A DNA stretch of 63,974 nucleotides, filler included, from Licmophora abbreviata (lineage: Eukaryota): NCBI GenBank assembly GCA_900291995.1. It is 12 parts of 12 records of this genome, joined end to end, with 100 filler letters (N's around TTAATTAATTAA, not from the genome) between each part and the next. Parts side by side here need not be neighbours in the genome. Positions count along the whole stretch, not along the records: positions 26,501 to 29,201 come from OLMU01003347.1; positions 29,302 to 30,327 come from OLMU01003348.1; 10 more parts are not named here. One strand, 5' to 3'. Below the pieces are notes generated by a model that was not told the DNA's origin, did no database searches, and was given only the letters and a program-made list of their open reading frames with translations. The translations under genes were made by a program, and so were the position numbers. Numbering within the stretch: position 1 is the first letter of the stretch; the number at the start of each line of letters is the position of its first letter. Of the stretch, positions 1 through 63,974 are shown one piece after another.

Positions 1-438
1 GGAAGGTGTCAGTCAGTCCGTCGCTACCGGGACTCTCGAAGATACGAAGATAGGACGACACGAACGTGCGAGTGCGTTCTCCCGCCGATGATTGATGAGT
101 ACCAGGTACAAAGAAGGTAGACTGAGACAACGACGACAAAAGGCCTATCATCTTATCCAGGACGATGCAGTATATCAGGAAAGGAACTCGCGTGTACGCA
201 CTGTTCGTGCTCCTTCTTGCGGTGTCAGTGGGAGTCGATGGATTCAGGTAAAAGAAGAGAGAGTTTCGCGATTATTTAGTTCGATTTCGGACCCACTGAT
301 AGAATTGCCACGTGGTGTGATGGTTCTTCTCTGTAGAGTTCCTTCTTCTCCTTCTTACACCTTAGTCTGCTTCTCTTTTTCTTTTGTTGCACTTTCTTCT
401 ATTTTATATTTTACAGCACAAACACCAACGCACATCCC

Positions 439-1526
439 GTGAGACTGCTGCCGGGTCTTGGCAGGACGCGAGCAGAGCTTTACTCGACTAGTCGTACTCC
501 ATGGATGGGACGATCCTCGCTATCCTCGCTCTCTGCCAACAACAACAATAAACACACAAACAGCAAACCTTGGACAAGCTGGCGCTGGGGAAGCAACAGC
601 AACGACGACACTATGTCGTCTTCCGACACAACAGCAAAGAATCATCATCGCCGCAGTCCAAAACAACTCGCAGTCGCCACAGCCATTGTTGGCGCAATAG
701 CTTTGTCCCTGCCTTCCGAAACACTGGCTGTGGGCTTGGAGACAGCCAATACACTCGCGTCGTCGACATCGGTCTTTTGGGAAAGTTTGGCGCAGACTGG
801 TTTCTATCAGGCCTTTACCTTGGTATTTTTGAGTGAGATTGGGGACAAGACCTTTTTCATTGCGGGTCTGCTCGCCATGAAGACCTCCAGGTTGATATCC
901 TTTGTTGGATCCATGGCGGCACTGGGGGCCATGACGGTTGTTTCGGTTCTCATTGGACAGGTCTTTCATGCGGTGCCTACTGGTGTCACCAATACGCTCC
1001 CGCTCGACGATGTGGCTGCTGTATTAGCATTCACATTCTTTGGACTCAAGACACTCAAGGATGCCATTGACATGGATCCGGAGGAATCGGTCATGGACGA
1101 AGAGCTGGCAGAAGCAGAAGAGACGGTGGAGGGAAGCAATACAGCGAAATTGGCGTCGGCATGGTATGTGTGTTGGATTGTGTGCTTCCGTCGTGATGCT
1201 CGCACACACTTTTTGTCTCATGCATCATCCATCCATCATCATATTGTTGATAACTCGACTTCAGGGGACAAGCACTGAGCATCTTTGGGTTGGTCTTTGC
1301 CGCCGAGTTTGGGGATCGTTCGTTCCTTTCTACCATTGCACTGTCTGCTGCCCAGAATCCAGTGAGTGTTGCTGGAGGGGCTATTGCTGCGCATGCGGCC
1401 GCAACTGGCATTGCCGTCTCGGGTGGATCCTTTGTGGCAAAGTACATTTCGGAAAAGGTCATTGGTATCATTGGTGGTTCGTTGTTTTTGGTGTTTGCCT
1501 TGACGACGGCGATTGGTATTTTCTAG
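439..1526 (+). CDS. GDT1/TMEM165 (UPF0016) Ca2+/Mn2+ transporter; intron 1164..1264; N-terminus unresolved
   Basis: Both UPF0016 signatures are present ([16 protein letters not shown]). The GT..AG intron 1164..1264 joins the two ORFs in frame (..[22 protein letters not shown]). A polypyrimidine tract ending in AG at 416 suggests a further upstream exon. Confidence 0.9.
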
Positions 1527-2049
1527 TAGAGTAGCTATGATATAATATGCATTCTACTGTTATTGTGTGCTATGATAGCCATTGTACCTGCACTGTGGAG
1601 CTGTGATTCTACCTGAGAGCTAAACAGCCAATGTCTGAAGCACCATCGCTCGGTCAACTCATACCTTTGATGAATTTGTGCGACGTGGAGTCCATTCAAT
1701 CAATATGAAGCGTGTAGTCTGCCAGGTACATGTAACTGTGTTGGTGGTTACTGGGGTGCCACCTGAAAGTCCAGTATCGTATGATAAAACTTGGATGACG
1801 TCCAGAGTCTGAAATCGGATGGCATCTCTTGGAAAAACACGTCACAGCTTCAGACGTTGCTTCAACCGTAATGGGTCATGAGTGAAGTCTTACGTAGAAA
1901 TTGTGTATGTCGCTCCCGTAGACAAAACGCGCGCTCGTGTTCGGTGCCATCGTCGACGTTTGAGGAAGACGCAAGCACGAAGTGTTTGTTCTGTTCATCA
2001 CGCTGTGTTCACTCACACTTTGACTTTGACCAAAAAACCAAATTGAAGC

Positions 2050-4799
2050 ATGAAGTTTTCGACTTTGGCACTGGCCTTGGTTCTGGCACCGGCGGCGCTT
2101 TCGTTCACGTGAGTTTTGAGCTAGAGTAGTCAAGTGCAAGTGCAAGTGCGAGTGCGAAGTGCGAGTGCGTGTGTCATGGTGATGCTACGCTCCGACGTTT
2201 CTCGAAGCAAGGGTGGTCATTTTTGAAGACAACGAGATGCGCCAGTCTATTCCTCACTTCTTCCCTTCTCGTCGTTCTTTGTGCTTGCCACAACAGTGCG
2301 CCGTCCATCAAGAGCAAGAATGTTGGCACAGCTTTCACACGGGCTCCCTCTGCTCTTTACACTGCTACAGTCTCCGAGGTACGCCTAGCTACTGTCCCTG
2401 GCAGCTGTACATACTACACTCTACCATGTTCCTTTTGCTCATTCGTCTGTCCGCGTTGCATGCTACCGTGTCTCCTCCCTTGATCTCTCTCTCTCTCTCC
2501 TTTGCCACAGACGACTGCATCAGACCCCGCAGTGGTGATGCGTCCTCCCATCAACTTGGAGTGGGACAAAATTAGCGCACAGCTTCAGGAGAGTTTCGGA
2601 TACAGTGCGGACGAGGTTGCTGCCTACAGTGATGCGCTTGAGGGCGACAAGGACGCTCTCATGAAGCTCTACCGCGCCATGACCATGGCTCGTGGCTTTG
2701 AGAACGCTTGCAACCAGCAGTACATGCAGGGCAAGATTCGGGGATTCATGCATCTTGACAATGGACAGGAGAGTATTCCTGGACTTGTCGATTATGCCAT
2801 CAAGAAGCAGGATATCAAGTACTCCTACTACCGTGAGCACACGCACGCCATTGCCAGTGGGGTTGACCCTGGTCTGGTTATGGCTGAGCTCTTCATGAAG
2901 GATGGCGGTACATGCCGAGGTGCCGGTGGATCCATGCACATTTTTGACAAGGAGTCATACTTCCAGGGTGGATGGGCTCTTGTCGCGGAGCAGCTTCCGT
3001 ATGCTTGTGGTGCTGCCAAGAGTATTCTCCTTGATCGCAAGTTGGGACTCTCTGACAACGAAGATATCGAAAAGCAGAATGTGGCGCCCCCGGCCGACGA
3101 CGACCGCATCGCCATGGTCTTTGTTGGAGAAGGAGGTGCTCAGAACGGACGTACCGCTGAGTTGCTCAACTCTGCCTCCAAAGACAATCTTCCTCTCCTT
3201 TTCCTTGTGATCGACAACGGCCGTGCCATTAACACCTTCACTCCGGACATTGCTCAGAACGGCAAAGTGTATGAAGCTGGAAAGCACTACGGAGTCCCTG
3301 GACTTATCGTTGACGGAAACAGCCCTTCGGATGTTGCCAAGGGAGGCAAGGCCGTTATCGACTACATTCGCCAGGGCAAGGGACCCGCCATCTTGCAGGT
3401 CCACACCTACCGCTTCAACGGACATTCCCCTGCTGACCCTGAACACGAACGTGGTCGTAAGGAGGAGAAGGCTTGGGCTCGAGATTCGCAGGATCCGATC
3501 AAGGCATTCGAGGCCAAGTATATCGGGAGCGGAATGTTCGCAGAGGAAGAATTGAAAGAGGCCCGAAAAGAAATCCTCGCTGAAGTGAAGGAAGCGGTCA
3601 AGTTCGCCGACAGCTCCCCCATGCCCCCCGTGGAGCTTGCCAAGGAGCTCGAGTACCCCGACGTGCCTGAAACGGACTATAATGCCAAATCTGGACCCGC
3701 ATGGGCCGAGGAAGTGAACTCGCGCACCATTGGTGCTGACCAGATGGAAACGATCCAGGCTCACATTGATGCTCTGCAAGAGAAGGCTCGCACTGGTGAC
3801 CTATCCATTGGTGACGCTATCAACCTTGCCATCCATGAAGAAATGCTTCGCGATCCCACCACCACTATCCATGCAGAGGATCTCCAGGCCGGCTCATCGT
3901 ATGATATTCCCAAGCTCACTCAGCAGACCTATGGTCAGATCCGAGCTGCCGACGAGATCATTGACGAGGGTCACTTCATTGGAAAAGCTCTCGGAGAGGC
4001 CATGAATGGCTACCGCCCAATTGTTGAGTTGATGAACACGAACTTTGGTATTTATGGAATGGCAGAGATCAGCTCAGCTGGAAACACCTATGCAACGACC
4101 GGGGGGCAATTCGATATGCCAATGACCATCATTGGTGCTGGTGGAACCGCTCCCAATCAGGCTCTCGGAGCCGAGCACAGCCAGCCTTTCCACGCGTACG
4201 TGATGGGAATTCCGGGGCTCAAGATCTGTACTGCCGCTTCTCCGGATGCTGCTTATGGAATCACAAAGAGTATGATTCGTGATAACGGTCCGTGCTTCCT
4301 CTTTGCGCCTGTCAAAATGATGAAGGAGGCCAAGGGCACGGTCGACCTTGGAAAGTGTCTGCCCCTCAACAAGGCCGAGCTCCTTCATGAAGCATCCGCC
4401 GAGAGTGTTCAGGCTGGAAAGGCGGTCACCGTTTTGACTTACCTCCACGGGGTCAAGGAATCGCAGATGTCAATTGAAGCGATCCAAGAGGAAGGCTTCG
4501 ACATTGACCTCATTGAACTTCGCACATTGAAGCCTCTTGATATGGACACGATTGCCAAGAGTCTTTCCCGCACACACAAGATGTGCATTCTCGATGAGTC
4601 TACCAAGTCAGGTGGGGTTGGAGCCACAATCAGTGCGAGAGTATCGGAAGAACTGTTCGATCTTCTCGATGCTCCGGTCAACCGTCTTTGTATGGACGAT
4701 GCCCCAGTTCCGTATGCGTCCAGCATGGAGAAGGCCGTCGTCAAGCGCGGGAGCGATTTGATTGAAGGGGTGTTTAATATCTGTACGAACAAATGGTAA
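2050..4799 (+). CDS. pdhA/pdhB: Plastid pyruvate dehydrogenase E1, alpha and beta subunits fused in one ORF; exons 2050..2108, 2297..2378, 2511..4799
   Basis: Alpha motifs IRGFMHLDNGQE, GGSMH, TYRFNGHSPADP. Beta motifs RPIVELM, GAEHSQ, IELRTLKPLD, DAPVPYA. Spliced N-terminus MKFSTLALALVLAPAALS|FTAP is a signal peptide plus ASAF-like motif. Both introns are GT-AG and preserve frame. Confidence 0.93.
2132..2170 (+). repeat. Degenerate (RAGTGC)n hexamer microsatellite in PDH intron 1
   Basis: aagtgc aagtgc aagtgc gagtgc gaagtgc gagtgc read directly. Confidence 0.7.
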
Positions 4800-4924
4800 A
4801 ACTCTGGCTATCTGAACGGAAACATATAAATAGGTGCTCGTATTTTAGATGATGTTTTCATATCATTCTACAGTGGCGATTGACAATCTCGTGCGCGAAC
4901 GGTTGTCATTGTCGTGAATACTTC

Positions 4925-7420
4925 TCAAGCATGAGAGAACGACGTCATGCGCTGAAACCCCCACGAACGAGGAACAGCTTCGTTCGAATCGCCCTTCGCT
5001 TCAGGTTCGGATTCAGGCTTCGTTTCGTCCACGTTAGATGCTGATTCACCTTCCTGGACTTCCTCCCATTCCTCCGCGCCCCCAACCGTTTCGACATGCA
5101 GAAGCGATGCGGGAGCTACGTCACTGTTTGTTTCGTTCAAGGATCCCATTTGACTGGTGTCATCGTGGGCGCACGATTCAGAGTCGCTGGTAAAAAAGCT
5201 ACTCGTGCTGTCTGGAATTTCGGCTTCGTAGCCACCTCCCTCGACGTCGATGCTTGCAGCTAGATCGGTTTGGTCAATACTGTCTTTCTCGCCCCACAGG
5301 CGTTGTCTACTGTGATAGAAGCCAGCTCCAAGGAGATACACAATGCTTGGAATAATCACCAAAAGTCCTAGGATGCCAAGTCCGACGCGTGCATCCAAAT
5401 CGCCGGGCAATACGTCAAACATCACTCCAAGTACAACAACCAGCATAATACTTCCATGAAGAGCGAGGTCGACCGTTTGATTTCGAAAGATGAAGCTGGC
5501 AGTGAAAACATCGACATGATTGGTAGACACGTCTTGGAAGTAAGGCGATTGCTTCCACTGAGCAGCACCAGAAAGTAGAGAGACCACTGCAATGAAGGCA
5601 AGGCTCAGCGACGGTGCATCCTGAAAGAATACCACCATGTTGACGTACGCAAACTTGCGAGCAAGCACGAAGGCGCTCCACCACCACCGATCCACGCGAT
5701 AAGGAAGCAGAAATAGGTGCGTCATTTCGCCGAGTACAGTCGGATGTTCGATGCGTCCAGTTGATTCCTCTACTTGGTCATGGTAACGATACGACAAGAA
5801 TCCGAGGAATGCCGGGAGGCCGAGTCCATAGATCATCACTCCGAGAAGTCCGAGCAGAGCAATCACTTTGTCTTTCGCGTCCCCGTTGCCAAAGCAAAAC
5901 CAGTCAATCTCACGGTCCTCCAGCCCATCCTCGCCAAGCAGCTGGACTGAAGAGCATGTCACAGCCTCAAGGGAGGTCAGCACGAGTTTCATGTACCCAA
6001 AGAAGAGACCGAGACAGACCACGCGGAGAACAGTCTTCAGATTCCGACGAAAGTCATTCTTCTTGCTTCGGCCAAGAGCAAAGGACAGATAGATGCAGCA
6101 TATCGCAATCGTGCTCAGGATCACAGGGAGCATCAAAAGAACGGCATGGCTGCCCTGTGGGCTGAACCCCAAGTGACATTGCATCGGTGAGATGATGTCA
6201 AAGTCCAGGCCAAAGAGTGCTGCGAACGCAAAAATGATCTCCAAGACTCGAGGCCACAGTACGTGAGTGATGCCGACCAAGGATAAGACTTGGAAGAACT
6301 CCACTCCAATAAACAACACCGCAGAGCAGCATGGTGCCGTGACGATGAAAAAGGCAATGAGACTGAGCACAACCAGGATGAAGAGCGCTGCGAGCGCGAT
6401 GGTTCGCAGCAAAGACGGGCATTCTGCACACTGTCCATGCAGCGCAAACTCATCCCCAGCAAGACAAACTTGATTTCCATTGTCTCGAAGAGCACCGTTG
6501 ACAACAGTCACTGTCGACGGCGCAGCTGACGGACTGGCTGAGGGTACACTAGACGGTGCAAGCGATGGTGACGTGCTCGGTGACATTGACGGGGCCAAAC
6601 TTGGAAGCGCGGAAGGTTCGACGCTTGGAGGCACGGAAGGTTCCAAACTTGGAAATGAACTGGGCACATTCGACGGCTGTAGAGAAGGACGCAAACTTGG
6701 CGCAAACGATCCGGTTATGGATGGTGTGGACGACGGAGCTCCTGTCGGCGTTTCAGAAGGTACAGAGGTAGGTGTCGACGACGGACCCGCGGACGGCTGT
6801 ACAGATGGGCCCACAGACGGACTCGCCGTCGGAGTTGCAGACGGGAGTGAAGAAGGAGCCAGAGACGGTGTCGAGGAAGGAGCAGAGCTCGGACTTGCAG
6901 TTGGTGCCAGCGATGGCGTGAGTGACGGACTTGCGGAAGGAAAACTCGAGGGAGGTGCAGTTGGAGCAGCGGATGGCGCTGCAGAAGGACCCGCGAGATG
7001 GCAAATGTCAGGATCGAGGACAGCGTTGGCGCCTAGCCCGTTGTAGCCTTGAGTACATGACTTGCAGAAGGCCTGTCCTTCGAGATCTTGGTAGAAGCCA
7101 GAGGGACATAGACCACAAGCAGAAAGACCAGTTCGACCGCCGAAGCTCCCGGGTTCGCACAGAGTGCAGGATGCAGCCTCGGTGATGCCGGAGTACGATC
7201 CGACAGCGCAAGAGAAGCTGTCGTTCGAGCCGTTGGGACTGTATCGACCCACTCCGACGGGAACACAGACTCGAAGATCGCCACTCACGACAAGATCATC
7301 TTGGTTCCAGCAGCCAGGCCCGCAAGCTCCCACGGTGTTGACACACACAGCCTGGACAGAGGAAGTGCTTGCCGCGAGAAGGGAAATAGCAAAGAGAGAT
7401 GTTTTGCAGGACTTCATCAT
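4925..7420 (-). CDS. Cell-surface multi-pass membrane protein: signal peptide, Cys-rich (ephrin-receptor-like/GCC2-GCC3 type) repeats, Pro/Ser-rich stalk, multi-TM domain, acidic cytoplasmic tail
   Basis: MMKSCKTSLFAISLLAASTSSVQA signal; CxxGxY/F...CxxC repeats; (PSxx)n stalk of about 160 aa; many hydrophobic segments including PYRVDRWWW..VLARK. Confidence 0.8.
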   Translation of the reverse strand: MMKSCKTSLFAISLLAASTSSVQAVCVNTVGACGPGCWNQDDLVVSGDLRVCVPVGVGRYSPNGSNDSFSCAVGSYSGITEAASCTLCEPGSFGGRTGLSACGLCPSGFYQDLEGQAFCKSCTQGYNGLGANAVLDPDICHLAGPSAAPSAAPTAPPSSFPSASPSLTPSLAPTASPSSAPSSTPSLAPSSLPSATPTASPSVGPSVQPSAGPSSTPTSVPSETPTGAPSSTPSITGSFAPSLRPSLQPSNVPSSFPSLEPSVPPSVEPSALPSLAPSMSPSTSPSLAPSSVPSASPSAAPSTVTVVNGALRDNGNQVCLAGDEFALHGQCAECPSLLRTIALAALFILVVLSLIAFFIVTAPCCSAVLFIGVEFFQVLSLVGITHVLWPRVLEIIFAFAALFGLDFDIISPMQCHLGFSPQGSHAVLLMLPVILSTIAICCIYLSFALGRSKKNDFRRNLKTVLRVVCLGLFFGYMKLVLTSLEAVTCSSVQLLGEDGLEDREIDWFCFGNGDAKDKVIALLGLLGVMIYGLGLPAFLGFLSYRYHDQVEESTGRIEHPTVLGEMTHLFLLPYRVDRWWWSAFVLARKFAYVNMVVFFQDAPSLSLAFIAVVSLLSGAAQWKQSPYFQDVSTNHVDVFTASFIFRNQTVDLALHGSIMLVVVLGVMFDVLPGDLDARVGLGILGLLVIIPSIVYLLGAGFYHSRQRLWGEKDSIDQTDLAASIDVEGGGYEAEIPDSTSSFFTSDSESCAHDDTSQMGSLNETNSDVAPASLLHVETVGGAEEWEEVQEGESASNVDETKPESEPEAKGDSNEAVPRSWGFQRMTSFSHA

Positions 7421-7780
7421 GACGATTTTGCACGAGATCCGAGATTGTGAGACCCGAAATTGTGAGAGCCACACACTGGCGAGCGCTGACGAGCGCCATC
7501 GTTGATGCTCCGGTTTCCAAAACCTACATCATCCTGGATTCATTGTGTTGCAAAAGGACCTCAAATGTCACATCGTCATGGGCGTCGAGTGTGAGATTGG
7601 TTTGCGCCCCGTTTCGCGGGTTCCTTCCAAACACGGACGGCGGTCAGAGCGTCATTTTCAACCCGATTTCGCGTCGACCAACACGGACTGCTGTGTTATC
7701 TTCCTGGTACAGTAAGCTCAAGTTCAAAGATCTAGAAAATGTCGTTACCAGGTAAACTACACCTTCTTATTTACAATTCT

Positions 7781-9439
7781 CTAGTAGCTTGTGAATAGTC
7801 TGTTCTCAAGTTGGGATTTCATGCTTCTTGAGACTTGCGCTCGACGTATCCTATGCGCCCAGAGCTCCATAGAAGACATGAAGGCATGCTCGCCGCTGTC
7901 AATGACCATATGGTCTCCGAGTGACACCCATCCAATCGTCTTGTCAAAAAGCGCCAGGCACTTCTTTTGTCGACGTTCCACTTCTTCCTGCGGGATCTCT
8001 CTCAACAGCCGCGGCAGATCGATAATTCTGGCCTCCGAAACAGTCACAAGACAGCCGCTCCAGTCGACCTCGGGCGCAAACGGCGGAAGGAATTCGGGTG
8101 TAACGACCGGAATTGATCCCAGTCCCAGAGCCTCCGCAAAACGAAACGAATTGACCGACATCCCGCCAGGACAAAAGGCGAAAGTGGCGTTCGAAAGCAG
8201 CTCATTGTAATCGAGATTTTCCGTATACTCTGGCTTGGCCTTGTAGCGAGCAACCCGTCCCCAACACGTCGCATCTATAGCGACATCCGGATCGATGGTC
8301 GTATTCCAGTACTCGTATGCCAGATAGCGATGATGCCACCAAGGGTGCGGCCAATGAGCAGAGATTTTGCCTTTGTAGCCCAACAGCCATCGTCTCCTCG
8401 TCTGAAGCGCTGCTTTACCAGGAAGATCTTTCGGTACTGAAAATTCGGTTTGCAAAGTGTGAAATTGACCTCGAACTCGGGCCAGGGGGATATCGTAGTT
8501 TGTTCGAAGCATAGCATCCGTTTGAGCAGAAGTTGCGATGGCTGCCTTGCCATAGTTTGTTTCCTGAAAGGACCGCCCTGCATGCGCGTCAAAGCAATGG
8601 TTGCTCTGAAATACAAAGTGATTCTGGCCTTGATTCCATGTCTTGGATGCCGCTAAATCCTCAAAGTTCTCAAAGGCGTCGCATGTGACTACGAGCAAGC
8701 AAGCTGATTCTGCCAAGGATACTCTCTGAACTTTGCCGGGAAACAGTTCCGCGGCCCGCGTCACGTACTCTTCGCCCAGACTCGCCGCGGTCGAGTTTCC
8801 AATAACTGGATACGCAAAGACTGTCATCGGTCCCGCGTTCGAGCACCGCGACTGATCGAAGCAGAAGTCATCATCCCAATCGCATGGAACTTGTTCGTAC
8901 AGTTCCTTCGTATCGTACCAACTCAACAGACGCCTGGTCGGATGGTGGAAGGCGGTCGGGTCGAAGAAGGAGGATGACCGAGGCCGAGGATGACTATCCC
9001 ATGGGGTACCAGGAAACTCGGAACAAACCCCATTTGGAGCCAAGAGAGTGCAGTTCTCCCAAGCAATGGCCCCAGAAAGTCCACAGTCGCGACACATCCA
9101 CTTTTCCTCCTCGTATCGGCAACTCTTTCCAACTCGCAGGTCATCTTGTACCAGCCCATCGGCAACACAAACGTGTTCTTTCAAACTCTGCGTAGCTACT
9201 ATCGGTTTGACGGTGATGGGTTCAGCGATAGGAAGTGTGGATTTTGTAGACGTTGAAGCTTTTCGTAGATCTCGAGCAAAAAGTAGCGTCCAACTTTGAG
9301 AGTTCTCTAGAGATGACGCCCGGTCATCGCCACAGCTGCACGAAAGAAGGACAGTCGCAGCCACAAATATCCATGCAGCCCAGAGCACGAAGAAAGAGAC
9401 AGCAACGAAGTTCATGCTCCCTGATTGGTTTGTAGCCAT
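7781..9439 (-). CDS. Exostosin family (GT47) glycosyltransferase, type II membrane protein
   Basis: N-terminal TM; WNQGQNHFVF; YNELLSNATFAFCPGG; SFRFAEALGLGSIPVV; LPPFAPEVDW. Start uncertain (9439 or 9415). Confidence 0.88.
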   Translation of the reverse strand: MATNQSGSMNFVAVSFFVLWAAWIFVAATVLLSCSCGDDRASSLENSQSWTLLFARDLRKASTSTKSTLPIAEPITVKPIVATQSLKEHVCVADGLVQDDLRVGKSCRYEEEKWMCRDCGLSGAIAWENCTLLAPNGVCSEFPGTPWDSHPRPRSSSFFDPTAFHHPTRRLLSWYDTKELYEQVPCDWDDDFCFDQSRCSNAGPMTVFAYPVIGNSTAASLGEEYVTRAAELFPGKVQRVSLAESACLLVVTCDAFENFEDLAASKTWNQGQNHFVFQSNHCFDAHAGRSFQETNYGKAAIATSAQTDAMLRTNYDIPLARVRGQFHTLQTEFSVPKDLPGKAALQTRRRWLLGYKGKISAHWPHPWWHHRYLAYEYWNTTIDPDVAIDATCWGRVARYKAKPEYTENLDYNELLSNATFAFCPGGMSVNSFRFAEALGLGSIPVVTPEFLPPFAPEVDWSGCLVTVSEARIIDLPRLLREIPQEEVERRQKKCLALFDKTIGWVSLGDHMVIDSGEHAFMSSMELWAHRIRRAQVSRSMKSQLENRLFTSY

Positions 9440-9554
9440 GCAAACGTGGGCGCTTGCGGGGCGGGGGGCATCGAACAAAAAGGCTGAAGGTGGAGCGAGG
9501 ACCGACGAGGCCACGACGGTGAGTTGAGTTATCCAATTCGGGGTTCCGCTAAAA

Positions 9555-9654
9555 NNNNNNNNNNNNNNNNNNNNNNNNNNNNNNNNNNNNNNNNNNNNTT
9601 AATTAATTAANNNNNNNNNNNNNNNNNNNNNNNNNNNNNNNNNNNNNNNNNNNN
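9555..9654. other. Artificial contig spacer N44-TTAATTAATTAA-N44. Same spacer at 11354, 13030, 17939, 26401, 29202, 30328, 41930, 57359, 59345 and 61495 (each 100 nt).
   Basis: Identical 100-nt construct with stops in all six frames occurs 11 times. Confidence 0.98.
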
Positions 9655-9718
9655 AGGCCCTGCGCCGCACCACCCCGGCCGGACTGACGGTTCCCGATGA
9701 CTTGAACAGCAACGACAG

Positions 9719-10606
9719 ATGGATGATCAAGTATCCGGATGTCAAGACCATGCTACCGTCTTCTGGGTTCAGAAGTGGATCCGCAGCAAGCCCTTTCTCG
9801 CCAAACAGAACCCTCAGAATCTCTTCTCCTGGGGGAGTGTGACTGCCTTTGACAACAATATTAGCAGTGCGGCTGGCAATGCTGGCTATGCCAGTGGCAG
9901 CAGCTTCCGTCATGCCTTTGTCGACTATGCGGTCTGCCGTATTCTGCTCTCCGGCAGGACCATGGCGGATGGCCTGCCGGATGCCAGGGCCCAGGCCGGC
10001 TGGTCGGTGGTGTCGCGCTCCGTGAACATGTACCACTTGTCACTTGCCTACTGGATCCTCGAGCACCGCAACAATCCGGATTTCGATCTACCAAACCTTG
10101 ACGGCCTTGAGATCATGGAGCTCCATCCAAAGTTCCAAGGGATCCCCAACTATCTCGTGCCGGTTGCTGCTCCCAAGGATGGTGTTCCCGCCCTCATGGC
10201 CCGTTGGATTGCTGGTGGCAGCCCCTTGATGGAGCCTCCCGTCATGTTCCGTATGCGGAGGATTGCGAGCAACTGCGGAGAGCCGCCGGCCCTCGTCTAT
10301 GCCTGTCAGGGGCTGTGGCAAGCCGTGCGCCAAGCCAATGACGTGCAACACTTCCTGAATGCTCCCGGAGGATTGTTCCTTCCAAGGCTGCAGGCTTTGT
10401 CAACGAGGCTGTGGAATGTGCTTGGGGAAGCCGGTATCCTCGAGAGTTGGAACAATACTATGGATGACATGGAGGAGGATTTATCCGCTCGACAGATCCG
10501 TGCCAAGGTGTTGAGCTACTTTCTTTCTGTTTTTCGTGGAGAGAGAGTGCCTTGTTTCTTTTTGTGGAGAGTAGGGAGAGGAGAGGGAGAGCAGCTAACC
10601 GAGTGA
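9719..10606 (+). pseudogene. Unidentified protein-like ORF, probably part of a decayed gene or element
   Basis: 295-aa ORF with globular composition and no recognised motif. In-frame TGA just upstream (9698); downstream frames broken by stops and a 37-bp duplication. Confidence 0.35.
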
Positions 10607-10803
10607 GAATGGCCACCATCTGTTCCCCAACTGCTCTTGCCATGGGGGAGCGCGCCGAGACTCATCCGGATGTGTACAATGAGTTCTGCACGGCGCCGCT
10701 TGCTTGCCAGGATGGAGCGGGTGGTTCGCCTTTGGACTGAGTTCCATGCATACCAGGTCAATCATCATGGACCTGGTGCCGACCAGTTCCCCTTTTGGAA
10801 CAA

Positions 10804-10877
10804 ACGGCAGCCCATGGATGTGCCTGGTGCCATCCTTGCCACGGCAGCCCATGGATGTGCCTGGTGCCATCCTTGCC
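10804..10877 (+). repeat. Perfect 37-bp tandem duplication
   Basis: acggcagcccatggatgtgcctggtgccatccttgcc at 10804 and 10841. Confidence 0.95.
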
Positions 10878-13533
10878 ACCTTTGTTTGATGGTGCCTATT
10901 GTACAGGGAGCTCACTCTTCAGTGGAATCACATTGCGAGTGATGTCTTGTCCCCGTCGGTTGTGATCTTGGGCGTCCACTATCCTCAGCTCAACAGATCA
11001 TCTGGCGGGTATGCTTGTGGATGAGCTAGCAGACCAGCTGGATAGTGTCCCATGCTACCGGCGGAACCTGCACCTGATTGGCCAGGCCATTGCACCGCCT
11101 CCCGGCGGGTACAAGCTCATGGCAAAGGCATGCGTCCCTCTCCATCACTTTTGTCTGCTGGTGCATGCTGTACTTTACAGAGAACCAGTCAATCTTCAGT
11201 GGAACCACATTATGAGTTCCTTGACACCCCATTCCAATTGTATGTTTCCACTCTGTACTTACTCCTCTCTACTGCTCTGTTTCTTGTTGATTTGTTTTTT
11301 AGGTTTATCATTGCTGATTGTGGCACGTTGATGGAAGTTCTGCTGTTGTATTANNNNNNNNNNNNNNNNNNNNNNNNNNNNNNNNNNNNNNNNNNNNTTA
11401 ATTAATTAANNNNNNNNNNNNNNNNNNNNNNNNNNNNNNNNNNNNNNNNNNNNTCTCTTCCTTTTCTCACTCCCTTTTCCTCCCATAGCCACACGGAATA
11501 AAAAAATCCCTTGCACTGCCTTTCCCTTTCCTTGCTGAGCCCTTTGGGGTTTTCCTCTAGAACGCTGCTCTTCTTTGTTGCATTTGGCAAGGTGTTCTTC
11601 GGGTTCTTGCTTCTATAGGAGTTGCTTCGAAAGCAACACTTGCCCTCTTGGGCACGGACGTTTCACAGGCGTTCTTTACGTACAGTTTCCACGTTTGGGT
11701 GACTTTTTTTAAAGAGTGCTACACAAGCAACCCTACTATATTCAACAAAACTCATCGCTACTGGCTAGTAGTACCACATTGCCCTCCGTGATGCACGGGC
11801 TATGCCTCCGAGTTGCTAGCATCGGACTGGATCTATCTGGGTACAAATATCCCAATTACTCCAATGAGGGCAAAGTTGAAAGTTGGGAGATAGCACTGGC
11901 TTTGACGAAAGTTGCCATTGCACAGTCAGCCAGAAAGCCAGAGAAACTTGTCAATCCAATTTCACTTCCATCTTAAATGTACTCAGTACGAGAGTTATTC
12001 CTCCGTCTGCTAGCTACCATCCTAAAAAAAATATTGAAGCAATCCTACAAGCAGATTGCAAGCAAGTGTAGCAAGCTAACTCGCAAAGAACCGATGAAGA
12101 AGATCTTATTTTACTGAATTCCAACCACAGCAATATCTTCTTTTCGCGCTGAAGACTTTCCGGAAAAAGCGTTTCTGCCGATGTAGGGCCCATGAAAAAC
12201 CATACAGTCATAATGAGGCCTAAGCTGAGGGACCTTGCACTAGCAATCTGGGCTTCCACAGATCTTGAGGTGAGAGAATCAGGATTTCTCATCTCAGGAA
12301 AAAGAAAGAAATCTTTGGGAAGTCTCTTCCAAGAAGCTTCCTGGCCCGTAATACTCTCTTGCTCTTTGCATTGTCAGTACTTGTATATAGCTTTTATGAA
12401 GACGTACTTGGAAGAAGACGCCAGCAGTGTACGCAACTGATTAGCTTCGACGCACCACGGCACCTTCCGAGCTCGAATTGATCACATACCATCGGCACTT
12501 GCTCAAGAACACTCTTCAGCAATAAAAGCAACACACAGATTAATCTGATTCCAACAAAAGTCGCGGCGTAGCTAGGCATATGCCAGAGCAGCTTGTTGCT
12601 AGCTACTCCATCGTCCTGTTGGACAATCATCGATTGTGCCACGAATCCTTTGGCTGACTGTGTAGTATTTCTCCCTTCACCCACAGAACCTAAAACTTTG
12701 GGGATTGCAGGAACCTGGTACGGTGCTCTTTCCGGGACCTGCAAAGTTTCTGAGCTTGTGGTACAGACACCATCCATGTTGGAGAAGGCGGGGTGAAGTG
12801 CCCGGATCCCATCGCAGACACGAAAATGACACCCCGAGCGAGAAACACGCATCCTGCGGAGGACTGTATAAAAGACCATCATCAGTCCGAGGGTCAGAGC
12901 CATGGACGGCGCTTCCCATCACGGCAGAGGTAATCAAGGCTGTACTGGAGTAGAAGCTATGGCTGCAGCCCAGGGTCAGCCACGAATCCACAGAGGGACC
13001 ATGAGTTAGGAATGGAGGCAGAACATAGTNNNNNNNNNNNNNNNNNNNNNNNNNNNNNNNNNNNNNNNNNNNNTTAATTAATTAANNNNNNNNNNNNNNN
13101 NNNNNNNNNNNNNNNNNNNNNNNNNNNNNTATCAAGGATGAGCAAAATGACAATGGGATTGATCAATATGAGTTGCCTGCCACTATGCCCGCAACTCATC
13201 AACCTCATGCAAGTCTGAGATTCATCAGACTATTTGAGGACAAATCCCTGGATTTTGAGTCTTATCCACTGATTCAAATGAAATCCTTGAGTCAACAAAA
13301 ATCAGTGCTAATCGTAGGTCAGGGAAATAGAATCCTGGGTTTACTTTGAGCTTAATTCCTAATTGACAATGCCAATGAGTGTTTGATTCCTGTGTCCCCA
13401 TCATGTATTCAAAGAAACAAGCACACATGATCCTGGACTAACCCTTGACTGTGACTCAGGTCTGGTGCATTTGAGACTCCTTGGATCCTGGGCGGATCCG
13501 CCATGGTCACACCGCGCATCTAGCACTAGAGGA

Positions 13534-14390
13534 TTATTGTGTGTAATCCCATTCTCCATGGAAGCCTGACTGAACCTCCACCCTGATCTTAGCAGTCAAG
13601 GCAAACTCCTTTCCCTTGTCAGACCCTTCAATTTTGTGGTACTTCAAAGTGTATTTTGTTGGGACAACACCTCCTTTCTTTGCTCTCCCACACATGGACT
13701 TCTTGATAGTCCATCCACGTGTCTCTATGTATGCATAGATGGATGGATAGTTAAGCTCTTGGGCCACAATGATGTTGACGGGAATTACGTCAGCCATGAT
13801 GTGTAGAGGACCGTGCCTGGGCTTGTGCCAGTTGAAGGCGAGAGAGGAGAACTCAGAGCTTGGGGTATAGTCCTCCTGGAAGGTCTTAGGCCCCAGTGGA
13901 GTTTCTACAACAGGCTTGAACTTGTTCTTCATGAGCTCAAGTCCAAGTCCATTGGTAAAGAACTCATACTCTTCTGCCAAAAGTGACGAGCCGCCCATGG
14001 GCAATGGATGGAATAGAAGAAGAAGATGAGCAAGAGCCTTTGCCTCAAGAGTTGTCGTCTTGACTGCTGCTGCGATCCATCATGACTCGTGGGTCCTTAG
14101 CTGTAGGGTGCTGTGATCCTGTAAAGGGATCAAATACTGTCGACTCAGACCGAGCCAATGCCTGTGCATCTGAGGGTGGGTCTGGATGCGTGGTACTCGA
14201 CAAGCAAATAATCATGTAGGGCAACAATGGACTGGTGAGCCTAGTGAGCCTCCCGGACTTGGTGGAGCATCTTTGACACATCCAGCACAGGTCTCTCCGC
14301 AATAGAAGCGCTGACATTTCTTGTCGGAACCCACTCATCCTGTGAAGTACTAAGGAGGTCAAAGTCCTCATTGTGGCTGTTGTAGCTATA
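13534..14390 (-). pseudogene. Decayed coding relic of unknown identity
   Basis: 156-aa protein-like ORF (13534..14004) stays open upstream to a TGA near 14083. Further upstream are protein-like frames interrupted by single TGA/TAG/TAA codons. The region is visibly CpG-poor. Confidence 0.35.
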
Positions 14391-14493
14391 CAGAGTTTCT
14401 ACGCAAAGTAGTAAGAAGCAAGAAGTGGTAACAGCGTTTGCGAGATCAATTTTATGAGTGACACATCATTCACGTATCATCTGGGATGGGCTA

Positions 14494-14527
14494 TGGGCCT
14501 CTGAGTTCTGTGGGCCTCTGAGTTCTG
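14494..14527 (+). repeat. 17-bp tandem duplication
   Basis: tgggcctctgagttctg x2. Confidence 0.9.
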
Positions 14528-15504
14528 TGAGGTTGCTTCTGAATCTGGGAAGATGGACGCTGGTCATTGGCATTTGCAAGCCGGTCTGTGACATTTGCAT
14601 TTTGAATCTGTGATGTGTAACCTAGGTTAGTGACGTTGCATTGGAATCTATGATGTGTGACGTGAATCAATCCCTCGGGATGTCAGTCAGGGTCGTTCTT
14701 AAGGTGCAAAGATTCGCATTCTTTGCACATTATGAGGTCATATTACGTCATTTCTCCAAAAAAACCCGGAAAAGTGCGAAGAAAAAGCTTCGCACTTCAG
14801 CTCCTCTCAAAGCGGGAAGAAAAATCTTTGCACCACCCCATAACCTTTTCATGACACATGTCAAGCAATGAAAAAGCCAGCAAAACAATCGGAGTGTAAT
14901 TGTCTGGACAACTTCCATCTCTTGATCGTCCTCTTCATCAGCTACTACTTACAAGATCTTTGTGATGCTGACCAGCAATACTATTGATGCCGTCCTTGTT
15001 GCAGTCCTGATCCTAGCGAGAAATCTTAACCTTCTGGGCACAGTTAAATTCCTCTCCATAAGTCAAACTAAACTTGTTTGGATCTTTCTGGAGAGCAATG
15101 ATGAACTTGTCCTTGTCCTTGTGGGTCAGATTGGCAATCTCAGACGGGAGGGATTTCTTCACTTGTTTCTTGCGCTTCTTCACACTGTCGTCAGTACTGC
15201 ATCTTACGCGATTCTACCAGCACAGTTCAGCCGACCAAGCCTGGATAGGAACACACCATTGAGGCTAGTAGTAAACAGCAAAGCACATGCAAGAAGTGCT
15301 GCCTTGATGACAGCCAAACTGAATGTGGGGCCCACAAGAAACCATGAACTGCTGGGGGCCACACGCCTCCTGGCGCCAATGCAGTGGAAGATCATGGTTG
15401 CAAGGTGGTTGTTGTGGGGCGGTTGTTGTGGGGCAGTTGTTGCTTCTTGTGTTAGTGGTGCTAGTGATGAAAACTAGTATCAGGTACATCATTGTGGAAC
15501 AACT

Positions 15505-15682
15505 GGCTGTAGTACTGTAGCTAGTACATTTACTCTCTCTAGAGCTACCAGGTAGCTAGTTTGCTAGGTAATACCTGCGTAGTAGTACTACTCATGGCTT
15601 CTCTCTAGGTACTACTACTACTAGCTAGCTATGACCACATCTGGCTAGCTACTGGAGCTTAATCTAGTAGCAGCTAGCTAAC
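15505..15682. repeat. Low-complexity CTAG/TAG/CTAC-rich tract
   Basis: Dense gctagc, gtagtag and actactacta motifs. Confidence 0.6.
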
Positions 15683-15917
15683 TCATACCAGGGACATGGA
15701 ACGTTACTAAGGAGTGCTTTACAATGCATGGACCATGACCGAGTATGAGCGTTAAAGCTACTTCACTATGTTCGACCCATCCAGCAAGTTGTCAAACCAC
15801 AGAACTCGTAATACATAGGGAACTTGTACCTAGGATTGGAGCTTGTCATGTACGAGCTTCAATATTGGTACGAGCTCGGGAAACGGGAGATTATTTTGGG
15901 CTGAAATCCAGCCTAGC

Positions 15918-16005
15918 CAAAAAAAATCTCCCATTGGTGGGGGAGGATTCACCATCACTTACAAAAAAATCTCCCATTGGTGGGGGAGGATTCACCATCA
16001 CTTAC
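15918..16005 (+). repeat. About 44-bp tandem duplication
   Basis: c(a7-8)tctcccattggtgggggaggattcaccatcacttac x2. Confidence 0.93.
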
Positions 16006-16991
16006 TGTAGCTTCCAGTGTTGTCAAAAGCTTGAGCTCCAGCTAGAAAAGAGGCTTCACTTCACTTCACCTCAGTCTGACCAGCCCCAGTTGCCCAAAAA
16101 AATACCCAGCAGGTGGTGGTTCCCTCCACGTAGCTTTTGTTCCTGCGGCTACGCAAAATCGGACCCCACTCAGACACTGGCATCAAAAATCAGGGAGAGG
16201 TTGACTAATTAGGCACCTAACAAAATGTCAATGTCCAAACAAGCACTGCAGCAGGCTGCCTCTGCTGTTAGTAGTAGTAGTACACAATCCATAACATGTA
16301 CGTAGCATGTACGACCGCATGGGCTGCAACGACCGCAAGGACGGATGCCTAGAGCTCTCCAAACTTTTTATGATCTGTCTTTGCAGATAAGACAGAGGGC
16401 GTGCTTGCAAGCATGCCAGCCTATGAATGCAAGGCGAGCCACACTAATCTTGAACTGCCTCACCAGTCTGAGGAGCATGCTGGAAAGGTCTGTTTTGTTC
16501 TTGGCCAGACTGAAGTCAGCAGACAGACCAATGAGGAATGGAAGAATGTTCCCATTTTAGTAAGTGGTAATGGAAACATGAGGACATGAAATTCCCACGA
16601 GAAAAGCAGAGCCATGCAGAGAAGAATTGATCTTTGCCAAAGATCTCGCTCTCATTCTATTGAAATAATCCCGTCGTAGGAACAGTTTGATTGACTCTAT
16701 GCTCGGATCATCTCAAGTTCTCTCTATTGCCAAGGTAAAGCATGTATGAAATTGCGGGTTTGATAGCAGTGGTTTGACGAGATCTAACACTCGATACGAC
16801 CGACACTGAGACCAAGTCGTTTGGACGTTTCGCGCTGCAGTTTTTCTCGCGCCTTTGGGACCCGCGACAGACGCCTACTCTGGTACTCCGTAGGCCTTAG
16901 TACTTCTCCTACGATACGCGGTTGCACAGAGGGTTGCAAAATATGGACGCACGGAACCGGTAGTCAACCTTGTAAGCCTGCCCAAACAACC

Positions 16992-17938
16992 ATGGACCAC
17001 ATGACGGATGACGAGTACTACGCCCCAGACGGCTTTCCACAGCATCCACAATTCTCTCCACACTCCAGACCATTTAGGCAAAAGATCGAAGAAGACAACA
17101 GGCAGGAACGTTACTTCGCTCTCCGTGATGCAACCGCGCAATACACTGTGGCCATTGCCCTAATCGTTATTATTCAATTTCGAGGTGAGTCGTTGCTTTT
17201 TCAATTCTAAGAATATATTTCCGCCCTTGCAGCGTTTCTGCGCACAGTGCAGTGGCGATGACTTCGAGGCTATGTTCTCCGTCACTCGGGCAGCTCTGCA
17301 GACCAGAGAAGGGCGCCACGAGCATATTGGGGTTAGGAATGAGGCCATTTCTTTCTTGCGGAATGTGTAAATTCTCAGAATGATCGTGAGAACAGTACAA
17401 AGGCAACTCGTTTTTTCTGGGTTTCTCACAACGAGACTCGCGCTCTCCGAATACGGTATCGCCTCTTCTTCCACAGGTATATGGCTTGGCTGGATCCGCT
17501 ATATTCGAGATCGCTATCAGGGACTAGGGATATTAGAAATACTGTGGGATCTGTTTGAATGCGCGTATGCGTACGTGCTCGCTGGCTTCGAAATGGCGCG
17601 GACTTTGCTAGTGGTGACATCGTCTGCTGGACTCGGACTGTTGGAGGCCAATGATGCGCTACCACTCGAACGAAACGTTGCACGCAGACGAAGAATTACT
17701 AGCGCTTCGAGTATGCCGGATCTGGAAGATGTTCCGGATATACTGAATGACGACAATGGGGTGGATGTTGAAAGAACAAAACGGAGAAAAGGCGACACTG
17801 AGGAGCTGGAGCCCGCCTTTCTTCGGGACGAAGATTATCCACTAGGCTGGATGGTCTACCACCCTGTGTTAGGAGTTGTTTTGAAGACAGAGGCTGACAA
17901 GTATAAGGCTACGCTGTCGCCGTCTGACGAACGAGACC
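16992..17938 (+). CDS. Hypothetical membrane-anchored protein; intron 17185..17476; 3' end in gap
   Basis: ATG 16992. G|gtgagt...ccacag|GT joins the frames (..IIQFRG|IWLGW..). One TM segment; C-terminal LEPAFL..DYPLGWMVYHPVLGVV motif. Confidence 0.65.
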
Positions 17939-18301
17939 NNNNNNNNNNNNNNNNNNNNNNNNNNNNNNNNNNNNNNNNNNNNTTAATTAATTAANNNNNN
18001 NNNNNNNNNNNNNNNNNNNNNNNNNNNNNNNNNNNNNNGGCAATATACCGTCACACTCGAGTATTTCAACAATGGATGCGATGGTGAACCGTCAAGCCGG
18101 CGTCACCCTGAAAACGTCAAATGAGACGCTTTTGTCACCATCGCGCACCTCAAAACGCCCAAAGGGTCATTTCGTCATGTCGATTCTGGCATTGCAGAGA
18201 GACGACATCCACTTGCTCACATAATTGCTAAGCACGGTTCGCAGCCCTCGTAGGGAAACTCGCACTTTCCAGCCGCTCATGACTTCGACGACACTACAAT
18301 A

Positions 18302-21300
18302 ATGGGGATGAGACGAGCAGCCAACTTGATGGGCTTGATGTGGTTTGTGGCATTCGCCGGGGAGTCCAATGGTCAACGAGCGGTAGAGGAACGACTCCGT
18401 GGTTCGAGAGCCAGTTCCCTGACGGAAAATGCTTCCTCGACATGGACTCAAAACAATGACACTGTCGCCCTTGTTCGTCAACGTGTTCTTTTTGAGACTC
18501 ATGGGATAGATGGAAGAAAGCACGACCAGACAGACAGGAAGTCGGGGCACCGGAATCGCGAACAGGTACCTCTGGCGAAAGACCTCAATAGTGAGCTTGT
18601 GCAATTCTCAGGCAACAAACAAGCAAACACATACATGCCAGTAGGCGACTTTCGAGACAGCAATGATGAACTCAATAAAGAGAGCAAAGGAGTTGATAGC
18701 CTCGATGGTGGCCCAACACAATGGGACGGGGAGTACAGAAAACGCCAGAACGGACCTGTGCAAGTGGCTTCCACACCCATAGTAACCACAACTGCCTCCG
18801 CCAATATCTTTCGACACAATTCTCTGACCGATCCCTATAGAAAGCGGGGGCGTGAATCTGAAAGTACAGAAAAAACACCAATAACGTGGCAGAGGACCGG
18901 AGATGGTGATGGCAACGAATCCAACACTCCTAGGAGGCACAACGACGATTCGGGAAAGATGAGGGAAAAGAAAAATAGCAAGGGCAGTGGCAAGAAATGG
19001 AGCAGTAGTAGTAGCAGCAGCAGCAGTGGCAAAAAAGGAAAGAAGAGTGGAAAAAAGGGTAGCAAGGGGGGAAGTGCACTGGTACCGACTCTAGCGCCCA
19101 TACAATTAACGACCGCATCACCAGTCGGCTTCCCAACCATCAATCTACCACCAATCGCTTCTTCTCCTACCAATGCACCGACAATATTTCCTACAGTCGC
19201 TGGTCTTCCGACGATCAATCTACCACCGATAGCTTTCTTGCCGACAGTAGCTCCTACAACAAATCCTACCGACGAGCCAGCTGTCGACACCTCGGCCCCG
19301 TCCGTGTCCACTGGAATTCCTACGCTAGCCCCTTCAACCGCGAGTCCTACGATCAGCACACTGGCCCCAGCAAGTCCGAGTGCGCCTCCAACGATCACAG
19401 TTCAGACTTCCTCACCCACTTCTCTAGTGACGCCTTCACCAACGACGACATCGACCTTGTCGCCGAATTCTCCCAATGAAGTCCCAACAACCACCACTGA
19501 GACATTATCGCCAACGACACCAGCGAGCATTGCTCCAACGACGACAAGCACTGAGGCACCGACAGTTTTTGGCGCTAGTCCAACGATCAGTAATGAGACA
19601 ATATCCCCTACCTCCACCACAACCGGGTCTCCGGCACCCAGTGTAATGTCTGCACTCCCGAGTACTGTACCAATATCGCCTAGTAGTGTTCCAAGTGACC
19701 AACCAAGCGACAAAACCTTGACACCAAGTGCCAATCCAAGCGGTATAAGGACCTTTTCTCCAAAACCAAGCATATCGAAAAGTCCAAGCGCAGAACCAAC
19801 TTTGAGCCTACGACCAACGCTGTCGTTGACAAGCCCATCTCCAAGCGGCGGTCTTAGCAGCTTCCCAAGCAATATACTAAGTGCGATTCCAAGTTCTCGG
19901 CCAAGTGGTCTTTCGTCAGTTTCTCTGATCCCAAGTCTCTCAATAGCTCCAAGTGTGCAGCCCACTTCAACTTTCCGACCAACCATATCTGTCTCTCCCA
20001 CTGTTCCCACTACGGATGAGACCAGTGAGGGCCCGAGCGCCGCCCCCAGCAAAGTACCCAGCTCGATACCAAGCGGCAGCCCCAGTGGCAACTCGTCTGT
20101 GTCTGAGAAACCAAGTGTATCAAAATTTCCCAGTTCTCAGCCGACGTCAAGCTTCCCGCCTACGGGGTCTTTCTCGCCTACTACAGCGTTGCCATCCATC
20201 AGTGAGACACCGACCGACGCTCCTAGCGTGGGACCGAGTGCAAGCGTGGAGTCTAGCAGTGCGCCAAGTCAGAGCTTGTCCACCAGCTCATCACCCTCCG
20301 TCAGCAGGGCGCCTCCAAGCCAGTCACCGTCTTTCGTTGTTAGCGCCGGACCGAGTGCATGGTCGTCTTTGTCCGAGAAACCAAGTACCTCAAAGATCCC
20401 CAGTGCCAAGCCAAGCTCAAGCTTCCTACCCACTGGGTCTTTCTTGCCTACAGCGTCTCCATCCATCAGCGAGAAACCGGCCAACGCTCCTAGCGTGGGA
20501 CCGAGTGCAAGCGTGGAGTCCAGCAGTGCGCCAAGTCAGAGCTTGCCTACCAGCTCATCACCTTCCGTCGCCAATGCGCCTCCGAGTCAGTTGCCCTCTT
20601 TCGTTCTTAGTGCAGGACCGAGTGCAAGGTTGTCTGTGTCTGTGAAGCCAAGTATCTCAAAGATCCCCAGTGCTGAGCCGAGCTCAAGCTTCCCACCCAC
20701 TGGGTCTTTCTCGCCAACAGCATCTCTTCTTATCAGTGAGACACCAACCGAAGCTCCTAGCGTGGGACCGAGTGCAAGTGTCGAGTCTAGCAACGCACCA
20801 AGTCAGAGCTTGCCTACCAGCTCGTCACCTTCCGTCAGCAGCGCGCCTCCAAGAAGTCAGTCTCCCTCTGACCCGAGCGCCTCCTTTCCCGCGAGTGCGT
20901 CACCAAGTCTAAGCTTCAGCCCCTCAACGGAACCAGCCCAGCCTTCATCAGTTCCAAATCTGGGATCGGGTACCCCATCCGATTTTCCGTCCTCCAGACC
21001 AAGTGCGGAATCAGCACAGCCTTCCTTGAGTCCAGTTTCAGGCGTCTCATCCAATTTTCCGTCCTTCCGACCGAGTAGTGCACCATCTTCACCAATACAG
21101 CCTTCTACACAACAGAGCAGCAGCGGTCTAATCGTATCATCATCGCCACCTTCGACGCAACCCAGTTTCAACACGGATGGGGACCGCGGGATTGGTGAGA
21201 ATGACATCAACACACTGCGGGCCAAGTATCGGACCAGACCAGGAGATCCGCAAAGTGAACAACCGACTGAGGAGACTGCTGACGACTCTGGGCCAACATT

Positions 21301-21397
21301 GGAAGAGCGGGAAAGAGGTCGTGTCAATGGTTCGCCTAATTTGAGGAGCAATCAAAGTGACCCAGAATTCCGCACGCACTATCGTCCCAGGCAGTGA
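18302..21397 (+). CDS. Secreted mucin-like Ser/Pro/Thr-rich protein with a Lys/Ser/Gly cluster
   Basis: 1031-aa ORF; signal-like N-terminus followed by ERLRG; KKNSKGSGKKWSSSSSSSSGKKGKKSGKKGSKGG; about 700 aa of PT/PS repeats. Confidence 0.85.
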   Translation: MGMRRAANLMGLMWFVAFAGESNGQRAVEERLRGSRASSLTENASSTWTQNNDTVALVRQRVLFETHGIDGRKHDQTDRKSGHRNREQVPLAKDLNSELVQFSGNKQANTYMPVGDFRDSNDELNKESKGVDSLDGGPTQWDGEYRKRQNGPVQVASTPIVTTTASANIFRHNSLTDPYRKRGRESESTEKTPITWQRTGDGDGNESNTPRRHNDDSGKMREKKNSKGSGKKWSSSSSSSSSGKKGKKSGKKGSKGGSALVPTLAPIQLTTASPVGFPTINLPPIASSPTNAPTIFPTVAGLPTINLPPIAFLPTVAPTTNPTDEPAVDTSAPSVSTGIPTLAPSTASPTISTLAPASPSAPPTITVQTSSPTSLVTPSPTTTSTLSPNSPNEVPTTTTETLSPTTPASIAPTTTSTEAPTVFGASPTISNETISPTSTTTGSPAPSVMSALPSTVPISPSSVPSDQPSDKTLTPSANPSGIRTFSPKPSISKSPSAEPTLSLRPTLSLTSPSPSGGLSSFPSNILSAIPSSRPSGLSSVSLIPSLSIAPSVQPTSTFRPTISVSPTVPTTDETSEGPSAAPSKVPSSIPSGSPSGNSSVSEKPSVSKFPSSQPTSSFPPTGSFSPTTALPSISETPTDAPSVGPSASVESSSAPSQSLSTSSSPSVSRAPPSQSPSFVVSAGPSAWSSLSEKPSTSKIPSAKPSSSFLPTGSFLPTASPSISEKPANAPSVGPSASVESSSAPSQSLPTSSSPSVANAPPSQLPSFVLSAGPSARLSVSVKPSISKIPSAEPSSSFPPTGSFSPTASLLISETPTEAPSVGPSASVESSNAPSQSLPTSSSPSVSSAPPRSQSPSDPSASFPASASPSLSFSPSTEPAQPSSVPNLGSGTPSDFPSSRPSAESAQPSLSPVSGVSSNFPSFRPSSAPSSPIQPSTQQSSSGLIVSSSPPSTQPSFNTDGDRGIGENDINTLRAKYRTRPGDPQSEQPTEETADDSGPTLEERERGRVNGSPNLRSNQSDPEFRTHYRPRQ
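20095..20850 (+). repeat. About 3 copies of a 267-bp (89-aa) coding tandem repeat
   Basis: tcctagcgtgggaccgagtgcaag recurs at 20221, 20488 and 20755 (period 267). Confidence 0.92.
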
Positions 21398-21857
21398 ACC
21401 AAGAGGAAATACACATGATAACTTTGAGTTCATATTTTCATACTAGAGAACCGAAAAATGTAAAAGATACCAAGCGTTTCACCAAGGTACAATACAAGTA
21501 GACTACTTACCTTCTAAGGCGCTCATGGTTCATGCTCCACACAGTCAAGAGACGCAACCCAACGCCAAACACCCAACATCCAGCAACAAACAAGCATGAA
21601 TTCATGACTGACTGACTGATGATTCAACTCGCCAGTCCAATCACACACAACATGAAAACGTCAAATGAGATGCATGGCACTGTCGCGCACTTCCATTACC
21701 AGCATACCTTTGTTCAGTCATGAAGTGTTTATACAGTTTTGCAGGACCAAAAACCTTCAAATCTCGAAATTTCTTCTGGGGGCCCGGAAGATTCATTCGT
21801 TCGTTCTCTGTCCTCTCACAGTTCACGCGAATCACAATAAAAGAGCACCGCCGGACC

Positions 21858-23057
21858 ATGACGAGCGAATCGGCCTTCTACAGAGGCTCCCCGGCCTTTC
21901 GATGGAACTCTCGAGGGAGCATGCGAGTTTTTGCGGCCGTGACGGCTCTGTTCGGTGCCCTTGGGTTCTTCCGGAGAGATATTTTCGAGTCAAGCAATAG
22001 TAGATTCGCACCGTGCGTTGAGGAGCTCGAGTCTACCGGTAGCACAGAAATCTTTCCCCATGACGAGGCTAGCATTCCAGAGGAATTCAGCAGGACCTGG
22101 CCAGACGTTAAGAGAGCGTTATGCCCCAACATGGTACCGAATACCAGTCTGGGATACACGCTGTTTGAGTTGGCACGGAAGGAAGTCGGTTTGAAAAGTT
22201 GGAACCAAGGCAACCATGCCCCACGTGAGGAGAACTTGTTCCGATCTTTTTACGAGGTGCACCAAGGCGCCTTTCTGTACATTTCCCCTGGAAAGCAACC
22301 AACTCTCTACATGGACGTTTGGAAGTGTGCGCATGATCAAATACAAGGCTGGGCCAAAAACACGTTGAAACGGCTGCACGGGGAATTCACAGAGGTGAAT
22401 CCTGAGAATGTCACTTTCTCGCTTGAGACATTGAAAGAGCGAAATCTTCTAGACCAGACATGTGTTGTCACGGCAATTCGTGATCCTGTATCCCATTTCT
22501 TGTCAGGATACAACGAGATTGAATTTCGGAACATGCGCGAGCCAGCTCGACTAGATGACGCACCGGGACTCTTGTTTCCAAGATATCAGGAAGGAAGTCA
22601 AGAGCGTTTTAAGCAATTTGTTGACGATCTTTTGACTGGGCCGGTGGAAGGATCATGGTTGCATACTTTTCATAGAGAGCAGATCGACCATTTGTACAGC
22701 ATGTCGGCGGTTCTTCATGTACTCGCGCTCACAGGTGCAAAGATGTCGTCGTACCTGCCATCACTGAACAATCTACAAGAGGAATGGCCTAAGTATATTC
22801 AAAAAACATGTCCAGGGCTTCCCGAAAGAGTCACAGAACCGATGCATTTGGTGCGACAACATGAATCGAAGAAGGACGAACATGGATTTTACCAGGCCTC
22901 CAAAAGTGTCTGGTCCGATGGAGGGCCAACTGCAAAAGCTATCTGTGCGTTACATGCGTTAGACTACGCGTGTTGGGAGGAGCTCCCAGAGGGTGTACCC
23001 GCGGTGTGCCAAGACGTCTACTCAGCGCCTCATTTTGTGGAGGCAATAACGACTTAG
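21858..23057 (+). CDS. Sulfotransferase family (Sulfotransfer_2-like) type II membrane protein
   Basis: TM VFAAVTALFGALGFF; 5'PSB-like YMDVWKCAH; 3'PB-like VTAIRDPVSHFLSGY. Start uncertain (21720, 21858 or 21921). Confidence 0.72.
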   Translation: MTSESAFYRGSPAFRWNSRGSMRVFAAVTALFGALGFFRRDIFESSNSRFAPCVEELESTGSTEIFPHDEASIPEEFSRTWPDVKRALCPNMVPNTSLGYTLFELARKEVGLKSWNQGNHAPREENLFRSFYEVHQGAFLYISPGKQPTLYMDVWKCAHDQIQGWAKNTLKRLHGEFTEVNPENVTFSLETLKERNLLDQTCVVTAIRDPVSHFLSGYNEIEFRNMREPARLDDAPGLLFPRYQEGSQERFKQFVDDLLTGPVEGSWLHTFHREQIDHLYSMSAVLHVLALTGAKMSSYLPSLNNLQEEWPKYIQKTCPGLPERVTEPMHLVRQHESKKDEHGFYQASKSVWSDGGPTAKAICALHALDYACWEELPEGVPAVCQDVYSAPHFVEAITT

Positions 23058-23101
23058 GAGTTCTCATTACGCCAGCCGTCGTAATTTTGGTTTCATCGCC
23101 T

Positions 23102-25744
23102 TCAAACCCGGCACAATCTTTCCAACGTGGAGGATAACGAGTTCGTGATGTCTTGTTGGGGAAGATTGGAAGAAGAGGACGATTTTTGGCTGTTGGATAG
23201 AGACCCGTTATGAGCAGACCCCTGATTTGCTGCAAGCTTGCCCGCGCCGCTCTCACCGTACCACAGACCGCTTCGCAAGCAAAACCATAGCCACTGACGC
23301 CATATGGCATCTTGACACATGACATCAGGGCTCCCGACTACAACGAAGAGGTTCTCGGCTCGTGTCAGAGCCACATTTGTTCGCTTAGGCTGGTTGAAAA
23401 CACCCATGCGACGTTCCGCATCGTGTGATACAAACTTCGCCGTCGAGCGAGTAAGACTGAGAACGATAACGTCACGTTCCACGGCCTGATAGTCCTCTAT
23501 GGTTCCAACATCGACACCTCCCATGTTTCGTTCACGTAGCAGGGTACGAATCAAGACAACCTGGCCTCGAAAAGGGGCCATCACGCCAATCGATTGAGAT
23601 GAGACTCCCCGCTCGCTCACGAGTGCGGACACGATCTCAACGACTGCAACGGCTTCTTCTCGATTCGACCACGAATTACTTCCGGCCATAGATTCAATTG
23701 TCACCGATGCATCCTTCCCCACGACACCACGAAAGTGTATTGGCCAAGTCATCTGCTTCCTTGTCTCGTCAAGCAGACAGACAGGTTTTGAGCGATTCTC
23801 CACCATGCGTAGACATTCACACCAGTTCCCTACATCCCCCACGCCCTTGGCGACTTGAAGTTTATCGAAATAGAATAGAACACTAGGCATCATAAGAAAG
23901 CTCGGATGTCCCCGATAGTTCATAGTCAGAACGACACTCAATTGCTCTTGAAAAGAGTAGGAGATCAACTCTTCCATCGTTCTGAGGTCGGGTCCCAGCA
24001 TGTCGGTTGTTGCTTGTCCTGGCAAAACGTTCACAGACCGCAGGAGAAGTCTTTCCAGCAAGGACTGCCCCAAACCGGCTTGCGCAGCCTCCATCGAATA
24101 GACGTTGGGACTCAACTGGCGAGGATCACCTACAAGGGCTACCTCCACCTTTCGCGCCCCCGCCGTAGGATCGACCACGACGGACAAGGGAATAAGTGTT
24201 TCTGGTTCTTTCGCTTGCGCTGCCTCGTCAACAAACAGATGCGTAAAGTAAGGCTTATCCACCCCCTCTATGGAGACGGAGAGATCACATCGGTTCATCA
24301 TTTTATCGAAAAATGTACGCCAGCATCGGCGTCTCGCACGCAGCTGCTGATTGGTCAACCCAGCATGAAAGAAAAGAAACGCATCACTGCAGGTGCAAAC
24401 AATGACTCGAAGCTTCCACAACTCCTCGAGCGACGGAAAACAAAATCTACCATCTTCACCCGTCTGACGCGTGAACGGTAGGACTTGTACAGGCACTGTC
24501 GATACTGGACGATCAGCATCGTACAATCGAAACAACTGGGAAGGGGTTCCAAAGTGGTCCATGAGTCGTCGTGTAATGACATCCGCCGCGGTATGACTTG
24601 GAGTGCACACCAGGATGCGATGCTGATCATTTTCGGAAAGGACAAGTGCAATGGCCTCCAATAGAGCTTTTGTCTTTCCCGTACCGGCAGGGCCGGTCAA
24701 ACACATTGGCGGACGTACCGTATCTGTCGATGGATGTCGTGTTCGATGCAACACCATGTCAACAAAGGCGAGCTGCTTTTCATTTAAATCACTTGAACGG
24801 TCAGCTGTGTATAGCATAGATCTATGAGGCATTTTGGGAATAGCTGAGATCTTGGACGGAAACAAAAACTCTTCCACGAGTGCAGAAGGCAATGAATGGA
24901 GCCACTTCAAGGCGGTGATCATTCGGTCATGCAAAGTTGCCGACGGCACAAAACGAACGTTGAATGGTTTATTATTTCGATAACCTTTTTCAAGAAGAAC
25001 GTTCAAATCAAAGTTTAACCAGCTCGCATAGACCACATCCTTTCCCTTGCGTGCCCGGCGGTTCACACCCAGAACTCGAGCAGAGACCTCCACGGTTTGG
25101 TCTCCAAGCCATCCATGGTGGGGATCGTACATGACCACAGGGTGCATGGGCCGGACCAGAACATGATCATTCGGCTGAATCTGCGGTCGCACGTCTGCTA
25201 TTCCAGGAATGACCATGGATGCGTTCATCGCAGGTCCTGGCGGCGATGACACAGCTCGCTTGACCACTATATGAATGTTGTACTGGGCGTATCGCTCGTA
25301 AAGGTGTAGCAGCTCATGGCGTTCGCACCGCAGCAGCGTTTCGAACGTCCTCGCATAGTCAGCGAGATTGTCGATGGCATCTACTCGGGGGAGATTTTGT
25401 TTTCCAGAATCTCTTCTCTGTCGGAGGCTTTCTCGAAAGTCGCGTTCATCAAGCTCTCTAGGCCGTGGATGCGGTATCGAAGGTGGCGGCTGATGTCGCT
25501 CTCCTTCGCAGAAGCAACCAGGCACAGGCGGCACTAACGCACCGTAAATCTGTTTCAGATCGCTGTACAGGCTAGGACGAGCCCCTGCCGTCAAGAGCAT
25601 TGTCACCGGGGCCAAGAAGACGTTTCGAGACTCCTGCGGTGTATATGGGCTCGCCAGGACGCTACGTTCGTCGAGCGGCGCTGCCATAGAAGATGCCTGC
25701 GTGCCTGACGGCTTCCCCGACGTGACCTTGTCGCCCTTGCCCAT
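23102..25744 (-). CDS. MOV10/SDE3: SF1 UPF1-like RNA helicase, MOV10/SDE3/Armitage type
   Basis: LNEKQ; GPAGTGKT; ILVCTPSHTAAD; THLFVDEAAQAKEPE; GDPRQL; NYRGHP; SWSNREEA; GVMAPFRGQV; RTNVALTRA. The N-terminal PGIADVRP segment is typical of MOV10/SDE3. Confidence 0.85.
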   Translation of the reverse strand: MGKGDKVTSGKPSGTQASSMAAPLDERSVLASPYTPQESRNVFLAPVTMLLTAGARPSLYSDLKQIYGALVPPVPGCFCEGERHQPPPSIPHPRPRELDERDFRESLRQRRDSGKQNLPRVDAIDNLADYARTFETLLRCERHELLHLYERYAQYNIHIVVKRAVSSPPGPAMNASMVIPGIADVRPQIQPNDHVLVRPMHPVVMYDPHHGWLGDQTVEVSARVLGVNRRARKGKDVVYASWLNFDLNVLLEKGYRNNKPFNVRFVPSATLHDRMITALKWLHSLPSALVEEFLFPSKISAIPKMPHRSMLYTADRSSDLNEKQLAFVDMVLHRTRHPSTDTVRPPMCLTGPAGTGKTKALLEAIALVLSENDQHRILVCTPSHTAADVITRRLMDHFGTPSQLFRLYDADRPVSTVPVQVLPFTRQTGEDGRFCFPSLEELWKLRVIVCTCSDAFLFFHAGLTNQQLRARRRCWRTFFDKMMNRCDLSVSIEGVDKPYFTHLFVDEAAQAKEPETLIPLSVVVDPTAGARKVEVALVGDPRQLSPNVYSMEAAQAGLGQSLLERLLLRSVNVLPGQATTDMLGPDLRTMEELISYSFQEQLSVVLTMNYRGHPSFLMMPSVLFYFDKLQVAKGVGDVGNWCECLRMVENRSKPVCLLDETRKQMTWPIHFRGVVGKDASVTIESMAGSNSWSNREEAVAVVEIVSALVSERGVSSQSIGVMAPFRGQVVLIRTLLRERNMGGVDVGTIEDYQAVERDVIVLSLTRSTAKFVSHDAERRMGVFNQPKRTNVALTRAENLFVVVGSPDVMCQDAIWRQWLWFCLRSGLWYGESGAGKLAANQGSAHNGSLSNSQKSSSSSNLPQQDITNSLSSTLERLCRV

Positions 25745-26502
25745 CGCTTTTTATAAACTAGACTACTAAGAACGCGATCAACGCACTTTTGCAGACTATG
25801 ATGGAGACAACGGGGTACCGGCGCGAGTCCCGCTCCTGGCTCACCATGCATGCAGAGATCGGAATCTCACATCTCACTGGACTCGAGAAAGTCCCCGAGG
25901 TCAGGCAATCCTCTCCCGCCGGTCATTTACTTAACGTTGAAAGTGCTGCGACAATGACCGGGACCGATAAGTGTGATGCCGATCAGCGATTCGAAAATTG
26001 AGATTCGCGAGTGCAAAGGGCCTTTCGTCGGCTCTCATTCTTCATGAGAACTGGAAAACAGCTCGATCACACGGTAGTTTAATCTGTCCCACCTCTCCCA
26101 CCCTCTGGCTCTGCCGACCAGCTTGGGCTAGGGACGAGGCATTCACCAGCGCTAGTAAAGCCTAGTTTCCCACTCCCTCAAGACTAGACTCATTTAGCTC
26201 CGGCGACGGCTACTCGACCAACCCGAGTGCCGTCGCGCCGTCTGTGCGCCTGACCGTCGGGACGAACGAGAAAAGCGGTGCCAACCGCGGAAAAAACAAA
26301 AACATCAATTCGAGCTTTCCGAGCTCTCCTGTGAGCTAGCCCTCTCGACGGCGATGACACCCATTCACCTTGCCACTATGATACTCTCTTGCCACATCCT
26401 NNNNNNNNNNNNNNNNNNNNNNNNNNNNNNNNNNNNNNNNNNNNTTAATTAATTAANNNNNNNNNNNNNNNNNNNNNNNNNNNNNNNNNNNNNNNNNNNN
26501 TT

Positions 26503-28588
26503 CCTCCGCATGCCGGGGGCCCACCGATCCTCCCAGAGGGACAGGGGGTCCTAGGCGGGGTTGCAGTGGTACCGCCTCCTCCGGTAGCGGCGCGAACGTA
26601 TCAGGAGTTCTTTCTGTCTGAACAGAATGACCCACATGCGAGCGACTACGCCGAAGTAGAGAGAGACTTTCACGCCCCTGTACATGGACCGTCCCGTTAC
26701 AACCCGCAGGCATTGGCGGCCCGGGTGATGGCAGCATCGGCCCACGATGTACCACTTGCAATGATTCAGCATTGCAAGGCACCGGACGCCGAAGACGTTG
26801 GAGTAATCCAAGTCTTCCATCGCGTCACGCGTTTTCCCATCACAGTGGTGGGCCCACCAGAGCCGTGGGATGGAGGCACCTATGCTATCGTTGGGGACAT
26901 CGTTCAGCAACAGTTCGTTCTCGCGCCGTTCCCTGAGGGTAACAGTAATCTCGCTGCACCCGGGACCTTCGTGATGACGGATGACGAGATGCTCGCGAAC
27001 ATAGGAGTCGCTCCCGACGGATTGATCCCATTCGGCGAAGGAGCCGAGCTGGTGGAAGTGCGGACGCGGTTGACGACATTTGTGCCGTTTAAGTACGTTC
27101 CCCTGTTACTGCCTGCGGCCCTACCTCCCAAGGCCGCCTTCCAGCGAGTGGCTGCTGTTGGCAGCGCGGGCCAATGATCAAGTCATCGCCTGCCGACCGC
27201 TGCTGGATTTCCTGAAGGTGGCGGCGACCGCCACCGAAGCACACCCACTCGACTCAGCGGTGTCCAGGTTCTGGCCCACCCTGCCGCAGCCGCCGAACGC
27301 AGCTCTCATCCGTTTCTTCGAACGAAAAGTGCGGCATGATTTACCAGGCTGGAAACAGCGTGATGGGCCATCCGTAGCAGCGCTACAGCCGGTCATCTCA
27401 GCGATAGATGGCCTAACCGCCGAGCAGCGTCAGCAACGCCTAGATACGAAGGCTAGGCAACAGGCCACGGACAGAGGCAAGACGCCATCGCAGTTTTACG
27501 GTGTGCATGGGATCACGAAACTCATGCGCGTGTGTCAAGTCGCGCAGGAGTCCGCGCTCCCACCGCTCTGGTCGCAGCTAGCCCAAGCACCAAAGACAGG
27601 ACGGCTCACCACAGTTCAGAATGTGGTTGACGAGCAGCGGGCAGCCCTAGGTGTATACTTTGAGGTTCCGGTATCGGTATCGTTGGTGTCGAAGCTCACT
27701 AGTTTGAGCTTCGCAGGGGCTAACCCGGAGGACATCACCTTAGGGATACAGCCGTTTCTCTTTGGCCTGCCGACACCACAGCAAGCTGAGCAAGTAGCCC
27801 ATCGAGCCGCGCTATACCGCCACATCCATGGAGGCGAGGGGGTGCCGTCACTGGCGGACACCATGATCTTGGAAGCACCCGACGACGTCCGCGCGGCCAC
27901 CACGCTACAGGCTACTCAGCATTCGATCGACGCCACTCGCGCGGTGCTATCGGCCATGCTGGGCATGGCACATCCAATCGTGTCATACCTCACCAGTACC
28001 CGGCAAGCACTCGACGTGTGTGCTAGCGAGCTCGCCGTTCAGGCCCAGCAGCAGCCCACACTCCCACTCGACATACAGCGTTACATCCAAGTTGAGATGG
28101 CGCATTGGTTCAAAATGCAAGAGCGGGCGCACATGCCGGTGCCATTTATGGCGAAGCCGGTAGTGTACGAGGCGGCTAAGGGCGCACACTTCTGGCGTTA
28201 CAGTCTGCCGGCAGCTGTGCAGCCACTTCCCGCACCAGCGCCAGCTCCACCCACCGCACCTGCACCAACTCCAGCGCAGTCGTCGGGCTCCACACCACCC
28301 CCGGCCAGTCCAGCCCAAAACATCGTTCGAAACATGCAGCTTGACCCCCGGTTCCGTGACGTTAAAGCCCGCCCCAATTGCCGCTCCCGCGCTATCCGTA
28401 GGCGTTGCCAAGAGCAAGGCATCGCTCTCCCCAAGGACGCGCGCGGGAAACTGCGTTGTCTGTCCTATCACATCGTCGGACAGTGCAACGAGCGGTGCGG
28501 AAATGCCGTCGACCACCACAACGACCAACTTGAAGCAGACCAGGTCGCTTTGTTGGAGTGGTGCGAGGCAAACTGGCGTCCTGAATAG
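26503..28588 (+). CDS. Gag-like ORF1 of the YR retrotransposon; open from the contig start; apparent frameshift near 27160
   Basis: Frames 26566..27177 and 27080..28588 read as one protein (..AFQRVAA / AARANDQVIACRPLLDFL). Pro-rich linker, then RCLSYHIVGQCNERCGNAVDH. Confidence 0.72.
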
Positions 28589-30327
28589 GACGCCGGCAAT
28601 GGCCGAGTGCTCGGGGGCACTCGCCAAGAGCCATTCACCTTACCGTCGCTTATGGCGACGGTACCGCCACCCCCGCAGGCGGAGAGTCTTAGTAGTAGTA
28701 CCAATAAGCCGCAACGGTCGCGCCCCCTTAAACGACGTGCCGCTGCCATTGCTAGCTTACACCATAACGATAAACTAGGTAAGAGTATACACTCAGACTT
28801 ACAACTTCTACGCCGCCACGGTCTCACTACGCTCCTACGCTTTCGACAGGGAGCTGGTGACTGGGGCGACCTACAGACCGTGCGCCATCACCCGGCGTAC
28901 CGGCTGCTGAGCACCTACAAAGCTCGTGGCGTCCCTATCACCCTCGCCGACGCTCCCTGGTCGTCTGACGAGAAGACATCGAGCATCTCCCGCGGGCCCC
29001 ACAAGTCCGCCTATGACCATCTAGAGTTCCTACGAGACGACATGGCCGACATGGTCGCTAAAGGTTATTGGGTAGTATTGCCGTTCGACGCCGTGCAGCA
29101 GACCACGAGTCTGCGCATTAGTCCCATCGGCGTCGTGCCTCAAGCAGCCCGGCGTTCACGCCCTATCGTCGACTATACGTACTCCGGTATCAACGACATG
29201 ANNNNNNNNNNNNNNNNNNNNNNNNNNNNNNNNNNNNNNNNNNNNTTAATTAATTAANNNNNNNNNNNNNNNNNNNNNNNNNNNNNNNNNNNNNNNNNNN
29301 NATCCTCCAAGAAGCTCTCCGCCACGTCCTCCCGGACTCCCGCCTCCGAATCACCGAGGATGTCCACTCCACCTTGGACCACTTCCGACAGCTCCAAGCG
29401 GATTTGCACGCGCGACCCACGCGTATCGCTGAGCTTGTCCCCCTCCAGCCCACTGTCCACGGATGCCATGACGCGGCGGCCACCGGCGCAGGTGGCATCC
29501 TTCTACCGACGCCAACCGCCGTCCCCCGCGCTACCTCCCTGCGCACCACCACCGGCCGTCGCCGTCTCCATCACACTCCCGGGCCCATCGTCTGGCGCAT
29601 GCCGTTTCCACCTTCCATTGCGGCCAACCTAGCCAGCTTCGAGAACCCCCACGGTGACATCACCAACACCGACCTCGAGCTCGTCGGCAGCCTCCTTCAA
29701 TCCGCTGCCGCCTCCGACTGCTTCGACTTGCGTGAAAGGACCCACCTCCAGCGTACCGACAACCTCGGTACCATGTACTGGCAACGTAAGGGCTCTACCA
29801 CTACGCTCAAGCCCGCCTCCCGGCTTTTGCGCTACCAGGCGGCCCATCAACGTTTCCACCGACATGTCACGGTCCATGACTACATCCCAGGACCGGAGAA
29901 CCAACCTGCTGACGATGCCTCTCGCCTTCAGCACTTGTCAAACTCACAGTTTTTGCGCCATTTTGACACTCACTACCCGCAGACTCTCTCCTGGCGACTT
30001 TGGACACCGCCACCCGAGCTGCGTTCCTGGCTGATCTCCGCGCTGCAGACCACGCCGTCAGCTTCGGCGTTACCGCTGCCCGCGCCTCCGCCGCCGATAC
30101 CCACTGGGAGCTTTGGTCCGACTTCTGCGCCGAGCTGGCCGTCGACCCATTACTCCAAGGCGTCGCCGACAAGATCACCCTGCTCCAAGTCTATCTCCAC
30201 CGCTACCGCACTGGCATCCTCGCTCCCCGCGGCCGTGCCGTCCGAGCACGCACCGCTGAGGATGCCTTACGGTCGGTTGGTCAAACGTTCTCTGCGATGG
30301 GGTCCGCGGACCCGCGTCTCACTACCC
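28589..30327 (+). CDS. Pol: reverse transcriptase (N-terminal part 28589..29201, catalytic core in gap) and RNase H (29302 onward)
   Basis: RGPHKSA..HLEFLRDDMADMVAKGYWVVLPF..LRISPIGVVPQ..RPIVDYTYSGIN. After the gap: LQEALRH..DLHARPTRIAEL..GCHDAAATGAGG..ITNTDLEL..TDN..ADDASR. Confidence 0.85.
30000..30327 (+). CDS. Tyrosine recombinase, N-terminal core-binding region; overlaps pol in another frame; catalytic part lost in gap
   Basis: GVTAARASAADTHWELWSDFCAEL.VDP.L..LLQVYLHRYRTG..VRARTAEDALRSVGQTFSAMGSADPR matches the 'W..F..FC ... TI..YL..V ... G..DP' pattern of DIRS/Ngaro YR. The R-H-R-Y catalytic residues are not visible. Confidence 0.7.
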
Positions 30328-30822
30328 NNNNNNNNNNNNNNNNNNNNNNNNNNNNNNNNNNNNNNNNNNNNTTAATTAATTAANNNNNNNNNNNNNNNNN
30401 NNNNNNNNNNNNNNNNNNNNNNNNNNNGGTGCCAACCGCATCCTCCTTGTGCGCGACTGTCGGGGATGGCGCGCTTTGTGTTAACAAGGGAAGATCTGTT
30501 CGGCGCGCTGTCATGTCCTGACAGAGTGAGACCATAAGTAATTTTCCGTTCCTATTTAAGGTCGTACCAATTTCCAAGAAGCATTAAAATGCTTTATGAC
30601 TGTTTATAGGATTTATCATCTCGGTTGGTCCACACACAAATATTGCGTCACATTCGCTTCATCGACGGCATGGGTTCACGTTTCGTCTTGCACCCATCGA
30701 ATCACACACGAGGGACGGCGTCTCATGCTTGTGGATACATCATTCCTAACATGCGGTCCTGCCATACCGATGAATTCTAGGTTGCTACCACATGAGACGA
30801 GGGGACAAAGAAAAGAAAAAGG

Positions 30823-33138
30823 ATGAGATTTCGGTGCACGGTCCTGCTTGTTGTTCTGTGTTGTATGTGTGTCGACAAGGTGGATGGAGGTGACGACGAG
30901 AAGGAGCGCCTGGGACCACATCCACTCATTCGGGGTCAACAGCGACAGCTAAATTTTGTCAAGCGAAGGTCAGGACCGACACAGCAGACGTCGACTATTC
31001 ATCAAGTACCAGATGCTCCATCACCGCCTCCAGCAGTCACGCAGACCCGAACCAATAACCAAGAGGAAGCACCAACACCACCAACAACAACAACGCAGCA
31101 AGATACAGATGCACACGACGCAATTGTTCACAATGGAGAGACTTTCACCAGGGGGAGACCAGCACCACGCGATGGCAATGGCGTCGTCCAAGTGTCGTCA
31201 ATCATGATGGGGAGAACATCTCCTCAACGGGGCTGGCATGGCAAAGGGGGCAAGGGGAAACACTCTAGGGGGAAAAAGAGCACATTTGGCAAAGGCGGGG
31301 CATATCACAAACCCCACCCTCGACCCTCGAAACCAGTCGCTCCTCCGGCGCAACCACTGACACCGGCGCCACAGACGCTGACTCCTACGGTGTCACCCGC
31401 AGCAATTGTTCCCGAACCAACTGCTATGCCAAGTCAGGGACCAAGTATGGTGCAAAGCTCAGTTCCAACCCAGTCTCCACTTCTGGTGGATACACCTCTA
31501 CCTTCCTTTGTCCCCAGTGCAGGTCCGAGCTCTGCACCTGTCCAAGGAACCACGCTGCCGAGCGGCGCGCCTACTACTAGTACTGCTCCGAGTACACAGC
31601 CGAGTGATGCCCCTAGCGCAACTCCTATCGAAGGATCTTTGCAGCCAAGTGTTGTTCCATCTATTGCGCCTTCGAATCTTCCAAGCATTCTACCGTCGAT
31701 GGTCCCATCCGCGTTTCCTTCTACATCATCCGCACCCACAGCTTCTGAGCCACCCTCACAGTCGCCATCACTGTCATTCGGACCGACCGCACTTGTGCCT
31801 GACGAGCTACAGAACTGTACCTCTGCCGATGAATGTCCTGAAGGGGCGTGTGGTTACGAGATCTTTGATGAGAACAGCGCTATTGTTTGTTGCGATTCGA
31901 ATGTAACTGTTACTGTCGGAAGCGATACAGAAACACAGTGGTGTACCGGTCAGGCTATTGGTTCCGGCTGTGGAAAGAATGCCATGTGCGTCAGCGATGT
32001 CTGTGTACAAAAGGTTTGTCAAGATGGGCTTCAGGACAGCGGGGAAGCGTGTGACTCGAACAATGACTGCATCAATGGGGCGTGCGGTCATGAACTCTTC
32101 GACGCAAGTAGCGATAGGATCTGTTGTCCGAACAACGAAACTGAAGCATCGAGTGGTATAGACTATTGTACAGGGCAGAAAGCGGGGGACCCCTGTGAAA
32201 CCGACACCATTTGTGCGAATCAAGAGTGCGTCGATGGTCTTTGCGAGGGCCGGCTATTGGCTATTGGTGAATCATGCGACAGCACTGCTGTGGACGATTG
32301 TGCCAATGGCGCTTGCGGTCGTGACACGTTTGAAGATGATAGCGTGTTTATTTGCTGTCCCAGCAATGAGACTGTTCAGGTCGGGAACTTCAATCCCACC
32401 CAGTGGTGCACCGGTCAGCAGGGCGGAGCCCCGTGCGGCTCTCCCGAAATGTGTCAAAGTCAGGTCTGCCTTGCTGGGATCTGTACTCCTGGATCTGCAC
32501 CTATCAGTACTGACCCTTCTCCTCCGACCATGGCTCCAGTCCGCCGAACACTGCCCCCCGCCACCTTTCCTCCAATTGGGCTTCCAGATCCTACGGACCA
32601 ACCTACTACACAGTCGTGTCCTCCTGACGATGGCAGTGCCTGCGATAGTGGAGTCTGTGGTCTCGTGGAGTTCACAGCTTCCAATTGGATTTGCTGCGCC
32701 AGTGGTGAGACTCTGGAGCTGAGCGATGGCCTTTCGTACTGCACCGAGCTTGAGGAAAACAAATTCTGCGATAACTCGAACGAGATTTGTGCCGGTGATC
32801 TTCTGTGTATTCTGGGACTCTGCACAGACATTCGACAGGGTGACGGACAAAGCTGTACTCCAGGCGATGACAGTGATTGCACGAGTGGCGCCTGCGGTGT
32901 GGAGGAGTTTGGGTCGTCCGACTGGAGGTGCTGTTCGAGCGGGACCACTCTCGTGCTCCGCAACGGCCTGCCGCACTGCACTGAGGTACCAGAGGGTGGA
33001 AGCTGTGACACTTCCGACCAGATTTGCGCAAGTCAGTCGTGTGTGGATGGGATCTGTCAACCAGCGATGAGTCAAGTGCGTTCGTTCCCTTGGGGAATAG
33101 AGAACTTGAACGATATCTTCGATCACCACAGAATATAG
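30823..33138 (+). CDS. Secreted protein with K/G-rich motif, P/S/T-rich stalk and five 10-Cys acidic repeats
   Basis: Signal peptide; LIRGQQRQL; GKGGKGKHSRGKK; five units of C..C..GACG...F...CC...T...CT...C...C...C..G.C. Confidence 0.87.
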   Translation: MRFRCTVLLVVLCCMCVDKVDGGDDEKERLGPHPLIRGQQRQLNFVKRRSGPTQQTSTIHQVPDAPSPPPAVTQTRTNNQEEAPTPPTTTTQQDTDAHDAIVHNGETFTRGRPAPRDGNGVVQVSSIMMGRTSPQRGWHGKGGKGKHSRGKKSTFGKGGAYHKPHPRPSKPVAPPAQPLTPAPQTLTPTVSPAAIVPEPTAMPSQGPSMVQSSVPTQSPLLVDTPLPSFVPSAGPSSAPVQGTTLPSGAPTTSTAPSTQPSDAPSATPIEGSLQPSVVPSIAPSNLPSILPSMVPSAFPSTSSAPTASEPPSQSPSLSFGPTALVPDELQNCTSADECPEGACGYEIFDENSAIVCCDSNVTVTVGSDTETQWCTGQAIGSGCGKNAMCVSDVCVQKVCQDGLQDSGEACDSNNDCINGACGHELFDASSDRICCPNNETEASSGIDYCTGQKAGDPCETDTICANQECVDGLCEGRLLAIGESCDSTAVDDCANGACGRDTFEDDSVFICCPSNETVQVGNFNPTQWCTGQQGGAPCGSPEMCQSQVCLAGICTPGSAPISTDPSPPTMAPVRRTLPPATFPPIGLPDPTDQPTTQSCPPDDGSACDSGVCGLVEFTASNWICCASGETLELSDGLSYCTELEENKFCDNSNEICAGDLLCILGLCTDIRQGDGQSCTPGDDSDCTSGACGVEEFGSSDWRCCSSGTTLVLRNGLPHCTEVPEGGSCDTSDQICASQSCVDGICQPAMSQVRSFPWGIENLNDIFDHHRI

Positions 33139-33276
33139 TTGCTGCGGCCATGTACGGATTAGCATAACTGTTCACTTCTAGAGTAAGCTACGCGACAAGA
33201 ACCGAGGCAGAATATAGCCCGTTCCGAAGCCTGGGCGTACTTTTCCGGAGACCAGCTCCAGTTTTTATTTTGTTCT

Positions 33277-33450
33277 CTATTTGATCTTGTGTTCGGTAAA
33301 TAAGACATGCTTCCGAACCACAGGGTCATATTTGACAAAGGCCAGTTTCTGAGGAGTCTTCGAGACGTTTTTCCGTGTCGTGTAAAAAAATCCCGTCCCG
33401 GCCGCACTGAGCAATTTGATAGGAATCGTTTTGCCCTTGCCTCGGGCCAT
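33277..33450 (-). CDS. rpmG: Ribosomal protein bL33 (nuclear-encoded, probably mitochondrial)
   Basis: [51 protein letters not shown]. Confidence 0.93.
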
Positions 33451-33996
33451 GCATACTATCGAGGCGTGCATACTTGTAACAAAGATCAAATAGATATAAT
33501 ATAAGATGAAACGCACGAGGAAAGCATCAGCGACGGCACACAAGGTCGTCCCATGGTGACTGTGGTGCGTGTGTGGCGACGAGAGGAGCCGCCGCTGTGC
33601 GCTTCGCTGAGTCCGTACGTCGCCCCCACCCACGAGGATACCCGGATGTATCCCGTTGGGCGCCTTGAGAAGGACAAAATGATTCATCCCTTCCACAAAG
33701 GCAGATTGAAGATGCGGATAGCCTACCTCAGCATGGGCAACGCAACTACGAAAGTCTGTTCAAGAGTCAATAAATAGCAATACTGCGTTGAAGTCGAGAT
33801 ATCATGACGGTGCATGTTGGCGTGAAACTGGCTTCGAACTCAAGGGTGATGAGACACGAACTCTGACGTCATGATTGCTTCTTTCAATCTGTGGCCTTTG
33901 ACACCCCCACCGAGAGAACCACGAAGAGCACATGAACTTGCATCGCGATCTCGCTGTTTGTTGCCTGTAACGAAAGAAGTGCTCCATCCGCTTTTA

Positions 33997-34019
33997 CAAT
34001 AGAATAGAATAGAATAGAA
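33997..34019 (+). repeat. (AATAG)n pentanucleotide microsatellite just upstream of an ATG
   Basis: aatagaatagaatagaatagaa. Confidence 0.75.
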
Positions 34020-34028
34020 AAGACCATC

Positions 34029-34594
34029 ATGCTGAGTCGCGTCGTCCGGTTGCCCCCTGCTGTCACGATCCTTCGTGCGTCGACGACGGCGCGGATCGTA
34101 CCGACCTTCGCTCGCGCAGCCGCTGCCCGGACCTACGGCAGCATTACGGTTCGTTAAATCAATCGCGCCTTGCTTTGTCGCCGCCATGAAGATTATCTCT
34201 CATTCTCTCTATTTGTTCTTTGCTCTCACAGTACTCTGGTGGACAAGCTTCTGAAGGCCAGGGTGGATTCTACGGCTCGGGCGGTGCCCGCGTGCTCAAG
34301 ACGACTCAAGAGCATCGTCCTGAACTTCTGGCCATTGCCGAAGATGTCGAGACGATATCCAAAGCCATGTTGGAACTGACGGCTCTTGAAGCGGAACTTG
34401 AAGATCTTCGCACAAAAGACTCCGATGTCAGTGCCACGATTGAACTCCGTTCGGCCATTAAGAAACTCATGACGGCTCCGGAACTGACACAGTGTTTGAA
34501 TCGTCTCGAAGTGAAAGGCGAGCCCGTGTGGGGATTGAGCTCGTCAGAGCGTGAACTCATTATCCATGCACGTGAAAAGGCAAATGAGTGTTGA
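34029..34594 (+). CDS. Hypothetical small protein with mitochondrial-type presequence; intron 34149..34231
   Basis: Exon 1 MLSRVVRLPPAVTILRAS..RTYGSIT is Arg-rich with no acidic residues. It splices in phase 0 to YSGGQASEGQGGFYGSGGAR; a coiled-coil region follows. Confidence 0.78.
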
Positions 34595-35200
34595 GAGATT
34601 GATTTGGTATGAGAGGGAACATATAGATAATACTTCACAAGCAGAGTCATGGATGCTGCCTACCTGAAGGAACCGATGGAGAGAACAGAGTACGTACAGA
34701 GACTATCTTGGAGCGCCGAAAAGAATAATGCGCCCCTAAAAGAGCAGTTAACACGAGTAGGCGACCAACATGTCTCTACTAGGAGTTTGTCGTCCTTGTA
34801 ACGCGTGATCATTGTGTTCCGAGTCGAAGATCGCGAGCATGCGACATCGGTGCGGGGCATGAGCTCATCCCCACTCTCAACTCTACCAGCCGATTGGCAA
34901 CGGTATAGATCCAGAGTACTGTATGATGATAACAACACTGCAAGGCCTCAGGTTAGACTTCCTGGTGAGGTGCCTGATGGACTACACTGATGAAGTGTGA
35001 AGTCCATCCGACAAAAAAATGAGGCGCGGAGAGCTTTTCCGGGTGACCGTCTAAACTTGCGTTGCGCGACGACTTCAATTTGTCACATCTTTCCCACTGA
35101 CTTGGCAATGAACCATTCTGCGGGCTCATCGTCAAGGAAACTTCCGACAGCGTTCGTTCTCTCCCATTCCTGCTCGTCACCTGTAGTATCGAAAACAAAG

Positions 35201-36903
35201 ATGGCGAGTTTCAAGTCCAAAGTGCTTTCGATTCTTGCGATAGCGATGCTCGCCGGCGTGACACTCGGGTTTGCGCCGGCGTCGTACAAGAACACCGTCC
35301 GCCCGCAGTCACAAGCCCCTTTGAAATCGGCTGTTGCCGATATAAATGAAGTCAAGACAGACGTGGTACCTAATGCGGACCAGGATACAGTGACTCGGCC
35401 AGGAGAAATTGAGAATGCCTATTTTCAGTGTGACGAATCAGTACAATTTTGGCGGAACTTTGAGTCGCGAGGAAATCAAGGCAATGTCGACCGCATTCGA
35501 GACCTGCTGTCGCGAAACGCGCCCTCTACCACCGCGAGCCACAATGGTATGAGAGCAGCGTACTGGTCCTCGCAGATGCTTCGGACGTCATACTTCGTCG
35601 CGACTGCTGCTCTTGGATCGATTGGCTCCGATTTACACGAGCGATTCATTGCCAACCGTGGTGACGATGCGAGTCGGATGGCTGGAGAATCCTTTATGGA
35701 TATTAACGGAGGAACCATGACAACCAATCTTCTCGAGTCGGACGTCCCTTCACGCCTCGTGTTTGAAGCTCTCAAGTGCTATGAGCAGGACTGGAAGTTT
35801 GTGGAATCGGGCCTTCTGAACTTTCCTTGGGATGGGATCGCCACAGCCAGTCGTGACAGCGACCAGATTCGTCTTCAGCTGGACCACAAGCAGTCGAACC
35901 CTCTCTTTGCATTGTCCGAGACGGGACGAGTCATTCGGGAGTCGATTGGGATCTTTGGTCGACGCAACAGATTTGAGGGCCAGCCCAGCGGACAGGTCTG
36001 GATGAAACAGCCGCAGTCAAATGGATCAAAGTCGATTCGCTACCCAGACTACTACCTGAACGACTTTCATTACCAAACCGATGGATGGCTCTCTTCAACC
36101 TCTGCTAATGTGTACGAAGCTAGCACAGAAACCCTCTTCTTGGGACGTCAAGATGCCATGCAACGACAGACATTACTCCCGTTGCTAAAGCACTTTGAGT
36201 CCTCACCGCCCATGAAAATTCTGGAGGTAGCATGCGGCACTGGTCGGTTTGCCACATTTGTTCGCGATAATTTCCCTAAAGCTGACATGGTCCTTTCCGA
36301 CCTTTCTCCATTTTACCTGGAAAAGGCGCGAGAGAACGACAAGTACTGGAGGACTTATCGAGGAGAGAAGGCAGTGCAAGAAAAGATGAATGTGGATGGT
36401 AGCGTGCCGAGCGCTCCCAAGCCTGCCATGTTTGTGCAGGCCAACGCCGAATCTCTGCCCTTCCCAGACGAGTCATTTGATGCTGTTACTTGTGTTTATC
36501 TTTTCCACGAGCTGCCATTGAAGGCACAAGCCAATGCAGTCCGAGAAATGGCTCGTGTGTTGAAACCGGGAGGAATGGTGGTGTTCACTGACTCGATCCA
36601 ACTTGGCGACAGACCTGCCCTTGACAAGGGCATGGGGAACTTCGGTCGTCTCAACGAACCTCACTACAAAGGTACGAAAAGCACACTTATGGACTTTGTT
36701 GAACAGGATGTGTTTGTCGTAGCAGTATGGCTCACATGCGTCGTGTAACTTTGCTTACAGACTTCATGCAGACCCCGTTGGCACCCCTCTTCGAACGCCA
36801 CGGGCTGACCTGTTCGGAAAAGTACGTTGCGTCGAGTACAAAGACACTGTCCTTTGTGAAACGAGGCAAATCAAAGGAACAAACCCACGATCTTGCTACC
36901 TAA
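35201..36903 (+). CDS. Plastid-targeted class I SAM-dependent methyltransferase (UbiE/type 11-like); intron 36672..36760
   Basis: MASFKSKVLSILAIAMLAGVTLG|FAP; YPDYYLNDFHYQTDGW; ILEVACGTG; DLSPFYL; AESLPFPDESFDAV; RVLKPGG. The last exon ends STKTLSFVK..TAA. Confidence 0.9.
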
Positions 36904-36979
36904 CGGAAAGATAATCGTCAAATAAATAAGCTACTGGTATTGATTCTCCTAGCAGCTGCTTAAGTTGGCTATCCTTGCT

Positions 36980-38899
36980 CTAGGCAGCCGCGAATTGGCT
37001 CGGATCGACTTCAAGCAAAAGTTTCTTACTCTGCTTGGTGAGAGTCGCACCCCCACCGAACGCAATGGCACCTTCACCCTTGACACCAGGAGGATTCTGG
37101 GGTTCATGCTTGGCCGCTTCCTCAACAACATGAGGCTGAACCTCCTTGATCGCTAGCTCTGGCATGTCGAGCGCCCGCCGTGCCACCACCTCAGCCGCTA
37201 GCTTTCCTCCCAAAACGGCCCCCTCCATGCTGCCCAAGAACTTCTGTGATGTCCAGTCTCCCGCCATGGTGAAGTGCGGAATCGGTGTTGTCTGACTAGG
37301 TCGGTACTTATTTCGGCCTACGCAAGGGGACAGGTAGATGAAAGTGAGCAACAGTTCCAGCGGGAATATACCTTCTCTAGTCTAGAACCGACACAGCTTA
37401 CCTGGAATGGCAGCATACACACTACGGGGAACCTTGACGACGACAAACTTTCGCAAACGTGCTTGTCCCTCAGGTCCCTGGTCCTTGGTCGCAGGCCATT
37501 TGTCGTCCGCTGCAATCTCCGTCGGGAATAGACGGGCCAGTTCTCCCATTGTGGCATCAATAATCTCCTCATCAGTCTTGGAAATCCAGTTCACATTTCC
37601 ACCCGCAAGTGGACTACACGGTGCAAAGACCAATTCCAACATACTTGCATCCGTGTCGTAGTATTCCTTGCAGGTGACACTCATATCAGCATAGACACTC
37701 AACAGCGACGATCGCGAAAAACACAAGTGATCGACGGCCTTCAACTTACGATCAAACCACATGTGTAGATTGATTACGGGAATGCCCTGGAGTTCATCAA
37801 ACTGACGAAAGTATGGCATGTTCTGCCACTTCTTGGGGACCATACGCTTGACGATATCCACCGGCATGGCCGAGATATATTCATCAGCCTCAACCTTCTC
37901 TCCCGAACGCATCAACAAATGCTTGACACTTCCATCATCATTGGTAACAATCTCCTTGACAGGTGACTTCATAATCACCTTACCACCGCGACCTTCAATG
38001 TGCTGCTTCATCGGTTCGCAGAGACGATCCGGTTGGTTGCCATCCAGAAAAGCCATTTGCAGTCCATTGCTTTCATTCAAGAAACGATTCATGGCTGTCA
38101 AAACTACCGTCATGCTAAGCTTCTCAGGATCAATGAAATCAAGCGCCTTGGCCATGGCAATGAAGACTTCTTCGTTGATGCGTTCCGGCATGCCGTACTT
38201 TCGCATAAACTCAGTGACAGAAAGCTCATCTTGAGCATCAATGAAGGGCTGTCCCTCAATCAGCATAGGTAAGAGTGGAGGTGCAGTCTGCAGCTTTTCA
38301 GGCAGAGTCAACATTTTCTGATTCGACAAGATAGCAAGTGCAAAATTGAAGGGAGCGGGAATACCAGGAATGAAGTCAAAGGTAGTAAACTCGCCAGGTA
38401 GTTCTTGCATGGCAAAAATCATCTGATGAATCTTCCATTGCAGTCGATCGTGAATATCGAGCTCGGAAAACAGATTCATCATGTTGGGGTAGGCACCAAA
38501 GAAGATGTGGAGACCAGTCTCAATCCAATCTCCGTCTTCGTCTTGCCATGCACTGACTTTGCCTCCCAGCACATCACGGGCTTCGTAGACGGTGGGAAGG
38601 TGTCCAGCATCCGACAGATACTTGGCACAGGCTAGTCCCGAGAGCCCTCCGCCGATAATTGCAACCTTCTTCCGTTGCGAGTCGCTCGATGTCTTTAGTG
38701 TCGTACTAAAACTTTGACTCAAGGCCTCACCGACGCGGTAGTTCTCCGTATCTTCCACGTTGGGCTTGGGATAGTCGCGCATGGTCAAAATGTTGTTTCG
38801 GGAAGCAGTTCGCGGAGCGCTCATCAGACGCGTGAAAGGGGCAAAGGCCTGCACATGGCTCAACAGGAGCACCGCCAGATAGAACGTAGACTTCCTCAT
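36980..38899 (-). CDS. PDS: Phytoene desaturase (plant/cyanobacterial CrtP type); intron 37318..37401
   Basis: HVQA|FAP presequence; [66 protein letters not shown]. Confidence 0.96.
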
Positions 38900-39340
38900 G
38901 ATGCGTATCCAACAACCAGAATGATCCCTACCGAAGACTGGAGTCAGAGAGCAACAGAATGAACTGATGGCTGCTGATGGCGTGGTCGAAAACTGACACG
39001 GAAAATAGAGCCCATCACAAATCTTTGGAAGAACGTCACTGCTGAGTCTTCAACTTCCGGGTTTCTGAAAACTCAGCGCAAGTGGATTCACGTCCAATAG
39101 ATTGCACATACAATTCATCTCCAAAAACCTAGGGTTGAAGGGACAACTTTTATGTAGAGCAGAGCTCGAGTTTGTCATCATCGCGGCGAAATAGAGTCTT
39201 GATGGAGTCTCTAATGCTCTCTCGTCGTCCTCGTCGTTATTACCTACACTGTTTCCACCACATTTTCTTCGATGATGAGCAGTCAGCCTCAGTTTCTAAC
39301 CACATTAAAGACTTTGGGTAGAGGTACCTGTACAGATTCC

Positions 39341-40200
39341 ATGTTTCGACGGATCGCGTTTACTATACTGCTGACTTTCTTGTTTCAAAATGAGTCGTCG
39401 GACGCGTTCACGCCGCCGGTATTCAGAGTGATGCCATCGGCCACGTTCGAACGTCGCCATTGTGCAATAGTCACCTGTAGCATGTCTGCACCCGGCCCAT
39501 GTTCCTCATCACTTGAAGCTAGTGCTGCCCGAGAGGAAGACTCGCCAAGAACAAGAAGATCGTTTCTTCGACGTACCTGTACCTCTGCAACTGCCAGCGC
39601 TCTTCTTATCTTGACTCCAAGTTCAAGAGCAGTAGCAGGAGGATCAAGCGATGAATCCTTCGAGCGCACCACCAAGGACTTTAGCTACTCCCTAACTCCT
39701 CCACATGGATTCGAGCAAACGAAAAAGCCTCTAAAAACGCATTTGGACGAAGTCAACTTTGTTTCCTCTAAAGTTGGATCCTACCAATTCGGAATCACGG
39801 TAGATCCAGTGCGGATTCAGTCCTTGAAAGATGTACGTCTTTGAAACTTATACTGCCTATTGAAGAAAGGTGAACGGCCCCCTCTCTCACCTCTTCTTCT
39901 CTCCGCCTTTCTCCACAGTTTGGTACTCCAGAGCAAGTCGCCGCACGGGTAGTGACTGCCGAGGTGAATCGTGACGGTGTCTTTGACGTGACGCTGTTGA
40001 AGGATCCAGTTGTTTCGTCGGATGGCGCCTATCAGCTCGAGTATCTGAGCCGTGGAAAGCGCGGCGACAAACACTTTGTGGCAAAGTTTTACATTATCAA
40101 CTTCAAACTGTACGTTCTGACCGCCCAAGTGAAGCAAGAGTTCTTCGATCAGTATCAGGCCGAGCTCGTGCGGTGTGTCGAGTCGTTTCGCTTGTTGTAA
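39341..40200 (+). CDS. PsbP-domain (PPD-like) thylakoid lumen protein; intron 39833..39918
   Basis: Signal ..SSDA|FTP; Tat-like TRRSFL..SRAVA; GITVDPVRIQSLKD|FGTPEQVAARVVTAEVNRDG; YQLEY; KLYVLTAQ. Confidence 0.85.
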
Positions 40201-40329
40201 TTGCGTACGTAGACGAACAAAGTAAAGGGGCAGCACAGCTAGGATGCGCTTATGTTGTTTTACAGGCATGCGTGCTATTTCTAGTCTTCGCTCTAGTCTT
40301 CGCGTTTGTACCCTCAGTCTGAAACGAGC

Positions 40330-41778
40330 TCATTCTATGGTGTCCACAATGCAGCACTGGCTACTGGGTAATCTTCCATTCGGTGTAATGACAGTGACCG
40401 TGTCTGGCTCGTCGTCGCCTCCGTGGATAACTTCAAGGACCTGGGGAGGTGCTCCCATGACACCTTTGGACGCCCCAACATCGACCCGCCATGCTTTCCC
40501 CTTCAGCGCAGCATTGATATGAAACTGCGGCGTGTGACCCATCACAAGGCGATCGGCATCGAGTTGTGAGAGTAAGTCGTCAATCATGCCTTGTGCTTTG
40601 GGATTCCGCGGCGGCGCGTCGTTGGGTTGCGAAAAATCCCGCATCCACACGGGCGACTCGCTCCCGATGCCGCCGCCGAGGCATTCTGGCATCTGCTCTG
40701 CGGCCACCTTGGCGCGACCCTGTGCGGACGCGATGATGCCCTCCACCGATTCGTAGTTGCCCAAATTATTGTTCTCGCCATGATGGCTGGCCAGAATCCA
40801 CTCGCGCGCTTGTTTATTCATTCCTTCGAGACCGCCGTACTTCTCTAAATGATCCGTAGTCAAGCCCGCATGTACACATACAGTCCGTCCCACTTGAACA
40901 GCGACTTGGCCGTACTGCAGTGTACTTTGACTAAGTATCCCACCCGGTTCCATGGCGGCCCATCTCGCAGGCTGATTCCCTGCAAACTGAAGCCTCCATC
41001 GGTCACTGCCCAGCACCCTATCAAGCTCGGCACCTACGACACTTTCATACTCATCATTTCCACCCTCCAAAGCATATTGAAACAGACCTGCTGCGTTGAG
41101 AGATTCATGGTTTCCAAACAACAGGTGCACGGCACCACCACGGTCCTTTGCCTTGCGAGACAGCGTCGCCAGTACCTGCAAACATGCCAGCTCGTTAGCA
41201 CCACGATCTAAAATATCTCCCAGCGAAATCAAAATAGTGTCTCCACCGGTCCATTCTACATTCTCAATGTCATCCAGAGGAGTGTTGATGACTCCTGCCA
41301 GTTGCAGGAATCCTTGCAATGCAGGAATATCGCCATGGACGTCTCCCATGACGACCACCCGCTGGTTCTTGGGCAGGTCAGTGTATCGATCTGGTGGAAT
41401 CGTAGGATCCCACTGGTATTTCTGAAGGAAATCTTCGCTTACCAGTGACCTGAGCGATGCTGTGGCAGCCGAATCGGACGCGTCTCCTGCCGACGTAGTA
41501 CTATACGTGGCATTGACCGGTTCGAACGGTGTGGTCCCGTACAAGGACGACCCACCGCTACGGCGGCCGTACACGATAGGGCATGTATTGGGTGGTCTGA
41601 TGAGAGCATTCAAGGATGATGCGTGCTTTCTTCTCGCCAAGACGGAAAGCGAAGCATTCACTCGACGATTCAGCGTCGTGCCAAAGGCTGCCGTCGCGCG
41701 CCGTGGCAGCAGCATTGCCACGCCGACCACTACGACAATTCCAGAAAAATAGACGATTCGATTCGTCGTACCGGGCAT
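40330..41778 (-). CDS. SLP1: Shewanella-like protein phosphatase (SLP/Shelph, PPP metallophosphatase), probably plastid-targeted
   Basis: GDVHGD, GDILDRG, GNHE, HAG, GHTPQ, RVDVG; N-terminal hydrophobic segment plus ATAA|FG. Confidence 0.9.
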   Translation of the reverse strand: MPGTTNRIVYFSGIVVVVGVAMLLPRRATAAFGTTLNRRVNASLSVLARRKHASSLNALIRPPNTCPIVYGRRSGGSSLYGTTPFEPVNATYSTTSAGDASDSAATASLRSLVSEDFLQKYQWDPTIPPDRYTDLPKNQRVVVMGDVHGDIPALQGFLQLAGVINTPLDDIENVEWTGGDTILISLGDILDRGANELACLQVLATLSRKAKDRGGAVHLLFGNHESLNAAGLFQYALEGGNDEYESVVGAELDRVLGSDRWRLQFAGNQPARWAAMEPGGILSQSTLQYGQVAVQVGRTVCVHAGLTTDHLEKYGGLEGMNKQAREWILASHHGENNNLGNYESVEGIIASAQGRAKVAAEQMPECLGGGIGSESPVWMRDFSQPNDAPPRNPKAQGMIDDLLSQLDADRLVMGHTPQFHINAALKGKAWRVDVGASKGVMGAPPQVLEVIHGGDDEPDTVTVITPNGRLPSSQCCIVDTIE

Positions 41779-42281
41779 CCGCACGTTCTTGATCCTCCTG
41801 CCTTTCTTGCAGCGATAGGCGGGAACGTCGATCTATACACAAGATAGGAATTTCAGCAGGAGTGTCAAGTTTGATATGGTGCACCGTCGATGAAATCTCA
41901 TGGGCACTGAAAGAGTAGTGATTTTTGAANNNNNNNNNNNNNNNNNNNNNNNNNNNNNNNNNNNNNNNNNNNNTTAATTAATTAANNNNNNNNNNNNNNN
42001 NNNNNNNNNNNNNNNNNNNNNNNNNNNNNATATGGTGCACCGTCGATGAAATCTCATGGGCACTGAAAGAGTAGTGATTTTTGAATTTGGAGCTTCGAAA
42101 CTTAAAAAAAATTATCTCGTACGACCTCACGGATCGCCACGTGGAAGCCGAAAACAAACCATGACCCTATGACATTATGACATTTTTTCTTGGGAGTGAA
42201 AAGACTCTTATTCGAAACCTACACACACTGCAAGACCATGACGGCGATCGTAGCACTTGGCTGCCTGATCCATCCCTTAAG

Positions 42282-43313
42282 ATGTCTTGCGTGAGATCTC
42301 GAAGTCGGCTTGTGCCTTTTCTGACTCTGGTAGGAGGCCTTGTGTGGATTGTGGCGACGGTGCTGTCGAGACAGCAGAACCAAGCTGGTCGTCAGCTGAG
42401 TCGCGGTGGTTCTGGTCCACACGCGCCTTCTCGCTTCGGAAATCCCATCTCTGAAGTCTACAATTTCATCTACATCCACATACCGTATAGTGGTGGGAAA
42501 GTAACTTCTCGCAGTTTCTTGCTAGACGATGCCCGGAAAAAGTATGGCCCCTCTGCGCCTCTTCCCGTGGAGACGCTACAACATGCCATGGAGTACTACA
42601 AGCAAGACCCAGCTTCCTACGTTAAGGCCGCCATGATTCGACATCCCTGTAGTCGATTTGTGGAGACCTTTCGGAGTCTTCATGAACGCTATCTTGATGA
42701 CGAGAAGGGGCTCAGTGGAGCTGTCAAGCGGATTCTAGGCAAGTACCCAGACTTGTTTGACAACGTTCGAACAGTCTCAGACTTCACCATGAAACTGACT
42801 ATCAACAAGCAGTGGGAGTCGATTCAGCGGGATTTCTTTCAGTTTGCAAGCATGACATGGTACGTCTTTCTCAACAATGGCGAGTTTGGATTAGATCGAG
42901 TCATATGCAATGAACACCCCGAGCATGGACTGGATAAGCTCGAGCAGGCGCTTGATCTCAAGACAGAGAGGGAGAAACAACAGTTTCAAGCCTTGCGACT
43001 ACAGCTAAAAGAAGATCAAGTGGAAGACTTGTGCGAAGACTTACCGCTGATCACGCGACAGGCTATCGCACAGAACTATGCCCTGGACATGTGCGTGTTC
43101 AAGTATGATTCCGCCATCACACACACGAGGTGTGCCGGGGATGTCATGACCAAGGATGACTTTACCGCTCACTATCGTTCATGTAAAGCCAAACTAGCTC
43201 AGCATGAGCAACAAAGAGCGGAGGAATGGAAGTCTACTGGCGAGTATTCGTATGTAAAACAAATACAGGCAGAACCCACCGATTCGTTCATTCTGGACAT
43301 TCCTCTACATTGA
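42282..43313 (+). CDS. Sulfotransferase family (Sulfotransfer_2-like) type II membrane protein
   Basis: TM LVPFLTLVGGLVWIVATVL; FIYIHIPYSGG; AMIRHPCSRFVETF; C-terminal YALDMCVFKY. Confidence 0.72.
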   Translation: MSCVRSRSRLVPFLTLVGGLVWIVATVLSRQQNQAGRQLSRGGSGPHAPSRFGNPISEVYNFIYIHIPYSGGKVTSRSFLLDDARKKYGPSAPLPVETLQHAMEYYKQDPASYVKAAMIRHPCSRFVETFRSLHERYLDDEKGLSGAVKRILGKYPDLFDNVRTVSDFTMKLTINKQWESIQRDFFQFASMTWYVFLNNGEFGLDRVICNEHPEHGLDKLEQALDLKTEREKQQFQALRLQLKEDQVEDLCEDLPLITRQAIAQNYALDMCVFKYDSAITHTRCAGDVMTKDDFTAHYRSCKAKLAQHEQQRAEEWKSTGEYSYVKQIQAEPTDSFILDIPLH

Positions 43314-43779
43314 GAAGAGGATTTTTTGAGCAAGGGTTTGGGACCTTCTGGCCACTGAAACATTATAGTTTTCTAAACTTTTGCGCCTTCAATAAAAGAA
43401 TACCCGGGGCATGTATCGTATAGGGATACCGGTGGTAGACTAGAAGTAGGTTTGTGAGCCGCTGCCGCTTCTGAGCTGCATTGTTTTCACTCTTTCTAGC
43501 TTTTCGTGCTGGCTCCGTCCGATTCTATCATATATTCAAATATATTTTTAGATGTATTTTTATTAAAGTTTACCATAGACGTAGATAAACTTTAAATATT
43601 CGGAGTTCGCATCTTGCTATGTACAGAATTCGTTGGCAAGTGCTTTGAAGCTGAACCAAAATTAGCGACACAAAATCGAGAATCACAACATCAACCGGCC
43701 ACAAAGAGCAACATGTGACACAGGCAGGCCACTGGTGACGGCCGAAACATGAAAAATTTCAGACTTTAGGTATCAAAAA

Positions 43780-45639
43780 ATGGGCTACTTCAAGACGACA
43801 GGGTTCATGCTCATCCTGATTGCAAACTCGTGTCTTCTGTTCGATCTTGCTCGAGGAGACGAGTTCGACAAAGAAATCTGGGACTCACAAACCGCGGGAT
43901 ATTCCGATGAGGACAGCGACAACAAATCTTTTCGAGGCAGACAAAAAGATATATCACACTTGGGTCGAATCGAGTCGACAGCTCCGAGAATACCCCCGAG
44001 TCTATTTGCGACTGTAGCTCCATTCCAATCCGATCCACAAAGACGTGACGACACAGTAGACGAAGATGAGGAGTATTGGGAGACACTTCTGGGCCCCATG
44101 AGTGTTCCGACGAAGGCGCCAAGCTCACGACCAGTGGTACGTCCAAGTGGTAAGCCAACACCACACCCGAGTGGTCAACGTCTACAACCCACTCGTTTTC
44201 CAACGCAATATCCGACAGCAGAAATCAAGGAAACAGACGACGCCCCGACTTCCCCGTCTGGTGACTTTTCTGTCTTGGTCAGACTGAATGTCGGGTCGCA
44301 TCCTGAGCTGGTTGGGTGGTACCTAAGGGAAAAAGATACCAGTACCTGCAACGGCATGAAAACTATCGTGACTCTCCCCAACGGAACCTATTCAGGGGCG
44401 CTTCCAAACAGCCTCGTTGAGCACGTTATGATGCTGGAAGAGGGAGGACTGTTCGAAGTTTTGCTTTTCGTCAGCGAGGCTGCTTCAGTCGACCCCACTG
44501 GAATCGAATACGAGATATGTCCTGGTGCAACGCATTCCAGTGGATGCGCGCAGAGTTTTGTATCCGTGCCTCCAGCCTTCTTTCCATCAAGGAAGTACTA
44601 CTTGAACAATTTCGTCGCCTCGGCGTCTGGTTATCCAATAGCTTTGCCATCGAGCGACAACGTGATCTCGTTGGAGTATGACCTCATGGACCTGTATCCG
44701 GAGGAATCCAGCTGGTCGTTGACGATGGATGATCCGGGTTCTGACATTGGATATGTTGTAGTAGCTTTTGGTCCTCCGTTTGGGGAGTTCTATGCAACGG
44801 GAGAGAAAGCGGCCCATACAATTGTGCTACCAAGAATCAATGCGGGCCAGACGCGTGGATTCACACTGTGCTGGTACGACTTTTTCCGGGATTCTATGAG
44901 ACCCGGATCATATTATCGGCTATGGCTCGGACTTGCTGGGTCTGGGGTAGTGCTCATAGAGGGAAGCATCACCGTAGGAGACGAATGTGAATGCTCACAG
45001 TTCAGCATGACGGAACCTTCGACGTCTGAACCATCACCCCTTCCAACGCGCCGTCCAAGCACGGCTGCGCCGACGAGTCAATCGTCGATGAAAGCAACGA
45101 CCGTCATTCCACAGACAACTCCGCCGCCTTCAGAGCCACCGATTATTCCTCCCACAGCAGTTCCCCTCGAACCCACGCGCATCAACCTTCCACCTACCCC
45201 ACCCCCAGTGGCTGGGACAACACCTGTTCCTACACGGCAAGCTACCACAGCATCACCAACCCCCATACCAACAAGCTCGCCGACGACCGGAGCTCCAGCT
45301 GTTTTCCCCACGACGACGGAGACAGGCGCTCCCACGAACTCCCCTACCACAGTTCCAACAGGCACACCGACAACATCACCTCCATCAGTAGTACCTACCG
45401 TATCACCTACATCTACACCAACGGTGACTCCAACGGTTTCACCAACATCGACGCCCACCCGCATCGACGACCCCACGCCAACGCCTTCCGTCGACGGGGT
45501 TGGGATTGGTAGATTCCCTCCCACTCTCGACCCATATCCCACTGGCAACATTGGTGGTCAAGGTCGACAGGAAGAGCCAACGGAGTCTCCTACGATCCTT
45601 CCGTTCAGTCACAAACGAGGCAGAGGGAATGGCGGATGA
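43780..45639 (+). CDS. Secreted protein with two tandem beta-rich modules (HPELVGW / YPEESSW) and a Pro/Thr-rich tail
   Basis: Signal peptide; EYWETLL..MS motif; two related modules of about 120 aa; (PTxxPT)n tail. Confidence 0.8.
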   Translation: MGYFKTTGFMLILIANSCLLFDLARGDEFDKEIWDSQTAGYSDEDSDNKSFRGRQKDISHLGRIESTAPRIPPSLFATVAPFQSDPQRRDDTVDEDEEYWETLLGPMSVPTKAPSSRPVVRPSGKPTPHPSGQRLQPTRFPTQYPTAEIKETDDAPTSPSGDFSVLVRLNVGSHPELVGWYLREKDTSTCNGMKTIVTLPNGTYSGALPNSLVEHVMMLEEGGLFEVLLFVSEAASVDPTGIEYEICPGATHSSGCAQSFVSVPPAFFPSRKYYLNNFVASASGYPIALPSSDNVISLEYDLMDLYPEESSWSLTMDDPGSDIGYVVVAFGPPFGEFYATGEKAAHTIVLPRINAGQTRGFTLCWYDFFRDSMRPGSYYRLWLGLAGSGVVLIEGSITVGDECECSQFSMTEPSTSEPSPLPTRRPSTAAPTSQSSMKATTVIPQTTPPPSEPPIIPPTAVPLEPTRINLPPTPPPVAGTTPVPTRQATTASPTPIPTSSPTTGAPAVFPTTTETGAPTNSPTTVPTGTPTTSPPSVVPTVSPTSTPTVTPTVSPTSTPTRIDDPTPTPSVDGVGIGRFPPTLDPYPTGNIGGQGRQEEPTESPTILPFSHKRGRGNGG

Positions 45640-45848
45640 TGGGGAGGAATTCACATTGGGGTTGTCATCACTCTTTCATAATGATACTCAAAGTGCAGAG
45701 ATGCTTGCGTGCAGTCTTAACGGGCAGGCCAACATACGTACACGTACGTAGTATGATAGATGGGCTATTTTACTGGGGCGGCTGGGTGGTGGACTGTAGC
45801 GAATACTCACACTGAATAGGAAATCTCGTGCCACAACGACACCCACTT

Positions 45849-46433
45849 TTAATACGCTTCCTCTCCATCGACTTGTTCGAGGTATCCCTGCCGTACTAGC
45901 GCTTCGACATCGGTGCGAGGTAGAAAATGAAGGCTTCCCTTATCCAGCAGCACACTGCCTCCACCCCACAAGACAAGTCGCCCCACTGATTTCAATACTC
46001 GTACTTGCACCAAATCCTGCTCGGGAGGCGTCTTGTGGGCTTTGAGGTCCAAGTCAAGACTCTGGCTGAACTGAGATCTCATCTTGTCGTACTCTGTGAC
46101 AAAGTCCACTTCTGATTCCGCCAGCAAGTGTCGAACGTTGGAGAGGTCGGAGAGATCGTCCAAGGCCCGTAGTTTCGAAAGACGGTGATTGTGGTAGGCC
46201 AAGAGACAGCGCTTGAGACGTTGAATGGCTGCCTGGTGCAAGAGCAGAGACGGCCGGGACTCTTGATTGGGCTTATCGTTTCCAAGTGCAACCACCTGGT
46301 CTTGAAGTTCATCGCAGTGAAGCTGCATTTCCTGCCAGCAGCCGCGGACGGCCTCGTCGTTGTAGAGCGGTAGCCAGTCGGAACTTTTCAGTTCCACGAG
46401 CAAATCGCGACCGCGTTGACCAAAACTAGACAT
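45849..46433 (-). CDS. PSF1: DNA replication GINS complex subunit Psf1
   Basis: LPLYND; RLKRCLLAYHNHRL; PP..DLVQVRV; KGSLHFLPRTDVEALVRQGYLE. Confidence 0.92.
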   Translation of the reverse strand: MSSFGQRGRDLLVELKSSDWLPLYNDEAVRGCWQEMQLHCDELQDQVVALGNDKPNQESRPSLLLHQAAIQRLKRCLLAYHNHRLSKLRALDDLSDLSNVRHLLAESEVDFVTEYDKMRSQFSQSLDLDLKAHKTPPEQDLVQVRVLKSVGRLVLWGGGSVLLDKGSLHFLPRTDVEALVRQGYLEQVDGEEAY

Positions 46434-46725
46434 GACCACAGATCGAAATAAGAAAGGAGTTCCTTTCGAGGAAGGAAAGGAGTTTTGAGACGCGAGAAAT
46501 AAGATAGCAACGGTGCCGTGCGAGCAATGCCATCATGGGGAAACACACACAGAAGCGACGTCGGCGACAAAAAAGTTCGATCGAAAATGGCGCGACCGTT
46601 TTTGTGTAGCGCGTAGCTCGCGAAACGTCTGAGCTTCAACCGTCTCGCGCGCACACTGACACGAACGGTCCGTCCGACGTCCAACCACAAAACACACATT
46701 GTCGACACAAAACAGCACCGCGACC

Positions 46726-47340
46726 ATGACGATGACGGCAAGCACACGCTTGGCTTCTTCGACAACGAGAATAGCATTCTCATGGACGCAGCGGTCAAGG
46801 AGACTACCATGGGTTTCCTCACCTCAAAGATTTCAGAATGCGTGCCTTTCCACCGATGCGGCCGCCGCGACCAAGCCGGCTACTGCCTCAGAAGACAGCG
46901 GCGCACTGGATTCATCCGCCACCACACCTCCCGCTGAATTGACATTTTACAGTCCCAAAGTGGAGGAAGTCTTTAATAAGATGTCTGCGTTGTCCAAGGA
47001 AGAAGTCAGCATGGTGGCCAAGCTGACTCTGGATACGTTGGGAATCAAAATTGTACCTCGTGACCAGCGAGTGGCAGCCGCCGAGGAAGCGAGCGATGAA
47101 GGAGAGGCGGAAGTCAAGGAAGAGAAATCCCTTTTCGATCTAAAACTGACGGGTTTCGATGCCAAAGCCAAGATTAAAGTCATCAAGGAAGTCAGAGCTA
47201 TTGCTGGATTGGGCTTGAAGGAAGCGAAAGAACTCGTGGAGGGAGCGCCAACAGTGGTCAAGAAGGACTTGAAGGCGGAAGAAGCGGAGGAACTCAAGAA
47301 GAAACTCGAGGACGTGGGCGCTACAATTGAAATAGCTTAG
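46726..47340 (+). CDS. rplL: Ribosomal protein bL12 (L7/L12), mitochondrial-type, paralog 1
   Basis: [28 protein letters not shown]-terminal domain; Arg/Ser-rich presequence. Confidence 0.93.
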
Positions 47341-47828
47341 CTTAAAATGGCTAGCATCATTGCAACTTGTAGACGAAAAGTGCAGACAAAGAGGCGCAAG
47401 ATGCTCACATCTCACATGGGCTCAGGGCGTGCGATATGATTGATACAACCGACCCAACCGCTATTTCAAAGCTCAGGAGATGGATGGGAGTCTACAGACA
47501 CTGTCGGGTCGCCATTGTTAGCCGCAAGGGTAGATGGCCAGGCAAGTGAGATCGGCTTTCAATTTCAATTTTCGATTTTGGTGTTTTGCTCTGTAGAAAG
47601 CAATAGAAAATTTACATACGGACTTCTCAGTAGAAATCGCTGTAGAAAGTTTTCTCGAGTCATCCGACTCAAACGAGCTCTCGTACGTGGTCACGGTCGT
47701 GTCGTCACACAACAAGATGATCGCGATCGGTATGCGCTGTTGGTGACACTTCATCAGCAAACCGTAGCATCAGTTCTCTACCCTTGTCCTTACTCTGAAC
47801 CATTCAGCGAGTTTGAATTATCGATAGT

Positions 47829-48504
47829 ATGCGCCCACTTCTATTGTCTCTCCTGTTGGCTTCGGCTTCGGCCTTTTCCACCACGCCCTCGTTCAATGTC
47901 CGCACCGGATCTTGCACCGCTTTGAACGCGGAAAGCAGTCGCAAAGCTTTCTTGGTCAACGCCGCTTCCATCGCTGCGTCATCCGTACTGTTACCGACCG
48001 TGGCCCTGGCTGACGAGTCACTTCCAAACGGTGTAACGTACAAGGTGAACCGAAAAGGCGATGGACCCCAGCCAGAAGTTGGAGAATTGGTGGCAATCCG
48101 CTTCAAGGCCACAGCCGGTGAAAATGTGATTGATGACATCTTCGAAACCCCAGAACCGTACTATACTCGAGTTGGATCAGGCGGTATGCTCAAGGGCGTT
48201 GAAGCGGCACTCCCCAGCATGCGAGTTGGGGACCGCTGGACTTTGACGATTCCGGTAAGTTCATTGAAGTTTTGTTGGGTAGCTATTGAGACTCCTCTCG
48301 AGGTACTTTGCAGTTTTCTCTCAGCTAAACGTTTTGTTTTTCTACTACCAACAATAGGGAAATCTTGCGTTTGGTCCAAAGGGCCGCCCAGCTTCCGCTG
48401 GAAAACCAAGGATTCCGGGAGATGCTACCATCATCTTTGAAGTCGAAATGGTCGGTCTTCCCGGAAAGGAACCAGAGCTGATTGAGTTGATCGGAGACGT
48501 TTGA
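47829..48504 (+). CDS. FKBP-type PPIase, thylakoid lumen (FKBP16-3-like); intron 48255..48357
   Basis: ASASA|FST presequence; SRKAFL..VALA lumen signal; MRVGDRWTLTIP|GNLAFGPKGRPASAGKPRIPGDATIIFEVE. Confidence 0.9.
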
Positions 48505-48968
48505 ATAAGCTATCTTCCGTAATTATTTAAGACGAGCAGAAGAAAGGCGACGTAATAGCAGAAGAAGCACAAACATAAGCTAGCGAAATCTGACATTAAG
48601 ACACTCCATGACTACTTTTCTCTTCTAAGAGAAGTAAAGATGGTGCAGCCTCCTTCAGCTACCGCCTACTGATACGAACCCCTAACCTGCGCGCCTGCAC
48701 ACCCAATAGTGGAAGCGTTTTGAATGCAGGCTCTTTGGGTAGATTGTCGTCAGGCCAGCAAAAGCACTCTCTTTAGAATAAGGCGAGGACAACGCCGGGA
48801 ACACCGCGTCGGTCACTTTTGCTGCCCCCTCCCAGTGAGCATACCGTTATGTACGTCACCCGTCAAAAAGCGGGAAGACAGAGAGACAGATTGAGTCGAG
48901 GCAGTCGACTCTGGACATCATCGCGAATGACGAATGAATCGCGACATCGCGACCATCGACCATGATGA

Positions 48969-49988
48969 ATGCATCACCGCTATATACTCGCGTATCGTCG
49001 ATACTACCTTTCGGTGGCTTCAACCATGTATCAGTATGACGAGTCGGCGCGACGCCGTCGCCAAAGAAGAGAGACGACAGCTAGAAGAACCGCTACACCT
49101 AGAAATAGTAGATCCAGACGACGAAATCCATCTTCTTCGTCGCAGGCGTCGCTCCGCTCCCAGTTCTGGATGGCCACGGGTGTCGCAAGCTTGCTGGGCG
49201 TTTGGTTCCTGACGCCTGCTTCAGATTACTTGGTGCATATCGTGCTATTAAGCGTACCGCTACAAGCTGACATTGATCTGGGACGCGAATCCTACAAGAC
49301 CTTTCGGAAACAGTACAAGCAGGTGCGCGACTCCTATGGCGTCCAGAAGATTGGCCGCGAACTCGTCGAAAGCTCGTACCGGCTGACCGAACAATCACTT
49401 TCGTATGACATTTCGGGATATGAGTGGGACTTTGGTGTCATTCAAGCGAACTTCGTCAATGCCTTTGCCTTGCCGGGAGGCATTGTGCGCGTCACCACGG
49501 CTCTCCTTGACCAGCTTGAAACAGATGGAGAAATCGCTGCACTGCTTGGCCATGAAATGGGGCATGTACTACATCGACACTCGCAAGCCCGCGTTATCAA
49601 ACAGAAACTGTTCACTATGATATTGAACGCGCTGGTGTACAGCGACGACGACGACTACCAAGAGACGTTTGGAGAAGCGGTCGGCGAGCTGCTCTTGACT
49701 AGCGCACGGTACCTCGGGAATCTCAAGTTTTCACGCCAAAATGAGTACGAGGCAGACAGCCTGTCGTGGGACTTACTCTACGCATCCAGAAAGTACAATC
49801 CCCGAGCATTAGGGTCGCTGCTATCGAAACTTTGGAGCTTGGAGGGTTCATCCAAGTCAACAAGAAGAGAGTCATCGTGGGAAAGCACGCATCCTGGCAC
49901 GCTGGACCGCATTGCTGCTCTGAATTTGAAATGGAAACAGCTTCCTCAGCACCAGCAACATCGTCTTGAAAACTATCCAATAGCTTAG
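48969..49988 (+). CDS. Peptidase M48 (OMA1-like) Zn metalloprotease
   Basis: NAFALPGG; AALLGHEMGH (HExxH); FSRQNEYEAD; STHP..DRI. Confidence 0.9.
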   Translation: MHHRYILAYRRYYLSVASTMYQYDESARRRRQRRETTARRTATPRNSRSRRRNPSSSSQASLRSQFWMATGVASLLGVWFLTPASDYLVHIVLLSVPLQADIDLGRESYKTFRKQYKQVRDSYGVQKIGRELVESSYRLTEQSLSYDISGYEWDFGVIQANFVNAFALPGGIVRVTTALLDQLETDGEIAALLGHEMGHVLHRHSQARVIKQKLFTMILNALVYSDDDDYQETFGEAVGELLLTSARYLGNLKFSRQNEYEADSLSWDLLYASRKYNPRALGSLLSKLWSLEGSSKSTRRESSWESTHPGTLDRIAALNLKWKQLPQHQQHRLENYPIA

Positions 49989-50183
49989 GACCCGACATTC
50001 ACGTTGCACATACAAATACCGGTAGCTAGCGTCGTCTTTCAGGACTTTCTCCAAGGCAGACCTGTGGTTGAAACGATGAGGTGCCTGATTCCTTGCATCG
50101 CGCGAACCCGCGCGAACCTCCAAGAAAGGAAAATCCATGCGACGAAAAGAGAACGAAGCGCTCACAAAATTTGTTGCAGCACC

Positions 50184-51014
50184 ATGACGACGACAACGGC
50201 TGACATCGATGCTTCTCTACAGCCCGATCCAGCTGAAGTCTCCATTACCAAGCAACTGGAACAGTCACCGCCCCCAAATCCACTTCCGACAGGTTGGATT
50301 CTAAGAAAAAGCGGAAGAAGCGGAGCGTACTATTATTATCATATGGAAACTGGGATTTCTCAATGGCAGGCGCCTGCTGCCATGTCTGCTGCTGCTGCTG
50401 ATGCTGTGACCTTGAGTGAGCCGGAAACGGCAACAGAGCACGAAAAGGAAGACGATACGTGGGCACTGGAAAAGATGGAACCGCATGTAGCTCTGGGAGC
50501 GAACCCAGCGGCACCTGACACTCAGGCTGCCACGGCAACAGGCAAGCAGATTTTGGACGAGACAAAGAAGCGTCCCGTTGAGGAGTCACCAAAAGCAGAG
50601 GAAGCCCCGGAACCGATCAACAGCAAACGTCAAAAGAAGCCTTCAATACCATCGCCAAAGGAGGTTAGAGTCTTGCACATTCTCAAAAAACACAAGGACT
50701 CACGCCGTCCCAGTTCGTGGCGTCAGAAGACCATCACGTCAACCGTGGAGGAGGCCAAGGCTGAACTTCAGGATCTCCTTGATGTATTAACGGAGTCGAA
50801 AGATAATCCGGAGGAGCTCCGAGCTACTTTCTCAGAAATCGCACGAACGGAAAGTGACTGCAGTAGTGCCAAACGGGGAGGTGATCTGGGATTCTTTGGA
50901 CGGAGGAAAATGCAGCCAGCCTTTGAAGAAGCGAGCTTTGGATTAGAGATTGGAAAGCTAAGCGGAATTGTAGAAACTTCGAGTGGGGTACATGTCCTAC
51001 TGCGGGTTGGATAG
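50184..51014 (+). CDS. PIN1: Pin1/Ess1 parvulin PPIase with N-terminal WW domain
   Basis: LPTGW..YYYH..SQWQAP; HILKKH.DSRRPSSW; SDCSSAKRGGDLGFF; MQPAFEEASF; SGVH. Confidence 0.93.
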   Translation: MTTTTADIDASLQPDPAEVSITKQLEQSPPPNPLPTGWILRKSGRSGAYYYYHMETGISQWQAPAAMSAAAADAVTLSEPETATEHEKEDDTWALEKMEPHVALGANPAAPDTQAATATGKQILDETKKRPVEESPKAEEAPEPINSKRQKKPSIPSPKEVRVLHILKKHKDSRRPSSWRQKTITSTVEEAKAELQDLLDVLTESKDNPEELRATFSEIARTESDCSSAKRGGDLGFFGRRKMQPAFEEASFGLEIGKLSGIVETSSGVHVLLRVG

Positions 51015-51234
51015 GAGGATAAAGCTGAACTAACTAGTCTCAAGTTGCTACACACAGGAGTTTTTTCCACGGAGCACTGCCGTCATGGGCATTCCAGACT
51101 ACTGGCGCACACCTGCCGCGTGCAGAAGCCAAGGCACTGATGCACGATCTAGGAGAATGGGACTACAAAGCACGGGAGTATGTAATACGGAAACACAAAA
51201 TAGACTCTTCGTAATTCCAGCTGAAATGTCGTAC

Positions 51235-52035
51235 TCATACTATCTCTACCGTCGCCCCTACCTCCTCAAGCTTCTTCTTGAGTTCCTCCGCCTCCTCTTG
51301 TTTCAAGTCTTTCTTGACTATCGTTGGCGCCCCCTCCACTAGCTCCTTAGCTTCCTTCAAACCCAACCCTGCGATAGCACGGACCTCCTTGATGACTTTA
51401 ATCTTGGCCTTTGCGTCAAAGCCCTCTAATTTCAAATCAAACGCCGTTTTCTCTTCCTTCACTTCCTCTTCTGCCGCACCTCCTTCCTCTCCCCCAGCAC
51501 TCGCAACAGGGTCGTCGACAACATCATCGTCAAATCCAAAGTGATCTGCCACTTTATCGGTCAGATCCTTCATTTCTAGCATGGTCAGCTTCAGAATCTC
51601 GTCCGCCAGCTCCTTAATGTGGGGAGGCGCTTCGCCATTCATGGGTGGGAGCGGGACTATGGGCATTTCCTCGTCGGGACCAAAGTCTTCCTTGAACACT
51701 TTGTGCTCGTCGGGATCGTTATGATGTAGAGGATTCTGCCAAGGCGGGACCTCATCTTCTGCTTCGCTCGTCTCTGGAGCAGCAGCAGAGGAGGCTGTTT
51801 CGGCGGTGGCTGCTTCCTCGGCGGGCTTCGCAGGTTCCGCCTTTTCCTCGGAAAACCGAAGCGGAACTGTAGTATGAATTCCGCTCCACCGTTGTACTAT
51901 TGAACACTTGCATGAAAGAGCACCCGTACGCCATACTTGACGTCGCGGCCTTCTCCTCCATACGGCCGGTTGCAGCAGCCGCCGGTTCGTAAACAGCAGG
52001 GATGACGATGATAAAAGACGCTGCGATGACGCCAT
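51235..52035 (-). CDS. rplL: Ribosomal protein bL12, mitochondrial-type, paralog 2 (long N-terminal extension)
   Basis: [17 protein letters not shown] dimerisation helix; same C-terminal domain. Confidence 0.93.
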
Positions 52036-52537
52036 TTAATCGAAGATAAACTTACGTGGTTCGAGACTGATTGCCAACAAGGACTACACGTTCAACGGAG
52101 GATAAAGTTTATTCCAGCGTCGCTTGAATCGAACCCACAGCGATTCCCTCTTTGGAGCGATGCCGTACGATCATGCAAATGGCGTCGTCAGAAAACAGGG
52201 CCGGCAGTGTGTCCACCACTCATTTTCAAGATTCCTTATCTATAAAATCATAGTACTGATTTCGCGTACCATACCGGAATTTCAAATTTGGCTGCCTCTC
52301 GTTTGCTTTGCTCTTCCCGTGTGTCCGTGAGGTTTCATCGTCACCGACCATTCGACAGCATACCTGAGGTAGTTTCAAGATCATCAGCACAGGCTGCTCT
52401 TCGTCGCCTCTTGCAAAGAACCTTTCAGGCCGAAACGTTGTGGGAAAACCTGGGGTGATAATAGAAAGAAGGCGTCTGAAAGGAAACTGAAGGAATCTAC
52501 AGGTGCAAAACTAGGGAACCTCTACATATACACCAAC

Positions 52538-53116
52538 ATGACGACGCCGACCACTGCACTCACAACCGCTACCAGAAAGGTCTGCCTTGCGGCGATGCGT
52601 CGGCCACGGCCGATCTGTCCGAGTGTGAATCGATACATTACACCCAGAGCAACAAACGGAGTTTGCAGGTCGTTTCACTCATCGCCATTACCTCATCAGC
52701 AGCAACAAGAAACAGCACCAAGGGTCGAGGAACTCTTTCAAAAGATCCTGCAGTTGGACTTGTTCGAAGTGCATATACTGACGGAGCTAATTAATGAAAA
52801 GATGGGTCTCGCCATGCCCGACACTAGCCGCGACTCAACCGCAGCGACCTCCAAACAAAAGGCTGGCGCCTCTGCGGAAAAAGAAGAAGAAGCAGAAGCA
52901 AAGTCCTTGTTTGATCTTAAACTGACGGGTTTCGATGCCAAGGCCAAGATCAAAGTCATCAAGGAAGTGCGAGCCATCGCGGGACTTGGACTGAAGGAAG
53001 CCAAAGAACTTGTAGAGGGGGCACCGAAAGTCGTCAAAAAGGACTTGAAGCCTGAAGAAGCGGAGGAGCTCAAGAAGAAATTGGAGGACGTTGGTGCAAC
53101 AGTTGAAGTGTCTTAG
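52538..53116 (+). CDS. rplL: Ribosomal protein bL12, mitochondrial-type, paralog 3
   Basis: RSFHSS presequence; [12 protein letters not shown]; same C-terminal domain. Confidence 0.93.
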
Positions 53117-53203
53117 AGCTACTCTCATCTATGTATAAATCACTTCTATTGGTAAGTTTCCATACAATTTCCTAAAGTTGTTTACTACACCAACATTCCA
53201 CAT

Positions 53204-54109
53204 TCAGACGATCTCATTTTCGGACGGAGCTGAGACCACTTCAGTTGCCGTTGGAGGCTGCTCGGCTGCCGGCTGGATCGTCTGGAGAAGAGCGTTATTC
53301 TGACGCAACTCATCACGAATCTCCCGCAAGAGTGTCGACACACCTCCATCAGCACCACTCTGGGACGAAGAACCACCACGATCGGCCATTTCGAGCGCAG
53401 TCCCAGCGCGATCTGCCACTCCTCCCGTGCGCATACGCTTCATGGCCCACACGAGTTTCTTGAACGAATGAGGATCCCTGAGTCCTGCAATCTGCAACTC
53501 TTTCTTACCGCCATTTCCGCTCGAGGCAGTGTCGACGTTGACCGTCGAGAGGACGTTTTGAATGCAGCAGCATGTGTTTCCAGCTGGCTCTTCAATGTCG
53601 CAATCCGTGATTTTATCAAAGGGGACAGTCTTACTCGACCGTCCCTGATCCGTGCACGCCATCCCCCAGCACGAAGGACGACGATCACGGACGAAACGGA
53701 TCCCATCCTGCGTCACAGCGACGTGCTGAGCATTCACGGACCAACTCACGTTGCGACGCAGAAAGCATGGTACCAATCCTAACGTTAGAATGGTAAACAA
53801 AGGCGAATACAGAATTGTCGCTCCATAGCAAACCCAGCCAACGTTCGAGTAGTAAGACTGCATGAGTTCATAGTCAAAGTCGAAGACCGCTACAACGTCG
53901 TCGTCATCATCGAAGAAGTCATCTTGCCATTGCAAACGGCTGGCGAGGTCGGCCGGGAGAGGGTACTCGGGAGCGACTGCGCGGAGCGCAGGTTTGGTAA
54001 GGTCCATTGTTGGCTCAACGACTGCCGTCGCTACAGCTGTGTAGTGCACTCCATCGACCAGCGTGGAGGGGGCGTTCTTCTGGGAGTTCATTGCCATTTC
54101 CTTGCCCAT
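53204..54109 (-). CDS. Hypothetical membrane protein with a bacterial-PH-like (DUF304-type) region
   Basis: Hydrophobic hairpin followed by HVAVTQDGIRF..KTVPFDKITDCDIEEPAG..VDTAS..IAGLRDP..FK. Confidence 0.7.
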   Translation of the reverse strand: MGKEMAMNSQKNAPSTLVDGVHYTAVATAVVEPTMDLTKPALRAVAPEYPLPADLASRLQWQDDFFDDDDDVVAVFDFDYELMQSYYSNVGWVCYGATILYSPLFTILTLGLVPCFLRRNVSWSVNAQHVAVTQDGIRFVRDRRPSCWGMACTDQGRSSKTVPFDKITDCDIEEPAGNTCCCIQNVLSTVNVDTASSGNGGKKELQIAGLRDPHSFKKLVWAMKRMRTGGVADRAGTALEMADRGGSSSQSGADGGVSTLLREIRDELRQNNALLQTIQPAAEQPPTATEVVSAPSENEIV

Positions 54110-54526
54110 GATGGTGGTGATGATTGAAGTTCGTTGTGTGTCAAAGAGGTGAAACTGTGGGACGTTTTGGGAATTTGGAACGCGGAACTTCCAGGAGTAA
54201 GTCGTGATTGGAGAGTCGAAGGGCTCGTATATATACTTATCGCCATTCGTCGGTTTCTGTCGTATTAATTATCTTATTATGTCATGATTTAGCTAAAGAA
54301 TTCGAACTGAGCTCTAGCACGCCATCTGTTTGAGAGACATGCCATCACCTGGCCATCACCCCCCCCCCGCCTGATCGGCACTGTCGCGATGATGGAGAGG
54401 TGAGCAGTCACTCAGCTGTGCCACCCTCGTGAAACCCTCTCTCCTGGATTCCATCTCGACTTCCCAGCTGACAATCCAGACTAGCTAGTCTCTACTAGCA
54501 ACAGTGTAAAAGTCCACATCATTGCA

Positions 54527-55669
54527 ATGAAGAGAAACCACTGCTGCATGACGAGGGGGAGGATCGGAATTCTTTGGTCGCTCGTCGCGCTGCTCTTACC
54601 ATCAGAAAATGCGGCCGCCTTCTCACCGTCTTGGAGATCCACAGCAAGCACACTGAACCATCGATGCGTCACTTTTGAGAGAAGAATGCTCCTAGACCCT
54701 ACGCTCGCAAGTGTAGTGGCGGGGAGCGTCGCGGGCGTCGTGGGCAGCGGCGTGTCCCTACCCCTCGACAAGCTCAAGACGAGATCCCAGATTGTAGCAT
54801 CGTCGTCCGTGGAACCTCGCTCATCGTCGTCGCCGCGTTTGAGCCTTCTTGCAAGCTCACCGAGTCTTGAAGTCGCAATACCGTGGAGAAACGATACTAT
54901 GTTCAATGTAGTTCCACTGCCATCACTGATGGTATCGCCATCTCGGGCACCATCACCCACTGTCGACCTATTTCAGATAGCACAGGATATCTGGAGGACA
55001 GAGGGCTGGCAAGGCTTCTTTTCGGGTTGCCGTACTGTCATGATTGGAACTGGGATTCACAAGGCCATCGCATTTACTACAAATGCAAGCATGCTCGAAC
55101 TCTTGCGCTCTCACGGCTTCGACTCGTCCTCGGCGGTAGCTTTGCTAGTAGCAGCTTCGACCGCAGGTATTGTCGGGTCCTTTGTCTTGGCGCCCATGGA
55201 CAGGGTAAAGATCGCGTTACAGACCACTGGAAATTCTGTCTATACGTCTGAACTGGAATGTCTGTCTTGCCTCGTTCGCAAGGACGGTTGGGCAGGGCTA
55301 ATGGGCCGGGGCTTGGGAGCCACCATGATACGAGAGGTCCCATCGGAATGCATTTACTTTGGATTGTATGGCTTTCTCATGAGCACGACTTTCGCTGCCA
55401 CTCTAGGACCCTTTGCACCCTTGCTTTGTGGAGCAACTAGTGGCTGTGCGTCTTGGATACCAGTCTATCCCATTGACACAGTCAAGACACTACGGCAGAA
55501 CGCCTGCAGTGACAATGAAGACTCGTCGTGCTGGAGTATTGCACAGAAACTATACGAGGAGCGTGGCTTGGAAGGGTTCTTCGACGGCATTTCTCCGAGA
55601 CTGCTTCGAGCTGCTGTGGCGCATGCGATTACCTTTTACTGTTACGACCTTGTCATGTCGCTCGTGTAG
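54527..55669 (+). CDS. Mitochondrial carrier family (SLC25) protein with bipartite plastid-type presequence
   Basis: Three Px[DE]xx[KR] motifs (PLDKLK, PMDRVK, PIDTVK); EGWQGFFSG, DGWAGLMGRG, RGLEGFFDG; N-terminus ILWSLVALLLPSENAAA|FSP. Confidence 0.9.
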   Translation: MKRNHCCMTRGRIGILWSLVALLLPSENAAAFSPSWRSTASTLNHRCVTFERRMLLDPTLASVVAGSVAGVVGSGVSLPLDKLKTRSQIVASSSVEPRSSSSPRLSLLASSPSLEVAIPWRNDTMFNVVPLPSLMVSPSRAPSPTVDLFQIAQDIWRTEGWQGFFSGCRTVMIGTGIHKAIAFTTNASMLELLRSHGFDSSSAVALLVAASTAGIVGSFVLAPMDRVKIALQTTGNSVYTSELECLSCLVRKDGWAGLMGRGLGATMIREVPSECIYFGLYGFLMSTTFAATLGPFAPLLCGATSGCASWIPVYPIDTVKTLRQNACSDNEDSSCWSIAQKLYEERGLEGFFDGISPRLLRAAVAHAITFYCYDLVMSLV

Positions 55670-55912
55670 TAGTAGAAGTAACAGTAATACTACGATGCGT
55701 CTGAGACATGAAGCTAGATTCTTTGTCAAATGTCAAACACTTCAACAAAAGCGTTCAAACGAACGGGGTGGGGACAGGTGCGAAAAGATGTACAATACGC
55801 GCACGGTATCAACCGAACCAACTGGCTAAGTAGCGAGAGCCCAGCTCTCGTCACATGAAGTACCTTATCTAAGACGTAGCATGTACCCACTCCGATGCCC
55901 CCGGCAAACCAA

Positions 55913-57358
55913 TTAAGCTTCGATGCCATCGCCTGCACCACTATCCGTCGGTGCCTCTTCAGGTGGCTTCGAGTCAATATCACTAGTATCGACCGAGCCC
56001 TTAGCCACTACTCCAGTCGCTGCAATCCTGACCGTGTTGGTCTCAACAAGCTTCCTTCCATTAGGCATGGTGGTAACTTTTTCGATGACTTTGGTGCCAT
56101 CCGCCTGGATTGTCTCGGTAGTTTCGATGCGAGTGTGATCGTCAAGTGCCAACAGAGAGGACTTCTCTTCGTACAGGAAATCATCTTCGGCTGGAGGGCA
56201 GCAGCAACATGCGATTGTACGACCTGGCTCGGCGTGCCCTCCCCGCTGGCGCGTGATAAATGCCAGGACAGCAGCTACAAACCAAAGGCAACCAGCAACG
56301 ATGGGGCGGACCGATCCTTCTTTCCACGTACAGCCTGAGGTCTCGTTTTCATCGCAAGCGTCCGCCGCGTAGAGGACCAGAGAAAGGGGGGCCAAGACAC
56401 CACAGACTACGAAACAAATCCACATGGCTCTCCAGAAATTGCGCCTAAAGGCGGCGCACGTAGTTGCCCATGTGAGAACAACTGAAACCCCGCCGAGGGT
56501 ACTGGCAACAATGATGAAGGCGCTCGATGCTCGCTGGGCTCCGCCGAAGAGCTCTTCAACGTCATCCCAGAATCCACCGATGGACCTCTTAAAGTTGAAC
56601 CGCGCACAGGTATGGTATTGCGACTTGGTGAGAGCTGTCGTGCGATCGTTGAAGGGACCAAGATCGATGAAGAGGTTCGATTCTGTATCTGCATACGAAA
56701 TAGGGCCAACGTCCGTCTGAACGCCCGTGCACTTGACACCCTGGTCGTAAATAAGCTCAGTAGTACCATTCCTGACGGGGCAGGGATCAACGTGGTTCAC
56801 AATGAGAATGGCTTCACAAGGTCTTGCAATCTTGGAGAGCAGTCCAGAACGACGGCGGGTGCGTCCAGCGTAGGTTTTGAAGAATGGTCCCGAGTAATCT
56901 TCGTCGCATTGAAGACAGTCAGCAATAATACATTCCGGTGCAGGGCTGTTGTTCGGCTCCTTTTCGGCAGTGAATTCAACACAAGTATCAAAGCACTTGT
57001 CACGCGTTTGAAAAACATTGTACATCCACATGGTAGCACACGGCTGTGAACGACAGATGCAATGGCGTAAGTTTCGTGTAGCAGTCGCCATCAAGGTTCA
57101 TTCGATTCGAATCACACGTACGCGAGTATAGCCGGCATTCGCAAAGCAATCAATCCCAGCCTGTAGACTGAACAGACCAATGATGCCACATTCCTGTCCG
57201 AGGCTCGTCAAGTCTGGGTTCTCGACGTACACGGACAAATCCTGCAAAGAGCTACAAGTAGCACAGGACCCCCAGTGCGTAACATGGGCACCGTCCTCCT
57301 CCGCGGCAACCTTGGAAGGGTAGGTCTGCGTGCTGTACTGCGTAGGGCACTGATCTTC
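55913..57358 (-). CDS. Membrane protein: Cys-rich extracellular domain plus claudin-like TM region; intron 57044..57121; 5' end in gap
   Basis: Exon ..VTHWGSCATCSSLQDLSVY..GYTR splices to PCATMWMYN..CLQCDE.YSGPFFK.YAGRTRRRSGL; three clear TM segments; CCCCPP. Confidence 0.78.
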
Positions 57359-57992
57359 NNNNNNNNNNNNNNNNNNNNNNNNNNNNNNNNNNNNNNNNNN
57401 NNTTAATTAATTAANNNNNNNNNNNNNNNNNNNNNNNNNNNNNNNNNNNNNNNNNNNNCAGGGCGTTTGATCCTACTACATCTAAGACTACCAGCAGCTA
57501 TAGGTGTACGAGTAGTTATCAAGTCTACTTGCGAGTCGTCTTCTTCTTCTCGCTACCGGCGTCAACTTTTGCTTGAGCAGGTTCAAAGGTATCACTCGCC
57601 AAGTGGTCGTCATCGGTCACACTATTCGCAACTTGGTCATTTCTCTTCACCTTGGTAGGGTTGGGCTGCATTGCTGGGCTGTGCATCATGGAGCACTCGT
57701 ATTTGACAGTGTTTTCTGTGAGCTATTCCAGTGACGTCATTAGCTTGTTCTGCGGCCCAATCAGAGCGTATCCGGATGTCCTCCGAACGGAAGATGGGCC
57801 ATTTTAATAAGTCCCAACGCACTTTCGAACTTTCAACTTGTGAATGACTCCTGTGCCCCAGATCCACGAAAACGCGAACAAACGAACAACGCGTTCACGC
57901 ATTGCCTCTCAAGACAAAGGTCGAGCTGTAACACGACAGTTCCACTCTCTCATAGATAAGTTTCAAGCAAGTGTCCACCCGCAGCCGGATTC

Positions 57993-59297
57993 ATGATGTT
58001 TCATCGACGTCTACTCTTCTTGTATGGACTAGGTCTCCCTATCATAGTAGGAGTGCTGCGTTTTCAAAGCTTCTTGCTTCCCCATCAGAAAGGGTCGATG
58101 TACACAAGCGATGAAATGAAGGGCCCAACAAAGCGGACTTTACGGAATGCCACCAGCACACTTTCTGCTCCAGGATTTTACAATCTTGTCAATGAATGGA
58201 GGCAAACTGTGCTTGACAAGCTCACGCCAGTTGACCCCATCGTGCAAGAGTCTGAGGAGCTTGTAAGGGAGACAGAGCAGAATACTCGTACTTCATTTGC
58301 TGAGAATCAGTCCAGTCTCAGCGCGTCGTCATCGCAGCATTGGATTGCACCGTTCAATGGCACCGAATTCTTGGATTACGTGCGGCGTATCGACCAAGAG
58401 ATTGCAGCACAGCGAGAGAGGTTTTCGCAAGAGAACACCGCAGCTACTTGTCGATTCCCTTTGTACACAGGCGAGTTTGGTTACGAAATGGCGGGTATCA
58501 TCCCGTGGATTCATAATACTAGTCGATCTTGTCCAGTAGAGACAAGAGGGCTGACAGGCACGAAATACCTATATTACTTTTCAATGAGGCACGAGGTGGT
58601 TACTGACGGAACCAGTCGAGCGTTCGTTGGTTTTCCAAAGGAGTGCCCTTTCGGAGCCCCCTTTCGCCATTCACGATCTCCCCACTTTCACGACGCTAAG
58701 TTCCCAAAGCAGAATTGGACAATGCCTCTGTGGAAGCAACGCTTTCGCCGTGACGATGTTATTCTAAAGAAACCGTTGCTGATAATCTTCAACAAGTACA
58801 CTACGGAGTGGAACAAGGATCCCATCAATTTTATTGGGACTGACGCACTGAAGTCCTTGTTGGAGAGACTGACTCCTGAGTACTATGTGATATACCATCG
58901 ATTGGAAAGGAAAGAACTGGAAGATGAGAATTCTCCCATACGGGCATTTGATGACAAGGAAATGATACGAAACAGTTTCGTCGATGACGTCGTTGTTCTG
59001 GATGATATATCGGCAAACTTGTCGGCTGACGAGCTGAACTTGCTGATTCTTTCACTGGGTGCGCTATCCAGCAAGTTTATTAGCGTCCAAGGTGGGAATT
59101 CCGTTGTAGCTTCATTGTTTGGAGGTGACAACACAATCCTTTGCAAGAAAGGACACGAGCTTAAGTATGGCGACTACACATACTATCATCGATTTTCAGG
59201 CACCAAAATTAGCGTAGTAAGGACCGAAACGGCCTTGCTCAGAACGAATGGAGCCAGCACGCCACTGACCCAAAACGCAGTGAGGACTCGATGGTAA
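57993..59297 (+). CDS. Type II membrane protein, putative glycosyltransferase-like
   Basis: N-terminal TM, stem, then a globular domain with GEFGYEM, NKYTTEW..PINF and FISVQGGNS. Confidence 0.65.
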   Translation: MMFHRRLLFLYGLGLPIIVGVLRFQSFLLPHQKGSMYTSDEMKGPTKRTLRNATSTLSAPGFYNLVNEWRQTVLDKLTPVDPIVQESEELVRETEQNTRTSFAENQSSLSASSSQHWIAPFNGTEFLDYVRRIDQEIAAQRERFSQENTAATCRFPLYTGEFGYEMAGIIPWIHNTSRSCPVETRGLTGTKYLYYFSMRHEVVTDGTSRAFVGFPKECPFGAPFRHSRSPHFHDAKFPKQNWTMPLWKQRFRRDDVILKKPLLIIFNKYTTEWNKDPINFIGTDALKSLLERLTPEYYVIYHRLERKELEDENSPIRAFDDKEMIRNSFVDDVVVLDDISANLSADELNLLILSLGALSSKFISVQGGNSVVASLFGGDNTILCKKGHELKYGDYTYYHRFSGTKISVVRTETALLRTNGASTPLTQNAVRTRW

Positions 59298-59444
59298 TAG
59301 CAATCTTTTGCGAAGTACATTGTATGACCGATCCGAAGAACCACNNNNNNNNNNNNNNNNNNNNNNNNNNNNNNNNNNNNNNNNNNNNTTAATTAATTAA
59401 NNNNNNNNNNNNNNNNNNNNNNNNNNNNNNNNNNNNNNNNNNNN

Positions 59445-60603
59445 ATCGCACGGCAAGAAGACGCACTTGCGAATGCCTCATCCGCACTTGCCGTATGGGC
59501 CTGAGGCGGCAGATCAAATGACTCGATTTCTAGGTGTTTTCCTACCGATGCACTGGATCCATGCTGTTCGAGATTCTGGAACCTTTCGGAGTATCATTGA
59601 TGGGCTCATCACAGTGACGGCTCCCTCTCTTGTGCTATCGCACCCCTCGGCAGGACGTCACTTTGTCCGACTCAGCACTACTGGTCGTCGCCGTTTCCAG
59701 TACGGCCCACACCCAATGCAAGTCGTCGATGTGTTCTTTCCTCAGAACCACAAAAGCTCTAGCGTACCGCAGATCCAACCGCGGGGACTGGTGGTCTTTG
59801 TACATGGCGGTGCATGGGGGTCCGGTCTGCCATGGATGTACCGACTCGTGGCGCTTCCGTTCCTGGAGAGACTCGGCATGGCCGTCGCCATTGTTGGGTA
59901 TCGTACCTATCCTGACGCCAATGCCATGGGACAGGTGGATGATGTTGAACGGGCTTCTGCATTCCTGAAGTCAAAGTATCCATCCTTGTGTTGTCCCGAT
60001 GAAACTCCGTTCGGGACGTGTCTCATGGGACACTCGTCGGGTGCACATATTGGTCTGTTGCTACTTGTCCGACGAGTGGAACGGAACATACTTGGCAAAA
60101 GGACGACGCAAAAGAATACTGACAACGAGTTGATTCAATTTTCCTCCTTTGTGGGACTGTCGGGACCCTACGATATTTCACACCATTTCGACTTCGAGGC
60201 GGCACGAGGAGTCGAAGAACTCTCGCCGATGAAACCCGTGTGTGGTTGCTCGCGAGACGAGTTTCGACGCAACTCGCCCGCGCAACGATTGATGTTGGAA
60301 GTACTGCCCTACGTTTCCTCGAAAGGCGAAGCATCCATCCAGTCCCTCATGCCACAGATCCTGTTGTTACACGGTATTGAGGATACGACGGTGCCATTCA
60401 CGTCCACTTCCGAGGCGGCGCGAATATTGAGAGCATGCGGTCTCTGCAAGTGCGACGAAGTGTATGTAGCAGCGACTGGGCATCAAGACACAGTCATGCA
60501 TGTCATGCTCGGCGGTAGGTCTCAAGAATACGTCCTGGACTGGCTGCAGGACGAAAAGAGGTCTCAACGATACGGATCGCTTGCTATGAACAGCAGACTA
60601 TAG
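59445..60603 (+). CDS. Alpha/beta hydrolase, isoprenylcysteine methylesterase (ICME/PCME)-like; 5' end may be in gap
   Basis: VFVHGGAWGSG; YRTYP; GHSSGAH; LSGPYDI; HGIEDTTVP; GHQD. Confidence 0.87.
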
Positions 60604-60743
60604 ACAATGCGACCCGAGAAAAAGAGCAGCGCGTCCTATTGCATCGAAAATTAATTAAGCTTTACACTACAGCATAGATCATCCATTACTCTCAAAAGTA
60701 AACAAGCCGCAAGCAAAAGTTCCGCGTTTCACCACGATCAGCA

Positions 60744-61494
60744 CTAGATGTTCGGAGACAAACTGCTGAGATTAGCAAACGAGCCACTAGATTGCGTTGC
60801 AGACGTTTCCGTGACTCGCTTGTTCATTAGGTAGCCGTTGGCCGCGTCCGCCACGCCGCGACCCTCGTGAATGGCCCACACCACAAGACTTTGTCCACGA
60901 CGGCAATCACCACCGGCAAAGACGCCCTCGACACTAGTACGGTAGTCGCCGTGTAAGGCATGGATGTTGCTTCTTTGATCCATGTCAAGTCCAAGGTCTT
61001 TGATGATGTACTCTTCCGGGGCCACGAAGCCCATTGAGAGCACCACCAGGTCAGCGGGCCACTCCTTCTCGGATCCCTCAATCGCCTTCGGGCCCGAGCT
61101 GGTAATTTCGACATCCTGCGTCACCAAGCCCTTGAGGTTTCCATCGGCATCACCCACAAACTCCTTCGTCATGACCGAGAATACACGAGGATCTTTGCCA
61201 AACACTGCCTGAACTTCAGCATGTCCGTAATCGACACCAAACACCCGAGGCCACTGTGGCCATGGGTTGTCGGGAGCGCGGCCCATGGGCGGCTGAGGCA
61301 TGAGCTCAAAGTTCGTGACAGACTTGCATCGATGACGCATCGACGTTCCAATGCAATCAGTTCCTGTGTCTCCACCTCCAATTACAATTACGTCCTTTCC
61401 TGCGGCATTGATCCAATTGTCCTTCTCCCACCTCGACTCCAGAGTACCCTCCTTGGTCATCAAGAGGCGCTTCTGGTTCACAGTCAAGAATTCC
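60744..61494 (-). CDS. gltD: Glutamate synthase, C-terminal GltD (NAD(P)H-binding) domain; 5' truncated by gap
   Basis: [55 protein letters not shown]. Confidence 0.95.
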
Positions 61495-61594
61495 NNNNNN
61501 NNNNNNNNNNNNNNNNNNNNNNNNNNNNNNNNNNNNNNTTAATTAATTAANNNNNNNNNNNNNNNNNNNNNNNNNNNNNNNNNNNNNNNNNNNN

Positions 61595-62834
61595 AGAACG
61601 TGTCACCTTTAGCATTTTGGGAGGCCCCAACGGAGGACTCCGAAACATTGTCCGTCACTTTCGATCCTCCTGTTCGTCTGTGGCCACTTCGTCGGAAGAC
61701 GCATCGACAACAGCTCCCATACCTTCGTCGTTGTCGTCGTCCTCGACGGCAAGACTACGACAAAAACACCCCGTGCGTGTTTCCTTTGTCCCACTCGATA
61801 TGGACACTCCGCTAGAAGAACAACACGGTGGTCAGCTGGATGTGATTCTACACAAGCTGACGGAAGATATTCTCTGCATGTCCACCATTGAGAGTGATGC
61901 TACACTCAGCACTGACACTCCCTCTCAGGAGGACACGTATTCCCAAGCCATGGCACGAGTCCAACGACTCAATCAGTATCAACAAAATCATCCTCAGTGT
62001 TGTCTCATTGATCATCCGTCACACGTCCAGGTCGTCATGTCTCGTTCCGACATTGCCAACGTCTTGCAACGATCGCTCGTGGGAGTGACGAGTGCAAGCG
62101 GTCTTCCCGTGCGAACTCCACGATTCCAAGTGATTGGGAAACGAACGAACGGACGGTCCTTGGTAGAATCGACGACTGTCGTAGCAGATGCCGCCGCCAC
62201 GAATACGCATTTGCCCCTCCCACTCATTGCCAAGCCCTTGCAGGCAGCGGGGACGAAAACTTCTCACCGCATGGGTGTTGTCTTGCAACCAAGTGGCTTG
62301 TCCAAGGTCGATACGCCGTGCTTGCTGCAGGAATATGCCAATCACAATGCGACGCTTTTCAAGGTGTACGTGTTGGGATCCCATGTGAGCGTCTTTGAAC
62401 GACCGAGTCTGCCGAATCTGCCTCGAGATACGAGGGAATTGCAGGATTACGTGGAGTTTGATTCGCAACGGCCTTATCCAACCTTGGAGGAATTTGGGTT
62501 TGAGAGTAAGAGTGATGACACCACCAGGTCAACTACTTCTACCGAAAGTACGACGAACCTTCCATCTGTGGCCAAGCGACAGAAACTCCATCACCATGCG
62601 GGACGCCCAGTGACGGTTGAGGAAATTCGGCCCGTTGTGCAAGTACTAGCCAAGGCATTCGGACTGGAACTCTTTGGCTTTGACATTTTGGTCACCTCGG
62701 ATGCAACGGAACTGCTCGTGGTGGACGTCAATTACTTTCCGTCGTACAAGGAAGTGTCGAATTTTCCGTCGTTGCTGGCCAACTATTTGACGCAGCGAGC
62801 GATTGAAGGGCGCATGAAGCGTCGCGCAAAATGA
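61595..62834 (+). CDS. ITPK1: Inositol-tetrakisphosphate 1-kinase / Ins(1,3,4)P3 5/6-kinase; 5' end probably in gap
   Basis: DVILHKLTED; PLIAKP; QEYANH..LFKVYVLG; RPSLPNL; LFGFDIL; VDVNYFPSY. Confidence 0.92.
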
Positions 62835-62984
62835 AACAGCAATCTTGGGTGCAAGAGAGACACTCCCGAAAATTTAAGTATACTAATATAGATCACGAAG
62901 TCAAATTGTTACTTCGGTAGTCGCTCTGTGGCTGACTCTGATTGTTCTCTAGTAGGGAGGAGGGGGCAAATTCAAAATGCAGGG

Positions 62985-63974
62985 TCATGAAGCCTTCTTC
63001 TTAGCTTGGTCCCCCGTATGCATCTTCTTGGCCGCATGCTGTTGCTCTTCTCTCTCGACCGCTTGTCGGTGTTCCAAGTCGTGCTTGAACTTTCGAAGAT
63101 GCTTCTCGCTCTCCTCGCACGTTCCGCCTGGATGCACGAGCATCCAACGAGTTTGCTCTTCCAAGTATACGCCGACTGCAGGACCAGCCGGGAGCGTCAA
63201 GGTGTGAATCAAGTCACGGCCATTCAGGAGTGGTCTCATTTTCCAGCAACGATCCAGTTTCATGTTGACAATCGTCGTGTAGATTTTCTGTGACTGTCTC
63301 GTCCAGTGTTTCCCCACTGTCTGTTCGCGCAACTTGAGAATCGTGGCCACCAGCAGGACCGTCACCCAGTGCTCCTTGGTCTGTCTCAGCAACAGCCCGA
63401 GGTCCAAGCGACTCGGAATAAGCGGTGCATTTATGTCTCCTTCGCTGGCACATGCCATAATCGACATCATTTGCTCAACTGTTTCAACGATCGTGGTAAT
63501 GTCACTAATGTCCTTGTTCTTATACTTGACCCCATCCCGAAACATGTAGGCCACAATAGGTTGCAGTTTTCCCTTGGAATCCAAGTATTTCAAATGCCGA
63601 AAGGGCATCACAAAGACAGCCAAATGAAACAGTCGATCGTTCACGCGAGTTGCATCCTCCGGAAGGTTCAAGGTATCCATCGCTTCCACGTGAGCATCGT
63701 GGACTGAAGGAATGTGCGTCAAAAGCATGCGTGATTCCTCCCAGCCCACGGTAATTATTCTATCTTGCTCCTCCTTGCTGTACTCATGTCCTAGTAGGGA
63801 CCCCTGCAATAGAGTTCCGTTTGGCAGACAAAACACGCTTCGCGATAGTCCCAGTCGATCGATCGTATCGAGCGCTTTGGCAGGTTTCGCGCCCTTCCCG
63901 GACAACATTCCTTCAAGCTCTTTTCCTACTCGTTCCCGGCTAACTTTAAGGTGCAGTGAGTCGAGAACTTCTTG
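62985..63974 (-). CDS. CCA1: CCA tRNA nucleotidyltransferase, C-terminal part (continues beyond the window)
   Basis: ..ELEGMLSGK; RLDLGLLLR..KEHW; RPLLNGRDLI..L.L..GP.VG..W...HP is the typical class II CCA-enzyme tail. Confidence 0.75.
   Translation of the reverse strand, partial: QEVLDSLHLKVSRERVGKELEGMLSGKGAKPAKALDTIDRLGLSRSVFCLPNGTLLQGSLLGHEYSKEEQDRIITVGWEESRMLLTHIPSVHDAHVEAMDTLNLPEDATRVNDRLFHLAVFVMPFRHLKYLDSKGKLQPIVAYMFRDGVKYKNKDISDITTIVETVEQMMSIMACASEGDINAPLIPSRLDLGLLLRQTKEHWVTVLLVATILKLREQTVGKHWTRQSQKIYTTIVNMKLDRCWKMRPLLNGRDLIHTLTLPAGPAVGVYLEEQTRWMLVHPGGTCEESEKHLRKFKHDLEHRQAVEREEQQHAAKKMHTGDQAKKKAS

Follow-up and report, generated by a model that had tools for sequence, protein, structure and literature searches.

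Does the UAG codon that closes the gag-like reading frame of a retroelement fragment from Licmophora abbreviata simply end translation, or is it read as sense by part of the ribosomes so that Gag and Pol are joined in one protein? The question arises at positions 28586..28588 (plus strand) of the window, the whole 63,974-nucleotide stretch of DNA analyzed here, where the gag frame terminates as ..TGG CGT CCT GAA TAG, in the context GAA UAG GAC, and the same frame then stays open as far as the contig's last full codon, at 29200, as a previous sequence-only reading of this locus had described. We consider it probable, at roughly three chances in four, that this contig is a fragment of an Ngaro-like tyrosine-recombinase retrotransposon whose family makes Gag-Pol by programmed stop codon readthrough.

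The window is made of 12 separate contigs joined by 11 artificial linkers (N44 + TTAATTAATTAA + N44), and one listed ORF stop, at 29255-29257, lies inside such a linker and is not genomic. The contig that contains the UAG ends at 29201 and carries just gag and the start of pol. The latter (28589..29200, plus strand, in frame with gag and cut by the contig end) comprises a variable linker followed by a conserved pre-RT domain, and shows 34-53% identity to 80 metagenome loci as well as a profile match. The open frame had been taken to continue into the RT region; it is real, but it extends no further than the N-terminal, pre-RT part of pol, and the RT core of this copy falls in an assembly gap. 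A later pol part of the same kind lies on a separate contig (29302..30327, plus strand), where matches to relatives were found (residues 500-582 and 670-749 of relative P0045 and residues 442-514 of P0029), and this contig may belong to the same element copy across the gap. No second copy of the element was detected within the window.

The N-terminal part of the gag-like ORF (26503..27174, plus strand), which is cut by the contig start, corresponds to residues 62-260 of relative P0004 in contig frame 3 and matches positions 5-204 of the gag model in a profile comparison. Its frame is not that of the main part (27074..28585, plus strand, 504 codons), which has no early ATG, the N-terminal third of gag sitting in the other frame. 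Three-frame translation against P0004 (..AFTRVLGMAQANNQV..) places the frame change at 27140..27175 (plus strand); a single extra base following ..CAG CGA GTG, near position 27150, seems to account for it, the cause being a genuine defect or else a mistake in assembly. Because gag is frameshifted and the contig is cut, the window's own copy is probably defective or mis-assembled, and all the family signals discussed below, i.e., the stop, the shared frame and the stem-loop, are present in it. Four DNA sequencing runs of one study share 5-9% of the window's words, and contigs built from their reads are about 150 nt long; one identical contig spans 28547-28699, and three diverged ones (8, 21 and 20 differences) overlap the stop region.

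The name gag is assigned by position. The C-terminal motif of this protein, C-X8-C-X3-C-X5-H, with C462, C471, C475 and H481 invariant in alignment A1, differs from the retroviral CCHC zinc knuckle, C-X2-C-X4-H-X4-C. Its structure model (pLDDT 84) is mostly helical; no Foldseek match to it reached E<=0.001, and VIA scored it highest against designed helical repeats (Z 6.0).

A damaged copy raises the suspicion that the TAG is a private nonsense mutation within a dead element, the ancestor of which would have had a sense codon at this place and a fused gag-pol ORF. The gag frameshift near 27150 and the truncation by the contig ends fit this explanation, as does a separate lineage of relatives (L020, L067, P0119 and P0157) in which an N-terminal domain and pol share one ORF without a stop. 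The comparison with relatives argues against it at both the protein and the DNA level. A gag plus pol query retrieved 1571 protein relatives (E<=0.001), and among the 150 listed no matched stretch spans the gag/pol junction and no fused form of the gag family occurs, the gag-type matches ending at or before query residue 508 and the pol-type matches beginning at or after it. When fused gag-pol proteins of more than 1242 residues were sought, a single match came up, P0157, which aligns to pol only, and the single-ORF lineage has no match to the gag profile. All 29 aligned gag relatives terminate 6-15 residues past the near-invariant W496, and a protein identity of 23-58% argues against the metagenome loci being copies of one dead lineage.

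For the DNA comparison, loci were found with the pol N-terminal alignment, the 30-sequence gag alignment having no stretch conserved enough, and the resulting set comprised 81 sequences, that is, 80 public metagenome loci and the window. A gag profile match lies upstream of pol in 68 of the 81 sequences, the window copy included, and in every one of these 68 gag ends at the same place and pol follows in the same frame; exactly one stop separates the two in 65 of them and two stops in the other 3. Because the loci are related by descent, 68/68 does not amount to 68 independent events. Neither a sense codon at the site nor a gag and a pol in different frames, two findings on which the sequence-only reading would have foundered, was seen in these relatives. 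Since the stop is conserved in position across relatives, it is not a private mutation, an explanation to which we assign a next to negligible likelihood.

The nature of the stop and of the stretch behind it is also conserved. When the loci were grouped at 90% identity into 49 clusters, 46 of which have one stop, the gag stop was TGA in 33 clusters, TAG in 16 and TAA in none, and as the stop of pol these loci have TAA (12), TGA (9) or TAG (8). The base after TAG is G in all 16 clusters, and UGA is followed by A (12 clusters), G (9), T (7) or C (5). A selenocysteine codon or a reassigned code was considered and rejected, both TGA and TAG being found at the site with exactly one such codon per ORF. 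The linker between the stop and the conserved pol domain contains no in-frame stop in the 2775 codons of the 46 one-stop clusters, versus 101 and 127 stops in the other two frames, and 27 of these 46 clusters have no in-frame ATG in it.

If the stop were a true terminator, pol would have to be made independently, from the ATG at 28652 or another start, by reinitiation, internal entry, or translation of a subgenomic or spliced RNA. In many pol relatives gene callers do place the start at an ATG that lies 40-110 residues ahead of the conserved domain, the linker has an in-frame ATG in the remaining 19 clusters and, in the window, 21 codons past the stop, and a second transcript is compatible with the data at hand. 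However, the ATG at 28652 is not conserved, and in the window copy (28652-28654) it sits at the apex of a second local hairpin (28641..28663, plus strand, 10 bp, dG -15.3) in the predicted fold. Independent synthesis of pol gives no reason, moreover, for a pol in the gag frame at 68/68 loci, for a linker kept free of stops in that frame alone, or for the avoidance of TAA (0/49), and it would lack an ATG before the conserved domain in more than half of the one-stop clusters. We regard it as unlikely.

The sequence-only reading had also called attention to a hairpin, 28604-28610 pairing with 28617-28623 with an extension by UGG/CCA, about 12 nt after the UAG. These pairs occur in the minimum free energy (MFE) fold, but they form just the upper part of an unbranched stem-loop of 38 nt (28595..28632, plus strand, 14 bp, dG -19.7) that begins 6 nt after the UAG and is the candidate readthrough stimulator. 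It is built from a basal helix GGC:GCC, an internal loop AA/AAG and then 4 + 7 bp, and the 6-nt spacer that separates it from the stop (28589..28594, plus strand) is set by the position of GGC in the clusters, where G, G and C occupy +10 to +12, counted from the first base of the stop, in 47/49, 48/49 and 44/49 cases. Taken alone the fold of the window site is unremarkable (z -2.05 for 81 nt, with 6 of 200 shuffles equally good, and z -1.85 for 55 nt, with 12 of 200), and positions 28300-28900 have no Rfam match; the weight of the structure comes from its being kept in relatives and not from its own energy.

An unbranched stem-loop starting at +10 was predicted in 46 of the 49 clusters, with medians of 38 nt, 14 bp and dG -17.5, and in a plain MFE fold bases +10 to +12 pair with a downstream GCC (ACC where the triplet is GGU) in 40 of the 49. 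The 60-nt windows at the junctions gave a median z of -1.58 versus 0.00 in 196 control windows (Mann-Whitney p 4e-11). Energy alone, however, discriminates poorly in such G+C-rich DNA: of the GGC codons placed in frame at other sites, 275/530 found a downstream partner too (versus 40/49 at the junctions), the best-closed-structure score did not separate the junctions from 353 other T(GA|AG)N6GGY sites (p 0.81), and the best unbranched hairpin differed modestly (median -15.1 versus -11.4, p 3.5e-4).

Covariance models R2 and R3, seeded from 5 sequences and searched over 281 kb on both strands, found junctions in 22 of 23 matches (the remaining one being a junction antisense) and in 24 of 25 matches, respectively; they gave no match in about half of the clusters or at the window's own site, a member of a GGCAA subclass whose internal loop is different. 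Across 21 junction sequences, on an alignment fitted to the structure, 95.5% of the cells were paired, versus 82.5% in shuffles (0/500 as high), both sides had changed in 6 of 9 pairs, and slid controls paired at 43-57%. A fold-free test compared just two bases, the one that follows GGC and the one that precedes the first GCCACC; they are Watson-Crick partners in 16 of 23 clusters, with four pair types, versus 6.0 expected (0/20000 permutations). When 13 hairpins, each 38 nt long, were aligned without gaps, RNAalifold recovered only 7 pairs, the inner helices being out of register with one another. The conservation of GGC and GCC may be partly protein-level, because the former is a Gly codon and the latter part of an X-Pro pair. 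Taken together, these data indicate that the predicted stem-loop is conserved at a fixed distance from the stop and that its basal pairs covary, so that the compensatory changes by which the hairpin was to be judged do occur.

Two further explanations bear on this structure. The stem-loop might serve packaging, dimerization or priming of reverse transcription, any readthrough then being due to the context of the stop alone. Retroelement RNAs hold many structured signals and the energy controls are weak, both of which agree with such a role, but the stems range from 25 to 110 nt and share no sequence among lineages and yet keep a distance of exactly 6 nt to the stop, and therefore a link with the ribosome at the stop is indicated. 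Human SEPN1, with a 6-nt spacer followed by a readthrough-stimulating stem of 16 bp and a 5-nt loop (Firth et al. 2011, PMC3159437, as far as its available parts describe it), is a precedent, and we find a role of this other kind very unlikely. The stop could also be removed in the RNA, whether a short intron is spliced out, the codon is edited or the polymerase slips. This would likewise explain the conserved in-frame layout, and nothing direct speaks for it; no GT..AG or other base is conserved from the stop to GGC, positions +4 to +9 being variable, and the occurrence of both TGA and TAG is not easily covered by a single editing change. A fixed 6-nt spacing to a stem-loop is, on the other hand, a hallmark of recoding signals in the sections available of Firth et al. 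2011 (PMC3159437), and removal at the RNA level seems to us highly improbable.

Programmed readthrough that would yield Gag-Pol is thus the best reading for the family, and what the sequence-only reading had proposed as a Gag-Pol fusion gains support from the relatives. Sequence comparison establishes here that the stop and the covarying structure are conserved, that gag and pol share a frame and that the linker is open and poor in ATG, and from this we infer readthrough itself, its efficiency and its stimulation by the stem-loop. The element would be arranged as a gag-like ORF, one stop, an in-frame RT-bearing pol ORF and a recombinase ORF overlapping the pol end. Most ribosomes would terminate at the gag UGA or UAG and release Gag, and a minority would decode the stop as sense to produce the Gag-Pol fusion. 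The restriction of the stops to the two leaky kinds, UGA and UAG, would suit this mechanism, and the stable unbranched stem-loop 6 nt past the stop would have its base at the mRNA entrance of the ribosome when the stop is in the A site.

The assignment to a tyrosine-recombinase element, made earlier from the window, holds through the relatives, which have a recombinase, and not through the window, where no complete tyrosine-recombinase ORF was found (Pfam on 84 window ORFs; recombinase profile on 30428-41929). The recombinase profile also scores on the contig 29302-30327. In the relatives, an AlphaFold model of ORF3 (pLDDT 75.5) gave Cre recombinase as its best match (E 7e-5, TM 0.55-0.71), with integron, Xer, Tn1549 and lambda integrases ranking next; Pfam Phage_integrase was matched by 4 of 9 ORF3 members (best E 0.026), and a PDB sequence profile search with ORF3 returned 0 matches. 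The family recombinase is accordingly modeled as a Cre-fold enzyme, an identity drawn from the relatives and not from the window. RVT_1 matched 4/4 pol ORFs, below the Pfam cut-off (21-25 bits versus 29.6, E 2e-5 to 2e-4), and the same pol ORFs had no RNase H family match in Pfam; the RNase H reading of pol is one that we presume from motifs.

The ORF order gag, RT/RH, recombinase was the same in the 14 long loci listed. At 36/36 loci the -1 frame holds the recombinase ORF, which shares 148-640 nt with pol and mostly has no start codon, and for this reason a second recoding event may occur. No clear signal was seen for a -1 slippery heptamer: CCCTTTC, the sole in-phase candidate that recurred, occurs in 5 of 22 loci and lies some 180 nt inside the recombinase ORF. 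Split direct repeats (A1 .. B1 A2 B2) were detected in locus L024 (A, 819-1018 and 7954-8168; B, 7748-7824 and 8197-8273), one of three loci examined, the other two being cut by contig ends. By its layout and repeats the family is classified as Ngaro-like.

Little is known of the ways in which tyrosine-recombinase retrotransposons express their proteins and keep them in balance. To our knowledge they have no protease, and their descriptions mention only separate or overlapping ORFs. A conserved leaky stop with a stem-loop offers a specific mechanism, open to testing, by which a Gag-Pol fusion could arise in the DIRS order, and the approximately 49 diverged natural variants of this one signal, whose stems span 25-110 nt behind a fixed 6-nt spacer, are a ready mutational series on the promotion of readthrough by 3' structures. 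At the gag stop gene callers break these elements in two, and knowledge of the signal would lead to correct models in protist genomes and metagenomes. As a tentative and still doubtful extension, an old and widespread family of protist Ngaro-like elements might set its Gag:Gag-Pol ratio by UGA/UAG readthrough via a compact GGC:GCC-based stem-loop at 6 nt. No earlier recoding signal would then be described from the DIRS order, and among short-spacer stimulators this one would form a new natural class; a second recoding might in turn yield Gag, Gag-Pol and Gag-Pol-recombinase from one RNA. The literature search returned no paper tying DIRS, Ngaro or PAT elements to readthrough; Goodwin & Poulter 2004 and Poulter & Butler 2015, which lie outside its coverage, may bear on priority.

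Among known systems, the Tca2 element of Candida albicans similarly has a UGA between gag and pol and a potential 3' RNA structure, a pseudoknot, but it is an LTR retrotransposon with an integrase; because the bypass of its UGA is left unclear in the accessible part of that report (PMC2194720), a stop with a structure is no proof of readthrough. The family resembles Ngaro elements in the order of its gag-like, RT-bearing and recombinase ORFs, in the split direct repeats of L024 and in having no methyltransferase family match, an absence that is weak evidence. Stramenopiles, Ectocarpus and Cafeteria among them, are rich in Ngaro elements (PMC12477816 and PMC8547959), and there is a weak lead to stramenopiles as hosts of the present family. 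The overlap of the recombinase ORF with pol sets the family apart, ORF overlaps being not usual in Ngaro elements according to the portion seen of PMC3266345, and the sources covered make, in their accessible parts, no mention of a gag-pol readthrough layout for Ngaro.

A close parallel is MuLV, where, in the available parts of PMC13517186 and Firth et al. 2011 (PMC3159437), a UAG-G stop (type III) and a required 3' RNA structure give Gag-Pol at a low ratio. Like MuLV, the family has a single in-frame stop between gag and pol, a G after its UAG, an RNA structure a few bases 3' and a predicted Gag-Pol product. The MuLV structure is a compact H-type pseudoknot from +12, with an 8-nt spacer, whereas an unbranched stem-loop from +10, with a 6-nt spacer, is predicted here, from folds in which only nested structures were considered; two thirds of the clusters use UGA; and the family has a tyrosine recombinase, with no protease or integrase domain detected in the element. 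In the same partly available survey (PMC3159437), Firth et al. 2011 described 3' stem-loop readthrough signals in alphaviruses, coltiviruses, several plant virus genera and Drosophila kelch and headcase, with which the family shares a UGA or UAG, a gap within the range of 6-12 nt and then a stem with compensatory changes. The viral stems there usually enclose "loops" of 100-270 nt, whereas the predicted structure of the family is, at the median, compact: a 38-nt hairpin whose asymmetric internal loop sits on a GGC:GCC base. The UGA contexts of the family are mostly not UGA-CGG or UGA-CUA.

The element lies on the contig at 26501-29201 (2701 nt), which carries gag (the ORF before the stop, named by position), the stop and the start of pol (the reverse transcriptase-bearing ORF behind it). 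The gag open frame (27074-28585, 504 codons) is ended by TAG at 28586-28588 and, as the sequence-only reading had observed, continues open behind it, here up to the contig end; the stop at 29255 in the ORF listing falls within a linker. The window contains 11 identical linkers (44 N, TTAATTAATTAA, 44 N) at 9555-9654, 11354-11453, 13030-13129, 17939-18038, 26401-26500, 29202-29301, 30328-30427, 41930-42029, 57359-57458, 59345-59444 and 61495-61594, joining 12 separate contigs, and it is therefore a chain of contigs and not one chromosome piece. The linker has a six-frame stop, in which ORFs seem to end, and adjacency across it is no evidence for linkage. A later part of the same kind of pol, on the same strand of the contig at 29302-30327, may belong to the same copy beyond an assembly gap; no second copy of the element was found within the window.

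To check whether the TAG is a private nonsense mutation, we searched with HMMER for relatives of the window frame translated through the TAG. Among the 150 matches listed of 1571, gag-type matches end at or before query residue 508, pol-type matches begin at or after it, and none spans the junction. All 29 aligned gag relatives (23-58% identity) terminate 6-15 residues past a near-invariant W496. At the DNA level, a pol N-terminal alignment was used to scan public metagenome contigs (231 pattern matches, 171 confirmed, best 80 kept as loci with L numbers), and gag and pol profiles were run on the stop-to-stop ORFs of these 80 loci and the window contig. A gag match lay upstream of pol in 68 of the 81 sequences, always in the pol frame (68/68), with exactly one stop between them in 65 and two in three (L021, L031, L071). 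A stop is present in every such locus, so the TAG is not a private mutation, and gag and pol share their frame in relatives. Among the 13 sequences without a gag match, 8 have too little upstream DNA, L056, L058 and L080 deviate otherwise, and L020 and L067 represent another pol lineage, in which an unrelated N-terminal domain (..ITWTWP..QFCE.AN..LSP.A..F.P..) and pol are fused in one ORF with no stop (L020 3-3548, L067 699-4190; proteins P0114, P0119 and P0157). This related lineage is a sister group and relies on a different expression strategy.

The 65 junctions whose gag match extends to the C-terminus were grouped into 49 clusters at 90% identity. The gag stop is TGA in 33 and TAG in 16 of them and never TAA; for pol in these loci, the terminators are TAA (12), TGA (9) and TAG (8). 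Were gag to draw on the stop mix of pol, we calculate a probability of about 4e-12 for 49 clusters without a single TAA. All 16 TAG stops have G as the next base. Between the gag stop and the conserved pol domain, the 46 one-stop clusters hold 2775 codons without any in-frame stop, versus 101 and 127 stops in the other two frames. Separate translation of pol from an ATG was also checked, and 27 of these 46 clusters lack an in-frame ATG between stop and domain. In the window, the only nearby ATG (28652) sits at the apex of a second stable hairpin (28641-28663, 10 bp, dG -15.3).

With numbering from the first base of the stop (+1), the triplet at +10 to +12 is GGC (G in 47, G in 48 and C in 44 of 49 clusters; the third base is T in 4). 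An unconstrained MFE fold of the 120 nt past the stop joins this triplet to a GCC further downstream in 40 of 49; in the GGU clusters (L007, L060, L076) the partner is ACC. When the three closing pairs were imposed, 46 of 49 clusters gave a single unbranched stem-loop, with a basal helix of 3 or 4 bp (42/46), an internal loop with 2-3 unpaired 3' bases (36/46) and 0-2 unpaired 5' bases (45/46), and above it a further helix and a top that varies (medians 38 nt, 14 bp and dG -17.5; length 25-110 nt). No stem sequence is common between subfamilies (for example GGAG:CUCU, GGGGU:ACCCC and GAGAC:GUCUC, with UGGC:GCCA for the window copy). The 7-bp hairpin proposed earlier is present, but only as the top of the window stem-loop at 28595-28632 (dG -19.7).

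Taken alone, the window fold is unremarkable (z about -2). Across clusters, 60-nt windows from +10 have a median z of -1.58 versus 0.00 for 196 in-frame controls (p 4e-11). Downstream pairing is also found for 275 of 530 GGC codons elsewhere, compared with 40 of 49 at junctions. Scoring the best closed structure failed to tell junctions apart from 353 other same-pattern sites (p 0.81), and the best unbranched hairpin differed only modestly (median -15.1 versus -11.4 elsewhere, p 3.5e-4). Such energy-based site controls are weak in the G+C-rich DNA of the loci, and the comparative evidence is stronger. Two covariance models of the stem-loop, R2 and R3, were built up from five seed sequences and run on both strands of 281 kb: 22 of 23 R2 matches are junctions and the remaining one is the antisense of a junction, and 24 of 25 R3 matches are junctions, the other lying at E 6.7. 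Neither model matched the window's own site, which falls in a 'GGCAA' subclass with L002, L009, L011, L014, L041, L045 and L075. In 21 junction sequences, aligned by fitting to the model and thus biased in favour of structure, 95.5% of cells of nine basal pairs were formed versus 82.5% after shuffling (0/500 as high) and 43-57% with partners slid, and six of the nine pairs showed changes on both sides. A further test needed neither folding nor fitting. It took the 23 clusters in which GGC is followed downstream by GCCACC and compared the nucleotide immediately 3' of GGC with the one immediately 5' of GCCACC: the two made a Watson-Crick pair in 16 (U:A 7, G:C 5, A:U 3, C:G 1) and a wobble pair in 2, against an expectation of 6.0 Watson-Crick pairs; none of 20000 permutations reached 16. 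These data support a conserved stem with compensatory changes.

All long loci have a gag-like ORF (~690-800 aa), the stop, pol (~820-970 aa) and a third ORF (~390-460 aa). Pfam RVT_1 matched 4 of 4 tested pol ORFs, with scores below the curated cut-off, and no methyltransferase match turned up. The third ORF, scarcely detected by sequence methods, has the conserved blocks LLRPGEY, ARSLRA.GA and GRW.SD.M.RYL, and its AlphaFold model (pLDDT 75.5) best matched Cre recombinase (E 7e-5, TM 0.55-0.71), followed by other tyrosine recombinases. L024 carries split direct repeats (A1 819-1018, B1 7748-7824, A2 7954-8168, B2 8197-8273). This layout is the one that PMC3266345 and PMC8547959 give for Ngaro elements, and membership is by architecture only. 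A fold search with gag gave no convincing match; its invariant Cys/His motif is C-X8-C-X3-C-X5-H. The recombinase ORF (e.g. L002 4687-5853, L024 5910-7151, L044 5069-6250, L065 5986-7167) overlaps the pol end by 148-640 nt, and all 36 loci with such an overlap have it in the -1 frame; its homology begins within 2-18 codons of the ORF opening in most of these, its first Met comes over 100 codons into the ORF in many, and none of the in-phase slippery heptamers there is conserved. L065 and L066 are head-to-tail copies on one 11852-nt contig, with gag starts ~5.9 kb apart, which could be tandem or nested.

The window copy itself is a damaged or mis-assembled family member. Its gag frame has no early ATG, and the N-terminal third of gag (26503-27174) lies in a different frame from the rest. 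Comparison with its closest relative, protein P0004 (58% identity), places the change of frame near 27150, within ..AFQRV / LLAARANDQV.., and this frameshift (27140-27175), present relative to all relatives, reflects either genuine damage to the copy or a mistake in the assembly. The match of one diverged metagenome contig also breaks off at 27150. Protein-atlas clusters nearest to the gag-like protein include one diatom and two oomycete members among those with a recorded phylum, which is a lead only. The genes on the remaining contigs are ordinary eukaryotic ones. A helicase ORF (AAA_11/AAA_12 domains, 882 codons, 23102-25750, minus strand) precedes the element on a separate contig, so that no link between them can be drawn. 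A ribosomal L7/L12 C-terminal domain occurs in three ORFs (46660-47337, plus; 51238-52035, minus; 52373-53113, plus) within 6.5 kb of one contig, and a 780-codon ORF (30796-33138, plus), for which Pfam gave no match, has a Pro/Ser/Thr-rich stretch and then a Cys-rich module (..CDS..DC.SGACG...F......CC..) repeated about seven times.

Taken together, the decisive results named in the sequence-only reading all favour readthrough; its observation is confirmed, and programmed readthrough is supported for the family with a probability of roughly three in four. On this comparative evidence, the best reading is programmed readthrough putatively driven by the stem: termination at UGA or UAG would yield Gag, and occasional decoding of the stop by a near-cognate tRNA would yield Gag-Pol. 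Gag-Pol readthrough is known in gammaretroviruses and has been proposed for some LTR elements. For DIRS-order elements we found no mention of it in full-text literature, nor in passages of PMC3266345, PMC6681497, PMC8547959, PMC12477816, PMC8226300 and PMC12440569; this search did not take in the founding paper on Ngaro or a 2015 review, either of which may bear on priority. According to Firth 2011 (PMC3159437) and a review (PMC13517186), UAG-G is the type III context and known stimulatory structures lie 6-12 nt past the stop; judging from these papers, +10 would lie near the mRNA entrance when the stop is in the A site. The stop and stem-loop of the family match the design of known readthrough signals, and the SEPN1 stem provides a precedent for the 6-nt spacer seen in the family.
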